Shown here piece by piece: positions 1 through 64,000 of a stretch of DNA of 64,000 nucleotides (its first letter is position 1; the number at the start of each line of letters is the position of its first letter). The stretch is taken from positions 716 to 64,715 of the IMG/VR virus record IMGVR_UViG_3300021422_000208; one strand, 5' to 3'. Source of the stretch: a virus. A program made the position numbers and the translations under genes. The notes beneath the pieces are model-generated. The model ran no database searches and was not told where the DNA came from. It saw only the letters and a program-made list of their open reading frames with translations.

Positions 1-357
1 GCTGCTAGAATGTCGAAAGGCATCGTAACTAAATTATTACAACTAATAGGCATTAAATCAACTGGGTTAATTTCTACCGCATTATCTGGTACTACGGGTA
101 TTGCAGTTTGGGCAGCATTGATGTCATATATCGCTTCGGAACACGGTTCTAAACTTATCAGTGAAGTTTTATTGAAGCCATTATTTGATGACATACCTCG
201 TAGCAGTTTGGCTTCATTGGCTGCGAACGCCGGTGCGACAATCGAATCTGAACTGCTTGATCTTATTAAAGGTGCTACTACTCAAAGTAATGCTACTCAA
301 AGTAATATAGTACCAGATACGACATCGTCTGGTACTACTGAACCACCGGTAGTTTAG
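1..357 (+). CDS. Hypothetical protein, probably the 3' part of a gene starting before the window
   Basis: The frame is open from base 1 (GCT GCT AGA ATG...). There is no RBS before ATG 10. It ends at a hairpin shared with the convergent ORF. Confidence 0.5.
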   Translation, partial: AARMSKGIVTKLLQLIGIKSTGLISTALSGTTGIAVWAALMSYIASEHGSKLISEVLLKPLFDDIPRSSLASLAANAGATIESELLDLIKGATTQSNATQSNIVPDTTSSGTTEPPVV

Positions 358-362
358 TATTA

Positions 363-400
363 ATTAACCCAGATAATTACAATTAAGTAGCTGGGTTAAT
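363..400. terminator. Hairpin between convergent genes
   Basis: ATTAACCCAG (363-372) / CTGGGTTAAT (391-400), 10-bp arms. Confidence 0.5.
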
Positions 401-404
401 CAGT

Positions 405-644
405 TTACAACAATGGCATTTGTGAAACTTTGGTTGTTTCTATATTATCTTTTATTATGCTATATAACAATTCACGATCTTCGTGACTATAACGATCAAA
501 CAAGTCATTGACACTTACTCCACCTCGCATATACCAACTAATTCTAAAAAATTCTTCTTTTAATTGTTTAACATTGTTACCAAGCCTAACAAGATATTCA
601 TGTATGTCATGTATTGATAATCCAATTAGGCTTTGGCGAAAAAA
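405..644 (-). CDS. gp51-like baseplate hub/tail assembly ORF lacking an ATG; probable -1 frameshift extension of the gp26-like gene
   Basis: Not in the ORF track. It reads FFRQSLIGLSIHDIHEYLVRLGNNVKQLKEEFFRISWYMRGGVSVNDLFDRYSHEDRELLYSIIKDNIETTKVSQMPLL*. It opens exactly at TTTTTTC (644-638), directly after an in-frame TAA. Confidence 0.7.
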   Translation of the reverse strand, partial: FFRQSLIGLSIHDIHEYLVRLGNNVKQLKEEFFRISWYMRGGVSVNDLFDRYSHEDRELLYSIIKDNIETTKVSQMPLL

Positions 645-1450
645 TTAGAATAATCTAAATCAACAGTTAATGATGCTTCAACTCCGCATTCACACATTAC
701 TTTATATGGCGGGATTGTCCATTGCGTCTTTGTTTTATCAATCTGCCCCTTAATAGCAGCAATGACATCTTTGTCACAGTTGCTAATCCATTCAGTGATA
801 TGTTCACGTTCCGTTACTGTACTTTCTGGTGTTTGAACTGAATCAACTGTTGTCACATATAATTCATTTTGAATAATTGACAAATCCAGCCATAATTTAG
901 TTATTGCTGTTTGTTGCTCTTCTTGTGATGCCAATTTTTCAACTTGTGATAATTTCTGTTGGAGTTCAAAATTTCTAATATTAAAACCAGTAAACTGCTT
1001 GTATGATAATGGCTTAGTTTTAATAGTCAATTTGCCCAATTTTATTGTATTGTCATATTTACATGCTGTAAAATGATCAATTATTACATTCAAATCTAAC
1101 GCGTAATCATTAAATGTATCACATGCCGTACATTTGTTAGTTACGTCCATAGTATTGCCATATGTGGCAATTTTGATGGCAGCAAATGTCATTTCGCTAT
1201 CGAGAACTGAAAGATCCCACGCATCCGTGATATTTGGGCAACAACTTTCAATAACTCGGACTGAGCTTTCACCTGACAACAGTGCGTCTGGGGTGCTCAT
1301 TATAATTTCATCCATACCAGTCATGCCATATACTGGTAGTTTGGTAACTTCTCCATTAATCGTTGAAGGCATATTGTACATGCCTTTACTAGGTAGATTT
1401 ATGTAAATCTTTGGTTGTCTAAAGTATTGTTGTAATGGGTTTGTTGACAT
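626..1450 (-). CDS. gp26: T4 gp26-like baseplate hub subunit / assembly chaperone
   Basis: Starts MSTNPLQQYFRQPKIYINLPSKG, with MTGMDEI..TPDALLSG and CxxC-like pairs, and ends ..DYSNFF. Divergent from the tape measure gene. Start moved from 1528 to ATG 1450. Confidence 0.75.
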   Translation of the reverse strand: MSTNPLQQYFRQPKIYINLPSKGMYNMPSTINGEVTKLPVYGMTGMDEIIMSTPDALLSGESSVRVIESCCPNITDAWDLSVLDSEMTFAAIKIATYGNTMDVTNKCTACDTFNDYALDLNVIIDHFTACKYDNTIKLGKLTIKTKPLSYKQFTGFNIRNFELQQKLSQVEKLASQEEQQTAITKLWLDLSIIQNELYVTTVDSVQTPESTVTEREHITEWISNCDKDVIAAIKGQIDKTKTQWTIPPYKVMCECGVEASLTVDLDYSNFFAKA

Positions 1451-1503
1451 AATTCTCTTCCAGATGATGATTTGGTGTGTGGATTTAGGTGACTTATTTC
1501 TCC

Positions 1504-1521
1504 TAAATATAGTAGTATTTA
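1504..1521. promoter_or_regulatory. Divergent pair of T4-type late promoters (TAAATA)
   Basis: TAAATA on + at 1504-1509 and on - at 1521-1516, between the divergent gp26-like and tape measure starts. Confidence 0.6.
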
Positions 1522-1547
1522 TATTCACATTTTACTGGAACTTTTTT

Positions 1548-4500
1548 ATGGACAACACTGACATTGAAAACCTTGGCAAAATAATAGCCGCATCACTAAC
1601 ATCAAAACTTGGCATCGGCAATTCGACGGCGCCAGCTGCTTCCGCACCAGCCTCCACGAGTGCAGCAACCGATGATTATCTAGCCAGTATAGGCAAGCTC
1701 ATATCTTCGGCTAAGGAATTAGGACAGGAATATATTCCACTAGCAGCTGGTATGTTGAATTTTGCAAATTCAACAACTGCGGCATCAAATTCCCTTCAGG
1801 CATTAAATCTCACTAACAACAAGGCTATTGCATCTATCACGAAGTCTTTGGAAACTAGCCGTGCGCAACTTAATGAGGCTGGTAAAGTTGGTATTGGTGG
1901 TGGTAGTCCATCTGCGTTAGGTTTAGAAGCAGCGAAATCTGGATTGACCATTGCTGAATTCACAAAAACTATAGCGGATTCGAATGGGGCATTGGCTGGA
2001 CTTGGTCGAACTGCCAAGGTTGCTGTAGAAAACTACTCAGATATTACCAGTCGAGTTTTAGAATCGACTGCCGGTAAACAATTAATTGCCTCCGGTATGC
2101 AAACTGCCGAAATGGCTAAGTTAACTGCCATTGTTAGTATGAGCACCAAAGTCAATGCGAGTGACATAAAAGGGCGTGAACAATTGGCAGCATCAACGCT
2201 GTCATTGGCAACCCAACTCGATGAAACCGCCAGACTTACTGGCCTTAATCGAGAAACAATGGCAAATGAGATTGCGGAACGGAATAAAACCGCCGAAAGC
2301 ATTGCTTGGCAGCGTACACTATCAGTAGACCAGCGAACTGCTTACACAGAGATGCAAGGCACCCTTGCGGACTTGGGTGACGAGGTAGGTAATGCCATGT
2401 TAAATGTAGTAGCAGGCGCTCGAATGACTGATTCGACCATAGCTACCAAGATTGCGCTGGGTGAAAGCTGGACCGAACTTGAAGCAGCAATGGTTCAACG
2501 GAAGAATGCCGTCGGGGAAGCGGAGATTGCAGCTGCTAAGGACAGGTTGGAACAGGCACGGATTGGCGCATTAGAATACCAAAAGACGAGTCAATTCCAA
2601 AACCAAACCCTGTACAATACCTCCGAGATCGGTACCAAGAGTTTAAAAATTGCAAAAGACAGCGATGCAGCATTCAACGCCTTACAAAGCGGTGCCAAGG
2701 AACTTAAAAAACCATCCGAGGTAAAAACAGAAGTACAGCAGAATCAATTAGGCTTGGATGCATCTGGTAAGCCGTTGGCCGGTGCGGCGGTTATGACTGA
2801 AATTAATAAAGGATTCGAAGGGATTCGACTGGCTGCGGTCGGTGGTGCAGGTGCGGTTGATAAACTCAACAATACACTAAGTGCCACTCCTGCAGTGGTT
2901 AACTCAGTGACTGAATCCTTTAAAATGTTAGGTAATTTTAATAAAACTAGTGCACAATATACTGATGAAATGGCGGCAATGCCTAAGAAAGTGGCTAGTG
3001 TACTCAGTGGATTAGTAACACCTGGTGCCACAGTTGCTCCTATCAGTGGCCCTGCTACTGCTACTCCTTCGTCTGCCTACATCGATGTAGGCAGACGATT
3101 GGATGAGCAAGTGGCACTTAATCCAAATCCACATCCACTTAAACGCAAAGAAGGTTCGCTAGGTGCTACTGGTTCGATGATTGAAGATTTTGGTACCGAA
3201 ACCCCTGCGCTATTGCATGGAAAAGAGGGGGTTATTACTGAGAATCAATTTAACGATATAAAATCACAATTTAAATTATTACAGGCAAATGTTCGTGAAG
3301 TTCCAGCTCATGCTAATAAAGTTGGAAATAGTGGATTTACTGATTTTGAAAAACCGTCCAATGAACTTCAAAATCAAACAAAAGCAATCGAAAGCAATGC
3401 CGATCGTGATATATTTGGCGATGCCACTAAGCAATTATCATCATTGTTTACCAATAATGAAAAATCCATTAAGGATCAATTAGGTAATTTTCAAAATCAA
3501 ACAAAAGCAATCGAAAGCAATGCCGATCGTGATATATTTGGCGATGCCACTAAGCAATTATCATCATTGTTTACCAATAATGAAAAATCCATTAAGGATC
3601 AATTAGGTAATTTTCAAAATCAAACAAAAGCAATCGAAAGCAATGCCGATCGTGATATATTTGGCGATGCCACTAAGCAATTATCATCATTGTTTACCAA
3701 TAATGAAAAATCCATTAAGGATCAATTAGGTAATTTTCAAAATCAAACAAAAGCAATCGAAAGCAATGCCGATCGTGATATATTTGGTACCAGTAATGAC
3801 TTTTTAGAAACTGCTGGTGAAAAAATAACGACTATTTTTTCCAATACTGATAAATTAGCCAAGGAGCAATTGGGTGTATTCAATAACCAAGTAAAAGACC
3901 TCGGTGGAAAAAAAGAGCATGGTATATTTGAAGAAATAACTAAGCAAATTTCGTCGATTTCATCGATATTCCTAGATGAAAAGAAGACAAATCAGGATCA
4001 ATTAGCCGGGGTAAAAGTTCAAGTAAAAGACCTCGGTGGAAAAAAAGAGCAACCGTATAATCCAGGAAATGTTAAGTACCAATTGAAACCTGAGACTTAC
4101 AATGAAAAACCAATAGGTGGGTCATCTGGTCATGGACACGTTGAATTGGGTCCTCGTTACCGACATGAAGAACGTGATCCAGTCGTTAGTGGCATTAGTA
4201 AGTTAGATCAGGAATTGAGAAAATTAACAAATATGGCGTCAAATACTGATAATATCAGTAAACAGGCATCTGAATATTTATCGAAAATTAACATCAAGTA
4301 TACTGACACGAAGGTTGGGAATGCGCCGGTAATTAACAAAATTCCCGAGGTTGGCCGAATTGAGAGTAAAATACCAACCAGGGACGTAATGGCACCGCAT
4401 GTTCCATCTGACGAATATAAAAATAAGCCAGTAGTAAGTAAAGAACCTCCGGTTATTTCCCCAATTGCGCCAGTTGGGGAAATAACTATAAAAGATTTAC

Positions 4501-4622
4501 ATACCGCACTGATTAACTTAAATACCAACATGATGCGCATGGTGAGTTATACTGAATCAATTAGTGAATCTAGTCACAAAACGGCTAGACATACTAGGGA
4601 ATCAACTGGCTTACGAATGTAA
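1548..4622 (+). CDS. Tape measure protein
   Basis: Long Ala/Leu/Thr-rich helical protein (~1024 aa from MDNTDIEN at 1548), next to the hub gene and upstream of portal, with internal tandem repeats. Confidence 0.7.
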   Translation: MDNTDIENLGKIIAASLTSKLGIGNSTAPAASAPASTSAATDDYLASIGKLISSAKELGQEYIPLAAGMLNFANSTTAASNSLQALNLTNNKAIASITKSLETSRAQLNEAGKVGIGGGSPSALGLEAAKSGLTIAEFTKTIADSNGALAGLGRTAKVAVENYSDITSRVLESTAGKQLIASGMQTAEMAKLTAIVSMSTKVNASDIKGREQLAASTLSLATQLDETARLTGLNRETMANEIAERNKTAESIAWQRTLSVDQRTAYTEMQGTLADLGDEVGNAMLNVVAGARMTDSTIATKIALGESWTELEAAMVQRKNAVGEAEIAAAKDRLEQARIGALEYQKTSQFQNQTLYNTSEIGTKSLKIAKDSDAAFNALQSGAKELKKPSEVKTEVQQNQLGLDASGKPLAGAAVMTEINKGFEGIRLAAVGGAGAVDKLNNTLSATPAVVNSVTESFKMLGNFNKTSAQYTDEMAAMPKKVASVLSGLVTPGATVAPISGPATATPSSAYIDVGRRLDEQVALNPNPHPLKRKEGSLGATGSMIEDFGTETPALLHGKEGVITENQFNDIKSQFKLLQANVREVPAHANKVGNSGFTDFEKPSNELQNQTKAIESNADRDIFGDATKQLSSLFTNNEKSIKDQLGNFQNQTKAIESNADRDIFGDATKQLSSLFTNNEKSIKDQLGNFQNQTKAIESNADRDIFGDATKQLSSLFTNNEKSIKDQLGNFQNQTKAIESNADRDIFGTSNDFLETAGEKITTIFSNTDKLAKEQLGVFNNQVKDLGGKKEHGIFEEITKQISSISSIFLDEKKTNQDQLAGVKVQVKDLGGKKEQPYNPGNVKYQLKPETYNEKPIGGSSGHGHVELGPRYRHEERDPVVSGISKLDQELRKLTNMASNTDNISKQASEYLSKINIKYTDTKVGNAPVINKIPEVGRIESKIPTRDVMAPHVPSDEYKNKPVVSKEPPVISPIAPVGEITIKDLHTALINLNTNMMRMVSYTESISESSHKTARHTRESTGLRM
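3367..3787 (+). repeat. Perfect in-frame 123-bp tandem repeat, ~3.4 copies (41 aa FQNQTKAIESNADRDIFGDATKQLSSLFTNNEKSIKDQLGN)
   Basis: Copies start at 3367, 3490, 3613 and 3736 and are identical at nucleotide level. Confidence 0.95.
3888..4051 (+). repeat. 32-bp direct repeat CAAGTAAAAGACCTCGGTGGAAAAAAAGAGCA
   Basis: Copies at 3888-3919 and 4020-4051, in frame (132 nt apart). Confidence 0.9.
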
Positions 4623-4650
4623 AAATTAATACATTTAATGGAGAACTAAT

Positions 4651-7600
4651 ATGAGTTGGCGGAAATATTTTACCCCAGTTGACACTGAACTAAGTCCTAT
4701 TTCTGGACTTAGTAATTTGACCAAAGCAGGTCCAGCTAGAACTAACTATTCCAGCTATCTACCTGATGTGTACACGGGTAGTCCCAACCGAGTGGAACGG
4801 TACCAGCAGTATGAAGTTATGGATAGTGATCCAGAAGTAAATGCTGCCCTTGACATTCTAGCAGAATTTTGTACACAAAAATTAAAGGATGGAAAAAGCC
4901 CCTTTACTGTGAAATGGAGAAGCAAAGCTACGAATTCTGAAATTCGTATTCTGGGTGAATATCTACAGCAATGGAATAAATTGCAACAATTTGATACTCG
5001 TATTTTCCGTGTAATTCGTAATGTTTACAAATACGGTGATGCTTTTTTCATCAGAGATCCAGAAACACAAAAATTAAGTTGGGTTGACCCCAGTAAGATT
5101 GTTAAAATTATTGTCAACGAAAGTGATGGTAAAAAACCTGAACAATATATCATAAAAGATCTAGCGCCAAATTTTGAAAATTTAGTGGTAACACAAATTA
5201 CACCTAATATTAATTCAAGGCAAGCAGGTGGCGGCATGACTTCCGGTGCTGGTGCCTTGGGTTCACAAAGTGCACAACGAGGTGCGTCAGGTCCATACCC
5301 AAGTAGCAGTACTGGTAGTAGATTTGGATTGGCTGAAACTGAACATGCCATAGATGCAGCGCATGTTGTCCATATATCATTATCCGAAGGTCTCGATAAC
5401 AATTATCCATTTGGCAATAGTTTATTGGAAAATGTCTTTAAGGTTTATAAACAAAAAGAATTGCTTGAAGATGCTGTATTGATATATCGCATTCAACGGG
5501 CACCTGAGCGTAGAGTATTCCACATAGACACTGGTAATATGCCTAGTCATATGGCAATGGCATTTGTTGAACGTGTCAAGAATGAAATACATCAACGAAG
5601 AATACCTAGCCAATCCGGCGGTGGATGTTTTGAAATGAGCACTCGAATTCCATTGTTGGATGGCAGGATACTTTCAATTTCAGAATTGGCACTTGAATAC
5701 TCAGCCGGTAAGGAAAACTGGGCATATAGTTGTGATCCAATTAATCTGACAATTGTTCCTGGTATAATTTCATGGGCGGGTATAACACAACAATCCGCAC
5801 AGGTAATTGAGCTTATTCTTAGTAATGGGTCAATCATTGTGTGTACACCTGAACATAAATTTCCAACAGTTAATCGCGGTGAAGTCGTGGCATCTGAATT
5901 AATTTTACACGATGATAGTTTAATTGGCTTTAATGGTGAATTAAATCCACTTGGTAACGACACAATACATACAGTCGTATCTAGTCGCATATTAGATGAC
6001 TTAATTGAAGTTGGTACGTTAACTATCGATGGTGATGAAAAACAACATGCACATCATACATTTGCGATAGAACAAGGTGTCTATACATATAATTCAAATG
6101 TCATTGATTCCGCCTATAATCCACTCTGCTTAGACCTGTTAACCGAGATCCCATTACTAGATGGTAGAATTTTGACATTATCTGAATTAATATCTGAATT
6201 TGAAGCAGGCAAGGAGAACTGGGCATATAGTTGCGAACCTACAACTGGTAAAGTTGTACCAGGAATCATTAATTGGGCAGGCGTTACTCGTAAAAATGCG
6301 GACGTTATTAAGATAACATTCGATAATGGTAAGACTTTAACCTGCACACCTGATCATAAAATACCTGTATTTGACAAGGGTTTTGTTGAAGCAAGTGAAT
6401 TGACCATTGATGATGTTTTAATGTCATTTAATACTAGGTTGGAGTCAGTTAATGCTTCGCAATTGCAGCAGGTATGGGATCACGAAGCTAAATCTTGGGT
6501 ATGGACACGTCAATTAGTTGGCGATTTTTTCAAAGCCATTAGTAAACACCAGGAATTTACTTACCTGGAAGAAAATATAAATGCTGTCAAAACTGTAATT
6601 CATAACAAAGACGGTGATATATCCAATAATGACCCACGTAATTTATCATACATGAATAAAAAAGATCATATTTCGTATTTTAATGAGCAATTTGATTTTG
6701 ATGTCACCGGCGATATTGAATATTTGGAAGAGAACATTTTACCAATCGGGAAATCTGTCAGTAACATTAGGATCGCTAGTATTGAAAAAGTTCAATGTAT
6801 GGATGTTGGTACAATTACAATTGATGGCACTGGTAGATGGCATTCATATCATACATTTGCTATTAATAGTGGTATTTTTGTCAAAAATTCAATAAATGAA
6901 GATTATTTTTTCCCAATGACTGCCGATGGTCGTGGTAGCAAGGTAGATGTGTTACCGGGTGGATGTTTCGCGATGGACACTCAAGTATCATTACTAGATG
7001 GCCGTGAATTATCCATTACCGATATTGGGCATGAATTAAAATCTGGAAAAGAATTATGGACATACTCATGCCACCCAACGACCGGTGCTATTGTACCTGG
7101 GTTAATTAGTTGGGCAGGGGTTACACAAGCATCAGCCAAGGTTATGAAAATAACACTTGATAACGGCGAGGCTATTATATGTACCCCATGTCATAAATTT
7201 CCGCAGTATGCAAATGAATATAAACGCGCAGGGAATTTTGCGGTAGGTGATAGTCTTATTCCGATGTATCGGAAACATGAAACATTATCCAATGATAGTA
7301 ATCACGAATATGAACAAATATTCGATAACGCAACAAATAATTGGGTATTTACCCACATGATGGTGGCTGAAAATCTCAAAGATACCAGAATTAGTTATAA
7401 TATACACAATACCAATGTCCGTGAAGTCGGTACTGTTAAATTTAAAAAATTAGCAGATACAACGATCCTATCGAAAAATGGAATCGGTGATAGCCGCATG
7501 AAATATTGGTCTGGTAAACATCGTAAAAGTCGAATTAATTTATCAGCTTCACAATCAAAGATAGTTTGGTCAGATAAATTGGGGTCGTTAAAATGTAAAT

Positions 7601-8637
7601 CACCACGTCCAGTCGAGTATTCTCATGCTATACTACTGGCAGTTATTGATATGATCAAAGATACAACCGCTCATAGTTTTACCTGCAATGATGTCATCAA
7701 TGAATTAAATAACAGACCAGAACTATTGGCAAAATTGCGTGAATTAAATAAATTTTCACAAACTAATAATTGGTCAATCAATGATGGATTCACTGCGGTT
7801 GGGATAGTCGATATGATCACTCAATTTGGGTATGACAATTGGACTGATTTTAGAAATAAAGAAAGTACACATAATCATCGGATAATTGCAATTGAACATT
7901 TAGATGAAGAAATTGAAGTTGGTACATTAACTATTGATTTTGATGAAGAATTTCATAATTACCATACATTTGCGTTGTCAGCTGGTGTTATGACTTTCAA
8001 CAGTAACCTCGGCGAAATTGATGATTTAAAATATTTTACTAATAAATTATTCCGTGGTTTACGAATTCCTAGTAGTTATTTACCAACCGGTGCAGATGAT
8101 AGCCAAGCCAGTTTCAATGATGGACGGGTCGGGACTGCTTATATTCAAGAATTGCGGTTTAATAAATATTGTGAACGATTGCAATGGTTGATGACATCAG
8201 TATTTGATGATGAATTTAAACTATACATGAATTCACGTGGTGTGAATATTGATGCTAATTTATTTGAGTTAAACTTCAATCCACCCATGAATTTCGCGAG
8301 TACTAGACAGAGTTCATTGGATAGTGAACGCATTAATACATTTTCAACTATTCAAGCGATTCCATTTATGAGTAATCGATTTGCTTTAAAACGATTTTTA
8401 GGATTAACTGATGATGAAGTTGCTGAAAATGAACAATTATGGGCGGAGGAAAATGGTAAAGGTCAAGCAACCCATACTGATGCCGCCGGTGAATTGCGTA
8501 GTGCTGGATTATCCGCAGCCGGTATAGCTGGTGATTTGGACATGGCCACTGATATGTCTGCCCCAGATGATATGGAAGGGGATATAACTGGTGAATCAGG
8601 GGCAGCGCCAGCGCCAGTAATTCCACCGATGACATAA
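4651..8637 (+). CDS. gp20: Portal protein (gp20-like) precursor containing three inteins; predicted spliced product 572 aa
   Basis: Portal motifs LEDAVLIYRIQRAPERRVFHIDTGNMP, SINEDYFFP..GRGSKVDVLPGG, NLGEIDDLKYFTNKLFRGLRIPSS. First gene of the head cluster. Confidence 0.92.
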   Translation: MSWRKYFTPVDTELSPISGLSNLTKAGPARTNYSSYLPDVYTGSPNRVERYQQYEVMDSDPEVNAALDILAEFCTQKLKDGKSPFTVKWRSKATNSEIRILGEYLQQWNKLQQFDTRIFRVIRNVYKYGDAFFIRDPETQKLSWVDPSKIVKIIVNESDGKKPEQYIIKDLAPNFENLVVTQITPNINSRQAGGGMTSGAGALGSQSAQRGASGPYPSSSTGSRFGLAETEHAIDAAHVVHISLSEGLDNNYPFGNSLLENVFKVYKQKELLEDAVLIYRIQRAPERRVFHIDTGNMPSHMAMAFVERVKNEIHQRRIPSQSGGGCFEMSTRIPLLDGRILSISELALEYSAGKENWAYSCDPINLTIVPGIISWAGITQQSAQVIELILSNGSIIVCTPEHKFPTVNRGEVVASELILHDDSLIGFNGELNPLGNDTIHTVVSSRILDDLIEVGTLTIDGDEKQHAHHTFAIEQGVYTYNSNVIDSAYNPLCLDLLTEIPLLDGRILTLSELISEFEAGKENWAYSCEPTTGKVVPGIINWAGVTRKNADVIKITFDNGKTLTCTPDHKIPVFDKGFVEASELTIDDVLMSFNTRLESVNASQLQQVWDHEAKSWVWTRQLVGDFFKAISKHQEFTYLEENINAVKTVIHNKDGDISNNDPRNLSYMNKKDHISYFNEQFDFDVTGDIEYLEENILPIGKSVSNIRIASIEKVQCMDVGTITIDGTGRWHSYHTFAINSGIFVKNSINEDYFFPMTADGRGSKVDVLPGGCFAMDTQVSLLDGRELSITDIGHELKSGKELWTYSCHPTTGAIVPGLISWAGVTQASAKVMKITLDNGEAIICTPCHKFPQYANEYKRAGNFAVGDSLIPMYRKHETLSNDSNHEYEQIFDNATNNWVFTHMMVAENLKDTRISYNIHNTNVREVGTVKFKKLADTTILSKNGIGDSRMKYWSGKHRKSRINLSASQSKIVWSDKLGSLKCKSPRPVEYSHAILLAVIDMIKDTTAHSFTCNDVINELNNRPELLAKLRELNKFSQTNNWSINDGFTAVGIVDMITQFGYDNWTDFRNKESTHNHRIIAIEHLDEEIEVGTLTIDFDEEFHNYHTFALSAGVMTFNSNLGEIDDLKYFTNKLFRGLRIPSSYLPTGADDSQASFNDGRVGTAYIQELRFNKYCERLQWLMTSVFDDEFKLYMNSRGVNIDANLFELNFNPPMNFASTRQSSLDSERINTFSTIQAIPFMSNRFALKRFLGLTDDEVAENEQLWAEENGKGQATHTDAAGELRSAGLSAAGIAGDLDMATDMSAPDDMEGDITGESGAAPAPVIPPMT
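5626..6093 (+). mobile_element. Intein 1 (mini-intein, 156 aa)
   Basis: Begins CFEMSTRIPLLDGR after GGG, has block B CTPEHKF, ends HHTFAIEQGVYTYN followed by Ser. Confidence 0.9.
6127..6888 (+). mobile_element. Intein 2 (254 aa) with a degenerate HNH-like insert
   Basis: Begins CLDLLTEIPLLDGR, block B CTPDHKI, insert VIHNKDGDISNNDPRNLSYMNKKDH, ends YHTFAINSGIFVKN followed by Ser. Confidence 0.9.
6964..8001 (+). mobile_element. Intein 3 (346 aa) with a basic, probably decayed endonuclease insert
   Basis: Begins CFAMDTQVSLLDGR, block B CTPCHKF, ends YHTFALSAGVMTFN followed by Ser. Confidence 0.9.
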
Positions 8638-8644
8638 ATACATT

Positions 8645-8881
8645 ATGATTTTACGAGAACTATTTTATATTGACCCAGATACTAGGAAGGTAGCTAACGA
8701 CATGCGGTATAATCCCGAGCGTGATGTGACTACTATGCATCGAAATGATACTAGGAAAACACGACTTACATTAAGGCAACTTAATGAACTGCGTAAGGGT
8801 AGTGAAGCACACATTGTGGAACAAGAGGGTGAGCTAGAATTTATCCATGCAATGTACGCAAACCCAGCGGCGCCTGTCTAA
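8645..8881 (+). CDS. Small head-cluster protein (possible prohead core component)
   Basis: 78-aa ORF between portal and the acidic core gene, with late promoter TAAATA at 8635-8640. Confidence 0.65.
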   Translation: MILRELFYIDPDTRKVANDMRYNPERDVTTMHRNDTRKTRLTLRQLNELRKGSEAHIVEQEGELEFIHAMYANPAAPV

Positions 8882-8898
8882 ATACTAGAATACTTGGT

Positions 8899-8930
8899 AA
8901 TAGCTACAAAATGGGCATTTTGTAGCTATT
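8899..8930. repeat. Inverted repeat, 15-bp arms, 2-nt loop
   Basis: AATAGCTACAAAATG gg CATTTTGTAGCTATT. Confidence 0.9.
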
Positions 8931-8944
8931 TGGGTGCTAAAATT

Positions 8945-8952
8945 TATAAATA
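8945..8952 (+). promoter_or_regulatory. T4-type late promoter TATAAATA
   Basis: Full consensus upstream of the head core gene. TAAATA cores also occur at 8635, 8879, 17663, 18681, 24748, 30112, 34960, 55866, 60834, 61560, 63359 and 63780 (+) and at 51868, 55237 and 55860 (-), each just before a structural or nuclease gene. Confidence 0.75.
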
Positions 8953-8996
8953 ACGTAAATATAATACAGCCTTATAACAAATTACAGGAGATTGAC

Positions 8997-9860
8997 ATGA
9001 GTGATAGAGTACAATTTGAAGCTATGCTTGAAGCTTTGATCAATGAGGATCAAGCAGCAGCAAAAGAGATTTTCCATAACATCGTGGTCAATAAATCTCG
9101 CGAAATTTATGAAGAATTATTAGAATCTGACTTTGGTCCTGAAGAAGACGAAGATGAGGACGAAGATGAAGATGAAGACGAAATTGCTGATGATTCAATC
9201 GACACCAGTAATCCATTTGGCGCAACTGATGACGACGAAGAACCTGAAGAAGACGAAGACGAAGGTGAATTATCAGATAGAGTTATGGATTTAGAAGATG
9301 CTCTGGAAGACTTGAAACAAGAATTCGAAGAATTGATGGCTGGCGAAGAAAATGAGCCAGAACATGCTGATATGTTTGGCGGCGAAGAAGAAGAAGGCGA
9401 AGACTTCGATACTGAAGACGATGAATTTGGCGGCGAAGAAGACGAATTTGGTAGTGAATTGCCCGATGACGAAGATGAAGTAAAAGAAGTCCATATGTAT
9501 CATCACGATGGCGATAAGAATAAAGAAAATGATGAATTTGAACAATTTATGGAATACGTGAACAAAGTTTCTTTACCAACACATGGTGACAATGGTGTTC
9601 AAACACGTAGTGCTATCGCGGGTAAAAATGATATGGGCGGTACCACTGCTAATATCACTAAAAGCTTCGCTACCCAAAAGGGTGGTACACAAGGTGGCTT
9701 ATTGAATCCAAGTACACGACCACAAACTGGTGGCAATATCAATGTACCAGGTGCTAAAAGTGCTTCAAAATTAAAACCAGTTGGTAAAGGTCATGGCGCT
9801 GAAAAGAAAGGCACTAGTGATAAACCTGCTAATGACAGAAGCATGATAGGCAGTAGATAA
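8997..9860 (+). CDS. Highly acidic prohead core protein (gp67/gp68-like position)
   Basis: GGAG RBS then MSDRVQFEAMLEALINED; long D/E tracts; upstream of the protease. Confidence 0.7.
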   Translation: MSDRVQFEAMLEALINEDQAAAKEIFHNIVVNKSREIYEELLESDFGPEEDEDEDEDEDEDEIADDSIDTSNPFGATDDDEEPEEDEDEGELSDRVMDLEDALEDLKQEFEELMAGEENEPEHADMFGGEEEEGEDFDTEDDEFGGEEDEFGSELPDDEDEVKEVHMYHHDGDKNKENDEFEQFMEYVNKVSLPTHGDNGVQTRSAIAGKNDMGGTTANITKSFATQKGGTQGGLLNPSTRPQTGGNINVPGAKSASKLKPVGKGHGAEKKGTSDKPANDRSMIGSR

Positions 9861-9863
9861 GAA

Positions 9864-10490
9864 ATGTTACATCTCCGGGAACATCTTAGTTTTAATGAAG
9901 CTAAAATGATCGTTGAATCGGATGATAAGGATGGCAAAAGTTTGTATATGAGTGGTATTTGTATACAAGGTGGCATCCGAAATGCCAATCAACGTGTATA
10001 CCCCGTTAATGAAATTGGCAAGGCTGTCAAAACACTGAATGACCAAATACAAAATGGCTATTCAGTGCTCGGCGAAGCCGATCATCCAGATGATCTTAAA
10101 ATTAACCTAGATCGTGTGTCACATATGATAACAAGCATGTGGATGGACGGTCCAAATGGTTATGGTAAATTAAAAATTTTACCAACCCCAATGGGCCAAC
10201 TCATAAAAACTATGCTGGAAAGCGGTGTTAAATTGGGGGTCTCATCACGGGGATCAGGAAACGTCAGTAGTGACGGTTCAAATGAAGTATCAGATTTTGA
10301 GATTATCACAGTGGATATGGTAGCACAACCATCCGCTCCAGGCGCATACCCAACGCCTATTTATGAACATTTATTGAATAGCCGTGGTGGATATAATGCA
10401 ATGCGAGTGGCAGGTGAAGTCACCGGTGATCCAAGAGCACAGAAATATCTCAAAGAAACCCTATTGTCACTGATAGGTAATCTAAAATGA
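9864..10490 (+). CDS. gp21: Prohead protease (gp21-like)
   Basis: NANQRVYP, LGEADHP, LGVSSRGSG and DMVAQPSAPGAYP motifs. Confidence 0.92.
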   Translation: MLHLREHLSFNEAKMIVESDDKDGKSLYMSGICIQGGIRNANQRVYPVNEIGKAVKTLNDQIQNGYSVLGEADHPDDLKINLDRVSHMITSMWMDGPNGYGKLKILPTPMGQLIKTMLESGVKLGVSSRGSGNVSSDGSNEVSDFEIITVDMVAQPSAPGAYPTPIYEHLLNSRGGYNAMRVAGEVTGDPRAQKYLKETLLSLIGNLK

Positions 10491-10506
10491 ACAGGGAGAA
10501 TCACAC

Positions 10507-11595
10507 ATGTTGGATGCATTAAATAAATTATATGAAGGCAATGTGATTTCAGGGGAGATCAAAGAGACGATAGTAGCAGCATGGGATACTCGGGTAACCG
10601 AAAATCGTGAACAAGTTGCTACACAATTGCGAGAAGAATTTGCCCAAAAATACGAACACGACAAAAATACTATGGTTGAAGCAGTAGATCGTATGATCTC
10701 TGAACAATTGGTTAGTGAAATTGGCGAGTTTGCTGATGATCGTAAGCAATTAGCAGAAATGAAACTTAAATATGCTAGGAAAATTTCAGAAAGTGCTGGA
10801 GTTATGAAAAAATTCGTAACTCGTCAGTTAGCCAACGAAGTTAAAGAATTGCACGAAGATCAACAACAAATGGTTAGTAGATTTGGCAAACTTGAAAATT
10901 TCGTAGTTGAAGCTCTTGCTCAGGAAATTACAGAGTTTTATACAGACAAAGAAGATTTAGCCGAAACTAAAGTTCGTCTACTCCGAGAAGGTCGCCGCGA
11001 AATTAAAAAAGTAAAAGAACAATTCGTTCAACGCGCAGCAAAAATGGTCGAAAACGTAGTCGGAAATGGCCTTAGATCCGAAATTACCGCACTCAAAGAA
11101 GACATAGAAGCAGCTCGTCGTTCTGAATTTGGCCGCAAGTTATTCGAAGCATTTGCCTCAGAATACCAAACTAGCTACCTAAATGAAAAATCAGAAACTG
11201 CCAAACTACTTTCAGTAATTTCTATGAAAGACCTGGCCATGCAAGAAGCAGCTACTGCCGTGGTTAAAGCAGGTCAAATCCTAGAAAGTAAACAAGCAGA
11301 AATTCGCAAGTTAAAAGCAGTACAGGAAAGAAAAGAAATCATGGGCGAACTATTATCTCCGTTAAACGCAGAGCAACGTTCAATTATGGGTGAATTAATG
11401 GAAAGCGTAAAAACCTCGAAACTTAATGAAAGTTTTGAAAAGTATCTACCAGCAGTCGTTGCTGGAAAAGCCCCCGTAAAGAGGCAAGTGCTTTCAGAAG
11501 CTAAAGAAATAACTGGAAATAAAATTTCCAAAACTACTCGTAGCAGCGAAACGGAATCAAATATTTTTGATATTCGTAGACTCGCTGGGCTTTAA
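10507..11595 (+). CDS. gp22: Prohead core scaffold (gp22-like)
   Basis: Coiled-coil E/K-rich protein between protease and major capsid, ending IRRLAGL. Confidence 0.8.
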   Translation: MLDALNKLYEGNVISGEIKETIVAAWDTRVTENREQVATQLREEFAQKYEHDKNTMVEAVDRMISEQLVSEIGEFADDRKQLAEMKLKYARKISESAGVMKKFVTRQLANEVKELHEDQQQMVSRFGKLENFVVEALAQEITEFYTDKEDLAETKVRLLREGRREIKKVKEQFVQRAAKMVENVVGNGLRSEITALKEDIEAARRSEFGRKLFEAFASEYQTSYLNEKSETAKLLSVISMKDLAMQEAATAVVKAGQILESKQAEIRKLKAVQERKEIMGELLSPLNAEQRSIMGELMESVKTSKLNESFEKYLPAVVAGKAPVKRQVLSEAKEITGNKISKTTRSSETESNIFDIRRLAGL

Positions 11596-11612
11596 ATTTA
11601 AGGAGAAATTAA

Positions 11613-12779
11613 ATGTCAGAACTACTTAATGGCCGTTGGGCGGAAACTAAAGAAGCCCTATTAGAAGGTCTACAAGGCACTAAAAAATCAGTAATGGGTG
11701 TAACATTAGAAAACACTCGTAAATATTTGCTAGAATCACCAACGGCAGGTGCTACTTCTGCTGGCAATGTCGCAACATTGAATCGCGTTATTTTGCCAGT
11801 TATTCGTCGTGTGATGCCAACCGTCATCGCTAATGAATTGGTTGGCGTACAACCAATGACTGGCCCAGTTGGTCAAATCCACACTTTGCGGGTTCGTTAT
11901 TCTGATACATCAGCATCAGCTGGCGTTGTGTCCGGTGAAGAAGCATTGAGTCCATTTAAAATTGCCGAAGCCTACTCCGGTAGCGCAGCTGGTAAAGCAG
12001 CGTCAACTGCCACTTTAGAAGGTCAAGCTGGAAACAGGATGAGTATCCAAATCTTGAAACAAACTGTCGAAGCAAAAACTCGTAAATTGAGTGCTCGTTG
12101 GACATTTGAATCAGCGCAAGATGCCCAAGCTCAGCAAGGTATCGATGTCGAAGCAGAAATTATGGCTGCTTTGGCCCAAGAAATCACTGCTGAAATTGAC
12201 CAAGAAATCTTAGCTTCATTGAGTTCATTAGCTGGTTCAGCTTCGCAAACTTATGACCAAGCTAATGTTTCAGGTACTGCTACTTTCGTCGGTGATGAAC
12301 ATGCTGCTTTGGCTATCCAAATCAATCGTGTTTCTAACTTGATTGCACAACGTACACGTCGTGGCGCAGGTAACTGGGCAGTCGTTAGTCCGTTTGCTTT
12401 GACTATCCTGCAATCTGCTACTACTTCGGCTTTTGCTCGTACTACTGAAGGAACTTTTGAAGCACCTACAAATACAAAATTTGTCGGTACATTGAATAAC
12501 GCACTGAAAGTATACGTAAATAGCTATGCTAACGATTCAACTCCTATCCTAGTCGGTTATAAAGGTGGTTCTGAATCTGATGCTGCTGCTTTCTACTGCC
12601 CATATATCCCATTGATGTCAAGTGGTGTAGTATTAGACCCATCTACATTTGAACCAACTGTTAGCTTCATGACACGTTATGGCTATGTTGAATTGTCTAA
12701 TGTTGCAAGTAGTCTTGGGAATGCTGCAGACTACTTGGGTAAAGTCGCAATTACTGATGGAAATGTTAGATTTAGTTAA
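11613..12779 (+). CDS. gp23: Major capsid protein (gp23-like, compact 388 aa)
   Basis: ILPVIRRVMPTVIANELVGVQPMTGPVG, VEAKTRKLSARWT, FYCPYIPL and FMTRYG motifs; AAGGAG RBS. Confidence 0.95.
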   Translation: MSELLNGRWAETKEALLEGLQGTKKSVMGVTLENTRKYLLESPTAGATSAGNVATLNRVILPVIRRVMPTVIANELVGVQPMTGPVGQIHTLRVRYSDTSASAGVVSGEEALSPFKIAEAYSGSAAGKAASTATLEGQAGNRMSIQILKQTVEAKTRKLSARWTFESAQDAQAQQGIDVEAEIMAALAQEITAEIDQEILASLSSLAGSASQTYDQANVSGTATFVGDEHAALAIQINRVSNLIAQRTRRGAGNWAVVSPFALTILQSATTSAFARTTEGTFEAPTNTKFVGTLNNALKVYVNSYANDSTPILVGYKGGSESDAAAFYCPYIPLMSSGVVLDPSTFEPTVSFMTRYGYVELSNVASSLGNAADYLGKVAITDGNVRFS

Positions 12780-12806
12780 TTAAATTATTTTAATAATTTA
12801 ACCCAT

Positions 12807-12830
12807 AAAAGCCACCCTTGGGTGGCTTTT
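12807..12830. terminator. Bidirectional intrinsic terminator
   Basis: AAAA GCCACCC tt GGGTGGC TTTT, between gp23 and the convergent minus-strand ORFs. Confidence 0.9.
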
Positions 12831-12841
12831 ATGTTTCCTAC

Positions 12842-13015
12842 TTATTTTAATTTACAATTATCACCGTACCATCTGACATGCATGCCAATACTTGTAAGTT
12901 TCCCGCAGTGAACACACGTTGCTTTTTGTTGTGATGGATGTGTACCATTAGCTAACATCTTAAGGTTTGTAGCAGCCCCTGTGACATTATGAGTACCTGC
13001 TGAAAATTTACTCAT
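12842..13015 (-). pseudogene. Homing-endonuclease C-terminal fragment (CxxC zinc-ribbon-like tail)
   Basis: 57-aa ORF MSKFSAGTHN...NGTHPSQQKATCVHCGK...RWYGDNCK, similar in pattern to the tail of the 55195-55437 remnant. Confidence 0.55.
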
Positions 13016-13016
13016 G

Positions 13017-13268
13017 TTAGTTGCCTATTCGTTGATATTTAAAAAAGTCTCCTGATCTCATGGCTTCGTGATCTGAAATATCAGGACAGTAACCGTAACA
13101 ACTACGGTTGTTCTTCAGATACTCCCCCGCACTGACCATCTTGCTTAATGCTTGTTCTTGCTTTGGGGAACACCAACCTTGCTTCTCAACACTACAGCCG
13201 AACAATCTATAACCAAAGCCAAGGTTTTTTGCTTTTTCTATTGTATCTATCTGATATTCTGTAAACAT
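13017..13268 (-). CDS. Hypothetical protein (83 aa)
   Basis: GGAG RBS before MFTEYQIDT at 13268. Confidence 0.6.
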   Translation of the reverse strand: MFTEYQIDTIEKAKNLGFGYRLFGCSVEKQGWCSPKQEQALSKMVSAGEYLKNNRSCYGYCPDISDHEAMRSGDFFKYQRIGN

Positions 13269-13339
13269 GGCGTATTCTCCAGGTTTGTTTACCATAATGA
13301 TCACGCAGATATCGTCATTCTAATTAATGCCGGTTCATC

Positions 13340-13469
13340 TATTGCATATTCAAGAATTTCTCTGGTGAGAGTGGATTTATCTAATATGGATCTAGGCCAT
13401 TTCTGTACCATGCCTACCGATGTAATACTTTCCATTTACATGAGTTGTTTTGTAAATAATGCACTTCAT
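13340..13469 (-). pseudogene. GIY-YIG endonuclease N-terminal remnant
   Basis: MKCIIYKTTHVNGKYYIGRHGT then stop (13392); DKSTLTREILEY continues in another frame. Confidence 0.65.
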
Positions 13470-13541
13470 TTCACTTATTACTTTTTTCCGTATTTTCATA
13501 TATTCAATAATCCTAATTAAATAATAATTTAGATGATGTTA

Positions 13542-13570
13542 ATTATAACGTGATTATCAAACAAATACAA
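13542..13570 (-). promoter_or_regulatory. Possible sigma70 promoter
   Basis: TTGTAT-17-TATAAT pointing at the GIY-YIG remnant. Confidence 0.45.
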
Positions 13571-13754
13571 GGGGAAATTATATTATTAGAAGGTGTGATA
13601 ATTAGATCTCCATCCTATATTAGTGGGTGGTTATGTGAGGGAACTAAAGTTCCCTAGTGGCATCGCATAGTTCTACCAGAATCGCTATCGCTCACTGGTT
13701 TCACTATTGCTCTCCCACATTTCTTTTCTTTTAATTTTTTAAAGATAATAATGC

Positions 13755-13825
13755 TGTTATAATAATCTCTAAAGTAATTTCTATGATGATCTCTATGATG
13801 ATGTTATAATAATTTCTAAAGTAAT
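13755..13825 (+). repeat. AT-rich direct repeats TGTTATAATAAT(C/T)TCTAAAGTAAT x2 enclosing TCTATGATGAT x2
   Basis: Copies at 13755-13778 and 13802-13825 (23/24 identical); 11-mers at 13780 and 13792. Confidence 0.85.
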
Positions 13826-14350
13826 AATGGTAGAAGTGGTTTCTTTACCACTATCTTCATGTAGATTACGAGCACTACTTTGCCTATGAAAGACAAAGTA
13901 ATAAAATTTTTTGCTTCGTTCCTCATGTGAGTTGACTTCGCACTAGCGTTAGGACTACTATATATCACACGTCTATTACTGGTATTAATATAAACTACTG
14001 ATTTGTAATTTCCTATTAACCATTTTTAATACATGTATTTAAATGATATATAACGCAGGCGGTCATCCGGTACCTGCTCATCCCGTCTTTGAATATGACG
14101 GCGGCTATTATACAAACGCTAAGTTCTTGCATAATAACGTAGGGCATTGATTGCCCTTCTTTTAGCCTTTTTTAGTACCAAATACAACTAAAACCAATTA
14201 ATATGAAGGCATATCTGGTCGTCGTCCTGTTAAGGATAGTTAGTTGCATCACTGCTACAGCGCAGCATTCCCTCAATGCGGAGTACATCCCATTGCCAAG
14301 GGCACCTATTTGAATTACCGGTGCGAGTTTTATCTGTAGTAAATTAATCA

Positions 14351-14471
14351 GCCTAAGTTTGTTCGTTTCTTGCCTGGGTTTTTTGTACTGCTGCCTAGAG
14401 TTTTTGTCTTGCTTCCCTGATATGCCACCGCGACTAGTTGTTCGTGCCTAGAGTTTTTGTCTAACTGCCTA
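14351..14471. repeat. Phased GCCT(A/G) repeat array, including an exact 18-bp repeat TGCCTAGAGTTTTTGTCT x2
   Basis: Motif starts at 14351, 14372, 14393, 14446 and 14467 (spacings 21, 21, 53, 21); exact copies at 14392-14409 and 14445-14462. Confidence 0.85.
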
Positions 14472-14480
14472 TAAGTACCG

Positions 14481-14509
14481 ATTATACATGAAAGCATAAT
14501 CGGTGTCAA
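14481..14509 (-). promoter_or_regulatory. Perfect consensus sigma70 promoter overlapped by a 9-bp inverted repeat
   Basis: TTGACA (14509-14504), 17 nt, TATAAT (14486-14481); ACCGATTAT (14477-14485) / ATAATCGGT (14496-14504). Confidence 0.85.
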
Positions 14510-14564
14510 GCTTTATTTTAAATTATTTTGAATTAAGTTGAATTAAGTTCATAATAGGTATGTA

Positions 14565-16133
14565 TTATTTCACCCATCGTTTTTTACCGCAGTCCCATAT
14601 TTTTAATAATCCTAATTCTTTAGTAATTTCTATTACTGATTTGTTGATGGTGTCATGACCTTTATCTTTTAGTTTTTGTTTTGAAAAGTTAAATCGGTGG
14701 TATAGATGTTCACTGCGTGGGGTCACGTACCAATAGCTAGGTGGTATTTCTCGTTCTAGGGTAAATCCCAGTATTTTGTATAAATTCCCATCACTCCATT
14801 CGTTATCTGAGTATGAGACTATTTTTGTTGGGTTATGTAATTTTATAAAGTGGTGTAATAATCGACTGGCGCCACCCATTACTCTATGTGATGAGGCATA
14901 TCTTATTAATTCGACACCATCTTCGAAATTGCCTATTCCTATTCTAGATTTGCCAAAGGTCATTAGGCTGACTAATTCATCATTATATACTAGGCCATAC
15001 TTGAATGAGCTAGCGGCGTATCCTTGAACGTGATTAGCGGTTAAGAACTGTTTCGCGATGGTTGCATCTATTGATTTAATTTTACATTTCCTAGCATGTA
15101 TGGCAGTTGGTGATATTCCTATTTTATTGACAAGTGCTTGTTTAACTATTGGTTTTTTAAGATTCCAGAAATTAGAAAATATTGTTATTAATTGGATGTT
15201 TAGATCTGCGCATTCTTTGAATTTTTCATAGTGGTATGTTTTGGTTATGTGTGAAATTGCTTCATGATGCCAGTATACGCCGTTATATTCTATTGCGATA
15301 TTAAAATCTGGGAGGTATATATCAATCTCCCGTCTACTTGGTAATAATTTTCTAGTATTTTGTATGATATTAGTAACGCCGAGTTCATTTAAAAATCTTA
15401 TGATTTCCCGTTCTGGTTCACTTTTAAAAGGTTCTCGTAATTTATGTAAATTTAGGTATCGATATATTGTTTGTACATGAACCTCCAGTAAGGTGGCTAA
15501 TTCATATGGGTTCATTGTTTGGTATAATTTTTCTAATTCGGCTTTGTCATTTAAAATAAATAGATTTGGGTTATTATAACGTTCGACCCAGTATGCTGTT
15601 TTATATTTTTCTTTATATGTTGCCTTCATTTTATCTGCGTTATTGTATGAAGCATTGCCATATTTGATTAATTTAGTATTAGCTACTTTTTTGACAATAT
15701 TAGCAACTTTCCCGGCATTGGTATATGTGGCATTGTGTGATTGAATGGCATTGATTGATTGGCCAACGTTGGGTACGCCGTATTTTTCAAGGTTAGTGGT
15801 AGATCGTTTGTTATTAGTTATTAATTTATTGGCGATGGTAGTTTTTGATTTTGTAATTGAAACGCCATTGCTGACTAATTCATTAGTGCATTTGCATACA
15901 CTTGCTCTGCCGCATCCAATAAATCCAGTTGATATTGAATTAAATTTTTTAACGTTTCCATATTTACAAATATTTGATTGTTGGTATATGGCACTGAATA
16001 TATTTGCTGGTAGGTAGTCGGATATTATTAACGAATGTTCTGTAACCCAGTTTAGTAAATCGGCATTGTTAGTGATTAGTTTAGCGTAATGTTTTGGTTT
16101 ATTGGTTATTAATGTTATGATTTCAGCCTTCAT
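14565..16133 (-). CDS. Hef-like putative homing endonuclease (PD-(D/E)XK nuclease plus GNAT/Mom-like C-terminal domain)
   Basis: EKYGVPN/KYGNASYNN repeats, EIDIYLPDFNIAIEYNGVYWH, IHARKCKI..FLTANHVQG, GGASRLL..VSYSD..YKILGF, IWDCG. Confidence 0.75.
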   Translation of the reverse strand: MKAEIITLITNKPKHYAKLITNNADLLNWVTEHSLIISDYLPANIFSAIYQQSNICKYGNVKKFNSISTGFIGCGRASVCKCTNELVSNGVSITKSKTTIANKLITNNKRSTTNLEKYGVPNVGQSINAIQSHNATYTNAGKVANIVKKVANTKLIKYGNASYNNADKMKATYKEKYKTAYWVERYNNPNLFILNDKAELEKLYQTMNPYELATLLEVHVQTIYRYLNLHKLREPFKSEPEREIIRFLNELGVTNIIQNTRKLLPSRREIDIYLPDFNIAIEYNGVYWHHEAISHITKTYHYEKFKECADLNIQLITIFSNFWNLKKPIVKQALVNKIGISPTAIHARKCKIKSIDATIAKQFLTANHVQGYAASSFKYGLVYNDELVSLMTFGKSRIGIGNFEDGVELIRYASSHRVMGGASRLLHHFIKLHNPTKIVSYSDNEWSDGNLYKILGFTLEREIPPSYWYVTPRSEHLYHRFNFSKQKLKDKGHDTINKSVIEITKELGLLKIWDCGKKRWVK

Positions 16134-16141
16134 ATATTCTC

Positions 16142-17581
16142 CTATGTGTGTAAAATAAAGATTTCATTGCCGCAGTCCCAGTAGCGTCTATAATTTGCGT
16201 TGAACATATTTACTGCTTCGGATAAGTTAGGGTCGAAGGTAGTCAGCCATTTTTGTAAATTTGATTTTTGACTTTTGTATCTACTGATTACATTATTGCC
16301 ATTGGTCCAAATATAGCCTGGTTTTGTTGTTCCGATTGAATTGAATCCAGCTTTTGTATATCCAATGCCAGTGCCCTTGGCTAGATCGCAATAGCTGACG
16401 ATGACTGACGATGGGTATAATTTTTTTAAGTAGGATATTAACTTACTGACCCCGCCATTTACTGTTGTATCAGATTTGGCGCACATTCGCAATAATTCAT
16501 AATCATATGCTGTGTTAAATCGTGATTTTCCGATGGACATCATCATTACTAATTCAGATTTATAAAATAGGCCAAATGCTGATGTGGATGCGATGAATCC
16601 TTGGATATGATATTTTTCTAGGAATTCTCGTTCGATTTTTTTATCTATAATTTGGATAGTGCATTGTCTTGCGTGAATTCTTGAATTCAGACCGGTTCGT
16701 GAACGGATGATTGATTTAATTATGTCTTGTTTAAATTTCCATTCGTAGTCGGTTATGTGAAGCAGTGTGACACCATTTTTGGCAGCATTGATTGTTTTGT
16801 TTATATGTTGATTTCTATCTTCTTTTTTCCCACTTGATGGATGATGACTATGCCATCTTAGTCCATTCACTTCAAATGCTAGGTTTAATGATGGAATTAC
16901 TATATCCAATTCTTTGGGTGCAATAATTAATCTATTTGATGCTTCGATAGTCAGCCCCATGCTTGTTATATATTTACCGATATGAATCTCATCGAGTGAT
17001 TTCAATGCGGTTGGTCTTATAATAAATTCAAATTTTCGACAATATTCTGCGACAGTTGAGTAATAAATATTTAATTCATCGGCTATATCTGTCAATGACC
17101 GTTTGTTAATGTTATATTCAGTGTTTAGCCAATGGTAATCAGTTAATTTTTCATGTGTGGATGACAATATTTTTGGTTTATTCCATATGTGTTTTTTATC
17201 TACGCGTTGGCTATTGAATGCAACTCCGTATTTTGACAGCATGGTAGCAATGCGTTTGGTATTTGAATTATTTTTATCTTCGTTGGTAATTTTTGATTTT
17301 GTCATTGTCATTGAAGATGAGATACTTTCGGCGGTACATTTGCAAACATTGGCTGGCCCGCATCCTAAAAACCCAGTGCTTATTCTATCAAACTTTTTGA
17401 GGTTTCCATATTGGCAAATATTTGATTGCTGGTATATGGCGCTAAAAATATTTGATGGTAGATGATCGGACATTATCAATGAGTTCTCGGTGATCCAATT
17501 GAGATATTCAGCATTTTTAGTAATTATTTTAGTGTAGTGTTTTGGTTTATTGGTTATTAATGTTAGAATTTCAGCCTTCAT
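16142..17581 (-). CDS. Second Hef-like putative endonuclease, paralogue of 14565-16133
   Basis: Near-identical N-terminus; ELDIVIPSLNLAFEVNGLRWH, IHARQCTI, GGVSKLI..VSYCD, YWDCG. Confidence 0.75.
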   Translation of the reverse strand: MKAEILTLITNKPKHYTKIITKNAEYLNWITENSLIMSDHLPSNIFSAIYQQSNICQYGNLKKFDRISTGFLGCGPANVCKCTAESISSSMTMTKSKITNEDKNNSNTKRIATMLSKYGVAFNSQRVDKKHIWNKPKILSSTHEKLTDYHWLNTEYNINKRSLTDIADELNIYYSTVAEYCRKFEFIIRPTALKSLDEIHIGKYITSMGLTIEASNRLIIAPKELDIVIPSLNLAFEVNGLRWHSHHPSSGKKEDRNQHINKTINAAKNGVTLLHITDYEWKFKQDIIKSIIRSRTGLNSRIHARQCTIQIIDKKIEREFLEKYHIQGFIASTSAFGLFYKSELVMMMSIGKSRFNTAYDYELLRMCAKSDTTVNGGVSKLISYLKKLYPSSVIVSYCDLAKGTGIGYTKAGFNSIGTTKPGYIWTNGNNVISRYKSQKSNLQKWLTTFDPNLSEAVNMFNANYRRYWDCGNEIFILHT

Positions 17582-17601
17582 ATATTCTCCTATTTCTAAT
17601 A

Positions 17602-17630
17602 ATTATACCACTTTGGGTAATAATAGTCAA
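17602..17630 (-). promoter_or_regulatory. Sigma70 promoter for the Hef-like pair
   Basis: TTGACT-17-TATAAT, followed by an AGGAG RBS. Confidence 0.75.
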
Positions 17631-17683
17631 ATAAGTCTGGTCTATTTTGTAATCTAAAAGGCTAAATACCTTTGTCTATTAAC

Positions 17684-17736
17684 CTTGCTTCGGTGAGTAT
17701 TATGCTGTACCCCCACAGCGTAGACGAAAAAACGTC
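17684..17736 (+). promoter_or_regulatory. Three-hairpin 5' leader
   Basis: CTTGC-TTCG-GTGAG; TATGCTGT-acccc c-ACAGCGTA; GACG-aaaaaa-CGTC; between TAAATA (17663) and the RBS. Confidence 0.55.
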
Positions 17737-17753
17737 AACTAAGGAGAAATCAA

Positions 17754-18683
17754 ATGGGACGACCTTTAAATAAAAAATATTTCGGGAATCGCAATGTCGG
17801 TTCACTGAGCGTAACAACTGACAATGGTATTGGTGGTGCAAGTGTAGCAAGTGCGGCGATTGCCACTCCAAGTTCCTATACTGCTAGACCTACTTTTGCA
17901 TTTTCCACACCATCCTTGCCAACTGGCGTACTTGCGACTGGCGGTATTGTGTCTGAGGTTTTAAGTGCTGCTGTAAGTGGTACTCAGACCGGTACTTATG
18001 TTATTGGTGATTTGATAACAATATCAACTGCTGGCGGTTCTGCAATTGCTTATGTGGCTGATGTATTAGTAGGTGCTGTAGTTTCGGTGAATTTCACTGG
18101 CACTGGTGCTACTCGTGGTAGTTTTACAACACTGGGCACTGTCACTACTACTGGTGGTTCTGGTGTTGGTGTAGTATTGGCACCAACTTATCAGGCATTA
18201 TCGGTAACAATTACTGAGCCTGGAAGTGGGTACGTGGCTGCACCAACAATTGCGACTGGTCCAAGTCAGGGTGTTGCTATTAATCTAATTATATTAACTG
18301 TTGATTCTGGTTTTGTTGGTACAGTTTTGAATCAAGAAAATGCAATTGTGGCATATGCTTACACTGGGTCGAGTAGCAAGATAGCTGATATCGTTAAGCA
18401 AGTGGCAAGTCGTCGTTATTTGGTAAACACGGTAGATACTGCTGGTGTTGCAGTAGCGGCAAAACTGAAATCATCTGCTGCGATTGCTGCTGGTGAGATG
18501 ACTGTAATGGCAACTGATGCGAATGGTAACACTTATTTTGTCACGAAGTTAACTTCGCATAAAGCATTGCTTACTCAAGGTGTGCAAAGTGGTAGTAATG
18601 CTTGGTTGTATGCCACTGGTGAGACAGCTCCGTGGAAATTTGCAGTGGCAGCTGGTGTATATGTTCAGATAGAAAATAATTAA
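17754..18683 (+). CDS. Virion structural protein (T/G/V-rich)
   Basis: Late promoter and AAGGAG RBS; MGRPLNKKYFG start; beta-rich composition. Confidence 0.65.
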   Translation: MGRPLNKKYFGNRNVGSLSVTTDNGIGGASVASAAIATPSSYTARPTFAFSTPSLPTGVLATGGIVSEVLSAAVSGTQTGTYVIGDLITISTAGGSAIAYVADVLVGAVVSVNFTGTGATRGSFTTLGTVTTTGGSGVGVVLAPTYQALSVTITEPGSGYVAAPTIATGPSQGVAINLIILTVDSGFVGTVLNQENAIVAYAYTGSSSKIADIVKQVASRRYLVNTVDTAGVAVAAKLKSSAAIAAGEMTVMATDANGNTYFVTKLTSHKALLTQGVQSGSNAWLYATGETAPWKFAVAAGVYVQIENN

Positions 18684-18693
18684 ATAAGACTAC

Positions 18694-18716
18694 AGAGTGG
18701 GTTAATCGCCCACTCT
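18694..18716 (+). terminator. Hairpin after the 17754 gene
   Basis: AGAGTGGG / CCCACTCT. Confidence 0.5.
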
Positions 18717-18730
18717 ATCAAGGATTAAAA

Positions 18731-19708
18731 ATGTCAAGAATATTAAAAATTAGTCAGGCTGATTACCGAGTTCAAGTACAATCTGGCGGAAATATAACGT
18801 TAGATACTGGACTTAACGCAGGTACTGTTGTGATTACTGGTAACCTTGATGTACAAGGTACTTATTCAACTGTTGAATCTACAAATACTACTATTGCCGA
18901 TAATATATTGCAATTGAATTATGGACAAACTGGCAGTGGTATTAGTGGTGCATTAAATTATAGTGCTGGTATTCAGGTTGGGCGTGGAGTTTTGTCAGCT
19001 GCCGAATTTGCGTTTGATGAAAGGATAACTCATTATAATCAAATATCAGCCACTGATGTTGCTGGTACATTTGCTGTGCGTACAGCAGATGGGATATTGA
19101 GTGGGTTACAACTAACTACTATTACCATTGATGGTAATACTGATCTTAATTTTGATTTAAAAAATCAACCGAAGGTGTTAAAACTTGCTAATGTTGATCC
19201 AGTGGCATATGCCAATCTTTTATTACAAGCTTCACCGGAACGGAACTATGCTATTCCTAACAAATTATTTGTGACTACCTACGTTCAGGCTGGGGCAATG
19301 ACTCCTGGCGTGGCTGATGTTGACAGCATTTATAAGAATGATGGGTCTGGGTTAGAACGTACTAAAGTTCAGGCAGGGTTATATAATATAGATTTTTCTA
19401 TATTATCCAATTTACGCGCCCAAATAAACGCGGCTGGTATGAAAATAGACAACATCAATATTAACGGTGACACTATTTCGAATACATTAGGTACTATGGT
19501 ATTAACTGCTGTCACTAATCTAATAACATTGAATTCAGTCATTGGATTGGCAAATCAATCTAGTACACCTAGTTATATATCAGGACAAAACAAATTATAC
19601 TCATCAACAGTTGGTGCTGGTAAGAGTGGTGTATTTTTTACTAACAATACTAACGCTGATGAATTGATAGCTAAAAATAGAGCATTACTATTTAGTATGC
19701 TTTTTTAA
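18731..19708 (+). CDS. Virion structural / fibre-associated protein
   Basis: GNITLDTG..VVITGNLDVQG, DNILQLNYG motifs typical of phage fibre N-termini; in the late cluster. Confidence 0.65.
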   Translation: MSRILKISQADYRVQVQSGGNITLDTGLNAGTVVITGNLDVQGTYSTVESTNTTIADNILQLNYGQTGSGISGALNYSAGIQVGRGVLSAAEFAFDERITHYNQISATDVAGTFAVRTADGILSGLQLTTITIDGNTDLNFDLKNQPKVLKLANVDPVAYANLLLQASPERNYAIPNKLFVTTYVQAGAMTPGVADVDSIYKNDGSGLERTKVQAGLYNIDFSILSNLRAQINAAGMKIDNININGDTISNTLGTMVLTAVTNLITLNSVIGLANQSSTPSYISGQNKLYSSTVGAGKSGVFFTNNTNADELIAKNRALLFSMLF

Positions 19709-19718
19709 AGGATAATAC

Positions 19719-20063
19719 ATGGCAATTTCAAATACGGCAATAGATTCAACCAACACATCAATTTATGCGAGTGTTGGTAATAATGCAATAACATCACTTA
19801 TTGTATGCAATGTAGTAGTTTTTGATCCGGCTAATCCATTAGCTGGTCAAACTGAATTATACTTATATGTAGTACCAAGTGCTGATGTAAATGAATTAAT
19901 AACTTTACCAAGACACACTATAGTAAATGGCTTACCAATTCCAGCCGGTGAAACGGTAATGTTCGACCAAGAAAAAATGGTATTATCAAATGGTGATCAT
20001 ATATTTGCTAAGAGTGGCAGTTTAACTAATTTGGTAGTAACTGTGAGTACATTGGCGGTATAA
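19719..20063 (+). CDS. Small beta-rich virion protein
   Basis: 114 aa, ITSLIVCN...IPAGET...EKMVLSNGD; same pattern as 29364-29693 and the termini of 34994-43828. Confidence 0.65.
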   Translation: MAISNTAIDSTNTSIYASVGNNAITSLIVCNVVVFDPANPLAGQTELYLYVVPSADVNELITLPRHTIVNGLPIPAGETVMFDQEKMVLSNGDHIFAKSGSLTNLVVTVSTLAV

Positions 20064-20064
20064 T

Positions 20065-21072
20065 ATGCGATATTTACGAAAACAAGTTTTGAATAGGCGT
20101 TCGCCATTCGACCAACGGTTATCAGTTGATATCAATGATGCAATTGTTATGAAAACTACTAACAATGTAACGTTACCATCTGGTACGACTGCGCAACGGC
20201 CAGTATCTCCAGTAAATGGCATGTTACGATATAATACTGATATAGTTGCCGGTGGAGAGATGGAAATATACCAATCTAATACCTGGCGTAGTTTACGTTT
20301 CAAAGAATCAACTCAGATTGTACAACAAAATCTTGGTGCCGGTGATAGTATTAATGTGTATTTTGGGCCATTAAATCCAGCTCCGCCAGTTACTACACAA
20401 AGTAATACTACTTGGGGAGCGCAAAATTTATTAGTTGTAGTGGAAAATGTAATTCAATTATCTAATACTAATTATACAATAGTGCAAAATCCGACAACTG
20501 CGTCTGAGGTATATGTGGGGACTAACAGTGTTGACTCATCAATTGACTCAACAGTTATTTATTTTAACACCCACCTGATTGCAAATGGTGCTAGTGGTAA
20601 TGGCACAGTAGTGACATTAACTTTCATCGAGAATACTCAGGTACCATTTTCGGTAGGATCTTCCATTATAGTTACTGGATTCAGTCCATATGGATATAAT
20701 GGTACTTATGTAGTAACTGCTTCTACTAATACTTCGGTAAGTTTTTTAAGTGATATAATTTCAACTATGGTAACTGCTGGAAATATTAAATCTAGTAATG
20801 TAATCTATCCCTCGGTGGACATTACTGGTGCGGTCGTTACTGATTCTAGTTTTCAACCAAATACTGTTATTGTCTCATATGTAATTGATCCTATAACTGA
20901 CGCATTAATTAGTATTACCATTGATAAGCCTACTATCACTGCGATTATATCGGCGAATACAGCTATCACCATTACCGAAACTAGTCATTCAAATACTGGT
21001 TATTATTTAATGTTTAGTTCACCAGTACCAGTGGGTAAACCAGTTACTGTATTACATGGGTTTGACAGGTAA
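20065..21072 (+). CDS. Virion structural / fibre protein
   Basis: PSGTTAQRP..NGMLRYNT motif shared with the downstream giant fibres. Confidence 0.65.
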   Translation: MRYLRKQVLNRRSPFDQRLSVDINDAIVMKTTNNVTLPSGTTAQRPVSPVNGMLRYNTDIVAGGEMEIYQSNTWRSLRFKESTQIVQQNLGAGDSINVYFGPLNPAPPVTTQSNTTWGAQNLLVVVENVIQLSNTNYTIVQNPTTASEVYVGTNSVDSSIDSTVIYFNTHLIANGASGNGTVVTLTFIENTQVPFSVGSSIIVTGFSPYGYNGTYVVTASTNTSVSFLSDIISTMVTAGNIKSSNVIYPSVDITGAVVTDSSFQPNTVIVSYVIDPITDALISITIDKPTITAIISANTAITITETSHSNTGYYLMFSSPVPVGKPVTVLHGFDR

Positions 21073-21087
21073 CTGAGGGAGATACCA

Positions 21088-24000
21088 ATGGGTTTAGAAT
21101 TGGGTAGGGTAAGTGGTAATCTATTATCTAGTAATTTACTGCGTAATGGTGAAAATTTAGCATTTGATACTGAACTGCTGTATTTAGATGTAGCAACTGG
21201 TAAGATTGGTATTAATACTGATATGCCATCACGTGAATTGTTGATTAATGATACTATTCGTAGTTCTAATGTACTAGTTGATACGCAATTGGATATTGGT
21301 AATTTCAATATTACCACTAATGTGATACAACACGTGACTGGTAGTATATTTTTATATCCAGCCCAAGTTGATAATCCAGTTATTAATGTAATCGGTGGGT
21401 TAAACACTGCTAATTTATCATTGGTTAACAATTCAATAATTAATATCATCATCGATGATGATATTAATTTATCACCAATAGGTGATGTGGTTGACATAAC
21501 ATCCATTAATACTTTGGTGAATGGTGATTTACATGCCACTGGTGATGTGACCTGGGATGGTGATGTCATTTTGGGTGATGACAACACTGATGGTATCATA
21601 TTTAACGCATATGTTAAAAGTGCTATAATTCCTACCGTTGATGATGTGTATGATCTAGGTGCGTTGACTGCGACATGGCGGAAATTAATTTCAGTTAATG
21701 CCATTGGCAATTCATTGGTATCAAATACCGCAGTTGTTAATAACATTGATTTATTATTAGTACCTGGTAGTACCATATATGTGTCGGTGAGTGGTGATGA
21801 TACGAATCAAGGTACTCATTTACATGCCACCTATCGGACAATCAAACATGCGTTATCGATGGCTACCGTTGGCGATGAAATTGTCATATTGCCAGGGATA
21901 TATTCTGAAATATTTCCATTAATAGTGCCAGTGGGCGTTAGTGTTAAAGGGACAAGTATCAGGTCAGTTATAATACGACCAATTGTGTCCACTAATCATT
22001 GTGACGCATTCTTATTGAATAGTGGCACTACTATTTCATTTTTAACAATTCAAGATTTTTTTTACAATGCGATAACTAACGTCGGTTATGCTTTTCGGCT
22101 TGCGCCTGGGTATATTGCCGGGGGTAGTTCATATGTATATAATGTCACCGTTATTACCCGAGGTTCGGTAACCAGTGTTGATGATCCGTATGGTTTTGAT
22201 AGTGGTGATGCTGGAGGTGGGGCATACTTAGATGGTAGTGTCGTTAATATTATTTCAGCCGAACCACTGGTATTATTTTATTCTGTTACATTCATAGTAC
22301 CTAATCAAACTGGAATAATGGTGACGAATGGTGTGAGTGTTGAATGGGTTAATTCATTTACTTATTATGCTAGTCGTGGTATATACCTAATCACTGGTGT
22401 ATTAGGACTTGCTAGTCAGGGTCTCAAATGTGGCGCTTCATTGATTGGGATTAATAGTGCTAATATATATGGCACATATGGTATAATTGCTGAAGGTGTA
22501 AGTACCATTGCTAGATTATCCAGTCATAATTTTGGATTTATTGGTTCTGGAAAAATATCAACCGATGACGAAAGTTTGGTCATCCAAGCTAATGAAGTAG
22601 TTGCTATTGATGCTGGTATTATATATTATGAAAGTGTGGATCAACTTGGTGATTATCGCATCGGTGATATATTTTTTGTTGACCAATCTACCGGCAGTGT
22701 TTCGTTAAATGCCCAAAGTATTGGTTTCACTGCGAATGGTAGCATTGTTATCGAAGGTATCAGTGGGGTTACCAGCATATATGATCATGCTGTGCAAACT
22801 GGAAATATACGAATACATCAGAATACAATTGATTCATTAATCGGACCAGTAAATTTATTAGCATCGACTAATGTCACTACATTCACTACTGATGTTATTA
22901 TTACTGGATTGATAAATTTATCAGGTGATATGATCGTTGATGGTGATGTGCATATTGGGGATAGTCCATTTGACGTGCTGACTATTGTTCCTACTTTATC
23001 ACAAACTATATCACCTAACGCAAATAATTTATACACATTAGGTACTGATTTAAAAATTTGGCGAACTGCTTTTTTAACATCATTACTTATTGACAATCAG
23101 ATACAAATAACGGCGAATACTATAACAACACTCACTGTTGATACTGATTTGCAATTATTGGCATCTGGCGTTGGAAAAATTCAAATATCGTCAACCGACG
23201 TGACATTAATGCATGATTTAACAGTTGAAAAATATTCAACTGTTAGCGATGTAGCAATATCTGGTGATGTTTTACAAATCGGTGATGTATTGCTTACTGG
23301 GTTTTCTCGCCGTACTGGTTCTGCTGAAATAATTGGTAATTTAACTATTACTAATGACGTATCATTTGCTGATGTTAAAATTTCTAGTAATAAGTTAATT
23401 ACTACCTTTGCTAATGCTAATTTATTATTTACGGCATCAGGAATTGGTCGCATATCAATCCCCTCTAATGATGTAATTATTGACACTAATATTATCAACT
23501 ATGGTAATTCATATTTTACTAATGTGGAAGTACCAACCGTAACTTCTTTAACTTTAGTTACTACTGATATAACTATTGATAATAACATTATACTTACCAA
23601 TGGGACAAATCATGATTTATTAATTGGGGCAAATAACCTTGGTAAAATTTCAGTACCGGCCAACGATATTAATGTCAGTAATGATTTGACGGTCGTTGGT
23701 GTAATGCGCTTAGCTGGTATTTCATCATTACTTGATACTGAAATTATTGGTTCGTTAACTGTATTGGGTAATGTTACCGCAGTTGGGGCAATTGATATTA
23801 TTGGGCGGTTTGCTAATCATAATATTTCTATAATTGGCAATTCTGCTTATTTGTCCATTCCTAGCATTAAAATACAGGCTAGCGCAATTTCGATATCTGC
23901 CATTGATACTGATTTACTCATTGACACAGGTGGTAATGGAGCTATTGTATTAGATCAGAGGCTGACCATAATCGGTCAAGAAATTAAGAATAGATGGATT

Positions 24001-24732
24001 GCAGCAACTACTGATGAGCAAAAAAGTATTATATTGGCATCCAATAATGGCAATGTTGTTATTGATGCCACAAACTTTTTAACGATACCACATACTGATA
24101 TTGCTAGTCTTAATCTTACTGATGCTGGTGCTATACGATATAATCATCACAATAATATTTATGAAGGGTATACTGTTGCTGGGATAGTTAGTTTTACTGA
24201 TATATATAGTACTGACAAATTAACTCATATTACTGCTGAATTAAGTCCTGGTATTGCAGACAATATCCTGCGCTTTTCCATTAATGGCACCCTTAAAGTT
24301 TCTATTACGAACGAGGTATTGGTTGCTAATTCATTAATGATCGATGATATTAGCATAGTCAATAATACTATTAGCAATAATGTAACATCTCATGATTTGG
24401 AATTTATGCCGGATGGTATTGGTGAGATTAACATAAATGGGCTTTTAATCCATGATACTACCGTAACTAATTATGCTGACTGTGCGTTAATTATTAACAG
24501 TACTGAACATGGATATGTAAAATTTGGTGGTAGTAGTGCGGTAATGTTTCCGTATGGAACTGAATCAGAACGGCGCGATCTACCTGAACTTGGTGAAACA
24601 CGCTATAATACCACCAGTGAATTTATGGAAATATTCAATGGCAATGCGTGGCAACTTGTAGTAGCAACTAATTTGGCAACTTTGACAGAGATAGAAGATG
24701 AACTTAATTTATGGAGTATGCTGCTTGGTTAA
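21088..24732 (+). CDS. Large fibre/spike protein with a parallel beta-helix-like domain
   Basis: VSGNLLSSNLL..LAFDTELLYLDV start; YVSVSGDD..YRTIKHAL..EIFPLIVPVGV beta-helix entry motif; paralogue of the next gene. Confidence 0.7.
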   Translation: MGLELGRVSGNLLSSNLLRNGENLAFDTELLYLDVATGKIGINTDMPSRELLINDTIRSSNVLVDTQLDIGNFNITTNVIQHVTGSIFLYPAQVDNPVINVIGGLNTANLSLVNNSIINIIIDDDINLSPIGDVVDITSINTLVNGDLHATGDVTWDGDVILGDDNTDGIIFNAYVKSAIIPTVDDVYDLGALTATWRKLISVNAIGNSLVSNTAVVNNIDLLLVPGSTIYVSVSGDDTNQGTHLHATYRTIKHALSMATVGDEIVILPGIYSEIFPLIVPVGVSVKGTSIRSVIIRPIVSTNHCDAFLLNSGTTISFLTIQDFFYNAITNVGYAFRLAPGYIAGGSSYVYNVTVITRGSVTSVDDPYGFDSGDAGGGAYLDGSVVNIISAEPLVLFYSVTFIVPNQTGIMVTNGVSVEWVNSFTYYASRGIYLITGVLGLASQGLKCGASLIGINSANIYGTYGIIAEGVSTIARLSSHNFGFIGSGKISTDDESLVIQANEVVAIDAGIIYYESVDQLGDYRIGDIFFVDQSTGSVSLNAQSIGFTANGSIVIEGISGVTSIYDHAVQTGNIRIHQNTIDSLIGPVNLLASTNVTTFTTDVIITGLINLSGDMIVDGDVHIGDSPFDVLTIVPTLSQTISPNANNLYTLGTDLKIWRTAFLTSLLIDNQIQITANTITTLTVDTDLQLLASGVGKIQISSTDVTLMHDLTVEKYSTVSDVAISGDVLQIGDVLLTGFSRRTGSAEIIGNLTITNDVSFADVKISSNKLITTFANANLLFTASGIGRISIPSNDVIIDTNIINYGNSYFTNVEVPTVTSLTLVTTDITIDNNIILTNGTNHDLLIGANNLGKISVPANDINVSNDLTVVGVMRLAGISSLLDTEIIGSLTVLGNVTAVGAIDIIGRFANHNISIIGNSAYLSIPSIKIQASAISISAIDTDLLIDTGGNGAIVLDQRLTIIGQEIKNRWIAATTDEQKSIILASNNGNVVIDATNFLTIPHTDIASLNLTDAGAIRYNHHNNIYEGYTVAGIVSFTDIYSTDKLTHITAELSPGIADNILRFSINGTLKVSITNEVLVANSLMIDDISIVNNTISNNVTSHDLEFMPDGIGEININGLLIHDTTVTNYADCALIINSTEHGYVKFGGSSAVMFPYGTESERRDLPELGETRYNTTSEFMEIFNGNAWQLVVATNLATLTEIEDELNLWSMLLG

Positions 24733-24757
24733 AACTCTTTCATTAGCTAAATACTAG

Positions 24758-24840
24758 CACAGTGAGATTGACAATCTTACGATACGAAACTGTGGTAAAC
24801 CCGCAATGCAAGGTGGTTAACCGTGTAACTCGGTGGTTAA
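24758..24840 (+). promoter_or_regulatory. Structured 5' leader
   Basis: CACAGT/ACTGTG enclosing AGATT/AATCT; ACCG/CGGT; TTAACC/GGTTAA abutting the GGAG RBS. Confidence 0.5.
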
Positions 24841-24849
24841 GGAGAGCTA

Positions 24850-27800
24850 ATGGCTATTGGTCGAATTTCTGGTCCGCTCTTAAAGGCAAATTTACTTCGT
24901 GATGGAGTTGATCTTGCGTTTGAGTCGGATTTATTATATCTAGATGTTATAAATAGGCGAATTGGTGTTAAGACAAAGACGCCATCCCATGACTTAACCA
25001 TCGATGGTACCACCCGCACTACGAATTTGCTTGTTGATACTGCTGCTACTATTGCCACTATTTCTATCAGTGGTAATACTATTGCTAGTAGTAATTCCAT
25101 TATTAATTTATCCCCTAGTGGCAGTAATCCAGTAGTCTATCAAGGGACTATTGTAGTTGACCAATTGCATTTATCCAACAATACAATCCAAACAGTTGGG
25201 ACTGCGACGGATTTAAATATCAGTACGACTGGTACTGGTAAGGTCATAGTCAATGCTGCCGTGATGATACATGGTAATTTACATGCAACTGGTACTATTA
25301 CCGCCGATGGCAATATTACAATTGGCAATACCACTACTGATAGTGTTACTTTCAATTCAGATGTAGCTAGTGACATATTGCCAGATTCTCCCAATTCGTA
25401 TGATTTAGGCAGTGATCCATTACTTGGCGGACATGCTTGGAAAACATCTTATATCAATGACATGCATGCCACTAATATAGTTTCAGACACCATTGTGGTA
25501 AATGATATTAATTTAGTATTGCCAAATGGGCATATCAGATATGTTGCAACTACTGGAAATGACACCAACCTGGGCGTTCATGAGCACAATCCATATCTAA
25601 CAATTAAACATGCATTAAGTCAGGCAGAAGTTGGTGATGTCATTTATATATACCCAGGTACTTATATTGAAATATTTCCATTAACGGTGCCAGTGGGTGT
25701 GACGATACACGGGTCTGGTTTGCGAACAGTTACCATTCAGCCTACCATTGGTACGATTGATAATGATGCATTTTTATTGAATGGTGAGACCACTATCGAA
25801 GATTTGACTATTAGTGGTTATCGATTCAATTCAACTAATAATACCGGTTACGCATTTAGATTTGCTAATAATTTCACAGTAACGATTCGCAGTCCATATG
25901 TACGGAATGTTACGATTATTTCTCGTGGATCAGTTGTTACGAGTGATGATCCATATGGATTTGATAGTAATGATGCCGGGAAAGGAGCATTTTTAGATGG
26001 CAGTATTGCAAATTCGGCAAGTAAAGAAGCAACTTTATTATTTCATTCAGTTACATTTTTCACACCTAATCAAGAAACGATAATTGCTACTAATGGCATT
26101 AGATGTGAATTGATAAATTCATTTACATATTTTGCTGATAAGGGAATATACGCATATTCAAGTTTAAGTGGCTTTGCTGGGGAAGGATTAACTCGCTTGC
26201 GAATTGATGTTAAACTTGGTTCTTGGATGGTAGGAGACACCGTGTCATATTATGATATTGATGGCTCAACTGTGTTGGGATTTGGTGTTGTAGCCAGTTT
26301 GGTTGGTGATTATGTTAATTTGATTGGTCGCCAATTGGGATTTAATACAATAATTGACCGGTCAACTAAATTTATCTACGCCAATGGCAATGCTCATCAA
26401 TCAACTGCGCATTTTAAATTTGGAACTGCTAGTTTATACCTAGATGGTATTAATAGTTTTATAAATGTTGCCAGTCAACCTGATTTCAATTTTGGAACTG
26501 GTGATTTTACTATCGAATTAAATATCTATAGAACGACTGATTCGGTATCACCGCAGACGATACTTGACATGCGGACAGCAGCTCCGCAAGTTGCGCCATT
26601 GCTTTATTTAAAATCAACAAATGTATTAGCATTAACTGTTAATGGGGTAGAGGAAATAGTTGGTAGTAGCATACCAATGTCATCATGGATTCATATTGCG
26701 TTAGCTCGGCATGGAACTTCTACTCGGTTATTTGTCAATGGTTACCAAGCTGGCTTGACTTATACTGACACAAATGTTTACATTCAAAGTCCGGTGCGGA
26801 TAGGCGCTGCGTATGATATAAGTGATCTATTTACCGGTTATATTGATGATTTTAGTATTAGCAAGGGTATTGCGAAATATACTACTACTTTTGTGCCACC
26901 GACTGTTGCGTTGCGTGGTGACACTTCAACTGTTTTGCTCTTACATTTAAATGGGGGTAACAATTCAACTGCTATATTAGATGATGGCATAACAATTCAA
27001 GATATTCGGGCTAGTTCCGGCGGTACTGCTTCTATTATAAATTTTGCTGATTATTCAGATTTTGGTGCTGAAATTAGGGTTATTGGGTCCGCTAACATGT
27101 ATGGTAATCATGGTGTGTATGCTACTGGCATTGGTGTAACAATACATCTAATTGCGCATACATTTTCATTTATTGGTACTGGAAAAGATTCATCAAATAC
27201 AAGTAACCCACTTGATAATTACGAGCAGTATGAAATTACTAAACTGGATGATGCAGTTATTTATTACACTAGTACTAACGAACATGGTGATTTTAGGGTA
27301 GGTGATAATTTTTATATAGATCAACGCAGTGGTGAGGTTTTATTTAATAATCAAAATCTAACAATTACTAGTGCCACTGGGGTGACTTTCACCAATGGGA
27401 TTGATACTACTACCATTACGTATGAGGATATTACCACTGGTAATATCAGAATTAGTGGTAATACAATTGCGAGTATGCTGGGTGATGTGAATATTACTGC
27501 GGCAAGTGGTATTATTAATCTACAAAATGACACGATTATAACTGGTGATTTGACGGTGACTGGTGATGTAAATATTGGCGGTAATATTACAGTTGGCAAT
27601 CAAACAAGTGACACTGTGACATTTATTGCAGGGATTGGCAGTAATCTGGTGCCATCAACTACATCCTTATATGATTTAGGTACACCTGATCTACGGTGGA
27701 ATGTTGCTCATCTAAGTAGAGTTGAGGTAGATTCATTGGTCATTGATGCTAATACAATCAGTACTACTTATGGCAATGACGATTTAATATTGACTGCTCA

Positions 27801-29358
27801 TGGCACTGGTAGGATTTATCTTCCTGGGAATAATTTACAGATAGACCAAGCTATGACAGTTACCGGCACAACATCACTGCATGGTGTTGGTATTACTGGT
27901 GCTATTACCCAGACTGGCAGCGTAACTCAAACTGGTGATTACACCCAGACTGGTAATGCCACTATAACTGGTGATTTGGTAGTTAGTACATGGGGACAAT
28001 TCCAAAAAATTCGCATTGATGGAAATGTAATTTCTACCACTGTCATTAATACTGATTTGATAGTATCTGCTAATGGTACTGGTATTATATATATACCAGA
28101 TAACAATGTCCAAATTGATCATGATTTAACTGTAAATGGGTTAACAACCTTAAATGTACTGGGCGTGACAACTGCGATTACTGCTGGTATATTCAATACT
28201 AGTGATATATCCATTACTGCTAATATTATTACAACAATTGGCATTAATCATGATTTAATAATTAAGGCTAATGGAACTGGTGTAATATCTATTCCATCTA
28301 ATAATGTTCATCTAGAACATGATTTGACAATTGAGCAAAATTTAACAGTTACGACAGGTACTACATATTTAAAAAATACCAATATAACTGGTACAATAGC
28401 ACATACTGGTGATATTAATCAAACTGGTAATTTCACCAGTAGTGGTAATACTAATATTACTGGTAACATAACTGGTACTGGGTATTTACAATTATCTCAT
28501 ATACGATTAGAAAATAATACGATATCATCGATTGTAGATACCGATATGGAATTGTATGCCAATGGGATTGGGTCTGTGATATTGGATGGAATTGGTATCA
28601 AAGATAATGCTATACGTAGTATGGCCATTGATTCTGATATAATATTAACACCGCAGGGAACTGGTGGTGTGATAATGAATAATAACCAAAGTCTAATATT
28701 GCCATCTGGTACGACTGAACAGCGTCCTGTGTTGCCAACTAATGGGATGATTCGATATAATACCACGCTGTCTAGGTATGAAAGCTGGAATGACATCATT
28801 TGGTTACAACTGGGTGGTGTCATTGATGTCAGTGGTAAGACTAGGATATTGGCGGAAGTAACACCTGGTGCCAATGATAATGTCATCTATTTTTACGCTG
28901 ATAATAATCTAACTGCAACGATTGATAGTACTAAATTGTTTACTCAAAAGTTACAAACTAATAATTTAGACATTGATGGTAATACAATCAGTTCAATTTT
29001 TGCTAATAGTGATATAAATTTAGTGACTAGTGGAACCGGTAAGGTAAAATTTGGAAATTTAAGCATTCATGCTAATACTATTACTAATGAAGTTGCCGGT
29101 GCAGTTACTAACTTTGTCAATGCAGGTACTGGTTATGTGAAAATAGCAGGTGTTAATGGGGTGGTAATCCCAAGTGGTGATTCATATTATGATCGACCAT
29201 TGGTGGCAGAATTGGGTATGATTAGATTTAATACCGTTATTGGGTATGTGGAAATATTTAACGGAGTATCATGGATTGGCGTTGGTGGCGAATCTATAGG
29301 TATCACACTTGCAGTAGCTACCGACCTTGGTGTTGGTTCAGCATTAATTTTTGGATAA
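24850..29358 (+). CDS. Large fibre/spike protein with beta-helix and LamG/ConA-like lectin domains
   Basis: ISGPLLKANLLRDGVDLAFE start; KFGTASLYLDG..FGTGDFTIE..WIHIAL.R..LFVNG..GYIDDFSISKGIAKY LamG pattern. Confidence 0.75.
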   Translation: MAIGRISGPLLKANLLRDGVDLAFESDLLYLDVINRRIGVKTKTPSHDLTIDGTTRTTNLLVDTAATIATISISGNTIASSNSIINLSPSGSNPVVYQGTIVVDQLHLSNNTIQTVGTATDLNISTTGTGKVIVNAAVMIHGNLHATGTITADGNITIGNTTTDSVTFNSDVASDILPDSPNSYDLGSDPLLGGHAWKTSYINDMHATNIVSDTIVVNDINLVLPNGHIRYVATTGNDTNLGVHEHNPYLTIKHALSQAEVGDVIYIYPGTYIEIFPLTVPVGVTIHGSGLRTVTIQPTIGTIDNDAFLLNGETTIEDLTISGYRFNSTNNTGYAFRFANNFTVTIRSPYVRNVTIISRGSVVTSDDPYGFDSNDAGKGAFLDGSIANSASKEATLLFHSVTFFTPNQETIIATNGIRCELINSFTYFADKGIYAYSSLSGFAGEGLTRLRIDVKLGSWMVGDTVSYYDIDGSTVLGFGVVASLVGDYVNLIGRQLGFNTIIDRSTKFIYANGNAHQSTAHFKFGTASLYLDGINSFINVASQPDFNFGTGDFTIELNIYRTTDSVSPQTILDMRTAAPQVAPLLYLKSTNVLALTVNGVEEIVGSSIPMSSWIHIALARHGTSTRLFVNGYQAGLTYTDTNVYIQSPVRIGAAYDISDLFTGYIDDFSISKGIAKYTTTFVPPTVALRGDTSTVLLLHLNGGNNSTAILDDGITIQDIRASSGGTASIINFADYSDFGAEIRVIGSANMYGNHGVYATGIGVTIHLIAHTFSFIGTGKDSSNTSNPLDNYEQYEITKLDDAVIYYTSTNEHGDFRVGDNFYIDQRSGEVLFNNQNLTITSATGVTFTNGIDTTTITYEDITTGNIRISGNTIASMLGDVNITAASGIINLQNDTIITGDLTVTGDVNIGGNITVGNQTSDTVTFIAGIGSNLVPSTTSLYDLGTPDLRWNVAHLSRVEVDSLVIDANTISTTYGNDDLILTAHGTGRIYLPGNNLQIDQAMTVTGTTSLHGVGITGAITQTGSVTQTGDYTQTGNATITGDLVVSTWGQFQKIRIDGNVISTTVINTDLIVSANGTGIIYIPDNNVQIDHDLTVNGLTTLNVLGVTTAITAGIFNTSDISITANIITTIGINHDLIIKANGTGVISIPSNNVHLEHDLTIEQNLTVTTGTTYLKNTNITGTIAHTGDINQTGNFTSSGNTNITGNITGTGYLQLSHIRLENNTISSIVDTDMELYANGIGSVILDGIGIKDNAIRSMAIDSDIILTPQGTGGVIMNNNQSLILPSGTTEQRPVLPTNGMIRYNTTLSRYESWNDIIWLQLGGVIDVSGKTRILAEVTPGANDNVIYFYADNNLTATIDSTKLFTQKLQTNNLDIDGNTISSIFANSDINLVTSGTGKVKFGNLSIHANTITNEVAGAVTNFVNAGTGYVKIAGVNGVVIPSGDSYYDRPLVAELGMIRFNTVIGYVEIFNGVSWIGVGGESIGITLAVATDLGVGSALIFG

Positions 29359-29363
29359 TAATT

Positions 29364-29693
29364 ATGGCAACTTTTTTACGAACACATGTACAACCAAATA
29401 TAGGATTGACACCTATTGCGGTATTATCACCAGCGCCGACTAGTTCTTTTACTATAGTTGGCTGTAATCTATCAAATACTACTGATTATGAGGTAATTGT
29501 TGATATAACTATCACTGATACCGCAGGACATACTGGGAATTATATTAATAAATTAATAATAAATCCATATACTAGTTCAAAAGTGATCACTAATGGTGAA
29601 AAATTGATTATAGCAGGTGCTTCAATTATGACAATAGTCAGTGATACAGTAGATAGCATTGATGCAACTATAAGCTACGCTGAAATAGTGTAA
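29364..29693 (+). CDS. Small beta-rich virion protein
   Basis: Start moved to MATFLRTH; TIVGCNLSN...EKLII pattern shared with 19719-20063. Confidence 0.65.
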   Translation: MATFLRTHVQPNIGLTPIAVLSPAPTSSFTIVGCNLSNTTDYEVIVDITITDTAGHTGNYINKLIINPYTSSKVITNGEKLIIAGASIMTIVSDTVDSIDATISYAEIV

Positions 29694-29703
29694 GGGATAT
29701 AAA

Positions 29704-30072
29704 ATGAATAATAATGTTTTTGGACAAACTGTCAGTGAAGCACTTGGAAATAACATCAGGTATCTTTATGGATTACGCAGAACAGATGAAGGCGATTTGT
29801 ATTTTGTTAGCGTGGACCAACTAAGTCGGGCGGATTCTATACAGCTAGATTTATCAAGCATATCTGGCAATTATGATGAAACAGGCATCATGAGCGGTTC
29901 TGACTTTATGACCGGACGTGATGCCACTCATAATTTAATAAATCAAAATATAACGTGGGAACAATTGCGATGGGATGATCGCCGAATTTATTATTATATG
30001 GATGCCAATGGCGAATTTGTAGCTAGGGTTAACCAAAAATATAACTACAATTCTGAGGATAACAGGCCATAG
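29704..30072 (+). CDS. Hypothetical protein in the fibre cluster
   Basis: GGGA RBS, 122 aa, co-oriented. Confidence 0.65.
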   Translation: MNNNVFGQTVSEALGNNIRYLYGLRRTDEGDLYFVSVDQLSRADSIQLDLSSISGNYDETGIMSGSDFMTGRDATHNLINQNITWEQLRWDDRRIYYYMDANGEFVARVNQKYNYNSEDNRP

Positions 30073-30150
30073 TGAGATGTGATATGCGGCTTAGAAGCGG
30101 TGAATATATACTAAATAATACTATTATGTTGAAATCAAGGAATTATTAAA

Positions 30151-33100
30151 ATGGCTGAGTTTAAATTAGGACGATTACGATTTGTATGGCAAGGTGCCTG
30201 GGTAACTGCTCATACTTATGTTAAAGATGATATTGTACGATATGGGTCGCATACATACGTATGTTTAGTGGGTGGTACCAGTAGTGCTGATTTTTACACC
30301 GATTTAAATGCGTCAACTCCAGTGTGGAGTTTGATGTCATCTGGTATTGCTTGGCGAGGTAATTGGTCAATTAGTACTTATTATAAAATTGGTGATGTCA
30401 TTAAGTATGGTTCTAATACATATGTATGTTACACTGGTCATACTTCAAGTGCTGCCGTTGATAGTGGTTTTTACACTGATTTAACAGCGCATTGGCAAAT
30501 ATTTACAACGGGTCAATCATGGTTAGGTAATTGGTCAATTAGTACTTATTATAAAATTGGTGATATTATTAAGTATGGTGCCAATACATATACATGTTAC
30601 ACTGGTCATACGTCTAGTGCCACTGTAAATGGTGGTTTTTATACTGATATGGCAGCGCACTGGCAGCTATTTGTAACTGGTCAGGTATGGTTGGGTAATT
30701 GGACAACTAGTACTTATTATAAAATTAGTGATATTATTAAATATGGCGCTAAAGATTATATTTGTGTAATCGGGCATACTTCCTCTGGTACTATCGCTGG
30801 TGGTTTTTATTCAGACTTAGCGTTGTCTAATTGGACGTTGATGGTTGATGGCGTTGCGTGGAATGGTACTTGGGCAAATTCTAATTATTATAAAGTCGGT
30901 GACATTGTTAATTACGGTGGTATTACTTATATCTGCGTGACTGGTCATTCCAGCCAATCAACTTTAGAATTGGATCAGGGTAATTGGTCGGTTTTTGTGC
31001 GTGGGATTGATTATACGGGTATATGGTCATCAGCTAATGTAATTTACAAAATTAATGATTTGGTTCATTATGGTGCAAATATTTGGATATGTGTTGATGC
31101 TCATACTTCAACTGTTGTGTTTGAGACCAATAAATTTAGTATATTTGTACAAGGCTTGGAGTATGTCAATACTTGGGATTCAAGTTCGTCATATATCATT
31201 GGTGATATTGCTACGTTCGGTGGTTACACGTATACATCATTGACTACTGGGAACGTGGCAAATACTCCAGCTACGAGTCCTGCTTCATGGGCACCGTTTA
31301 CAACTGGTTTTACTATGGGCGGTTCCTGGGATGATGTGACTGCTTATTTAGTTGGTACGGTCGTTAATTATGGTGGTTATACTTACGTGGCGATGCTTGA
31401 CAGTGTTGCGGTAAGTCCGCCATCTAGTCCTACTGCCTGGTGTTTGTTGAATACTGGGTTGTATAATCGGGGTAATTGGACATCCGGTGATGTATATCAT
31501 CTAGGTGATATAGTTTCATTTATGTCTAGTTCGTATACTTGCGTGGCCGAGCATACTGCGTCTACGCCTGTTGATCCAGTGAATGATACACTTGGGGTAT
31601 ATTGGCACATACTGGCACAAGGTAGTGCTAATAGTTTTAATACTACTACTGGTGACATTACGTATCGAGCAGCATCCGGTTCAGACGCACGATTGCCGCT
31701 GGGAACAGACGGACAAGTTTTGCGAGTTACTGCTGGATTGCCCACTTGGGAATATTATGGTGTTATCACCAATGTGCATTATGTTTCAATTACTGGCACC
31801 GATGCTGTTGGTTACGGGCACACGTTAGATAAACCGTGGCGAACTATTCAATATTCATGCCAACAAATTAGTAATGGTACTCACAATCAGAGTGCTGCGT
31901 ATTTATTAAAAGCCAACAGATCATGGGCAGTGGCTGAAATGTATTATTGGATGTTAGATCAAATGGCACATAATATTCCACCATTTAATGCCTCATCAGT
32001 TTGGTCAGCCACACAGGCACAGTTGGATGCCAGTTATATAGTTGACGCGATAGTATTTGATATGACACGCGGCGGTAATAGTCAGACAGTTGAGACAGCT
32101 CTTGCGTATTTTAATCCAACTGATCCAACTCAGTATTATAATGCAGCTACTGCATCGGCGATCGCGTATTTTAATCCTGCTATTAACAAATTACTAACTT
32201 TGTTGACTAACGCAATGAGTAATAGTGCGCCTGTTACTTCTTATCAATCGTTATATCTTCCAATGACCCCAGTTTCTATCACTGGTATTGTCGGAAATGG
32301 TGCAGTAGTTACTGTTAGCTTTGCGACTGAGCCTAATGTACTATTTGACATAGGTGGCAATATCACAATTGCTGGCGTAGCTGCATATAATGGTACTTAT
32401 ACGGTAATTGCCGCTACTACCACCGGGGTGAGTTTTAATAGTAGTGTTACTACTGCTTGGGTTAGTGGCGGTACGGTAGTGGGTGTGCCATTTACTCAAA
32501 CTATAAATTTAAGTTATACCACTGAATCTGGTTCTGTTGCGCTTGCGACATCGTTGGTTGGAATCATAACTTCCGCAATAACTGCTGGAAATACGTCAGC
32601 TATTCCATTGCCGAATCAAGGTGAGACTGTTACATTATTTGTTAAAAATGGTACATATGCTGAAATATTGCCAATTAGTGTACCAAATAATGTATCACTA
32701 GTCGGTGATGAATTGCGTGGTGTGATAGTGGAGCCAATGAGTGGGTACTCTGGGAGTAATATGTTTTATGTCCGAAATGGATCTATTATTCGCAATATGA
32801 CATTGACTGGATTGCATGGCGTATTAAGTGCTCCCAATGCGTATGGTACTAAGCGACCGACTGGTGGTTCATTTATAAGTTTAGACCCAGGTACTGGTCC
32901 AACTGATACTACTGTATGGATTAAAAATAGATCACCATATATTCAAAATGTCACGAGTACTAATTCATCTGGTACCGTTGGCATGAAAATTGATGGTAAA
33001 TTGCATAATGGTGGTAATAAATGTATTTTAGCCAATGATTTCACTCAAATATTAAATGATGGAATTGGGGTATGGTGTACTGGTACTAGTGCACGGGCCG

Positions 33101-34959
33101 AATGTGTGTCAGTATTTACTTATTATAATTACATAGGGTATTTAAGTGAGGCTGGTGGGAATATACGAGCTGCTAATAGTAATCATACATATGGTACATA
33201 CGGCGGCGTGTCAGAAGGGTATGATGTCACCGAAACTCCTGCAACCGGGGTAGTCACCAACCAAGCTAGTCAAGCTATTGTGACAAATGTATTAACTAAT
33301 GGTAATAACATTCTATGGTTAGAATACTCCAATGCCGGACAACTATATACCGCAGCAACTTATTCAATATCAAGTTCCAATGGATTTGGTGCTTTTGTTA
33401 GTTCAATTAATACTTACAGTAATGCCGTATGTGAAGTACGTATAACATCAGGTGGATCAGGCTACATCAGTACTATAAATTCGGCACAAACTGGTACTGG
33501 AACTAGTATTATTTTATCAGCCGCTGATACTTCAACTACTGGCCAATATATTGGTATGCGTATTATAATAACGGCAGGTACTGGTGCTGGCCAATATGGA
33601 TATATTCAAGCATATAATGCCGGTACTAAAGAGGCTATTATATATTCTAATGGCATACTTGGATGGAATATCGCAGTTGCTGGTACGCTAGTAGTGCCAG
33701 TATTGGATCAAACTACTACTTATTCAATTGAGCCACGGGTAACTTTTACCGGAGTTGGAACTGGTGCGTTAGCTAGAGCATCGGTCGTGAGTGGTGTTAT
33801 AACTGCCATCCGGATAATAAATCCAGGCAGTGGATATACAAATGTCCCAACTATTGGTATTATTGATCCCAACGCAACTACTGTTGGAACATACACGCCT
33901 AGAATACAAAATGGTGTATTAGGTCAGCCAACCTGGAGTAGTCGAGGTACTAATTATAATACTGCCGTGGTAACTGTTGCTGGCGACGGGTATGCTGAAT
34001 TTTTGCAAATTGGATTTTATTTAAATATTCGCTCATTAACAGCCATACCAACTGCTGGTGCATCCATTACTATTGCTGGGAATGCCAATCATTATGCGGT
34101 AGTTGCGGTGAGTAACCAAACAGGTTCTGCTGGCAATTATACTGCGACACTTCAAATTAATCCAATGATAGGTAGTGCGTTAGCACCGGTTCACGGAGCT
34201 AGTGTTACTATGCGTTCACGGTATAGCCAAATGCGATTGACCGGGCATGATTTCGCATATGTTGGAACTGGTAATTTGGTAAGTACCAATTATCCAGGTA
34301 TCCCATTGATTCCTGGCTCGGCATCGGCTCAAGTGCGTGAAAATAATGGCGGAAGAGTATTTTACAGCGCGACCGATCAGGATGGTAATTTTAATGTTGG
34401 CAATTTATTCACTATTCAGCAAGCTACCGGGGTGGCATCATTAAATGTGAGTAATTTTAATTTATCTGGTCTATATAGTTTGCAATTGGGCGGTAGTGGT
34501 GCCACTGTGACACAGTTTAGTACAGATGGTACGTTCACTGCAAATAGCGATGGATTATTGCCAACTCAAAAAGCAATTAAAACTTATATTGCCAGTCAAT
34601 TAGGCGCGGGTGGTGCTAATTTGGCGGTCACGAGCTTGAGTGCCGGTAATGTGGTAATAAATGGTAATACTATAGTTAGCATAAATGGGGTTGATCTAAC
34701 AATTCAAGCATCGGCTGGCCGTAGTGTGCAATTTCCAACGATGGTGACTCATGGTATAGGGTCACTTACTACGTATACCACTAATTCATCTATCGTTCAT
34801 GATAGTGGTTCGACTGATACCTATTCAACTGGATCTAGTTTAGTTCTAAATGGTACAACAGTGCTACCGGTACTGCCTGTGAATCCAACTGACCTTACTA
34901 ACAAAAAATATGTTGACCGGGTATTGTCACTTAACAACCTATGGACGTCTGCTTGGTGA
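30151..34959 (+). CDS. Large fibre protein with Trp-rich carbohydrate-binding-like repeats and a beta-helix
   Basis: About 8 WxGxWxxxxYYKxGDxxxYG repeats (first ones 168 nt apart, similar at nucleotide level); YAEILPISVP..GDELRG beta-helix motif. Confidence 0.75.
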   Translation: MAEFKLGRLRFVWQGAWVTAHTYVKDDIVRYGSHTYVCLVGGTSSADFYTDLNASTPVWSLMSSGIAWRGNWSISTYYKIGDVIKYGSNTYVCYTGHTSSAAVDSGFYTDLTAHWQIFTTGQSWLGNWSISTYYKIGDIIKYGANTYTCYTGHTSSATVNGGFYTDMAAHWQLFVTGQVWLGNWTTSTYYKISDIIKYGAKDYICVIGHTSSGTIAGGFYSDLALSNWTLMVDGVAWNGTWANSNYYKVGDIVNYGGITYICVTGHSSQSTLELDQGNWSVFVRGIDYTGIWSSANVIYKINDLVHYGANIWICVDAHTSTVVFETNKFSIFVQGLEYVNTWDSSSSYIIGDIATFGGYTYTSLTTGNVANTPATSPASWAPFTTGFTMGGSWDDVTAYLVGTVVNYGGYTYVAMLDSVAVSPPSSPTAWCLLNTGLYNRGNWTSGDVYHLGDIVSFMSSSYTCVAEHTASTPVDPVNDTLGVYWHILAQGSANSFNTTTGDITYRAASGSDARLPLGTDGQVLRVTAGLPTWEYYGVITNVHYVSITGTDAVGYGHTLDKPWRTIQYSCQQISNGTHNQSAAYLLKANRSWAVAEMYYWMLDQMAHNIPPFNASSVWSATQAQLDASYIVDAIVFDMTRGGNSQTVETALAYFNPTDPTQYYNAATASAIAYFNPAINKLLTLLTNAMSNSAPVTSYQSLYLPMTPVSITGIVGNGAVVTVSFATEPNVLFDIGGNITIAGVAAYNGTYTVIAATTTGVSFNSSVTTAWVSGGTVVGVPFTQTINLSYTTESGSVALATSLVGIITSAITAGNTSAIPLPNQGETVTLFVKNGTYAEILPISVPNNVSLVGDELRGVIVEPMSGYSGSNMFYVRNGSIIRNMTLTGLHGVLSAPNAYGTKRPTGGSFISLDPGTGPTDTTVWIKNRSPYIQNVTSTNSSGTVGMKIDGKLHNGGNKCILANDFTQILNDGIGVWCTGTSARAECVSVFTYYNYIGYLSEAGGNIRAANSNHTYGTYGGVSEGYDVTETPATGVVTNQASQAIVTNVLTNGNNILWLEYSNAGQLYTAATYSISSSNGFGAFVSSINTYSNAVCEVRITSGGSGYISTINSAQTGTGTSIILSAADTSTTGQYIGMRIIITAGTGAGQYGYIQAYNAGTKEAIIYSNGILGWNIAVAGTLVVPVLDQTTTYSIEPRVTFTGVGTGALARASVVSGVITAIRIINPGSGYTNVPTIGIIDPNATTVGTYTPRIQNGVLGQPTWSSRGTNYNTAVVTVAGDGYAEFLQIGFYLNIRSLTAIPTAGASITIAGNANHYAVVAVSNQTGSAGNYTATLQINPMIGSALAPVHGASVTMRSRYSQMRLTGHDFAYVGTGNLVSTNYPGIPLIPGSASAQVRENNGGRVFYSATDQDGNFNVGNLFTIQQATGVASLNVSNFNLSGLYSLQLGGSGATVTQFSTDGTFTANSDGLLPTQKAIKTYIASQLGAGGANLAVTSLSAGNVVINGNTIVSINGVDLTIQASAGRSVQFPTMVTHGIGSLTTYTTNSSIVHDSGSTDTYSTGSSLVLNGTTVLPVLPVNPTDLTNKKYVDRVLSLNNLWTSAW

Positions 34960-34993
34960 TAAATAATAATAACGATTTAGGAGTATTAAAAAT

Positions 34994-37900
34994 ATGACAA
35001 CAGCAGCAAAATACGGTGCGCAGGATCTGAATGGTAATCCATTCAGTTATCAACAAATAGTTGCCCCAGTCTCATCGAACAATATAGTAGTCAATGCCAC
35101 ATTTGCTAATCGAAATGGCGCAGACGCAAAGGTACGATTAGCCGAAACATCAGTGCCATTAGTATCACAATCGGTGGCAAGTACTCAAGGATTATTTCCA
35201 TTTGCCGCAACTGCTAGCGCAAATTCAATGATTATACCAACTGCACAAGCATTGACAGTAACTGACACGAGCTTTGGTAGTAACCTAATAACAACTGCTA
35301 GTTATGCTGTTTTTAGTACAATGGTTAATACTAATATAATCACATGTGTGGCTACCAAATCCTTTAATCTAGGTGAACCAGTTGTATTTGTTGGTTCGCT
35401 TGGTAATTTAATTTCAGGTAATATTTATTATGTGTTGACTATTAATAGTGCCACTACTTTTACCGTTTCGACTTCATTGGGTGGCATTCCATTTGCATTA
35501 ACTACCGCCACCGGTACTATACTTGTGCAAGAAACGGTGACCAATTTAGTAATAAATGAACCAATAATGTTTTCAGGTACTGGATTTGGTGGTATTACAA
35601 GTGGACTTTCCTATTACGTATTGACCATAACTGATATGACATCATTTACTATCTCGACATTTCCAAGTGGTCCACCGGTATCAATGTTTACCGCGACTGG
35701 TAATCTTTCAGTTGGGTATAATCCAATGGTATCGACATTGAATCTATCATCAACCGCAGTTGGTACCAATGTTAAGACATTGCAGACACTGACTATTTCT
35801 ACTGCAGATGTTGGTACTAATGTATTCACTTCTGCTAGCATTGCTGTTACCGCGACTACTTTGTCTACCAATTTAATAACTTCGGCTAGCACTGCCACGT
35901 TGACAGTTGGACAACCAGTTGTATTTACTGGTTCGTTGGGTAATTTAGTTAGTGGTACACTTTATTATGTACGAAGTGTTATCAGTAGTACACAGTTTAC
36001 TGTGTCGTCAATCATTGGTGGTGTTGCTGTAATTTTGACAACAGCATCTGGTAATATCGTTGTTCAGCAATCAACTACTACTTTGGCAGTGAATCAGCCA
36101 ATAGTATTTAATGGTACCGCATTTGGTGGAGTGGTATCTGGAGTTAACTATTATATCTCGGCAATTTCCAGTAATACTACCTTCAAGGTGTCTTCTGTGC
36201 CAGGTGGTTCCGTATTTCAATTATATACCGCATCCGGTAACATGGTATTAGGAACAGCATCCTTGCCAGCCACATTAAGTATCGTTAATACTGCCGCAAC
36301 AGCAATGCTTGGCACTGTTGCAGTAACTGCTACCACAACTGGTACGAATTTAATAACCGCAGCGACTACTTCATCATTGGCGATTGGTCAACCAATTGTA
36401 TTCAGTAGTGCCATAGGCAATTTACTAGTAGGTACTACCTATTACGTATTGGCTATTCCAACGCTCACGACATTCAGTGTGTCGGCATATGTTTCTGGAT
36501 TAGCATTTCCATTGAGTGATGCCATTGGTAACGTTACACTAAGTACACAGCAATCATTAAATATTGCAAGTGCCACGACTGGTAGTAATCAATTGACTAC
36601 TGCCGTTGTTCAAACAACTAATACTACCGTTACTACTAATTTAATTACCGTGGTGTCTACTGCTGGATTTTATGTTGGTATGCCAGTTGTTTTTGCAGGA
36701 ACGGTATTTGGTAATATTGTGGCCAACCAACTTTATTACATATTAACGGTCAATAGTTCAACTACTTTTGCGGTATCTATTAATATTAATGGCCCAGTGC
36801 TAGTACTATCTACCGCAAGTGGCAGTTTATTAACTGTTCAGCAATCGACCACTGACGTTGGTGTTAATCAACCGGTTGTCTTTTCTAGTAGTACTCCAGC
36901 GCAAACATATAACATAGCCAATACTACAACTGGTACCAATGTAGTAACTACTCGTGCGATACCGATTACTGCAACTACTACTGGTACAAATGTCATCACT
37001 GCAACTGATACGACCTCATTATTTATCGGTCAACCGGTTGTATTTAATGGATCATTAGGAAATTTAATTGGTAGTACAATTTATTATGTTCAAAGTATCC
37101 CTACTAGTACTCAATTTACTGTATCTGCCACCTTTAGTGGAGTGGTATTTGCGTTAGATACTGCTGCTGGTAGTATTAATTACCAAGAGGCAACTACTAA
37201 TTTAATTGTAAATGAATTGGTTACATTTAGTGGATCGGTATATGGCAATTTAATAGCAGGCACTAATTATTATATACAAAGTGTGGTTTCAAACACATCA
37301 TTTACTGTATCTTCTACTGTAAATGGTAGTATTACTTCGTTGGCAACTGCTACTGGTGTTATGGTAGCAAGTGTCACAATTCCAACTTATTCATTAACGC
37401 TTGGTAATACGACAGTTGGCACTAATGTTATAACTAATTCAATAGTGGCAGTTACTGCCACTGCCGTTGCTACCAATTTAGTGACAATGAGTAGTACTGC
37501 CACCCTGACAGTTGGGCAACCCATTGTGTTTAATGGTACTGCATTTGGTAATATTGTAGCTGGTACTATTTATTATATACAAGCAATCCCATCTAGTACC
37601 ACACTTGTCATATCAGCCACTTTGAATGGTGAAATTTTTGTATTAAGTACCGCTAGTGGCACAATGAGTGTATCTGGTGCTACTACTGGGTTAGTTTTAA
37701 ATCAGCCAATTGTATTTGCTGGTACTACCTTTGGTAATATCATTGCTGGTGCTATTTATTATATACAAAGCGTACCAACTGCACAGACATTTACCGTGTC
37801 AATTATGCCAGGTGGTTCTGCGTTTGCCTTAGTGACCGCAACTGGTACAATGACTAGTAGTATGCCAATTTTTGGCGGAGTATCTGCTAATATTACGTAT

Positions 37901-40900
37901 TACGTTAACAGCGTTGTGTCTAATATCGCCTTCACTGTTAGTACTACCCCAGGTGGATCGCAATTTTCATTAACATCAGCAACTGGGTATATGCGAGTGA
38001 TAGTTGGCCCATCAGTAACTGCCAATACTAATATTTTAACTATTGGTGCACTTGCTGTCACTGCTACTACTGCTGTGACAAATGTAATAACTGTTGCAAA
38101 TGCAAGCACACTGGCTATCGGACAAGCTATTGTATTCAATGGCAAATTGGGCAATTTGGTTACTGGTACTATATACTACGTATTGACCATACCATCTACT
38201 ACAACATTTACTGTATCTGCAATATCGGGTGGTTCGATCTATTCATTGGCGACTGCCACTGGTAATATCACTGTGTCGCAGTCAACTGGTGGGTTGTCGC
38301 TGAATCAGCCTATTATATTTGCGTCGGCGGCATTGCCATTGACGATTGGTAATACGACACATACAACTAATGTAGTTACTAGTGCAATAGTGGCAGTAAC
38401 TGCCACCACGACTGGTACTAATTTGATCACGGTAACTGATACCGGCACTTTAGTGGTAGATCAACCGGTTGTGTTTAGTGGATCATTGGGTAACTTAATT
38501 GGCGGAACTGTATATTATGTTCGAGGTATTTCAAATTTAACCAAGTTCACCGTGTCAACTGTGGTTTCTGGTACTGTATTTGAATTAGCGACTGCCACTG
38601 GTAGTATTAATGTTCAACATGCGACCAGCAGTTTAGCAATCAATCAGCCAGTTGTTTTTTCAGGTTCTACTTTTGGTAATATAGTTGCTGGTACTACGTA
38701 TTATGTTCAAAATTTGGTGTCAAGTACTTCGTTCAGCGTGTCAACTTCAATTAATGGAACTGTGTTCGTATTAGCAACTGCTAGTGGAACGATGTCGGTA
38801 AATTTATCAACTGTTGGCGGCATAATTGCTGGAACTACTTATTATGTTCAAAATATTACGAATGATACCTCTTTTAGTATATCCGCGACGTATGGTGGTG
38901 GACCATTTATTTTGACTAATTTTAATGGCCTGATGACCGCGAATGTAACTGCCGTTGTGCCTGTTATAACTATTTCGAATACTACTGTTACCGCCAATGT
39001 ATTAACGACTGCGTCAATAGCAGTGTCTGCGACTACTACTGGTACTAATTTAATTACTGCTACTAGTACGCTAACATTGGCGATAGGTCAGCCAGTGGTA
39101 TTCAGCGGGGCGTTAGGTGGACTGGTTGCTAATGTATCATACTATGTATTAACTATTAATAGTATAACGCAGTTTACCGTGTCGTCTACGTTTAATGGTG
39201 TGGTATATTCAATAACAACTGCCACTGGTAGTATTACCGTGTCACAGTCAACCGCAGCACTTGTAATAAATCAGCCATTATTTTTTACTGGAACGGGATT
39301 TGGTAATCTTGTTACTAGTACTACGTATTATGTACGATCGATTGTGTCATTGACACAGTTATCTGTGTCGCAGTCATTTGGTGGGTCAGTATTTATATTA
39401 ACGACTGCAACTGGTACTATGGCATTTGGTGGCCCAGCACAAACGATGGTTGCTAGTAATACTACAATTACTACCAATGTTATTACGTTATATGCTATTA
39501 CCGTTTCTGCAACAGCTGCTGGTACTAATATCATAACCTGTGCTAGTACTTATTTCATGTCAGTTAATATGCCAGTGGTATTCAATAGCACGTATGGTGG
39601 GATAACTAGTGGGGTAATTTATTATGTTCAGAGTATACCTAGTTCCTTAACATTTACTGTTTCAATGTTGCCAAACGGGCCACAGGCTATATTGAGCACT
39701 GCAGTAACTACATCTAGTGTTCAGCAAGCAACTACGAACTTATTACTTAATCAGTCAATTATATTTAGTGGTACCACGTTTGGTAATATCATTGCTGGCA
39801 CGACCTATTATGTATTAAATATTGTATCTAGTTCGACGTTTACAGTATCAACTGTGCCTGGTGGAAGTGTATTTGTATTGGCAACTGCGACTGGGTTAAT
39901 GCCATACTCCCCGATGTCCACTAGTGTGATTTCTATAAATTCGATTACTACTACACCTATTGCAATATCGAGTACATCCACTGTGACTAATCTAATCACT
40001 TGTATCAGTACTAGTACGTTGGTTATTGGGCAAGCTGTTGTTTTCAGTGGTAATTTGGGTAATTTATTGGGAAATACTATCTATTATGTATTGACTATTC
40101 CTAGTAGTACTATGTTCACTGTTTCTATTGCATTATATGGTACAGCGGTGTCATTAAGCTCTGCTAGTGGGGTTATTAATGTTCAACAATCAACCTCATC
40201 TTTAACGATAGGCCAGCCAATTATATTTTCCAGTACATTGGCTCCTGTTACTATAGCAAATGCTAGTAGTTCTGGTAATGTTATCACATTAGCTGCCGTG
40301 ACAGTTACTGCCACGACAATAAGTACTAATACAATTACTGCCAGCAGTACTGCTACTTTATTAGTTGGTCAGTCCGTCGTTTTTAGTGAATCATTGGGTA
40401 ATTTATTAGCAAATACTATATATTATGTTCAAACTATTGTGAATTCTACCCAATTTACGGTGTCGCTGCTATTAAATGGAGCAGTAGTTTCATTGGTAAC
40501 TGCGAGTGGTAGTGTTACTGTGACGCAATCAACTACTGGTTGGATAATTAATCAGCCGATTGTATTTACTGGAACGGGCTTTGGTAACATAGTTTCTGGT
40601 ACTACTTACTATATTAACAGTGTACTATCCAGAACAACGTTTGTTATCTCAGCTGGGTATAATGGTACAGCATTTGTATTAGGTACAAGTGGTGGTACGA
40701 TGACTGGCACTTTCGTCGCTTTTGGTGGATTGACGGTAAATTCTATATATTACATACAAAGTATACCAAGTCTCACCTCTATTATCGTTTCCAACATAAT
40801 AGCAGCGCCGAACAATGGTAATACAAATATAGTGGCATTGACTGCTGGGACTGGTTCACTTAATGCCACTGTCATATCACCGGTTCCATCATTGCCAATT

Positions 40901-43828
40901 TCGGCAACTACCGTGACGACTAATGTACTTACTACGTCACCTATTACGATTAGTGTCACGGCCATTGGTACAAATTTTATCACTTGTAATGCGACTGATG
41001 TATTGGTATATGGACAGCCGATCGTATTTACCGGTACGGCATTTGGTAATATCGTGGCTGGAACAATCTATTATGTATTAAACATCGTGAATAGTACTAC
41101 ATTTACAATGTCAACTACTTATGGTGGTGCTGTTTTTGCATTAGTGACGGCATCGGGTACCTTGACAATGAATCCATCTACTACTAACTTAGTAATTGGT
41201 CAACCAATTGTGGCATTTGGAGCAGTTTTTGGTAATGTTGGGTATTCAACTACTTATTATGTTAATTCGATAGTTAGTACTACTACCTTTACTGTGTCAG
41301 TGGCTCAGTCAATTGGATATTCTGGTACTGCATTGACGTTGGCAACATCGTCTGGTACTATGGTAATGGCTTATGGGCCGATCCAATTGTCATTGATATC
41401 TAACACTACTACTACCAGTAATTTATTAACTGTTCAGTCAACAATTGTTACATCTACCTCCTACTATGGTACAAATTTAATTGGTTGTTATAATACTTAT
41501 ATGTTAGCACTTGGTATGCCAGTTACGTTTGGTACTACTGCTAATGGGTTGGTCATTGGTACTATTTATTATATTGCCAGTGTACCATCTGCTACTACGT
41601 TTACCGTGTCAGCTGTGTTAGGCGGTCCAACATTATCGCTGACTTACGGTAGTAGTTTGTCGATATCAATGTATCAAGCAGTTACTAACTTGTGGATCAA
41701 TCAGGCTATTTCATTTTCAAGTAATGTTTCAGGCAGTACAGTCTTCGGTGGCATAGTTGCTGGCATGACATATTACGTTCAGAGTATACCATCATTGTAT
41801 ACCTTTACTGTGTCAACTCAGCCATTTGGTGCGGTTTATCCATTGGCGACAGCCGCATACAGTTCGTATCAAAAACCCATGAGTTACACAGTGGGTACAT
41901 TGCCTATCCAAGTATCAAATGTTTTTATTAATCAATCATTTCCGATAGTTGGTTCTTCGGCAGCTGGAAATATATTAACAGTTGGCAATTTATTAACTGC
42001 TGGTAATATTCCGATCGTAATTACTGCTGCATCTTCAACTACTAATATCTTGACGTGTACTTCGACCGCAACTTTATCAGTTGGCTTGCCGATTGTGTTT
42101 AGTTCTGGCTTTGCTGGATTGACAAATGGTATGACGTATTATATATTGTCTATTTTAAATAATACCCAATTTACTATTGCTAATAGTTGGGGTGGGCAGC
42201 AGGCCATTCTAAATGTGCAGGGAGTAACTTCTGGTAGTACTACAATGCTTACGATCACTGGGACTAATCAAATGTTTACCAATTCAATTACTACTACCGG
42301 TAATACTTATAATATATATACTGGATTACCAATTGTGTTTACTGGAACGTCATTTGATTCTGCGTTGGTTATCGGAGTTACTTATTATGTCTTACAAGTA
42401 ACGAGTGTAACTACATTTAGTGTGAGTGCTACATCCGGTGGCACTGTATTGACATTGACTGGTGCAACTGGTAATATGACTATGGTATCGGCTGCGCAAT
42501 TAACTAACATAGGTGTTACTATACAACCGTCAACGGCTAATTTAACGATTGGTATGCCAATGTATGCTACTGGTACCACATTTGGAAATATATTAGCGAA
42601 TGCCACGTATTATGTCAATACGATATTAAGTCCAACTACATTCACTGTTACTACTGCTCAATATTCTGCTGTTGCTTTTACATTAACTACCAATTTTGGT
42701 TACATGACACTTATGGCCAGTACTGGTCAAACTGGTACTGGTAGTACTGGTACTACCAGTTTAATTGCAGCAGCTCCAATTATTTTTACTGGAGCAACTA
42801 TTATTGTTACGAGTTGTAATGGAACGTTGTTGACTACTACTGGAAACACCGGTGTATTAGTCATTAACCAAGCATTGATGTTTACCGGCTATACTATTGG
42901 CGGTATCCAACCCGATGTATATTATTATGTACAAAGTATTCCTTCATTTAATACATTTACACTTAGTGCGACCGTTGGTGGGGTGGCTATTAGTTGGGGA
43001 ACTACTTCTAACATAATGACAGCGCAAGTTGTGACTAGTGATAGTACGGCTATTTTACCGTACAATGTATATTATGTACAATCAGTTCAGAGTCCATATA
43101 CATTTAGTATCACCCCAGTCATTGGTGGTGCCGCAACTACTGTGTCAACAGTGAATGGGGCAGTTATAATACAAAGTAATATTTGTACATTATCAACTGG
43201 CGGTTCAACTGCATATTTAGCGGCAAACCAATTAGTGACATTTACCGGGGTGGGTTTTGGAAATCTTCAAACATTTCCAGTGACTAATTTGCCATTTATC
43301 GTAACGAATACGACAATCACTTCCAACTATGTGACAGTGTCAAATACTGCTACGTTATTGGTCAATCAACCTGTCGTGTTTTTGGGTACGACGTGGGGTG
43401 GATTAACCGCTTTTCAGACATATTATGTTTTGGCAGTAGCGAGTAACACTCAATTTACTGTTAGTTTGACGCCTGGTGGGACTGCAGTGGTACTAGCCAC
43501 GATTGCTGCTGCGGCTGCGACCCCTTCATTTTTCATGGTGTCGGCTTATTATGTTAAAGCAGTTGTTAGTAATAATCAATTTGTGTTGAGTTCAACGCCA
43601 GGTGGTAATATTCAGCAGTTAACTTCCGCATATGCAATAGGCGGTAATGTTTTACTGGCAAATGGTCAACCAGTCTTTACTGATTTCTTAGAATATGATG
43701 CGTTAATTGCCGGTACTGGGGTATTAGAGCGAACCGGCATTATCGTGCCGCCTAATACATATCTATATGCTTCTAGCAATATTTCACAAGTTACCGCATT
43801 GGCAATTGGTATTCAGGAGGGCGTGTAA
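34994..43828 (+). CDS. Giant 2944-aa T/S/V/G-rich repeat fibre (~34 repeat domains)
   Basis: Recurring xQPxVFxGxxGNxxxGxxYYVxxxxSxTxFxVS units; very few charged residues; late promoter at 34960 and AGGAG RBS. Confidence 0.85.
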   Translation: MTTAAKYGAQDLNGNPFSYQQIVAPVSSNNIVVNATFANRNGADAKVRLAETSVPLVSQSVASTQGLFPFAATASANSMIIPTAQALTVTDTSFGSNLITTASYAVFSTMVNTNIITCVATKSFNLGEPVVFVGSLGNLISGNIYYVLTINSATTFTVSTSLGGIPFALTTATGTILVQETVTNLVINEPIMFSGTGFGGITSGLSYYVLTITDMTSFTISTFPSGPPVSMFTATGNLSVGYNPMVSTLNLSSTAVGTNVKTLQTLTISTADVGTNVFTSASIAVTATTLSTNLITSASTATLTVGQPVVFTGSLGNLVSGTLYYVRSVISSTQFTVSSIIGGVAVILTTASGNIVVQQSTTTLAVNQPIVFNGTAFGGVVSGVNYYISAISSNTTFKVSSVPGGSVFQLYTASGNMVLGTASLPATLSIVNTAATAMLGTVAVTATTTGTNLITAATTSSLAIGQPIVFSSAIGNLLVGTTYYVLAIPTLTTFSVSAYVSGLAFPLSDAIGNVTLSTQQSLNIASATTGSNQLTTAVVQTTNTTVTTNLITVVSTAGFYVGMPVVFAGTVFGNIVANQLYYILTVNSSTTFAVSININGPVLVLSTASGSLLTVQQSTTDVGVNQPVVFSSSTPAQTYNIANTTTGTNVVTTRAIPITATTTGTNVITATDTTSLFIGQPVVFNGSLGNLIGSTIYYVQSIPTSTQFTVSATFSGVVFALDTAAGSINYQEATTNLIVNELVTFSGSVYGNLIAGTNYYIQSVVSNTSFTVSSTVNGSITSLATATGVMVASVTIPTYSLTLGNTTVGTNVITNSIVAVTATAVATNLVTMSSTATLTVGQPIVFNGTAFGNIVAGTIYYIQAIPSSTTLVISATLNGEIFVLSTASGTMSVSGATTGLVLNQPIVFAGTTFGNIIAGAIYYIQSVPTAQTFTVSIMPGGSAFALVTATGTMTSSMPIFGGVSANITYYVNSVVSNIAFTVSTTPGGSQFSLTSATGYMRVIVGPSVTANTNILTIGALAVTATTAVTNVITVANASTLAIGQAIVFNGKLGNLVTGTIYYVLTIPSTTTFTVSAISGGSIYSLATATGNITVSQSTGGLSLNQPIIFASAALPLTIGNTTHTTNVVTSAIVAVTATTTGTNLITVTDTGTLVVDQPVVFSGSLGNLIGGTVYYVRGISNLTKFTVSTVVSGTVFELATATGSINVQHATSSLAINQPVVFSGSTFGNIVAGTTYYVQNLVSSTSFSVSTSINGTVFVLATASGTMSVNLSTVGGIIAGTTYYVQNITNDTSFSISATYGGGPFILTNFNGLMTANVTAVVPVITISNTTVTANVLTTASIAVSATTTGTNLITATSTLTLAIGQPVVFSGALGGLVANVSYYVLTINSITQFTVSSTFNGVVYSITTATGSITVSQSTAALVINQPLFFTGTGFGNLVTSTTYYVRSIVSLTQLSVSQSFGGSVFILTTATGTMAFGGPAQTMVASNTTITTNVITLYAITVSATAAGTNIITCASTYFMSVNMPVVFNSTYGGITSGVIYYVQSIPSSLTFTVSMLPNGPQAILSTAVTTSSVQQATTNLLLNQSIIFSGTTFGNIIAGTTYYVLNIVSSSTFTVSTVPGGSVFVLATATGLMPYSPMSTSVISINSITTTPIAISSTSTVTNLITCISTSTLVIGQAVVFSGNLGNLLGNTIYYVLTIPSSTMFTVSIALYGTAVSLSSASGVINVQQSTSSLTIGQPIIFSSTLAPVTIANASSSGNVITLAAVTVTATTISTNTITASSTATLLVGQSVVFSESLGNLLANTIYYVQTIVNSTQFTVSLLLNGAVVSLVTASGSVTVTQSTTGWIINQPIVFTGTGFGNIVSGTTYYINSVLSRTTFVISAGYNGTAFVLGTSGGTMTGTFVAFGGLTVNSIYYIQSIPSLTSIIVSNIIAAPNNGNTNIVALTAGTGSLNATVISPVPSLPISATTVTTNVLTTSPITISVTAIGTNFITCNATDVLVYGQPIVFTGTAFGNIVAGTIYYVLNIVNSTTFTMSTTYGGAVFALVTASGTLTMNPSTTNLVIGQPIVAFGAVFGNVGYSTTYYVNSIVSTTTFTVSVAQSIGYSGTALTLATSSGTMVMAYGPIQLSLISNTTTTSNLLTVQSTIVTSTSYYGTNLIGCYNTYMLALGMPVTFGTTANGLVIGTIYYIASVPSATTFTVSAVLGGPTLSLTYGSSLSISMYQAVTNLWINQAISFSSNVSGSTVFGGIVAGMTYYVQSIPSLYTFTVSTQPFGAVYPLATAAYSSYQKPMSYTVGTLPIQVSNVFINQSFPIVGSSAAGNILTVGNLLTAGNIPIVITAASSTTNILTCTSTATLSVGLPIVFSSGFAGLTNGMTYYILSILNNTQFTIANSWGGQQAILNVQGVTSGSTTMLTITGTNQMFTNSITTTGNTYNIYTGLPIVFTGTSFDSALVIGVTYYVLQVTSVTTFSVSATSGGTVLTLTGATGNMTMVSAAQLTNIGVTIQPSTANLTIGMPMYATGTTFGNILANATYYVNTILSPTTFTVTTAQYSAVAFTLTTNFGYMTLMASTGQTGTGSTGTTSLIAAAPIIFTGATIIVTSCNGTLLTTTGNTGVLVINQALMFTGYTIGGIQPDVYYYVQSIPSFNTFTLSATVGGVAISWGTTSNIMTAQVVTSDSTAILPYNVYYVQSVQSPYTFSITPVIGGAATTVSTVNGAVIIQSNICTLSTGGSTAYLAANQLVTFTGVGFGNLQTFPVTNLPFIVTNTTITSNYVTVSNTATLLVNQPVVFLGTTWGGLTAFQTYYVLAVASNTQFTVSLTPGGTAVVLATIAAAAATPSFFMVSAYYVKAVVSNNQFVLSSTPGGNIQQLTSAYAIGGNVLLANGQPVFTDFLEYDALIAGTGVLERTGIIVPPNTYLYASSNISQVTALAIGIQEGV

Positions 43829-43829
43829 C

Positions 43830-44594
43830 ATGGCTCGGTATCAACAACTGCCGGATAGAATAGATACTTTCTGTTCTTATATACCGGATCAAGCAATGTG
43901 CATGAGTTATGGTATGACACAGGATTGCTGTGTCATACCAGCAAATGGCAAATGTCAGGCAAATATCACTACTGCGTGTGCGTGGACAGTGCCGCCAGGT
44001 GTGTCGTCGATATTTGTTGAATTATGGGGACCAGGTGGCGGTGGTGGTGGCGGCGGTTCTGGTGCTACTTGCGTATCTGGTACCGGCGGCAGTAGTGGTG
44101 GTTATTCTGCAGCTACTATTCCAACTGCGCCAGGGTGTGTTTATACGGTGTGTGCCGGTATTGGCGGCTGTTATGGATGCTGCGGCACTGCTGGCACAGC
44201 CGGAACTACCGCCTACATGTCTGGCTATAATACTAGTACATTTTTATGCGCGGCAGGAGGAACGCCTGGGTGTTCAGTAACGCCGCAAGGATCAATTGGG
44301 CTTAATACGTTAACAACTCCATCGGCGGTTAGTACCAATTGGTTGGGATACAGTAATAATTATATAGTAACTGGGGGACAAGGTGGTAATGTTATTAACG
44401 CAAGTAGTTGCGCATTAATGTCTAATAGAGGTGGATCATCATCATTTAATGGTGGTATTGGTGGGTATTTTTTCTTATCTGCTACCGCAGATGGTGGTGG
44501 TTTCCCAGGTGGTGGTGGTTCAGCAGCCTGTACAACTACTACCGCTAGTTGCGGCGCATGTGGCGGTAGCGGGTTAGTCAGGATATGGTATTGA
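43830..44594 (+). CDS. Gly/Cys-rich adhesin-like protein 1
   Basis: Start moved to MARYQQ; WTVPPGVSSIFVELWGPGGGGG...FPGGGG...GLVRIWY. Confidence 0.7.
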   Translation: MARYQQLPDRIDTFCSYIPDQAMCMSYGMTQDCCVIPANGKCQANITTACAWTVPPGVSSIFVELWGPGGGGGGGGSGATCVSGTGGSSGGYSAATIPTAPGCVYTVCAGIGGCYGCCGTAGTAGTTAYMSGYNTSTFLCAAGGTPGCSVTPQGSIGLNTLTTPSAVSTNWLGYSNNYIVTGGQGGNVINASSCALMSNRGGSSSFNGGIGGYFFLSATADGGGFPGGGGSAACTTTTASCGACGGSGLVRIWY

Positions 44595-44603
44595 GGAATA
44601 ATT

Positions 44604-45437
44604 ATGGGAAGATATAATACACAAGTGGTTTATACTGATGGTACCGCACATACTCAGTGGACCTGTCAACAAACTAGTTTACAAACGCAAGGAACATGTG
44701 TTCTTCAGCTTACGGGTGGGTTAGGAGGTACTGGCACATGTGGGCCAGGATCTGGCGTATCCTGTCAATGGAATGTTCCAGCTGGTGTGTCATCAGTTGT
44801 CATTGAAATATGGGGTGGCGGTGGCGGTGGCGGTTCGGCAGTTATGTGCCAATGCGATACGATTGGTAATGGTGGCGGTGGCGGCGCGTATGCTAGGAAA
44901 ACATTGGCCGTTACTGCTGGCACATGTTACACCATATGTGTTGGTGCCGGAGGTGCCGGAGGTGGCTTAGGTACATTATTAAGTAATGCTACGAGTGCGA
45001 CGTGTTGTTGTGGTGCAAGTGGTGGTACTACTTATATTACTGGTACTGGACTAGCTAATTTATGTGCCGAAGGTGGGTATGGTGGGGAATCACGGATATC
45101 TAGTATGACGACAGTTTCACCAAATGGTGGATGGGCAGGTACTGGTGGCGATGTTAATGTCAGGGGGTCTGATGGTGGCTCTTATAACGATACCTATTTG
45201 AATAGGTATACATGGGGTGGCAGTTCACCATTTGGTGGCAGAAATATATATCTAGCATATGATTGTGCTAGTAAATATCAAGATTTATGCTGCACTGGCC
45301 GAGCAGGTGGTATTTGTGGCTATTATGGAGTATTTCCAGGCGGTGGCGGGACAGGCGGGTTTGCAAGTTGCTGCTGTATTGGGATAGCACCATGCGGTGG
45401 CAATGGTGCACCTGGCGCAATAAGAATTTGGATGTAA
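44604..45437 (+). CDS. Gly/Cys-rich adhesin-like protein 2
   Basis: WNVPAGVSSVVIEIWGGGGGGG...FPGGGG...GAIRIWM. Confidence 0.7.
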   Translation: MGRYNTQVVYTDGTAHTQWTCQQTSLQTQGTCVLQLTGGLGGTGTCGPGSGVSCQWNVPAGVSSVVIEIWGGGGGGGSAVMCQCDTIGNGGGGGAYARKTLAVTAGTCYTICVGAGGAGGGLGTLLSNATSATCCCGASGGTTYITGTGLANLCAEGGYGGESRISSMTTVSPNGGWAGTGGDVNVRGSDGGSYNDTYLNRYTWGGSSPFGGRNIYLAYDCASKYQDLCCTGRAGGICGYYGVFPGGGGTGGFASCCCIGIAPCGGNGAPGAIRIWM

Positions 45438-45443
45438 GGACAC

Positions 45444-46079
45444 ATGATGAATAATTTAGAATTGAATATACCCAGTGATGAAGCTGAGCAGCTTGAGCTG
45501 GAAAATGAACAGTTATATAAGATAATATGGTTTGCTGATAGCCCAAATCCAGGATATATTGAACCTGTGACATTTAAAAAATCAGAATTGCCAGTGCATA
45601 ATCGAGCAGAAGTACTCGGTATGTATCGAGATTACGTCGAAGTATTGCCGGGATCTAATCTATGGCATTTGTGCGTTGATGGGTCATTGGTGGATCAAAC
45701 GCATGAGTTGTGGGACATGAAAGTCATTGGATGGGATTGGGACAAACAAGAAGTGATAGTTGAGCCATTGCCGCCTATTACGTGGGATGATATTAAACTT
45801 CGCCGAAATGGAATGTTGGCCATAAGTGATACTATGTTTAATTTTGACACCCCAGATCCGCTGAAAACACAATGGCTGGAATATCGTCAATTATTGCGTG
45901 ATTTACCAGCTAGAGAAAGTGCGGCAGGAAATACGCCAACTACGGTCTTTTGGAATGATTATATACCGCCATATCCAGTGAGTGCACGAGCAGGTATTGC
46001 GATTGCTGATGCTAAGAAATGTGTGTGGTATACGGCAGAACCAATTGCTAGTAAAACTAGTAAAAATAAATTGAATTAA
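45444..46079 (+). CDS. Tail fibre assembly chaperone-like protein
   Basis: WDDIKLRRNGML..SD..D.P..W..YRQLLRDLP motif. Confidence 0.7.
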   Translation: MMNNLELNIPSDEAEQLELENEQLYKIIWFADSPNPGYIEPVTFKKSELPVHNRAEVLGMYRDYVEVLPGSNLWHLCVDGSLVDQTHELWDMKVIGWDWDKQEVIVEPLPPITWDDIKLRRNGMLAISDTMFNFDTPDPLKTQWLEYRQLLRDLPARESAAGNTPTTVFWNDYIPPYPVSARAGIAIADAKKCVWYTAEPIASKTSKNKLN

Positions 46080-46089
46080 AGGAATTAAT

Positions 46090-47109
46090 ATGGCTTATCA
46101 AATTTGCATCGTTAAACGGTCTGCCTGTTGTGCTATGCCATTTCAATGCTGTAATTTATCTGGTGGTAGTGTTTGCACTACTGTACCACAATGTATGCGG
46201 TCATTGGAGATATATGGATGTACTCCAAATTTGACACAGGGTGAATTTAACGACCGCTGTGTTCAGGGCGTATATGTGCCATCTGGTTCGTGTTGTGCAT
46301 GGACGGTACCCGCTGGTGTATGTAGTATCACAGTTGAATTGTGGGGAGCTGGTGCAGGTGGCGGTAGTGGATCATCAACGGTCATTACAAATCCAAGTCG
46401 CGGTGGTGGTGGTGGTACATATGTAAAACGTACAATTCCAGTACTACCGGATGATTTAATAACATTGTGCGCTGGCGCTGGTGGAGTGATGGGTCAGAGT
46501 GGTGGTTCATCAAACAATTACGTTGGGTGGTCATGTGCGACTCCGCAAGGTAGCTGTTCTTATGTAAAACGAAATGGTAATTTTTGTATAGATGCAGGTG
46601 GTGGCAGTGCTGCTACATTTACTACCCCACTTGCGTCACCTGGATGCGGCACTTCTACGATCACCGGTGACAGTGGCTTAGCATATGGACAAACCAATTA
46701 TTCGGTTGATCTACGAGCTAAGCCGACCGTGACTTTTGCAAATTGCAGTTCCAACCTTGTGAACAATCAGCATAATTCATCAGGTGGCACAGCGTTCGGT
46801 GGTGATCGGACTATGTGGGGCACTGTTTTAAATTGCGGCCAATATTTAAAATGGAATACTACTTGTCGAAATTCTGATGGGGTATATGGACCAGGTGGTG
46901 GTTCATGCAGTAATAGCACTGCGTATAACGTTGGTATGAATTATAGTTGTTCGACTAATGCTAGTAATTTATTGTGTGAACGTGGAAAAGCAGCGCCGCC
47001 TGGTAATTTCCCAGGGGGTGGCGGTGGCGGTGGTACTGCTACCTGCTGCACTGGCTTGGCAACGGCTGGTGGCAATGGCGCCCCAGGGTATATACGGGTG
47101 TATTACTGA
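46090..47109 (+). CDS. Gly/Cys-rich adhesin-like protein 3
   Basis: WTVPAGVCSITVELWGAGAGGG...FPGGGGGGG...GYIRVYY; about 25 Cys. Confidence 0.7.
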   Translation: MAYQICIVKRSACCAMPFQCCNLSGGSVCTTVPQCMRSLEIYGCTPNLTQGEFNDRCVQGVYVPSGSCCAWTVPAGVCSITVELWGAGAGGGSGSSTVITNPSRGGGGGTYVKRTIPVLPDDLITLCAGAGGVMGQSGGSSNNYVGWSCATPQGSCSYVKRNGNFCIDAGGGSAATFTTPLASPGCGTSTITGDSGLAYGQTNYSVDLRAKPTVTFANCSSNLVNNQHNSSGGTAFGGDRTMWGTVLNCGQYLKWNTTCRNSDGVYGPGGGSCSNSTAYNVGMNYSCSTNASNLLCERGKAAPPGNFPGGGGGGGTATCCTGLATAGGNGAPGYIRVYY

Positions 47110-47375
47110 TGACTATAGGAAATGAAAAACCACTGGCTGTGACATGGATTGATGTGCGTAATCACCGAGATGAATTATTACTTCAGGCTGAAACATTCTA
47201 CAATTTTGATAGTCCGGCAAGTATGCGACTATTATGGACTGATTACAAGCAATTGCTTAGGGATATTCCAAGTGTAAATAGTGAACTTAGTGACTTGCGG
47301 TTAATACAATGGCCGCAGTTGCCAACTGAGCATTTGCAATTATTATATCTATCTAGGTTAGCGCCAAATAGTTAG
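47109..47375 (+). CDS. Tail fibre assembly chaperone-like protein (short)
   Basis: WIDVRNHRDELL..FDSP..W.DYKQLLRDIP; TGATG overlap with the preceding stop. Confidence 0.7.
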   Translation: MTIGNEKPLAVTWIDVRNHRDELLLQAETFYNFDSPASMRLLWTDYKQLLRDIPSVNSELSDLRLIQWPQLPTEHLQLLYLSRLAPNS

Positions 47376-47383
47376 CTGTCAAC

Positions 47384-47414
47384 ATAGGGAACTATTATTA
47401 AAATAGTTCCCTAT
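47384..47414. terminator. Hairpin at the end of the fibre operon
   Basis: ATAGGGAACTATT / AATAGTTCCCTAT, 13-bp arms. Confidence 0.65.
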
Positions 47415-47457
47415 CTATCATAAAATATCATAAAATAAACTACCTTAATTTTAGTCC

Positions 47458-47465
47458 TATAAATA
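47458..47465 (+). promoter_or_regulatory. Late promoter TATAAATA
   Basis: Exact consensus upstream of the glycosyltransferase cassette. Confidence 0.7.
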
Positions 47466-47501
47466 GATTTATAATCATAAACACTTATAGGACTAAAATT
47501 T

Positions 47502-48428
47502 ATGCACAAAGTTTTTTTTATTAATGGCGGAACTGGTCGAGTTGTCAGTGCGTTACCCGCGCTAGAGCTATATGCTACTTATCATGATGATTTTTATATA
47601 GTATGTGAATCAGGTTTAGATTTATTTTTCGGTAATCCACTATTGCAGGACAAAGCTTTTGATGTAAATCACAAGGGATTATTTGAGACAGTAATAAAAC
47701 ATGGTGAAATTATCACCACTGAGCCATATCGCGATTATGATTATTATAATCAACGCTGTAGTATATCACAATCATTCGACAAACAAATTAATAATCACAA
47801 AGAAATCAGAGACTTGCCTCTTCCTAAAATTTATTTAAGCAAAGAGGAAGAATTATACGCAATAGCAACCATAAATATTGCCAAAAAAGATCATGGCAAA
47901 GACCGGACTATTGTCATTCAGCCATATGGTAGGGGTGCTGTCAGTAGTGATCAAACTGATATAATTGCCGATATTGGGTCTAGAAGTTTAGAACAAAAGG
48001 ATTATTTAAAACTTGTTGAAAAATTGCGAGAAGATTATAATGTATTATGCATGAGTGAATTTCCGACTACTGGTGATACATTTGCTATAAATCCTAAGAA
48101 TCTTGATTTGAGAAAGTGGGCAGCAGTTATTGAAATTGCTGATTATTTTATCGGATGTGATAGTGTGGGGCAACATTTTGCTTATGCCTTTGGAACTCCG
48201 GGAACCGTAATATTGGGAAGTACCTATGCGGTAAATGTTACATATCCAAATTACTTTAATATTTGGAAAAAGCCAAATTTTGTTAAACGATATGCGCCTA
48301 TACGAATTAGTGATTTTAACGTATGTATGGCAGATAGATTAAATGATCAAGCACTGTCATTGACTGATGCGGAATTTGAAAATTTGTACACTAATATAAC
48401 GAACGATATTGCGAGGAAACTTAAATGA
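47502..48428 (+). CDS. GT-B glycosyltransferase, GT9 (heptosyltransferase)-like
   Basis: FFINGGTGRVVSALPALE N-terminus; IVIQPYG; AAVIEIADYFIGCDSVGQHFAYA. Confidence 0.7.
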   Translation: MHKVFFINGGTGRVVSALPALELYATYHDDFYIVCESGLDLFFGNPLLQDKAFDVNHKGLFETVIKHGEIITTEPYRDYDYYNQRCSISQSFDKQINNHKEIRDLPLPKIYLSKEEELYAIATINIAKKDHGKDRTIVIQPYGRGAVSSDQTDIIADIGSRSLEQKDYLKLVEKLREDYNVLCMSEFPTTGDTFAINPKNLDLRKWAAVIEIADYFIGCDSVGQHFAYAFGTPGTVILGSTYAVNVTYPNYFNIWKKPNFVKRYAPIRISDFNVCMADRLNDQALSLTDAEFENLYTNITNDIARKLK

Positions 48429-50197
48429 CACAATGGATTGCAGGTATTACACGCGGGCATAACGGGGCTACCTGTTTATTAAAAGATGGTGAAATTGTTT
48501 TTTATATTGAGGAAGAACGGTTATCTAGACGAAAATATGATGGTGGCCCATTGGCTGGTATGTTGAAAATTAAAGAATATACTGATAAACTTGATTATTT
48601 AGTAGTGGCACATACTCAACCATTGGAGCAAGCTGGAAAAATTGACTTTACTGGTGATGACATGTATACTGGGTGGGCAAGAAAATTAGGTCTTATAAGT
48701 CAAAATATTACTGGAACAACTCATCCACAGGTTATTGATTTAGGGCATATTCATCATGAATTGCATGCTGCGTGTGCATTCTACAATAGTGGATTTGAAA
48801 CAGCAGCTTGTTTGATAATAGATGGTGCGGGGACATTTATTCCACTTGGTGATTCTGGTGATACTGGTTGGGAATTGGAAACAATTTTCTCAGCAAAATA
48901 CCCAGCTGAATTTTCAACTAAGTATAAACATATAGGTGTGCGTGGGCCACGGGTAGCTTACGCAAAATATAATGTACCTCATGATAACAGAGGAAAACCT
49001 GAAGACTTGCATGATGTATTATTTTCTGACCATGCTGGTATTACTAAATGTTATGAAGCAATGACTGATTATTGTGGATTTGGCTTTATTGAAGCCGGTA
49101 AGGCAATGGGATTATCTTCATATGGACAACCAAATGATAAAATTCCAGAAATATTCATGGGAGAAGCAGGACGTAACTTAAGTAATCGCAATTTATTTAC
49201 GCCTAATTATCCAAATGGTGCATATATTGATAAAGTTACCTTCCCAGCATTAGATAATGACACACTTGAAGCTAAAATGGATTTGGCATACGCAGTTCAA
49301 CATGAATGTGAAAAACAAATAGTCAAATTAATTTTAGATGCTACTGTGAGAACTGGTGAAAAAAATGTTGTTATTGCTGGGGGATTCGGTCTCAATTGTG
49401 TTGGTAATTATGAGTATTTGGCAAATTTACCGGCTGGTATTAATTTATATATTGAACCAATTTCGCATGATGGTGGTACTTGTATTGGTGCCGCAAAATT
49501 AGTGTATCATGATAGTACCAATGATAATGTCATACGTCCACATAAGCATATCTATTATGGACCCAATTATTTTGAAAAATATGGCAGCTATGCTATTGAT
49601 TTGCTAGATGGTGAATCAAGTATTGATGTTACCGCCATTGATATTGCCAAGCTGTTGAGTGAAGAAAATATCGTATGCATGTACCAAGGTGGTTCTGAAG
49701 CCGGACCTCGTGCCCTGGGAAATCGTAGTATTTTATTTGATCCACGAGTTAAAGATGGTAAAGACATAGTTAATGAAGTTAAACATCGAGAATGGTTTCG
49801 GCCATTTGCTGGTACTATTTTGGAAGAAAATGTTCATGAGTGGTTTGATTTGCGCGGGATGAAAAATACGCCATATATGATGTATGCAGTAAATTGTGTT
49901 GATGGCGTAGCGGAAAGTATCCCAAGTATCATTCACGTTGATGGAACATGCCGGATTCAGACAGTTACCGCAGACCAAAATTCTCACTATTACTCGTTAA
50001 TTACTGAATTTAAAAATATTACTGGGGTGCCAATCTTATTTAATACTAGTTTTAATTTAGGTGGTGAGCCGTTGGTTGAGACAATTGCTGATGCATTGGA
50101 TACATTACGCAGGAGTGAATTGATGTACCTATATCTACCAGAGATTGGTAAATTACTAACTATTCCACGAGTGACCGCTGACGTAGTTGCGCCGTAA
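48425..50197 (+). CDS. O-carbamoyltransferase (NodU/CmcH/TobZ family)
   Basis: EEERLSRRK, HHELHAACAF, IIDGAG, GKAMGLSSYG, AGGFGLNCVGN, DGGTCIGAA, GPRALGNRS, HREWFRPFA, HVDGTCRIQT, LFNTSFN. Confidence 0.92.
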   Translation: MTQWIAGITRGHNGATCLLKDGEIVFYIEEERLSRRKYDGGPLAGMLKIKEYTDKLDYLVVAHTQPLEQAGKIDFTGDDMYTGWARKLGLISQNITGTTHPQVIDLGHIHHELHAACAFYNSGFETAACLIIDGAGTFIPLGDSGDTGWELETIFSAKYPAEFSTKYKHIGVRGPRVAYAKYNVPHDNRGKPEDLHDVLFSDHAGITKCYEAMTDYCGFGFIEAGKAMGLSSYGQPNDKIPEIFMGEAGRNLSNRNLFTPNYPNGAYIDKVTFPALDNDTLEAKMDLAYAVQHECEKQIVKLILDATVRTGEKNVVIAGGFGLNCVGNYEYLANLPAGINLYIEPISHDGGTCIGAAKLVYHDSTNDNVIRPHKHIYYGPNYFEKYGSYAIDLLDGESSIDVTAIDIAKLLSEENIVCMYQGGSEAGPRALGNRSILFDPRVKDGKDIVNEVKHREWFRPFAGTILEENVHEWFDLRGMKNTPYMMYAVNCVDGVAESIPSIIHVDGTCRIQTVTADQNSHYYSLITEFKNITGVPILFNTSFNLGGEPLVETIADALDTLRRSELMYLYLPEIGKLLTIPRVTADVVAP

Positions 50198-50199
50198 CG

Positions 50200-50946
50200 A
50201 TGGGTGTTAAATGGCTCAGTAGTGAAAGACCTAATACTAAGTTTGCACCTAATTTACAAGCGCCATTTTACATTGCCGCTGATGGGAATGATGAATTAAT
50301 TGGTGAACTTGTAACTGAGATATTAGAGTTAGAAGAACAGATAACAAATGAAACATTGGTATCAGAAGTTCCTCGAAGTGTGTTGGACCCATATCCATAT
50401 ACGCAGCATTGGAAACAGCATAGCATATTTTGGGATAAATCGGTACTTGATGGTGAACATTTGGTTAGGTTTGCTATGACATCCACTATGGAAAAATTAT
50501 TTCACATAATACGAAAACAATATTTAATATTTCTTAAAGAAATGAATTACCCAAGAGTAAAAATATACATACATGGTTGGGCAAATGTGTTGCGAAATAG
50601 TCAATGGATATCACAACATTATCATCAAAATAGTGCAGATGCGTATCTTAGTGGGACATATTATTTAACAACGGTCGATACTCATTTAAAATTAATCAAC
50701 CCACTTAAGCTTGATTTCGCTGATATGATACCAACAAAAAAAGGAACAATTGTGATGTTTCCAAGTTATGTTCCACACGAAAGTTCTGTGTATAATGGCA
50801 CAGCTTTGCGAATTAGCATTGCGTTTGATTTGGTAACTAGTGCGTTTGCCAAGACAAATCCGTGGCGTCCTTATTGCTTATTTGATGATCCAGCTACTAT
50901 GGATGGTTTGGATATGTATCTTACTAATCGGTCATTGACTAATTGA
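50200..50946 (+). CDS. Putative 2OG-Fe(II) oxygenase
   Basis: WANVL..QHYHQ..LSGTYYL ... VMFPSYVPHE..RISIAFD (HxH...H...R pattern). Confidence 0.7.
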   Translation: MGVKWLSSERPNTKFAPNLQAPFYIAADGNDELIGELVTEILELEEQITNETLVSEVPRSVLDPYPYTQHWKQHSIFWDKSVLDGEHLVRFAMTSTMEKLFHIIRKQYLIFLKEMNYPRVKIYIHGWANVLRNSQWISQHYHQNSADAYLSGTYYLTTVDTHLKLINPLKLDFADMIPTKKGTIVMFPSYVPHESSVYNGTALRISIAFDLVTSAFAKTNPWRPYCLFDDPATMDGLDMYLTNRSLTN

Positions 50947-50949
50947 TTG

Positions 50950-50972
50950 AAAAGGGGCATTGCGCCCCTTTT
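50950..50972. terminator. Bidirectional intrinsic terminator
   Basis: AAAAGGGGC attgc GCCCCTTTT, between convergent genes. Confidence 0.85.
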
Positions 50973-50978
50973 TTGTAA

Positions 50979-51512
50979 TTATTGTTGTTGGTCAATCCAA
51001 TCTAATATTGAATTATATGATTGCCATTTAACATGCGGCTTGCCAATATAAACAGGGGTTGCTTGTACTTCACTGGCTGCTAACAAATCATCATCATTAT
51101 CTGAAAGTACATCTATGTTATCCCATACGAGGTTGGTGTTTTCAGATACTCGATGAAACATGCCTGGGTTAGGTACCACGAATGGATCAGTCTTTTCATA
51201 TCCGGGTGACCAATACATACCAGATATTGATACGCCTTGTTGTGAAATATATCCCTCAACTGCTTCAATGAATTTTTTTAACTCATCAAAGCTTGCTGGT
51301 TGTTTTTTAAATTGGTTAATAAACAATACCACTGATATATTTTTTTCTATTAATTTTTTAAAAAATTCAGTGCTATTATCAAAAAATGTTAGTTGTTCAT
51401 TTTTTATACTAGAATTAGTGGGATCTATCAGTAATCCGTATGGAAACAATCCAATAATTTTTTTTGGTACAATGGCATTTTTTATTTTTAGTACGTAACT
51501 GTATCTATTCAT
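50979..51512 (-). CDS. GmhB/HisB-like HAD-fold protein with a degenerate motif I
   Basis: VVLFINQ, MYWSPG..PFVVPNPGMF and DDDLLAA resemble GmhB; the DxD motif is missing. Confidence 0.55.
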   Translation of the reverse strand: MNRYSYVLKIKNAIVPKKIIGLFPYGLLIDPTNSSIKNEQLTFFDNSTEFFKKLIEKNISVVLFINQFKKQPASFDELKKFIEAVEGYISQQGVSISGMYWSPGYEKTDPFVVPNPGMFHRVSENTNLVWDNIDVLSDNDDDLLAASEVQATPVYIGKPHVKWQSYNSILDWIDQQQ

Positions 51513-51835
51513 GATAGGTAATCTGTTTTTTCAACAATAAAACCAGCTAATTTTTGTAATTCAGTTGGTGATGCTTCGGAGCGTTTGCCAGTAAGTGGAT
51601 TTAATAATAGTACAATTTCAGCATTAGTCAAAGTTTCATGAAGATTTTCAGTCAATTTTTGATTGACATAGTCAATTTGCTGCTGTTCATGTACACTATA
51701 TGCTATTTTTGAATCAGGCCAGTTAAAGTCGTCATCATAAATTTCGTTAGCAATTCCATCTTCATTCATTACCATGATGTATGCTTCTTCTTTAAAATCA
51801 TTTGTGTATTTGAATGTTAAATTAATTCCCCTCAT
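51509..51835 (-). CDS. Hypothetical protein
   Basis: TAAATA at 51868-51863 and an AGGA RBS; overlaps the next start. Confidence 0.6.
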   Translation of the reverse strand: MRGINLTFKYTNDFKEEAYIMVMNEDGIANEIYDDDFNWPDSKIAYSVHEQQQIDYVNQKLTENLHETLTNAEIVLLLNPLTGKRSEASPTELQKLAGFIVEKTDYLS

Positions 51836-51894
51836 TATTTAATTCCTTATTGTGGTATTGAATATTTAGTTGATGCGTCGTACTGCTGGTATTT

Positions 51895-52344
51895 TTAAAG
51901 ACACTCAATTATATCAATGATTGTTTGTATTTTTGTTTGGATAATTCTATTGCGTAAGCTGAGTTCTAATCCACGGTGTACTGGTTTTGGTAATGCTGCT
52001 AGATTGAACCACCCCCAGGCAAAATGTTCTTCACTCAGTATTGGCATAAATTCATGTTCTAGTATACAAAAATATGTATGAAAATTGAATATACTGTCAT
52101 TTGAAACAAACTTCTCCAACGGAAGGGTTTTTGAAATGTCGGGTAAAAATCCAATTTCTTCTTCGATTTCTCGTTGTAATCCCTGCCAAGGATTTTCATT
52201 GATCAAATTCGTGCCACCGACAAGTCCCCATCGCCCTTGGTGCTTACCGGTGGCTTTTTGAATCAACAAAATTCTATGTGTATCTTTGGCATATAACAAT
52301 GCTCCACTGCATACTATTGCGTCAGTTATAGTTCTAATCGCCAA
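51895..52344 (-). CDS. NUDIX hydrolase
   Basis: WGLVGG....ENPWQGLQREIEEEIG Nudix box. Confidence 0.85.
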   Translation of the reverse strand: MAIRTITDAIVCSGALLYAKDTHRILLIQKATGKHQGRWGLVGGTNLINENPWQGLQREIEEEIGFLPDISKTLPLEKFVSNDSIFNFHTYFCILEHEFMPILSEEHFAWGWFNLAALPKPVHRGLELSLRNRIIQTKIQTIIDIIECL

Positions 52345-53822
52345 CTACCTTTCATATAAGTGCCCTCAAATGATTTAACCCATGCAATGCCATTCCATAC
52401 ATATTGTACTCCCGTGTACGTATTTGTTTGCCAAATCATGGTGTCGGCCTCTTGCGCAGCGTTAAATATAATGTGCCATGTGATGCCATTCCATTCAATT
52501 ATATCATTGGTATGCGCAATAAGATCAGTGTTGGCTATTGATTTCCATGAGTCTGCGCCATCGGAGTTGGTAATATCACCGATGTCTTCAATTAACAAAT
52601 ATCTAATGCCAATTATAATTGCTTGGTCTATAGCTTCTTTCAATGGTCTTTTTGGATTATACTTAGTTGGGTCAATAATTGCATCAAATGTGCCTGGACT
52701 AGCTGGTCTAACACTAGTTGACAGATTGAAATTAACATCAGTGTCTAGGTTACCATTTGAATCAATGCCAGTATTTGGGATTAGTGAATCAATGTCCCAT
52801 GATGCTAGTAATGTGGTATTATCTAACGCATCAAGTGTCACGGTTCCAGAAATTGATGAACCATTTGGTTGTGTGAGAAATATTCTGCTGGAACCACCCG
52901 CGAATTGACCGGGGTATTGATCTAATAATACTTGCCAATTTAATGGCGGACCTTGCCGTATGCCAATGTGAATTGATGGTTCTCGTGGGATAACACTTTC
53001 GGTTGGATTTATTAAGACTACTTTATTATCATATACCTGAATGTTAAAATTGCTAATTGTAGTAGGTATAACTGCGATAAGGTCGCTAAGTAGCGCATTT
53101 TGACCAGCTGCCGTTGCACCAGCTAGGTCAAGTCCCTCGATGTATGTTGAGCTATTGTCAAAGGTACTAAACACGTTGGCGATTATGTTAGTGATAACAC
53201 CTAAATGTTTAAGTTTAGCTGGTGGACTAATCCATATTGGTGTGCCTAATGTCAGTGTGCCTATGTCAATTGGTGTGTCTACTCCAATTGGTACTTGTTT
53301 ACTACTCCAAGTAATGTCATTTAACGCCAGTATTGTCAAACTAGTCCAATCGATATAGTTGTCATTTGTTTGTAATTCTAGATTGGGGTTAAATAATACT
53401 AAAATTTGTTCTAATAATTGTAATTTTTGGTCAGTATTGGCAGTCCATATATCAACCTTCATTGATAACTTAAATGGGGTAGGCATTAGACGTTCTACTG
53501 TGTAATTTCTACCTTGAGTATTATTGTAACTAGTGTCATCAACACCGCGTTCCCTGATATGAACTTTGCTTACGAAAGTGGCATCTGACAATCGTTCACG
53601 ATCAAGTGCCAATCCGGTAATATATACACTTATTCTTGGTACTGAGTTTATTTTATTTTCAGAATTTTGCCTAATTATACTAGCAACTTGTCTATCAGCA
53701 TCACCGTATATCACTGGTACTCGATGCAATGAGCCATCACCATGTTTAACAGTGAAATTACTGAAGACTCGGATTGTTTGTGTTAGATATCTTCTTATTT
53801 GTGAATCGTAAAAATGTTGCAT
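52326..53822 (-). CDS. gp15: Tail terminator / sheath stabiliser (gp15-like) with a C-terminal extension
   Basis: MQHFYDSQIRRYL..VPVIYG, ERLMPTPF..VDIWT..QKLQLLEQILVLFNP; start in a TAATG overlap with gp14. Confidence 0.8.
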   Translation of the reverse strand: MQHFYDSQIRRYLTQTIRVFSNFTVKHGDGSLHRVPVIYGDADRQVASIIRQNSENKINSVPRISVYITGLALDRERLSDATFVSKVHIRERGVDDTSYNNTQGRNYTVERLMPTPFKLSMKVDIWTANTDQKLQLLEQILVLFNPNLELQTNDNYIDWTSLTILALNDITWSSKQVPIGVDTPIDIGTLTLGTPIWISPPAKLKHLGVITNIIANVFSTFDNSSTYIEGLDLAGATAAGQNALLSDLIAVIPTTISNFNIQVYDNKVVLINPTESVIPREPSIHIGIRQGPPLNWQVLLDQYPGQFAGGSSRIFLTQPNGSSISGTVTLDALDNTTLLASWDIDSLIPNTGIDSNGNLDTDVNFNLSTSVRPASPGTFDAIIDPTKYNPKRPLKEAIDQAIIIGIRYLLIEDIGDITNSDGADSWKSIANTDLIAHTNDIIEWNGITWHIIFNAAQEADTMIWQTNTYTGVQYVWNGIAWVKSFEGTYMKGSWRLEL

Positions 53823-55207
53823 TATAAATCTGCCTGTGGTTTTAATATTTTTGATAAACTTTGACGTTGCATTTCGCGATGGTTGTAAAACGTAATCGTC
53901 CATTGACCATTTTCCGGGATAGTTTGTTCATCCGGTAAATTAATTTTAAGTTTATTCGTGTTGTAAATCTCGATTATATTATCATAATCGGAAATGACAT
54001 AATCAAGCACCATTGGGCCTAATTTCAACACAATATATAATGCATCCACTACGATCATATTTGTTTCAATAATTGAATCTCCCTTAGTTAGGAAGATTAA
54101 ATCGCTGCCCATTGCTTCAACGTATGTAAAATTGGTATTATTGATAAAGCCTGTTTTAAGAGTATCTCTAGTATCAGTGTTGGTCATAGTTGTCCTAGTG
54201 ACATCTTCTACATTAACCCAGCTAATGTCATCAAACCTGAATAATCTATTTGGTATAAAATCAGTTCGTAAAAAGAAATCATCCTTTCCAGCTGACATGG
54301 GAAATTGTATTCCATGACCAAAATCATAACCATTGTCTGGAAAACCATCTCCCAATAGATATCCAGTATAACCGGATCTAACAGGTCTTCCGTTGTTTTC
54401 ACTGGCATGGTATGAAGCATTGCTAGCATCAAGTGTTGTCATATCTGTTGTATTGATAACTGGTAATCCGGTTAGTGGATCTACTGCTAATGTGTAAAAT
54501 TGTCTAGTTTCGTAACCGCTTTTGGGTGCCTCAGCTTCGGCTTGGTTCAAAATAGCATCATTAATTTCTAATTCTTTATTTCTAGTGCTTAGCAATTCAC
54601 GTAATGTTACGTCGGTTGCTTCTCCAGCTGGTTGATCAAGGATATCGGAAAATTGTTGACTATCCGTTACTTTTTTAATTTTTAATCTATATAAATGTGG
54701 ATACCAAGTAGCAGAAAAACCTTCACTTGCTCTACCTACATCTTCTATGACATAATATCTAGGCAAACTTATGTCAAAATCATTAAGCGCAAAATCATCT
54801 TTTAGGTGAGGTAGTTCTATAACATCACCGCTTATTGGTTTTCTGCCTATATATGTGATAAAATCATTGATATGAACTGACATGTATAATGTATCATTAT
54901 CTATAAATAGTCCAAACTGACTTAAGTTAAAATCAACATTTTGTACATTATAAATTCCGCGAATCTTATATATTTCTTGATCATATTTTCTATCACGGTT
55001 TTCTAAAAATAGTAAATCTTGGATGTTTGTTTCCCTGACCGCATCGTATACCGGTTGGTCGGCAGTGCCATCTGTCATTAATTTTGGTCCTAGAAATTTA
55101 TGAATGTATACATCAGTTCCGCCAACTTGAAACATTCTAGATATGTTTCTGTCAATAAATCGATAATTGTTTCCTTTCTCTGGCTGGTATAGACTTAATC
55201 TGGGCAT
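53822..55207 (-). CDS. gp14: Neck protein (gp14-like)
   Basis: DFNLSQFGLFIDND, GDVIELPHL, WYPHLYRLK; directly upstream of gp15. Confidence 0.75.
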   Translation of the reverse strand: MPRLSLYQPEKGNNYRFIDRNISRMFQVGGTDVYIHKFLGPKLMTDGTADQPVYDAVRETNIQDLLFLENRDRKYDQEIYKIRGIYNVQNVDFNLSQFGLFIDNDTLYMSVHINDFITYIGRKPISGDVIELPHLKDDFALNDFDISLPRYYVIEDVGRASEGFSATWYPHLYRLKIKKVTDSQQFSDILDQPAGEATDVTLRELLSTRNKELEINDAILNQAEAEAPKSGYETRQFYTLAVDPLTGLPVINTTDMTTLDASNASYHASENNGRPVRSGYTGYLLGDGFPDNGYDFGHGIQFPMSAGKDDFFLRTDFIPNRLFRFDDISWVNVEDVTRTTMTNTDTRDTLKTGFINNTNFTYVEAMGSDLIFLTKGDSIIETNMIVVDALYIVLKLGPMVLDYVISDYDNIIEIYNTNKLKINLPDEQTIPENGQWTITFYNHREMQRQSLSKILKPQADL

Positions 55208-55797
55208 TTGTTAATTCCTGTAGTGTTATGATATTTATCAATTTTTTGCTTACATTTATTAAAATGATATCGTGTCATGTTGCTACCTTTGCCAGCTATC
55301 TCGCAGAATGGACATGTTATTGTTGCATAGACTCTTTCTTTGGCCGCCTTATACATCCTTAACTTAGTTTCTGCTGATTTAGGTTTAGACATTTTAGCTT
55401 TGGTTTTTGCTGATATGTTTGGTTGTGCAGCAGACATTCTTGCACGGGATTCTGCTGATGGTATAATTCCGGGACTTCCTTTTATTCCACGATCAGCTAA
55501 TCCATTTTCTAATATTAAATTAGCCCATTCAGTGGAATCAACTATATTATTTTCTTTTGAAAAAAGTTAAGGCGTGTTAAGTTATTAATTTTTTATCGGT
55601 ATATGGTTCAGATAACCAAATAGTTTCCACAAACACTATTCCGTGCTTATTGATATGTTTTTTCCAATATGTTCCTGGAACCTTTGTATTTGATAGGATC
55701 TTTTGATTTAGTCTTGTCGAAGTATTTTAGTTTTATAACTGCGTGTTGTTTTATATAAAACTATGTTGGGGGTAGTGGTATTATCATAAATATTCAT
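55195..55797 (-). pseudogene. Frameshifted GIY-YIG (Seg-like) homing endonuclease with NUMOD3-like repeats and a CxxC tail
   Basis: Across three frames: YIKQH..KYF.KTKSKDPIKYKGS / GTYWKKHINKHG / ENNIVDS.EWANLILENG..SAESRARMS..TCPFC..RYHFNKCK, with several stops. Confidence 0.8.
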
Positions 55798-55819
55798 AGC
55801 GTATTCCATATACGCTAGT

Positions 55820-55860
55820 GTAGATGGGAATTACAGTTCCGTGAACTACATTCTTATTTA
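55820..55860 (-). promoter_or_regulatory. Late promoter plus hairpin leader of the endonuclease gene
   Basis: TAAATAAGAATGTAGTTCACGGAACTGTAATTCCCATCTAC; matches the element at 63359. Confidence 0.7.
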
Positions 55861-55890
55861 TCAGATAAATATAGTTGGAGAACTAATAAT

Positions 55891-56661
55891 ATGTCTGAAA
55901 GCACATCACTGATAGAACGAAATAAAGTATTTGAATATGTAAGAGCTATGTTGGGCGACGGTATGATTTCAATCGATTTAGATCCAATACATTATGAAAC
56001 CGCATTAGACAGGGCATTGACTCGGTATCGGCAACGTAGCTCAAATGCAGTTGAGGAAAGTTATTGTTTTATAGAATTGACACAAGACCAGAATGAATAT
56101 CGATTACCTGATGAAATCATTGAGGTCCAGAGTATATTTCGTCGCTCAATTGGTTCACGATCTGGAATGGGTGCCGGTGGTACATTGTTTGAACCATTTA
56201 ACTTGGCATATACCAATACTTACCTGATGAGTGGTAGTATGATGGGTGGATTGGCAACTTATGAAATGTTTGCCGGGTATCAAAAATTAGTTGGTCGGAT
56301 GTTTGGTAGTTATATCGAATTTAAATGGAAACCACAAAGTCACATCCTTACTATTCTCCAACGTCCATTTGCTCAAGGTGAACAAATATTACTAAAAACG
56401 CATAATTATCGTCCAGATTTTGTGTTACTTACTGACATATATGCCAAGCAATGGTTGCGTGATTATACATTGGCGACATGTAAAATTATGCTCGGTGAAG
56501 CTAGAAGTTTATTTGCTAGTATCGCTGGTCCGACTGGTGGTGGCATTACCCTAAATGGTGCTGAGATGAAAACTTCTGGTAAGGAAGATTTATTGGCACT
56601 CGATAAAGAATTGGAATCATATGTCTCGGGCGGAACGCCTGTGTCATTTATTATTGGTTGA
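55891..56661 (+). CDS. gp13: Neck protein (gp13-like)
   Basis: LGDGMISIDLDP.HYE.A; KQWLRDYTLA..K..LGEAR; ITLNG; ends SFIIG. Confidence 0.85.
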   Translation: MSESTSLIERNKVFEYVRAMLGDGMISIDLDPIHYETALDRALTRYRQRSSNAVEESYCFIELTQDQNEYRLPDEIIEVQSIFRRSIGSRSGMGAGGTLFEPFNLAYTNTYLMSGSMMGGLATYEMFAGYQKLVGRMFGSYIEFKWKPQSHILTILQRPFAQGEQILLKTHNYRPDFVLLTDIYAKQWLRDYTLATCKIMLGEARSLFASIAGPTGGGITLNGAEMKTSGKEDLLALDKELESYVSGGTPVSFIIG

Positions 56662-56685
56662 CAATTTTTTGAAATAGTGTATAAT
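56658..56685 (+). promoter_or_regulatory. Sigma70 promoter for dNMP kinase
   Basis: TTGACA-16-TATAAT overlapping the gp13 stop. Confidence 0.7.
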
Positions 56686-56710
56686 AACAATTTTAATTTA
56701 TGGTGTTATT

Positions 56711-57355
56711 ATGACAAATAAAAAATGTATTATTGGAGTAGTGGGTTTGATAGGTTCTGGTAAAGATACCGTGGCTGATTATCTTGCAAATTTTCATAAT
56801 TTTAGACGTGAATCATTTGCGTCGAGTTTAAAAGATGCTATTTCTGTTATTTTTGGCTGGGATAGGGTATTATTGGAAGGCCGGACTAAACAATCTCGTG
56901 AATGGCGAGAACAGATCGATGGTTGGTGGTCGGAAAGATTACAAATGCCAAATTTAACACCTCGGTGGATCTTGCAATATTGGGGCACTGATGTATGTCG
57001 TAAATCATTTCATGATGATATATGGATTGCCAGTCTAGGGCATAAGTTATCAACCAGCGCAGATAATATAGTTATTTCTGATTGTAGATTCCCAAATGAA
57101 TTTAAGGCTATTCATGAAGCCGGTGGCATATTGATTAAGGTGGTGCGCGGTGACGCCCCTGTCTGGGTTAATGATGCTATTATTGCCACTAGTTCATTAT
57201 CTGCCGATGAAGTCATTGCTGCTACTACACGGCTGTCTGAACTTGGTATACATCATAGTGAATGGGCGTGGGTAGGATTGACTGTTGATACTGTGATATA
57301 TAATAATGGGACAATTGATGATTTGTATAACCAAGTAGCTACTATAGTTGGTTAA
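56711..57355 (+). CDS. Deoxynucleoside monophosphate kinase (T4 gp1-like)
   Basis: GVVGLIGSGKDTVA P-loop; SFA..LKD; PRWILQYWGTD; ISDCRFPNE; HHSEW. Confidence 0.9.
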   Translation: MTNKKCIIGVVGLIGSGKDTVADYLANFHNFRRESFASSLKDAISVIFGWDRVLLEGRTKQSREWREQIDGWWSERLQMPNLTPRWILQYWGTDVCRKSFHDDIWIASLGHKLSTSADNIVISDCRFPNEFKAIHEAGGILIKVVRGDAPVWVNDAIIATSSLSADEVIAATTRLSELGIHHSEWAWVGLTVDTVIYNNGTIDDLYNQVATIVG

Positions 57356-57463
57356 TAAGTTCACTTGATATGCGTAAAATTCATGACTTACTGGCAGTAA
57401 CGTGAGTTAAATGGGTCAAAAATTATAAATACAATCAGAACTTGTATTTTAGGAGATTATAAT

Positions 57464-60400
57464 ATGGCTCAACTTAGCTCACCAGGAGTAAGTGTAACAG
57501 TTGTCGATGAAAGTTTTTATACCCCGTCGGCACCGGGAACTGTCCCGATGATTGTTATTGCTTCAGAGGAAAATAAAACAAACGGAGCTGGTACTGGTAC
57601 CGCATCCGGTACATTAAAAATAAATGCAGGAAAGGTATATTTACTTACTAGTCAAAAAGATTTATCAGATACTTTCGGTACTCCAAAATTCATAACCGAT
57701 GTGAGTAATAATCCAATACACGCAGGTGAACAGAATGAGTATGGCTTACAAGCGGCATACAGTTATTTAGGAGTTAGTAATCGTGCATATGTAGTACGAG
57801 CGGATGTTGATTTGGCTCAGTTGACAGCACGTACAACACCACCAAGTGGCAATCCTACCAATGGCACTTTTTGGTTTGAAACTGCTGCTACTAAATTTGG
57901 CATTTTTGAATGGAACGCCGCGTCCGCTTTGGTGATAGGTGGTCAAACATTTACTGTCAAACAGCCAGCTGTTATTACATCATCGGTGTATGTTGATAAT
58001 TATCCATCGGCGCCTGTTCCAAAATCTAGCTTTGGCGCTACTGGTAGTTATGCAATTGTGGCAGTTAGTACACTACTTAAATTGTGGTACAAAAAACCAA
58101 TTACCGCAACTCCTGTTAGTTGGGTAGAGGTTGGTACTACAGAATGGGCAGCTAGTTGGCCAGTTGTGTTAGGTACGGTATCGGCTCCAGTGTTAACATC
58201 CGGTGATACGATTAGTATTAATGGCACTTTTGTAACTGGTGGTACACTTGATGCTTTAATATCCGACATTAATACTAAGTTAGTTTTAGTTGGTATTACC
58301 GCAGCTGCTCCGCGTGGTAAACTAGAATTGTATTCGGGTAGTGAATCAATTGTAGTTGCTGGCGATGTTGTGGTGCTTGTGAAACTTGGATTAACGGCAG
58401 GTACATACGCTGCTGTTGCATTGAGTATTGGGTCACATACGCAAGTGCCTCAATATAAATCAAGTGCTGGCAATCGACCAACTGGATCAATTTGGGTCAA
58501 GACTACCTCACCTAACTTGGGCGCTGATTGGATTATTCGTCGTTATAACAAAACTTCCGTTATCTGGGAAAATCTACCAGCGCCAATGTATTCCAGTAAT
58601 GCAGCGGCATTGGCAGGTATTGATTCAACTGGTGGTGGTATTAATTTACCAGCAAACACTATATATATTAAAACAAATGATTCAGAATCAAATCCACCGT
58701 TGGTAAACTTTAAGTTATATCGCCGTAGTACAGTAGGGACAACTACTATTGTATCTGCGCCAATAACTGCTAGTACATTGGCGGCAAACGCTACTTATTC
58801 TTTTACGATTTCTGAGACCAAGTTAGGCACTGCGGAATATTCAACTCCGGTAACTATTAGTGTTACGATTGGTAGCACCCCAAGTGCCATTGTTACAGCT
58901 GAGTTAATTTTGGCTAGTTTGCAAAATTCACTGAGCGATTCAAATATCGTTGCGACGATGCTTAATGCGACTAATCAAATATCAATAAGTCATGAAAATG
59001 GCGGTGATTTTAAATTGGTTGATGGTGCGGTTCATCCATTGTTATCTCATTTGTTTTTGACTTCAACTACTGCAAATTATTTTGTTGATCCATCCGGTAT
59101 TCCTAACTCATATGTTGCAAGTTTGTGGACATCATTATCTGATGATAAATTAGGTGGATTTGCAATTGCAACTGGTGATGCCCCAGTTTCATCAACTCCA
59201 GACGGTGAATTGTGGTATGATAGCATCGTTGATGAAGTTGATATATTAATTCATAATGGTACTACTTGGGTTGGTTATTTAGATGCTACTGCTGTGACGA
59301 TGAATCATGCGGGTATTTCTGGTGAGACAGATACAGACCCGGCTGGTCCATTAGTTAAAGCTGTGCCACCAACTACTCAAAGTGATGGTACGCCGTTGGC
59401 AAATGGTGATATATGGGTCAGTACTGCTGATACTGAGAATTATCCAATGATATATCGGTATAATAGAGTTATTGCTAAGTGGGTATTGCTTGATAATAGT
59501 GATCAAACTACTGAAAATGGCGTATTATTTCATGATGTGCGTTGGGATGTGACTGGTCAATCAGCTACTGCTAGTCCAATTCGTGAATTACTATCTAGTA
59601 ATTTTATTGATTTTGATGCACCAGATCCTGCGTTATACCCAATGGGTATGTTATTGTGGAATTTGCGCAGAAGTGGTAACAATGTAAAGAGATTTGTGGT
59701 TAATTATGTAGATGTACTAGGTAGAAATATAAGATTCAATAATAATGAACCTATGCACGATTACTATCCACATAAATGGGTTACTGAAGCAGGTAATCAA
59801 GAAGACGGTTCCGGTACGTTTGGCCGTAGATCACAGCGTAAAGTGGTTGTACAAGCATTGCAAGCATTGGTTAACAGTAATCAGCAAATTCGGGATGAAG
59901 ATAGTCGAGTATTTAATTTGTTAGCATGTCCTGGATATCCAGAATTGGTCGGTGAATTGATTGGGCTTAATACGGATCGTGGATTGACCGCATTTGTTGT
60001 TGCGGATGCCCCAGCTAGATTAACTGCCGACGCTACTTCACTGAGTAATTGGGGCAATAACACTAGTTTGGCGCTTGAGGATAATGATAAAGGGTTGGTA
60101 TCATACGACGAATATATGAGTTTCTTCTATCCTTGGGGTTATTCCAGTGACAATCTTGGTAATAATGTAGTAGTTCCACCTAGTCACATGATGTTACGGA
60201 CGATTGCGTTAAGTGATAACGTAAGTTATCCGTGGTTTGCGCCTGCTGGGACACGTCGTGGTGGTATAAACAATGCTAGTTCGGTTGGTTATGTTGATGC
60301 TGGTGGTGAATTCCAAGCAGTTGCTTTGAATACTGGACAACGTGATACATTAGCTAGTATAAAAGTTAATCCATTATCATTTATTACTGGCAGCGGCTTG

Positions 60401-60766
60401 GTTAATTATGGCCAACTTACTCGTGCTAGAAATGCAAGTGCTTTAGATCGTATTAATGTAGCTAGACTGGTTATATATTTACGTAGACAATTGTCACAAT
60501 TGTCTAAACCTTATATCTTTGAACCCAATGACAAGATAACTAGGGATCAATTAAAACAAGCAGTTGAAAGTTTAATGCTTGAATTAGTTGGACAACGTGC
60601 TTTGTATGACTTTATTGTCGTATGTGATACTAGTAATAATACACCTGCTAGAATTGATCGCAGTGAATTATATTTAGATATTGCAATAGAACCAGTAAAA
60701 GCAGTGGAATTTATTTACATTCCATTACGATTACAAAACACTGGCGAAATTAAAGGTAAGGTATAG
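57464..60766 (+). CDS. gp18: Tail sheath protein (gp18-like), 1100 aa
   Basis: LSSPGVSVTVVDES; WFAPAG.RRG; RINVARLVIYL..FEPND..TR; DIAIEPVKAVEFIYI; late promoter TATAAATA at 57424-57431. Confidence 0.93.
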   Translation: MAQLSSPGVSVTVVDESFYTPSAPGTVPMIVIASEENKTNGAGTGTASGTLKINAGKVYLLTSQKDLSDTFGTPKFITDVSNNPIHAGEQNEYGLQAAYSYLGVSNRAYVVRADVDLAQLTARTTPPSGNPTNGTFWFETAATKFGIFEWNAASALVIGGQTFTVKQPAVITSSVYVDNYPSAPVPKSSFGATGSYAIVAVSTLLKLWYKKPITATPVSWVEVGTTEWAASWPVVLGTVSAPVLTSGDTISINGTFVTGGTLDALISDINTKLVLVGITAAAPRGKLELYSGSESIVVAGDVVVLVKLGLTAGTYAAVALSIGSHTQVPQYKSSAGNRPTGSIWVKTTSPNLGADWIIRRYNKTSVIWENLPAPMYSSNAAALAGIDSTGGGINLPANTIYIKTNDSESNPPLVNFKLYRRSTVGTTTIVSAPITASTLAANATYSFTISETKLGTAEYSTPVTISVTIGSTPSAIVTAELILASLQNSLSDSNIVATMLNATNQISISHENGGDFKLVDGAVHPLLSHLFLTSTTANYFVDPSGIPNSYVASLWTSLSDDKLGGFAIATGDAPVSSTPDGELWYDSIVDEVDILIHNGTTWVGYLDATAVTMNHAGISGETDTDPAGPLVKAVPPTTQSDGTPLANGDIWVSTADTENYPMIYRYNRVIAKWVLLDNSDQTTENGVLFHDVRWDVTGQSATASPIRELLSSNFIDFDAPDPALYPMGMLLWNLRRSGNNVKRFVVNYVDVLGRNIRFNNNEPMHDYYPHKWVTEAGNQEDGSGTFGRRSQRKVVVQALQALVNSNQQIRDEDSRVFNLLACPGYPELVGELIGLNTDRGLTAFVVADAPARLTADATSLSNWGNNTSLALEDNDKGLVSYDEYMSFFYPWGYSSDNLGNNVVVPPSHMMLRTIALSDNVSYPWFAPAGTRRGGINNASSVGYVDAGGEFQAVALNTGQRDTLASIKVNPLSFITGSGLVNYGQLTRARNASALDRINVARLVIYLRRQLSQLSKPYIFEPNDKITRDQLKQAVESLMLELVGQRALYDFIVVCDTSNNTPARIDRSELYLDIAIEPVKAVEFIYIPLRLQNTGEIKGKV

Positions 60767-60775
60767 TACCATTAT

Positions 60776-60807
60776 CTGGGAGAGTGTAGTTAACTACACT
60801 CTCCCAG
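60776..60807. repeat. Perfect 32-bp palindrome
   Basis: CTGGGAGAGTGTAGTT|AACTACACTCTCCCAG. Confidence 0.95.
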
Positions 60808-60860
60808 TACACGTAATTCAGGAATAGGTATGATAAATATAACACAGCAAGGAGTATGCA

Positions 60861-61493
60861 ATGTCAGTAATAGCATCATTAAGTAATTTTACGGTTCCAT
60901 TAGCCTCAGACCAAAGTACTGGTACCCAAGGCGTATTAATGCCTAAATTTAAAAATAGGTTTAGAATCACGTTTGAGGGGTTTGGACTTGGGACAGCTGA
61001 AAATGTCGAACTTACAAAACAAGTTGCGGAAGCAGCTAGACCAACTGTCACCTATGGTGATGGTAAAATTGAAATATATAATTCTACTATTAATTTGGTA
61101 GGTAAGCCTACATTTGGCCCAATTACTATTAAATTGCGTGATGATATTTTAGGTAATGTCAACAAGATAGTTGGGGCACAAAATCAAAAACAATTTGATT
61201 TTTATGAACAAAGTTCAGCTGCTTCCGGTGGTGATTACAAATTTTCCATGCGAATTGAAATGCTAGATGGTGGCAATGGTAGGCATACTCCAGTCGTTCA
61301 AGAAACCTGGGAATGTGCAGGATGTTTTATTAAGTCAACTACATATGGTGCATTGGCATATGCGGGGCAAGAAATGGTAATGATTGAATTATCAATCCAG
61401 CCAGATAATTGCATTCAAACGGGTACTGTTGCAGGATTTGGCGTAACAAATACCGTAAGAACAGAAGGTACAATGGCTACTGGTGGTGGTTAA
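60861..61493 (+). CDS. gp19: Tail tube protein (gp19-like)
   Basis: Directly after the sheath; LMPKFKNRFR..F, ITIKLRDD, WECAGCF. Confidence 0.85.
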   Translation: MSVIASLSNFTVPLASDQSTGTQGVLMPKFKNRFRITFEGFGLGTAENVELTKQVAEAARPTVTYGDGKIEIYNSTINLVGKPTFGPITIKLRDDILGNVNKIVGAQNQKQFDFYEQSSAASGGDYKFSMRIEMLDGGNGRHTPVVQETWECAGCFIKSTTYGALAYAGQEMVMIELSIQPDNCIQTGTVAGFGVTNTVRTEGTMATGGG

Positions 61494-61503
61494 CTAAATT
61501 AAC

Positions 61504-61531
61504 AATGAGGTATGATTAATCATACCTCATT
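61504..61531. repeat. Perfect 28-bp palindrome
   Basis: AATGAGGTATGATT|AATCATACCTCATT. Confidence 0.95.
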
Positions 61532-61570
61532 TTCACAATCAAGTGTGTGACTTATTTACTAAATAGTAAT

Positions 61571-62560
61571 ATGGCATTTACTCCAACTAATCAATTAACT
61601 CCAGATCCACATATCTGGCTTAGAAATCAGCAACATGCGTCACGCATGTTTACTGATGATCAATTTAGGCTAGCTCCAAAAGCAAAATTTTCATTTCATG
61701 TATCATTTGGTATAAATCCTAACGCATTGCAGGATGTGCAATTAATTCAACGCCATACAAATGAAATCAATATGCTAGTTAAAAGTGTTCAATTGCCAAC
61801 ATTTACTATGACGAATGAAACCATGAATCAGTATAATAGAAAAAAAGTTATACAAATACAGCATAAAATTGACAATATTAATATTACATTTCATGATGAT
61901 AATATGGGGATAATTAACGCATTATGGCGTAATTATTATACATATTATTATGCTGATTCCGCATCTGCTGCGAGTGGCAATGCGTATGCCAGAAATGCAA
62001 CTAAAATTAGTACATATATCCATGGAAATTATGGATTGGATAATGGCAGTACCGATCCGTTTTTTACTTATATTAAAGTCTATCAGATGGGCAGACATGA
62101 ATATATCAGTTATCAATTAGTTAATCCAGTGATAGCAACTTGGGTGCCATCTGCGTTATCTTATGCTAGTTCATCTGGTGGCGACTTTGCTGAATATACT
62201 ATGGGTATTTCATGCGAGGCCGTTTCATACGCAAATGGTCAGGTAACACCCGGGACCGTGGAAGGATTTGGCGTGGAACATTATGATACAACGCCCTCTC
62301 CGTTGGGGGAGTCAGCTACTGCGTCAATTAACGCAGGGTCGTTAAGCCCATCATTAGTATCATCAGTGAGGTCACCGGGCAATGCGACCACCGTAACCTC
62401 ATTAGTCCAAAATGCATCGGTGTCATCAGGTACAAGTGGTATTTTGGGCAATATAATGGCATCATCGGTTCAGGGTGTGTCGGGATTACAAGGGGTGGCA
62501 TTTCCGTTGGTATCCGGCAGTACCACAACTCAAGCAACACCAGTTACATTAGGTAATTAA
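61571..62560 (+). CDS. Tube-like baseplate protein (gp48/gp54-like)
   Basis: PKAKFSFHV, NQYNRK..INITFHDDN tube-fold pattern; start moved to MAFTPT. Confidence 0.6.
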   Translation: MAFTPTNQLTPDPHIWLRNQQHASRMFTDDQFRLAPKAKFSFHVSFGINPNALQDVQLIQRHTNEINMLVKSVQLPTFTMTNETMNQYNRKKVIQIQHKIDNINITFHDDNMGIINALWRNYYTYYYADSASAASGNAYARNATKISTYIHGNYGLDNGSTDPFFTYIKVYQMGRHEYISYQLVNPVIATWVPSALSYASSSGGDFAEYTMGISCEAVSYANGQVTPGTVEGFGVEHYDTTPSPLGESATASINAGSLSPSLVSSVRSPGNATTVTSLVQNASVSSGTSGILGNIMASSVQGVSGLQGVAFPLVSGSTTTQATPVTLGN

Positions 62561-62562
62561 CT

Positions 62563-62928
62563 ATGTCATTAAATCTTCCAATCCAGTCAGCCGATACCAC
62601 TATTGATGTTAAGCAATTCTTTGATAAATTCTTTATTAATCAAATTAGTTTTCCCAGTGGGCAAATTGACGCGGTAGTTGGGTTTTTTTTAAAAAGATCA
62701 TTTGATGTAGAAAGTGCCAGATCAACTGCTATTGTATTATTGAATCAAGCTAGGACAGATAATGTAAATGTTTTTGAATTACTTGATACCTTAACCGGAT
62801 TAACTGATCTACAATTAAGTCAGGTTGTGGCTCAGGTATTGAATGTATATCGAGAAAACGTTAGTTTATTGGGGTATCGAATTGCGCCATTGATTGATAC
62901 CTATGAAGTTAGGAATATATTAATATGA
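62563..62928 (+). CDS. Hypothetical protein
   Basis: 121 aa, tightly coupled to its neighbours. Confidence 0.65.
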   Translation: MSLNLPIQSADTTIDVKQFFDKFFINQISFPSGQIDAVVGFFLKRSFDVESARSTAIVLLNQARTDNVNVFELLDTLTGLTDLQLSQVVAQVLNVYRENVSLLGYRIAPLIDTYEVRNILI

Positions 62929-63365
62929 GTCATAAATTTGCTAGGGGTAAATTCACCCCAAAGAATCCAGGTAAGTACATTGGTACTAAGATACCGCAAT
63001 ATAGAAGCTCATGGGAATTGAATTTTTGTATGTTTTGTGATACGAGCAACAGTATTCAAAAATGGGCTAGTGAAGCAATATCCATACCGTATCGTGATCC
63101 ATTGACTGGTAGAAATACCGTTTATGTGCCGGACTTTTTCATTCAATATTTGGATAAGAATAATAAAATTAATACTGAATTGATAGAAATAAAACCATCC
63201 AGTCAGCAATTGTTGGAGAAGGTTGGGAAGAGTAAATTCAATCAAGCGCAGTTTATAAAAAATCAAGCAAAATGGAGTGCCGCGTCAAATTGGTGCAAAC
63301 AGCAAGGTATTGTATTTAGGGTGCTAAATGAAACTGATTTGTTTATGAATGGCAAGGCTAAATAA
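62925..63365 (+). CDS. gp4: Head completion nuclease (gp4-like, PD-(D/E)XK)
   Basis: YRSSWE..FC.FCD....WASE.I.IPY..YVPDF..IEIKP..NQAKW.AA..WC. Confidence 0.88.
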   Translation: MSHKFARGKFTPKNPGKYIGTKIPQYRSSWELNFCMFCDTSNSIQKWASEAISIPYRDPLTGRNTVYVPDFFIQYLDKNNKINTELIEIKPSSQQLLEKVGKSKFNQAQFIKNQAKWSAASNWCKQQGIVFRVLNETDLFMNGKAK

Positions 63366-63399
63366 AGATGTAGTTCACGGAATGGGGATTCCTAACTAC
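63359..63399 (+). promoter_or_regulatory. Late promoter plus hairpin leader of the HNH gene
   Basis: TAAATA then GTAGTT-cac-GGAAT-gggg-ATTCC-t-AACTAC. Confidence 0.75.
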
Positions 63400-63424
63400 T
63401 TTAATGTCACTGATGACATCAACG

Positions 63425-63655
63425 ATGATATTTATCGATAACAAAGATACCAGATGGTATTTCAATATAATTAATAGAGCTAAACCCAGACATCTCACGG
63501 AATATTCTGAAAACCACCATATTGTACCAAAATCACTGGGTGGAAATAACAGTAAAGAAAACCTAGTTCAGTTAACTGCCAGGGAACATTTTATATGTCA
63601 TCGATTGTTGATTAGAATGCTAGTTGGTGAAAATAAAGGAAAAATGGTATATTAA
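63425..63655 (+). pseudogene. Truncated HNH homing endonuclease
   Basis: ENHHIVPKSLGGNNSKENLVQLTAREHFICHRLL; stops right after the nuclease core, at a long hairpin. Confidence 0.7.
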
Positions 63656-63706
63656 TTTTTGAAATAGTGGATAGTGGAATAAGTAACATATCTACTATTT
63701 CAAAAA
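63656..63706. terminator. Long hairpin following the HNH fragment
   Basis: TTTTTGAAATAGTGGATA / TATCTACTATTTCAAAAA (one G-U pair). Confidence 0.6.
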
Positions 63707-63790
63707 AGATATGGATATCTTGGGATAGAATACGATTGATTTTGGACAGACGAACATTATTCGCCGAATAATGAAACGATAAATAATAAC

Positions 63791-64000
63791 ATGAAGAAAC
63801 TAGAAGATATACTCAATTTACCTACCAGTCAAGTGATCATGCGTACTGCCCGTCAGAAGGTACCGCCAGTGATTATCCCTGCTACTAATTTTAGAAATGT
63901 ATCAGATTTTGATAAAATATCAGCGGCATTGCCCCCAGTGACTGGGTTAGGTGACATCAGTGATACCGAATTTGATGAATTATCACAACGGGCAACATCT
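63791..64000 (+). CDS. Partial protein running off the window (possibly small terminase-like)
   Basis: MKKLEDILNLPTSQ...FDKISAALPPVTGLGDISD... open to the end; TAAATA at 63780. Confidence 0.5.
   Translation, partial: MKKLEDILNLPTSQVIMRTARQKVPPVIIPATNFRNVSDFDKISAALPPVTGLGDISDTEFDELSQRATS

What the first reader, a model, noticed from the sequence alone, without database searches (positions are those of the whole stretch)
34994..43828. Recursive 'Russian-doll' architecture: one domain nested inside copies of itself
Seen: the unit is S1 (xTxTTxGTNxIT) + TxxLxxxQPxVF + GNxxxGxxYYV...FxVS...LxTAxG, and I count ~34 YY cores. The units are not simply tandem: complete units interrupt others at two fixed points, after S1 and after PxxF. 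Example ~38010-38945: A-S1 [unit B] A-QPIIF [C-S1 [unit D] C-rest] A-GGIIAGTTYYV. At ~36560-38000 one parent holds three children, two of which hold their own child. Inference: a branched, dendritic fibre rather than a linear beads-on-string chain, built by repeated in-frame insertion into permissive loops. I know no described phage protein with this topology.
Basis: partly seen in the sequence, partly recalled or inferred. Interest (0 to 1): 0.85.

Follow-up and report, generated by a model that had tools for sequence, protein, structure and literature searches.

The report
Self-nested beta-barrels in phage fibre protein
A 2,944-residue tail-fibre-module protein of an uncultured freshwater T4-like jumbo phage is built from 34 copies of one small beta-barrel, 15 of which are split open and carry other copies in their loops. 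Nesting of this kind is published for cyanobacterial RNA polymerase, but I found no published description of it for a phage fibre.

Summary
ORF 34994-43828 (+) encodes 2,944 aa with exactly 34 YY[IV] cores. HMM pieces tile aa 87-2880 and obey one grammar: Unit = S1 [units] S2 [units] S3.

- **Units:** 19 are contiguous and 15 are split, always at the same two loops. Nesting reaches depth 3.
- **Structure:** an AlphaFold2 model of M5 (pLDDT 83) plus structural alignment supports truly discontinuous barrels. No coordinates were available, so the outermost barrel is supported only indirectly.
- **Fold:** the unit resembles the ubiquitin-E1 FCCH and endosialidase beta-barrels, a fold already seen on phage virion surfaces.
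- **Evolution:** a two-barrel nested "pair" module is ancestral in the family. It was mostly duplicated whole, and occasionally inserted into another pair.
- **Shape:** a string of 15 modules with local branching, not one big tree.
- **Function:** multivalent surface adhesion. This is inferred, not shown.
- **Precedent:** the closest published one is the self-nested SBHM array (Si3) of cyanobacterial RNA polymerase.

This scan has noted similar self-nested barrels in other cyanophage proteins, and this same gene on another record.

Verdict: a real feature and a new variant of a known kind.

The parts
34981..34984 (+). Shine-Dalgarno GGAG, 9 nt before the ATG. The intergenic gap to the upstream fibre gene is only 34 nt, so co-transcription is likely.
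34994..43828 (+). Whole ORF, 2,944 aa (P0001). It has no Pfam, NCBIfam, PHROG or PDB sequence match.
34994..35164 (+). Conserved non-repeat N-terminal region (aa 1-57, MTTAAKYGAQDLNGN...). It is shared by family members of 594-2973 aa and is a presumed docking part.
35255..35713 (+). Module M1 (aa 88-240): pair S1[leaf 105-178]S2S3
35747..36247 (+). Module M2 (aa 252-418): pair S1[leaf 283-357]S2S3, preceded by one extra orphan S1-like strand (aa 252-260)
36317..36538 (+). Module M3 (aa 442-515): single contiguous barrel
36569..37996 (+). Module M4 (aa 526-1001), six barrels: S1 526-535 [leaf 539-612] S2 620-633 [pair 641-791] [pair 805-954] S3 960-1001. Depth 3.
   Evidence: conserved in P0002-P0005
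38018..38938 (+). Module M5 (aa 1009-1315), four barrels: A-S1 1009-1018 [B 1021-1094] A-S2 1097-1111 [C-S1 1117-1129 [D 1133-1207] C-S2S3 1210-1269] A-S3 1275-1315. Depth 3. This is the module modelled with AlphaFold2.
38966..39424 (+). Module M6 (aa 1325-1477): pair S1[leaf 1342-1416]S2S3
39455..39901 (+). Module M7 (aa 1488-1636): pair S1[leaf 1502-1576]S2S3
39926..40843 (+). Module M8 (aa 1645-1950), four barrels. It is a paralogue of M5 (49% identity): S1[leaf 1656-1730]S2 1733-1748[pair 1752-1904]S3 from 1910.
40898..41368 (+). Module M9 (aa 1969-2125): pair S1[leaf 1984-2059]S2S3
41396..41857 (+). Module M10 (aa 2135-2288): pair S1[leaf 2151-2223]S2S3
42014..42709 (+). Modules M11-M13 (aa 2341-2418, 2421-2497, 2498-2572): three contiguous barrels in plain tandem. 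Homologue P0004 lacks about one of them (P0001 aa 2426-2506).
42746..43165 (+). Module M14 (aa 2585-2724): S2 2589-2601 [leaf 2604-2676] S3 2687-2724. The child sits in the second loop. Conserved in all family members.
43178..43633 (+). Module M15 (aa 2729-2880): S2 2737-2752 [leaf 2768-2840] S3 2852-2880. The child sits in the second loop. Conserved in all family members.
43643..43825 (+). Conserved non-repeat C-terminal region (aa 2884-2944, ...TDFLEYDALIA..GVLERTGIIVPPNTYLYASSN...). Most of its length is conserved in the 22-row C-terminal alignment. On its own in the model its pLDDT is below 50.

Best explanation
The gene encodes a virion fibre-type protein whose body is 34 homologous beta-barrels of about 75 residues, of the E1-FCCH / endosialidase-barrel type.

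**Barrel layout.** Each barrel has three sequence parts:
- S1: a first hairpin, ..TATTxGTNxIT.
- S2: TxxLxxxQPxVF.
- S3: GNxxxGxxYYV..FTVS..G..L.TAxG.

Two loops of the barrel accept a complete folded copy, or several: the loop after S1 and the loop between S2 and S3. This works because a barrel's own N and C ends lie side by side.

**Basic module.** The basic module is a nested pair, S1[barrel]S2S3. In three modules one or two further pairs sit in the S2-S3 loop of the outer barrel, giving depth 3. In the last two modules a single barrel sits in that loop. In total 15 barrels are discontinuous in sequence and 19 are contiguous.

**Overall build.** Conserved non-repeat ends of about 57 and 60 aa flank a string of 15 modules, each a compact cluster of 1-6 barrels.

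**Inferred steps.**
- Each nested junction is held by two chain crossings, so it is stiffer and more compact than a single-linker tandem repeat.
- The barrels act as many weak glycan or surface-binding sites, giving a multivalent adhesin on the tail.
- The conserved ends dock the protein to the baseplate or to neighbouring fibre parts.

**Evolution.** The nested pair arose once. It was then duplicated as a whole and occasionally re-inserted into a copy of itself.

**Status of the claims.** The sequence grammar and its conservation are shown. Discontinuous folding is predicted by AlphaFold2. Function and oligomeric state are inferred.
For: **Grammar**
- Complementary HMM coordinates and balanced piece counts.
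- Spliced S2+S3 halves of split units align with contiguous units with at most four residues missing at the splice; the exception is the M15 parent, whose S2-S3 loop was not counted as S3.
- Adjacency statistics against 178 distant proteins with the same barrel: p = 5e-12 and p = 0.001.

**Structure, AlphaFold2 model of aa 1005-1318** (pLDDT 83.4, pTM 0.65), with VIA-align
- Leaf B (model residues 13-96) and leaf D (126-210) each superpose 70-75 residues on single barrels. The best hits are UBA6/Uba1 FCCH (Z 7.0-7.6, rmsd 2.1 A).
- Ten or more unrelated barrels align 67-74 residues within model range 106/110..267/270. Examples are phage Bridgette 8eci_2 (residues 7-77) and bacterial uL3 (6v39_D).
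- Those limits are exactly the predicted limits of split barrel C, around the 80-residue insert D.
- EF-Tu and LepA domain-2 alignments span 13..288 with 66-68 residues at rmsd 2.0-2.1 A. So the first strand of A-S3 packs beside B, about 185 residues earlier in the chain. That is expected only if the chain returns.

**Structure, second model (aa 2573-2944)**
- One row spans 10..158 with 63 residues aligned to a 75-residue stretch of one chain, which fits split parent M14.

**Family**
- The same token strings occur in homologues at 30-98% identity.
- The minimal 594-aa member already has three split barrels.
- Inner units form a clade apart from outer units, with support 89/94.
- Relatives carry barrels that match Pfam E1_FCCH; one scores 36.8 bits against a cut-off of 29.5.

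**Context**
- Upstream lie baseplate-wedge proteins and a CBM_5_12 tail-fibre protein. Downstream lie three Gly_rich_2 proteins and a tail-fibre assembly chaperone.
- The same barrel fold decorates tail tubes, connectors, capsids and tailspikes of solved phages (PMC13576161).
- The gene occurs in lake metagenomes of 8 studies beyond the possible source study. Identical short contigs occur in a metatranscriptome.
Against: - No coordinates or PAE were available. Discontinuity is read from the first and last aligned residues and the aligned lengths.
- The outermost barrel A of M5 and the parent of M4 (three children) are not shown directly. A has lower pLDDT (about 43-86).
- Only one row supports split parent M14.
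- The alignments behind the models are shallow (15 and 22 sequences) and mix paralogues.
- Z scores of 5-8 are in the range the tool calls common.
- No binding, virion or oligomer data exist. Most phage fibres are trimers, and nothing here tests that.
- Several orphan S1- or S2-like fragments do not fit the grammar (aa 252-260, 428-440, 516-524, 2310-2323).
Confidence: 0.72

Rival explanations
1. The array is a plain tandem (beads on a string). The S1-like strands before leaf units are only linkers. The S2S3 and S3-only pieces are N-terminally truncated or decayed barrels, or neighbours swap their first hairpins, so no domain is really discontinuous.
For: - S1 pieces are short and score weakly (-4 to +6 bits).
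- A few orphan S1- or S2-like fragments exist without partners.
- Only ranges were available from the models, not coordinates.
Against: - Piece counts balance at about 34:34:34, and break points are complementary at two fixed HMM columns.
- Truncated pieces sit directly after a complete unit in 15 of 15 cases, against 4% and 23% in distant relatives.
- VIA-align rows start at 106-110 and end at 267-270 with only 67-74 residues aligned. Those are the limits of split barrel C, not of any contiguous unit.
- Leaf alignments include the leaves' own S1, so there is no swap.
Confidence: 0.1
2. The protein is an intertwined oligomeric (for example trimeric) fibre. The split pieces are completed in trans by other chains, or the repeats form a fibre fold that a monomer prediction cannot show. 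The nested monomer model would then be an AlphaFold artefact.
For: - Most phage tail fibres are trimers, and fibre chaperone genes lie downstream.
- The C-terminal 60 aa are strongly conserved but unstructured in the monomer model.
- The models rest on shallow alignments.
Against: - The unit is a recognisable globular barrel, with fold matches in many solved monomeric domains and Pfam E1_FCCH hits in relatives.
- Pieces balance within one chain, which in-trans completion does not require.
- pTM is 0.65-0.71 for the monomer models.
Confidence: 0.08
3. The architecture is as in the best explanation, but the role is different. The array would be a passive spacer, shaft or decoration (whisker-like or environmental sensor) that carries the downstream Gly-rich adhesins at its conserved C-terminus, rather than binding the host itself.
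For: - The C-terminus is the most conserved part, unlike typical receptor-binding tips.
- Three Gly_rich_2 (gp38-like) proteins and chaperones follow directly.
- FCCH-like barrels on siphovirus tail tubes are described only as outward-facing decoration (PMC13576161).
Against: - Related barrels in endosialidases are known, from my own knowledge of that literature, to bind polysialic acid; this was not tested here.
- The repeat number varies widely among relatives (6 to 34 or more barrels), as expected for avidity tuning. A spacer could vary in the same way, however.
Confidence: 0.25

Closest known systems
Si3 insertion of cyanobacterial RNA polymerase beta' (sandwich-barrel hybrid motifs, SBHM): PMC10895346; survey PMC13114784
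   Same: Many copies of one small beta-rich domain family lie in one chain and are not in simple tandem. Several copies are built from distant parts of the sequence because other copies are inserted in them. The recursion reaches up to six levels.
   Different: - The fold differs: SBHM there, an FCCH-like six-stranded barrel here.
- Si3 is a single deep stack of 8 domains inside an enzyme loop. Here there are 34 domains in 15 shallow modules (depth 3 or less), using two insertion loops, in a virion protein.
- There is no sequence relation.
FCCH domain of ubiquitin-activating enzyme E1 (Pfam PF16190; e.g. 7sol_A, 4p22_B, 3cmm_A)
   Same: - The fold matches: 72-75 residues superpose at 2.1-2.3 A, Z 7.0-7.6, 15-24% identity.
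- The motif is similar (..G..V.F..v.G...lNG..y.V......F.i).
- FCCH is itself an inserted domain with adjacent ends.
- Divergent barrels in distant relatives hit PF16190.
   Different: The units of this protein do not reach PF16190 at E of 10 or less. FCCH is a single copy in an enzyme and is not a host for insertions.
Outward-facing FCCH-like / beta-barrel decoration domains of phage virion proteins: siphovirus tail tube gp39/gp13 (PMC13576161), T1 tail tube 9l0f_G, Mystique 9n71, FCWL1 9jlf_E, endosialidase barrels 4hiz and 3gvj
   Same: The barrel fold is the same (Z 6.5-7.9, 18-22% identity). The setting is also the same: the surface of phage tails and tailspikes.
   Different: Those are single contiguous domains fused to, or inserted into, a different host domain. 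None of them is described as nested in itself.
Barrel-rich giant virion proteins of cyanophages and uncultured freshwater Caudovirales (BFVD: A0A6J7WDX3, A0A6J7WHK8, Synechococcus phage Bellamy baseplate wedge initiator)
   Same: They share arrays of the same barrel (Foldseek E down to 1.5e-20, 28% identity) and the same kind of phage. Earlier notes of this scan report self-nesting in several marine cyanophage baseplate and fibre proteins.
   Different: - Within the 207 proteins I parsed, the nesting signature is concentrated in the 29 close relatives that share this protein's N and C ends.
- The other scan cases are described as deep single stacks closed by last strands in reverse order. They do not use this two-loop, pair-based grammar. 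I did not re-examine them.

Membership tests
E1_FCCH-like beta-barrel (Pfam PF16190) | Closed beta-barrel of about 70-80 residues that superposes on solved FCCH domains (described as six-stranded, Greek-key in PMC13576161; strand number and topology of the model could not be read without coordinates) | tested here: met
   VIA-align gives Z 7.0-7.6, rmsd 2.1-2.3 A and 72-75 residues aligned for leaf B against UBA6/Uba1 FCCH. The M14 leaf gives Z 7.6. These are predicted models only.
E1_FCCH-like beta-barrel (Pfam PF16190) | Sequence match to the Pfam model at its gathering score | tested here: not met
   P0001 has no PF16190 hit at E of 1 or less. None of the 19 leaf units hits it at E of 10 or less. 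Divergent barrels in distant homologues do hit it: P0067 at 36.8 bits (cut-off 29.5), and three others at 25-27 bits.
Endosialidase beta-barrel (phi92 4hiz, K1F endoNF 3gvj) | Same barrel fold | tested here: met
   Z 6.6-7.0, rmsd 2.2-2.4 A, 70-72 residues aligned, 21-22% identity.
Endosialidase beta-barrel (phi92 4hiz, K1F endoNF 3gvj) | Sialic-acid or glycan binding site | not tested
   No residue-level alignment or coordinates were available.
Self-nested repeat arrays (type case: RNA polymerase Si3) | Host and guest domains belong to the same family | tested here: met
   One HMM covers leaves and split units. Spliced halves of split units align with contiguous units with at most a few residues missing at the splice.
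Self-nested repeat arrays (type case: RNA polymerase Si3) | Split copies fold as single discontinuous domains in 3D | tested here: inconclusive
   - Barrel C is met in the AlphaFold2 model: range 106-110..267-270 with 67-74 residues aligned, in 10 or more rows.
- The M14 parent rests on a single row.
- The outermost barrel A has only indirect support (rows spanning 13..288).
- There are no coordinates and no experiment.
Self-nested repeat arrays (type case: RNA polymerase Si3) | SBHM fold | tested here: not met
   The top fold matches are FCCH and translation-protein-type barrels. RNA polymerase chains appear only as weak Foldseek rows (probability 0.05-0.06).
Phage tail fibre / fibre-module virion protein | Encoded within the baseplate and tail-fibre gene block, with fibre chaperones nearby | tested here: met
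   Upstream are phrog_13163/1469 baseplate wedge proteins and a phrog_9851 tail-fibre protein. Downstream are Gly_rich_2 proteins and a Phage_tail_APC chaperone.
Phage tail fibre / fibre-module virion protein | Sequence homology to a characterised fibre family (T4 gp34-37 and similar) | tested here: not met
   There is no significant PHROG, Pfam or NCBIfam hit. tblastn finds nothing in 50,697 GenBank phage records.
Phage tail fibre / fibre-module virion protein | Presence in the virion, trimeric fibre shape | not testable with these tools

The most novel reading that the evidence does not exclude
Self-insertion of one barrel into two of its own loops may be a general, heritable way for phages to build branched, stiff, highly multivalent adhesion fibres. 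In this family the rule would go one level further. The conserved N-terminal 57 aa and C-terminal 60 aa would fold together into one small anchor domain, so the whole 34-barrel array would be one giant insertion: a closed loop or hairpin projecting from the virion rather than a fibre with a free tip.
Probability: 0.15. Interest if true: 0.85.

Novelty: new variant of a known kind. Interest (0 to 1): 0.6.

Why it matters
Domain insertion is common, but almost always one level deep and between different families. The published extreme is the six-level Si3 stack of cyanobacterial RNA polymerase (PMC13114784).

Here one small barrel is both host and guest 15 times in a single chain, at two defined loops, and the arrangement is conserved across a family of lake phages. 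If structures confirm it, three things follow:
- It gives a natural rule set for permissive insertion sites in a very small domain, which is useful for protein design and for domain-parsing software.
- It offers an explanation for how giant phage fibre and baseplate proteins grow.
- It points to a fibre geometry (clusters of doubly tethered barrels) that differs from the trimeric shafts known from model phages.

It also warns annotators that HMM hits to "truncated" repeats in such proteins may be halves of split domains.

Tried and rejected
- **Complex prediction.** I planned an in-silico fragment complementation (aa 1005-1112 against aa 1271-1318).
- **Sequence libraries.** Pfam, NCBIfam, PHROGs and PDB-sequence searches of the whole protein and of the unit profile gave nothing usable.
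- **GenBank phages.** megablast and tblastn against 50,697 records found no match. The low-complexity filter and the withholding of near-identical records may contribute.
- **Foldseek against PDB.** With the whole four-barrel model it gave only E above 0.006. VIA-align was needed.
The idea is that the N and C ends together resemble the small 114-aa and 110-aa proteins at 19719 and 29364. BLASTP found nothing, and hhalign of N, C and N+C profiles against 120 homologues of the 114-aa protein gave a probability of about 1%. This is not supported, but it is not excluded structurally.
- **Unit-level indels at nested sites.** Among homologues at 52-60% identity the only large indel is one tandem unit, at about M12. 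So no 'empty site' allele was found for the nested positions.
- **T4 late promoter.** TATAAATA is not enriched in the window and none lies before the gene.
- **Covariation test.** I considered a DCA test of matched against swapped halves. I dropped it because subfamily signal would confound it.
- **Tree of the 34 units.** It is poorly resolved: 23 of 31 forks are open. Only the inner-unit clade is used.
Full report
**1. What is there.** The window is part of a 72.8-kb IMG/VR record estimated to be about 20% complete. Baseplate proteins are 39-41% identical to those of Synechococcus and Prochlorococcus T4-like myoviruses. Relatives of neighbouring genes sit on contigs of 350-375 kb. The source is therefore an uncultured T4-like jumbo phage. 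The gene region is held by lake and freshwater metagenomes of 8 studies beyond the possible source study.

ORF 34994-43828 (+) is intact at 2,944 aa. GGAG lies 9 nt before the ATG, and the gene starts 34 nt after the upstream fibre gene. No ORF of 100 aa or more lies opposite it.

**2. Observation check.** There are exactly 34 YY[IV] cores. I built an HMM from 13 contiguous units. It tiles aa 87-2880 into 50 pieces whose HMM coordinates are complementary:
- S1-only pieces end at column 16-21, and S2S3 pieces begin at column 14-20.
- S2-only pieces end at column 33-38, and S3-only pieces begin at column 31-42.

Separate S1, S2 and S3 HMMs give 34 S3, 33+1 S2 and about 32 S1 pieces. A six-frame search of the record gives the same 34 units.

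The string parses as 15 top-level modules:
- Seven simple pairs S1[unit]S2S3: M1, M2, M6, M7, M9, M10, plus the nested pairs counted below.
- Four single barrels: M3 and M11-13.
- Three modules in which one or two pairs also sit between S2 and S3 of the outer barrel: M4 (six barrels), and M5 and M8 (four barrels each).
- Two C-terminal modules S2[unit]S3: M14 and M15.

That makes 19 contiguous and 15 split barrels, with a maximum depth of 3.

Spliced halves of split units align with contiguous units with at most four residues missing at the splice; the exception is the M15 parent, whose S2-S3 loop was not counted as S3.

As a control I parsed 178 more distant proteins that carry the same barrel. 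There, truncated pieces follow a complete unit in only 7 of 160 and 26 of 112 cases, against 10 of 10 and 5 of 5 here (p = 5e-12 and p = 0.001).

The gene is not an assembly artefact:
- An independent 20.4-kb lake contig spans it, with 129 substitutions and one in-frame 3-nt insertion.
- Unit DNA copies are only 60-80% identical.
- Short identical contigs occur in a metatranscriptome of the source study, which suggests transcription but does not prove it.

**3. Is the nesting structural?** I modelled M5 (aa 1005-1318) from an alignment of 15 orthologous and paralogous modules. The model has pLDDT 83.4 and pTM 0.65. The tools return no coordinates, so I used the aligned ranges from exhaustive structural alignment.
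- Leaves B (model residues 13-96) and D (126-210) each superpose 70-75 residues on single barrels.
- Ten or more unrelated barrels align only 67-74 residues between model residues 106-110 and 267-270. They include a 71-residue phage domain (8eci_2, residues 7-77) and bacterial uL3, itself a split barrel.
- Those limits are exactly the predicted limits of split barrel C (C-S1 plus C-S2S3) around the 80-residue insert D.
- The leaves include their own S1, so there is no hairpin swap.
- EF-Tu and LepA domain-2 alignments reach from residue 13 to 288 with 66-68 residues at 2.0-2.1 A. So the first strand of A-S3 lies against B, about 185 residues away in sequence, as nesting predicts and a linear chain does not.
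- E1 alignments spanning 5-6..105-111 show A-S1 and A-S2 flanking B in the way the E1 adenylation domain flanks its inserted FCCH.

A second model covers aa 2573-2944, from 22 sequences (pLDDT 70.7, pTM 0.71). It gave one row (10..158, 63 residues aligned, Z 5.2) for split parent M14. Almost all other rows hit its leaf.

The outermost barrel A and the M4 parent are therefore supported only indirectly. The planned complementation test could not be run.

**4. What the unit is.** The best fold matches are:
- The FCCH domain of ubiquitin E1 enzymes (Z 7.0-7.6, rmsd 2.1 A, 15-24% identity).
- The beta-barrels of phage endosialidases (4hiz, 3gvj).
- Outward-facing domains of phage tail tubes, connectors and capsids (9l0f, 9n71, 9jlf, 7qof).
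- Translation-factor domain-2 barrels.

A 2026 paper describes FCCH domains as exterior decoration of siphovirus tail tubes (PMC13576161).

The units themselves miss Pfam PF16190. Divergent barrels in distant homologues hit it, one above the gathering score.

A profile of 19 units finds 1,644 proteins at E of 1e-3 or less among 1.84 billion representatives. BFVD holds many cyanophage and uncultured-Caudovirales virion proteins with such barrel arrays.

**5. Family and evolution.** Proteins of 594-2973 aa share three things with this one: the first 57 aa, the last 60 aa or so, and modules M14 and M15.
- The 594-aa member has one pair plus M14 and M15, which is six barrels with three of them split.
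- 1,280-aa members have five tandem pairs.
- Only the closer relatives (P0002-P0006, P0016-19, P0022) carry pairs inside the S2-S3 loop.

Inner units form a clade (support 89/94) apart from outer units. M5 and M8 are paralogous as whole modules. So a few insertion events were followed by duplication of nested modules.

**6. Function.** The gene lies between two groups of genes:
- Upstream: giant baseplate-wedge proteins and a 1,602-aa CBM_5_12 tail-fibre protein.
- Downstream: three Gly_rich_2 proteins and a tail-fibre assembly chaperone.

I infer a virion fibre whose barrels provide many weak surface-binding sites, with doubly tethered junctions that make compact, stiff clusters. The very conserved C-terminus could instead dock the downstream Gly-rich adhesins, which is the rival reading. 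None of this is tested.

**7. Comparison and novelty.** Self-nesting of one domain family is published for Si3 of cyanobacterial RNA polymerase. That array has eight SBHMs, four of them built from distant segments (PMC10895346). A 2026 survey calls its six levels the most complex case (PMC13114784).

My searches found no description of self-nesting in a phage protein. Earlier notes of this scan report similar self-nested barrels in several marine cyanophage proteins and in flagellar proteins, and report this same gene on another record. Within the scan, then, this is a recurring theme.

This case differs from the others in four ways: its two-loop, pair-based grammar, its shallow but very numerous nesting (15 split barrels of 34), the conserved end regions, and the freshwater jumbo-phage setting.

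Verdict: a real feature and a new variant of a known kind.

**8. Loose ends.**
- Orphan S1- or S2-like fragments at aa 252-260, 428-440, 516-524 and 2310-2323 fit no unit.
- The idea that the N and C ends form one scaffold domain got no support from BLASTP or hhalign, but it could not be tested by structure.

Noticed in passing
window 34994-35164 and 43643-43825: The first 57 aa and the last 60 aa or so are conserved in all family members, from 594 to 2973 aa, while the barrel number varies from 6 to 34. Most of the C-terminal stretch is conserved in the 22-row alignment, yet alone in the model its pLDDT is below 50.
   Followed up: partly
window 35747-35773, 36275-36313, 36539-36565, 41921-41962: These are orphan S1-like or S2-like fragments (aa 252-260, 428-440, 516-524, 2310-2323) with no partner pieces. 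They may be remnants of decayed units, or linkers derived from unit parts.
   Followed up: no
window 19719-20063: This 114-aa protein has 154 close homologues (51-76% identity among the 120 listed) in metagenomes, including contigs of 350-375 kb. It has no known family. It shows no detectable relation to the N and C ends of the giant protein (hhalign probability about 1%).
   Followed up: partly
window 30151-34959: The upstream 1,602-aa tail-fibre protein (phrog_9851, E 2e-206) has four or more CBM_5_12 chitin-binding-type repeats. It is probably co-transcribed with the nested-barrel gene, since the gap is only 34 nt.
   Followed up: no
window 43767-47109: Three Gly_rich_2 (PF21722) paralogues are interleaved with a Phage_tail_APC-type chaperone. 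They are candidate distal adhesins that might dock on the conserved C-terminus of the giant protein.
   Followed up: no
window 42832: A lake-water contig from another study carries an in-frame ACT insertion here, plus 129 substitutions over the 9-kb stretch laid (34900-43900). The architecture is otherwise unchanged. Homologue P0004 lacks about one tandem unit (P0001 aa 2426-2506, roughly M12).
   Followed up: partly
whole window (record G000, 72,780 nt): The record is estimated to be about 20% complete, and relatives lie on contigs of 350-375 kb. The source is therefore probably a freshwater jumbo T4-like phage only distantly related (about 40% identity in baseplate proteins) to cultured cyanomyoviruses.
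   Followed up: partly
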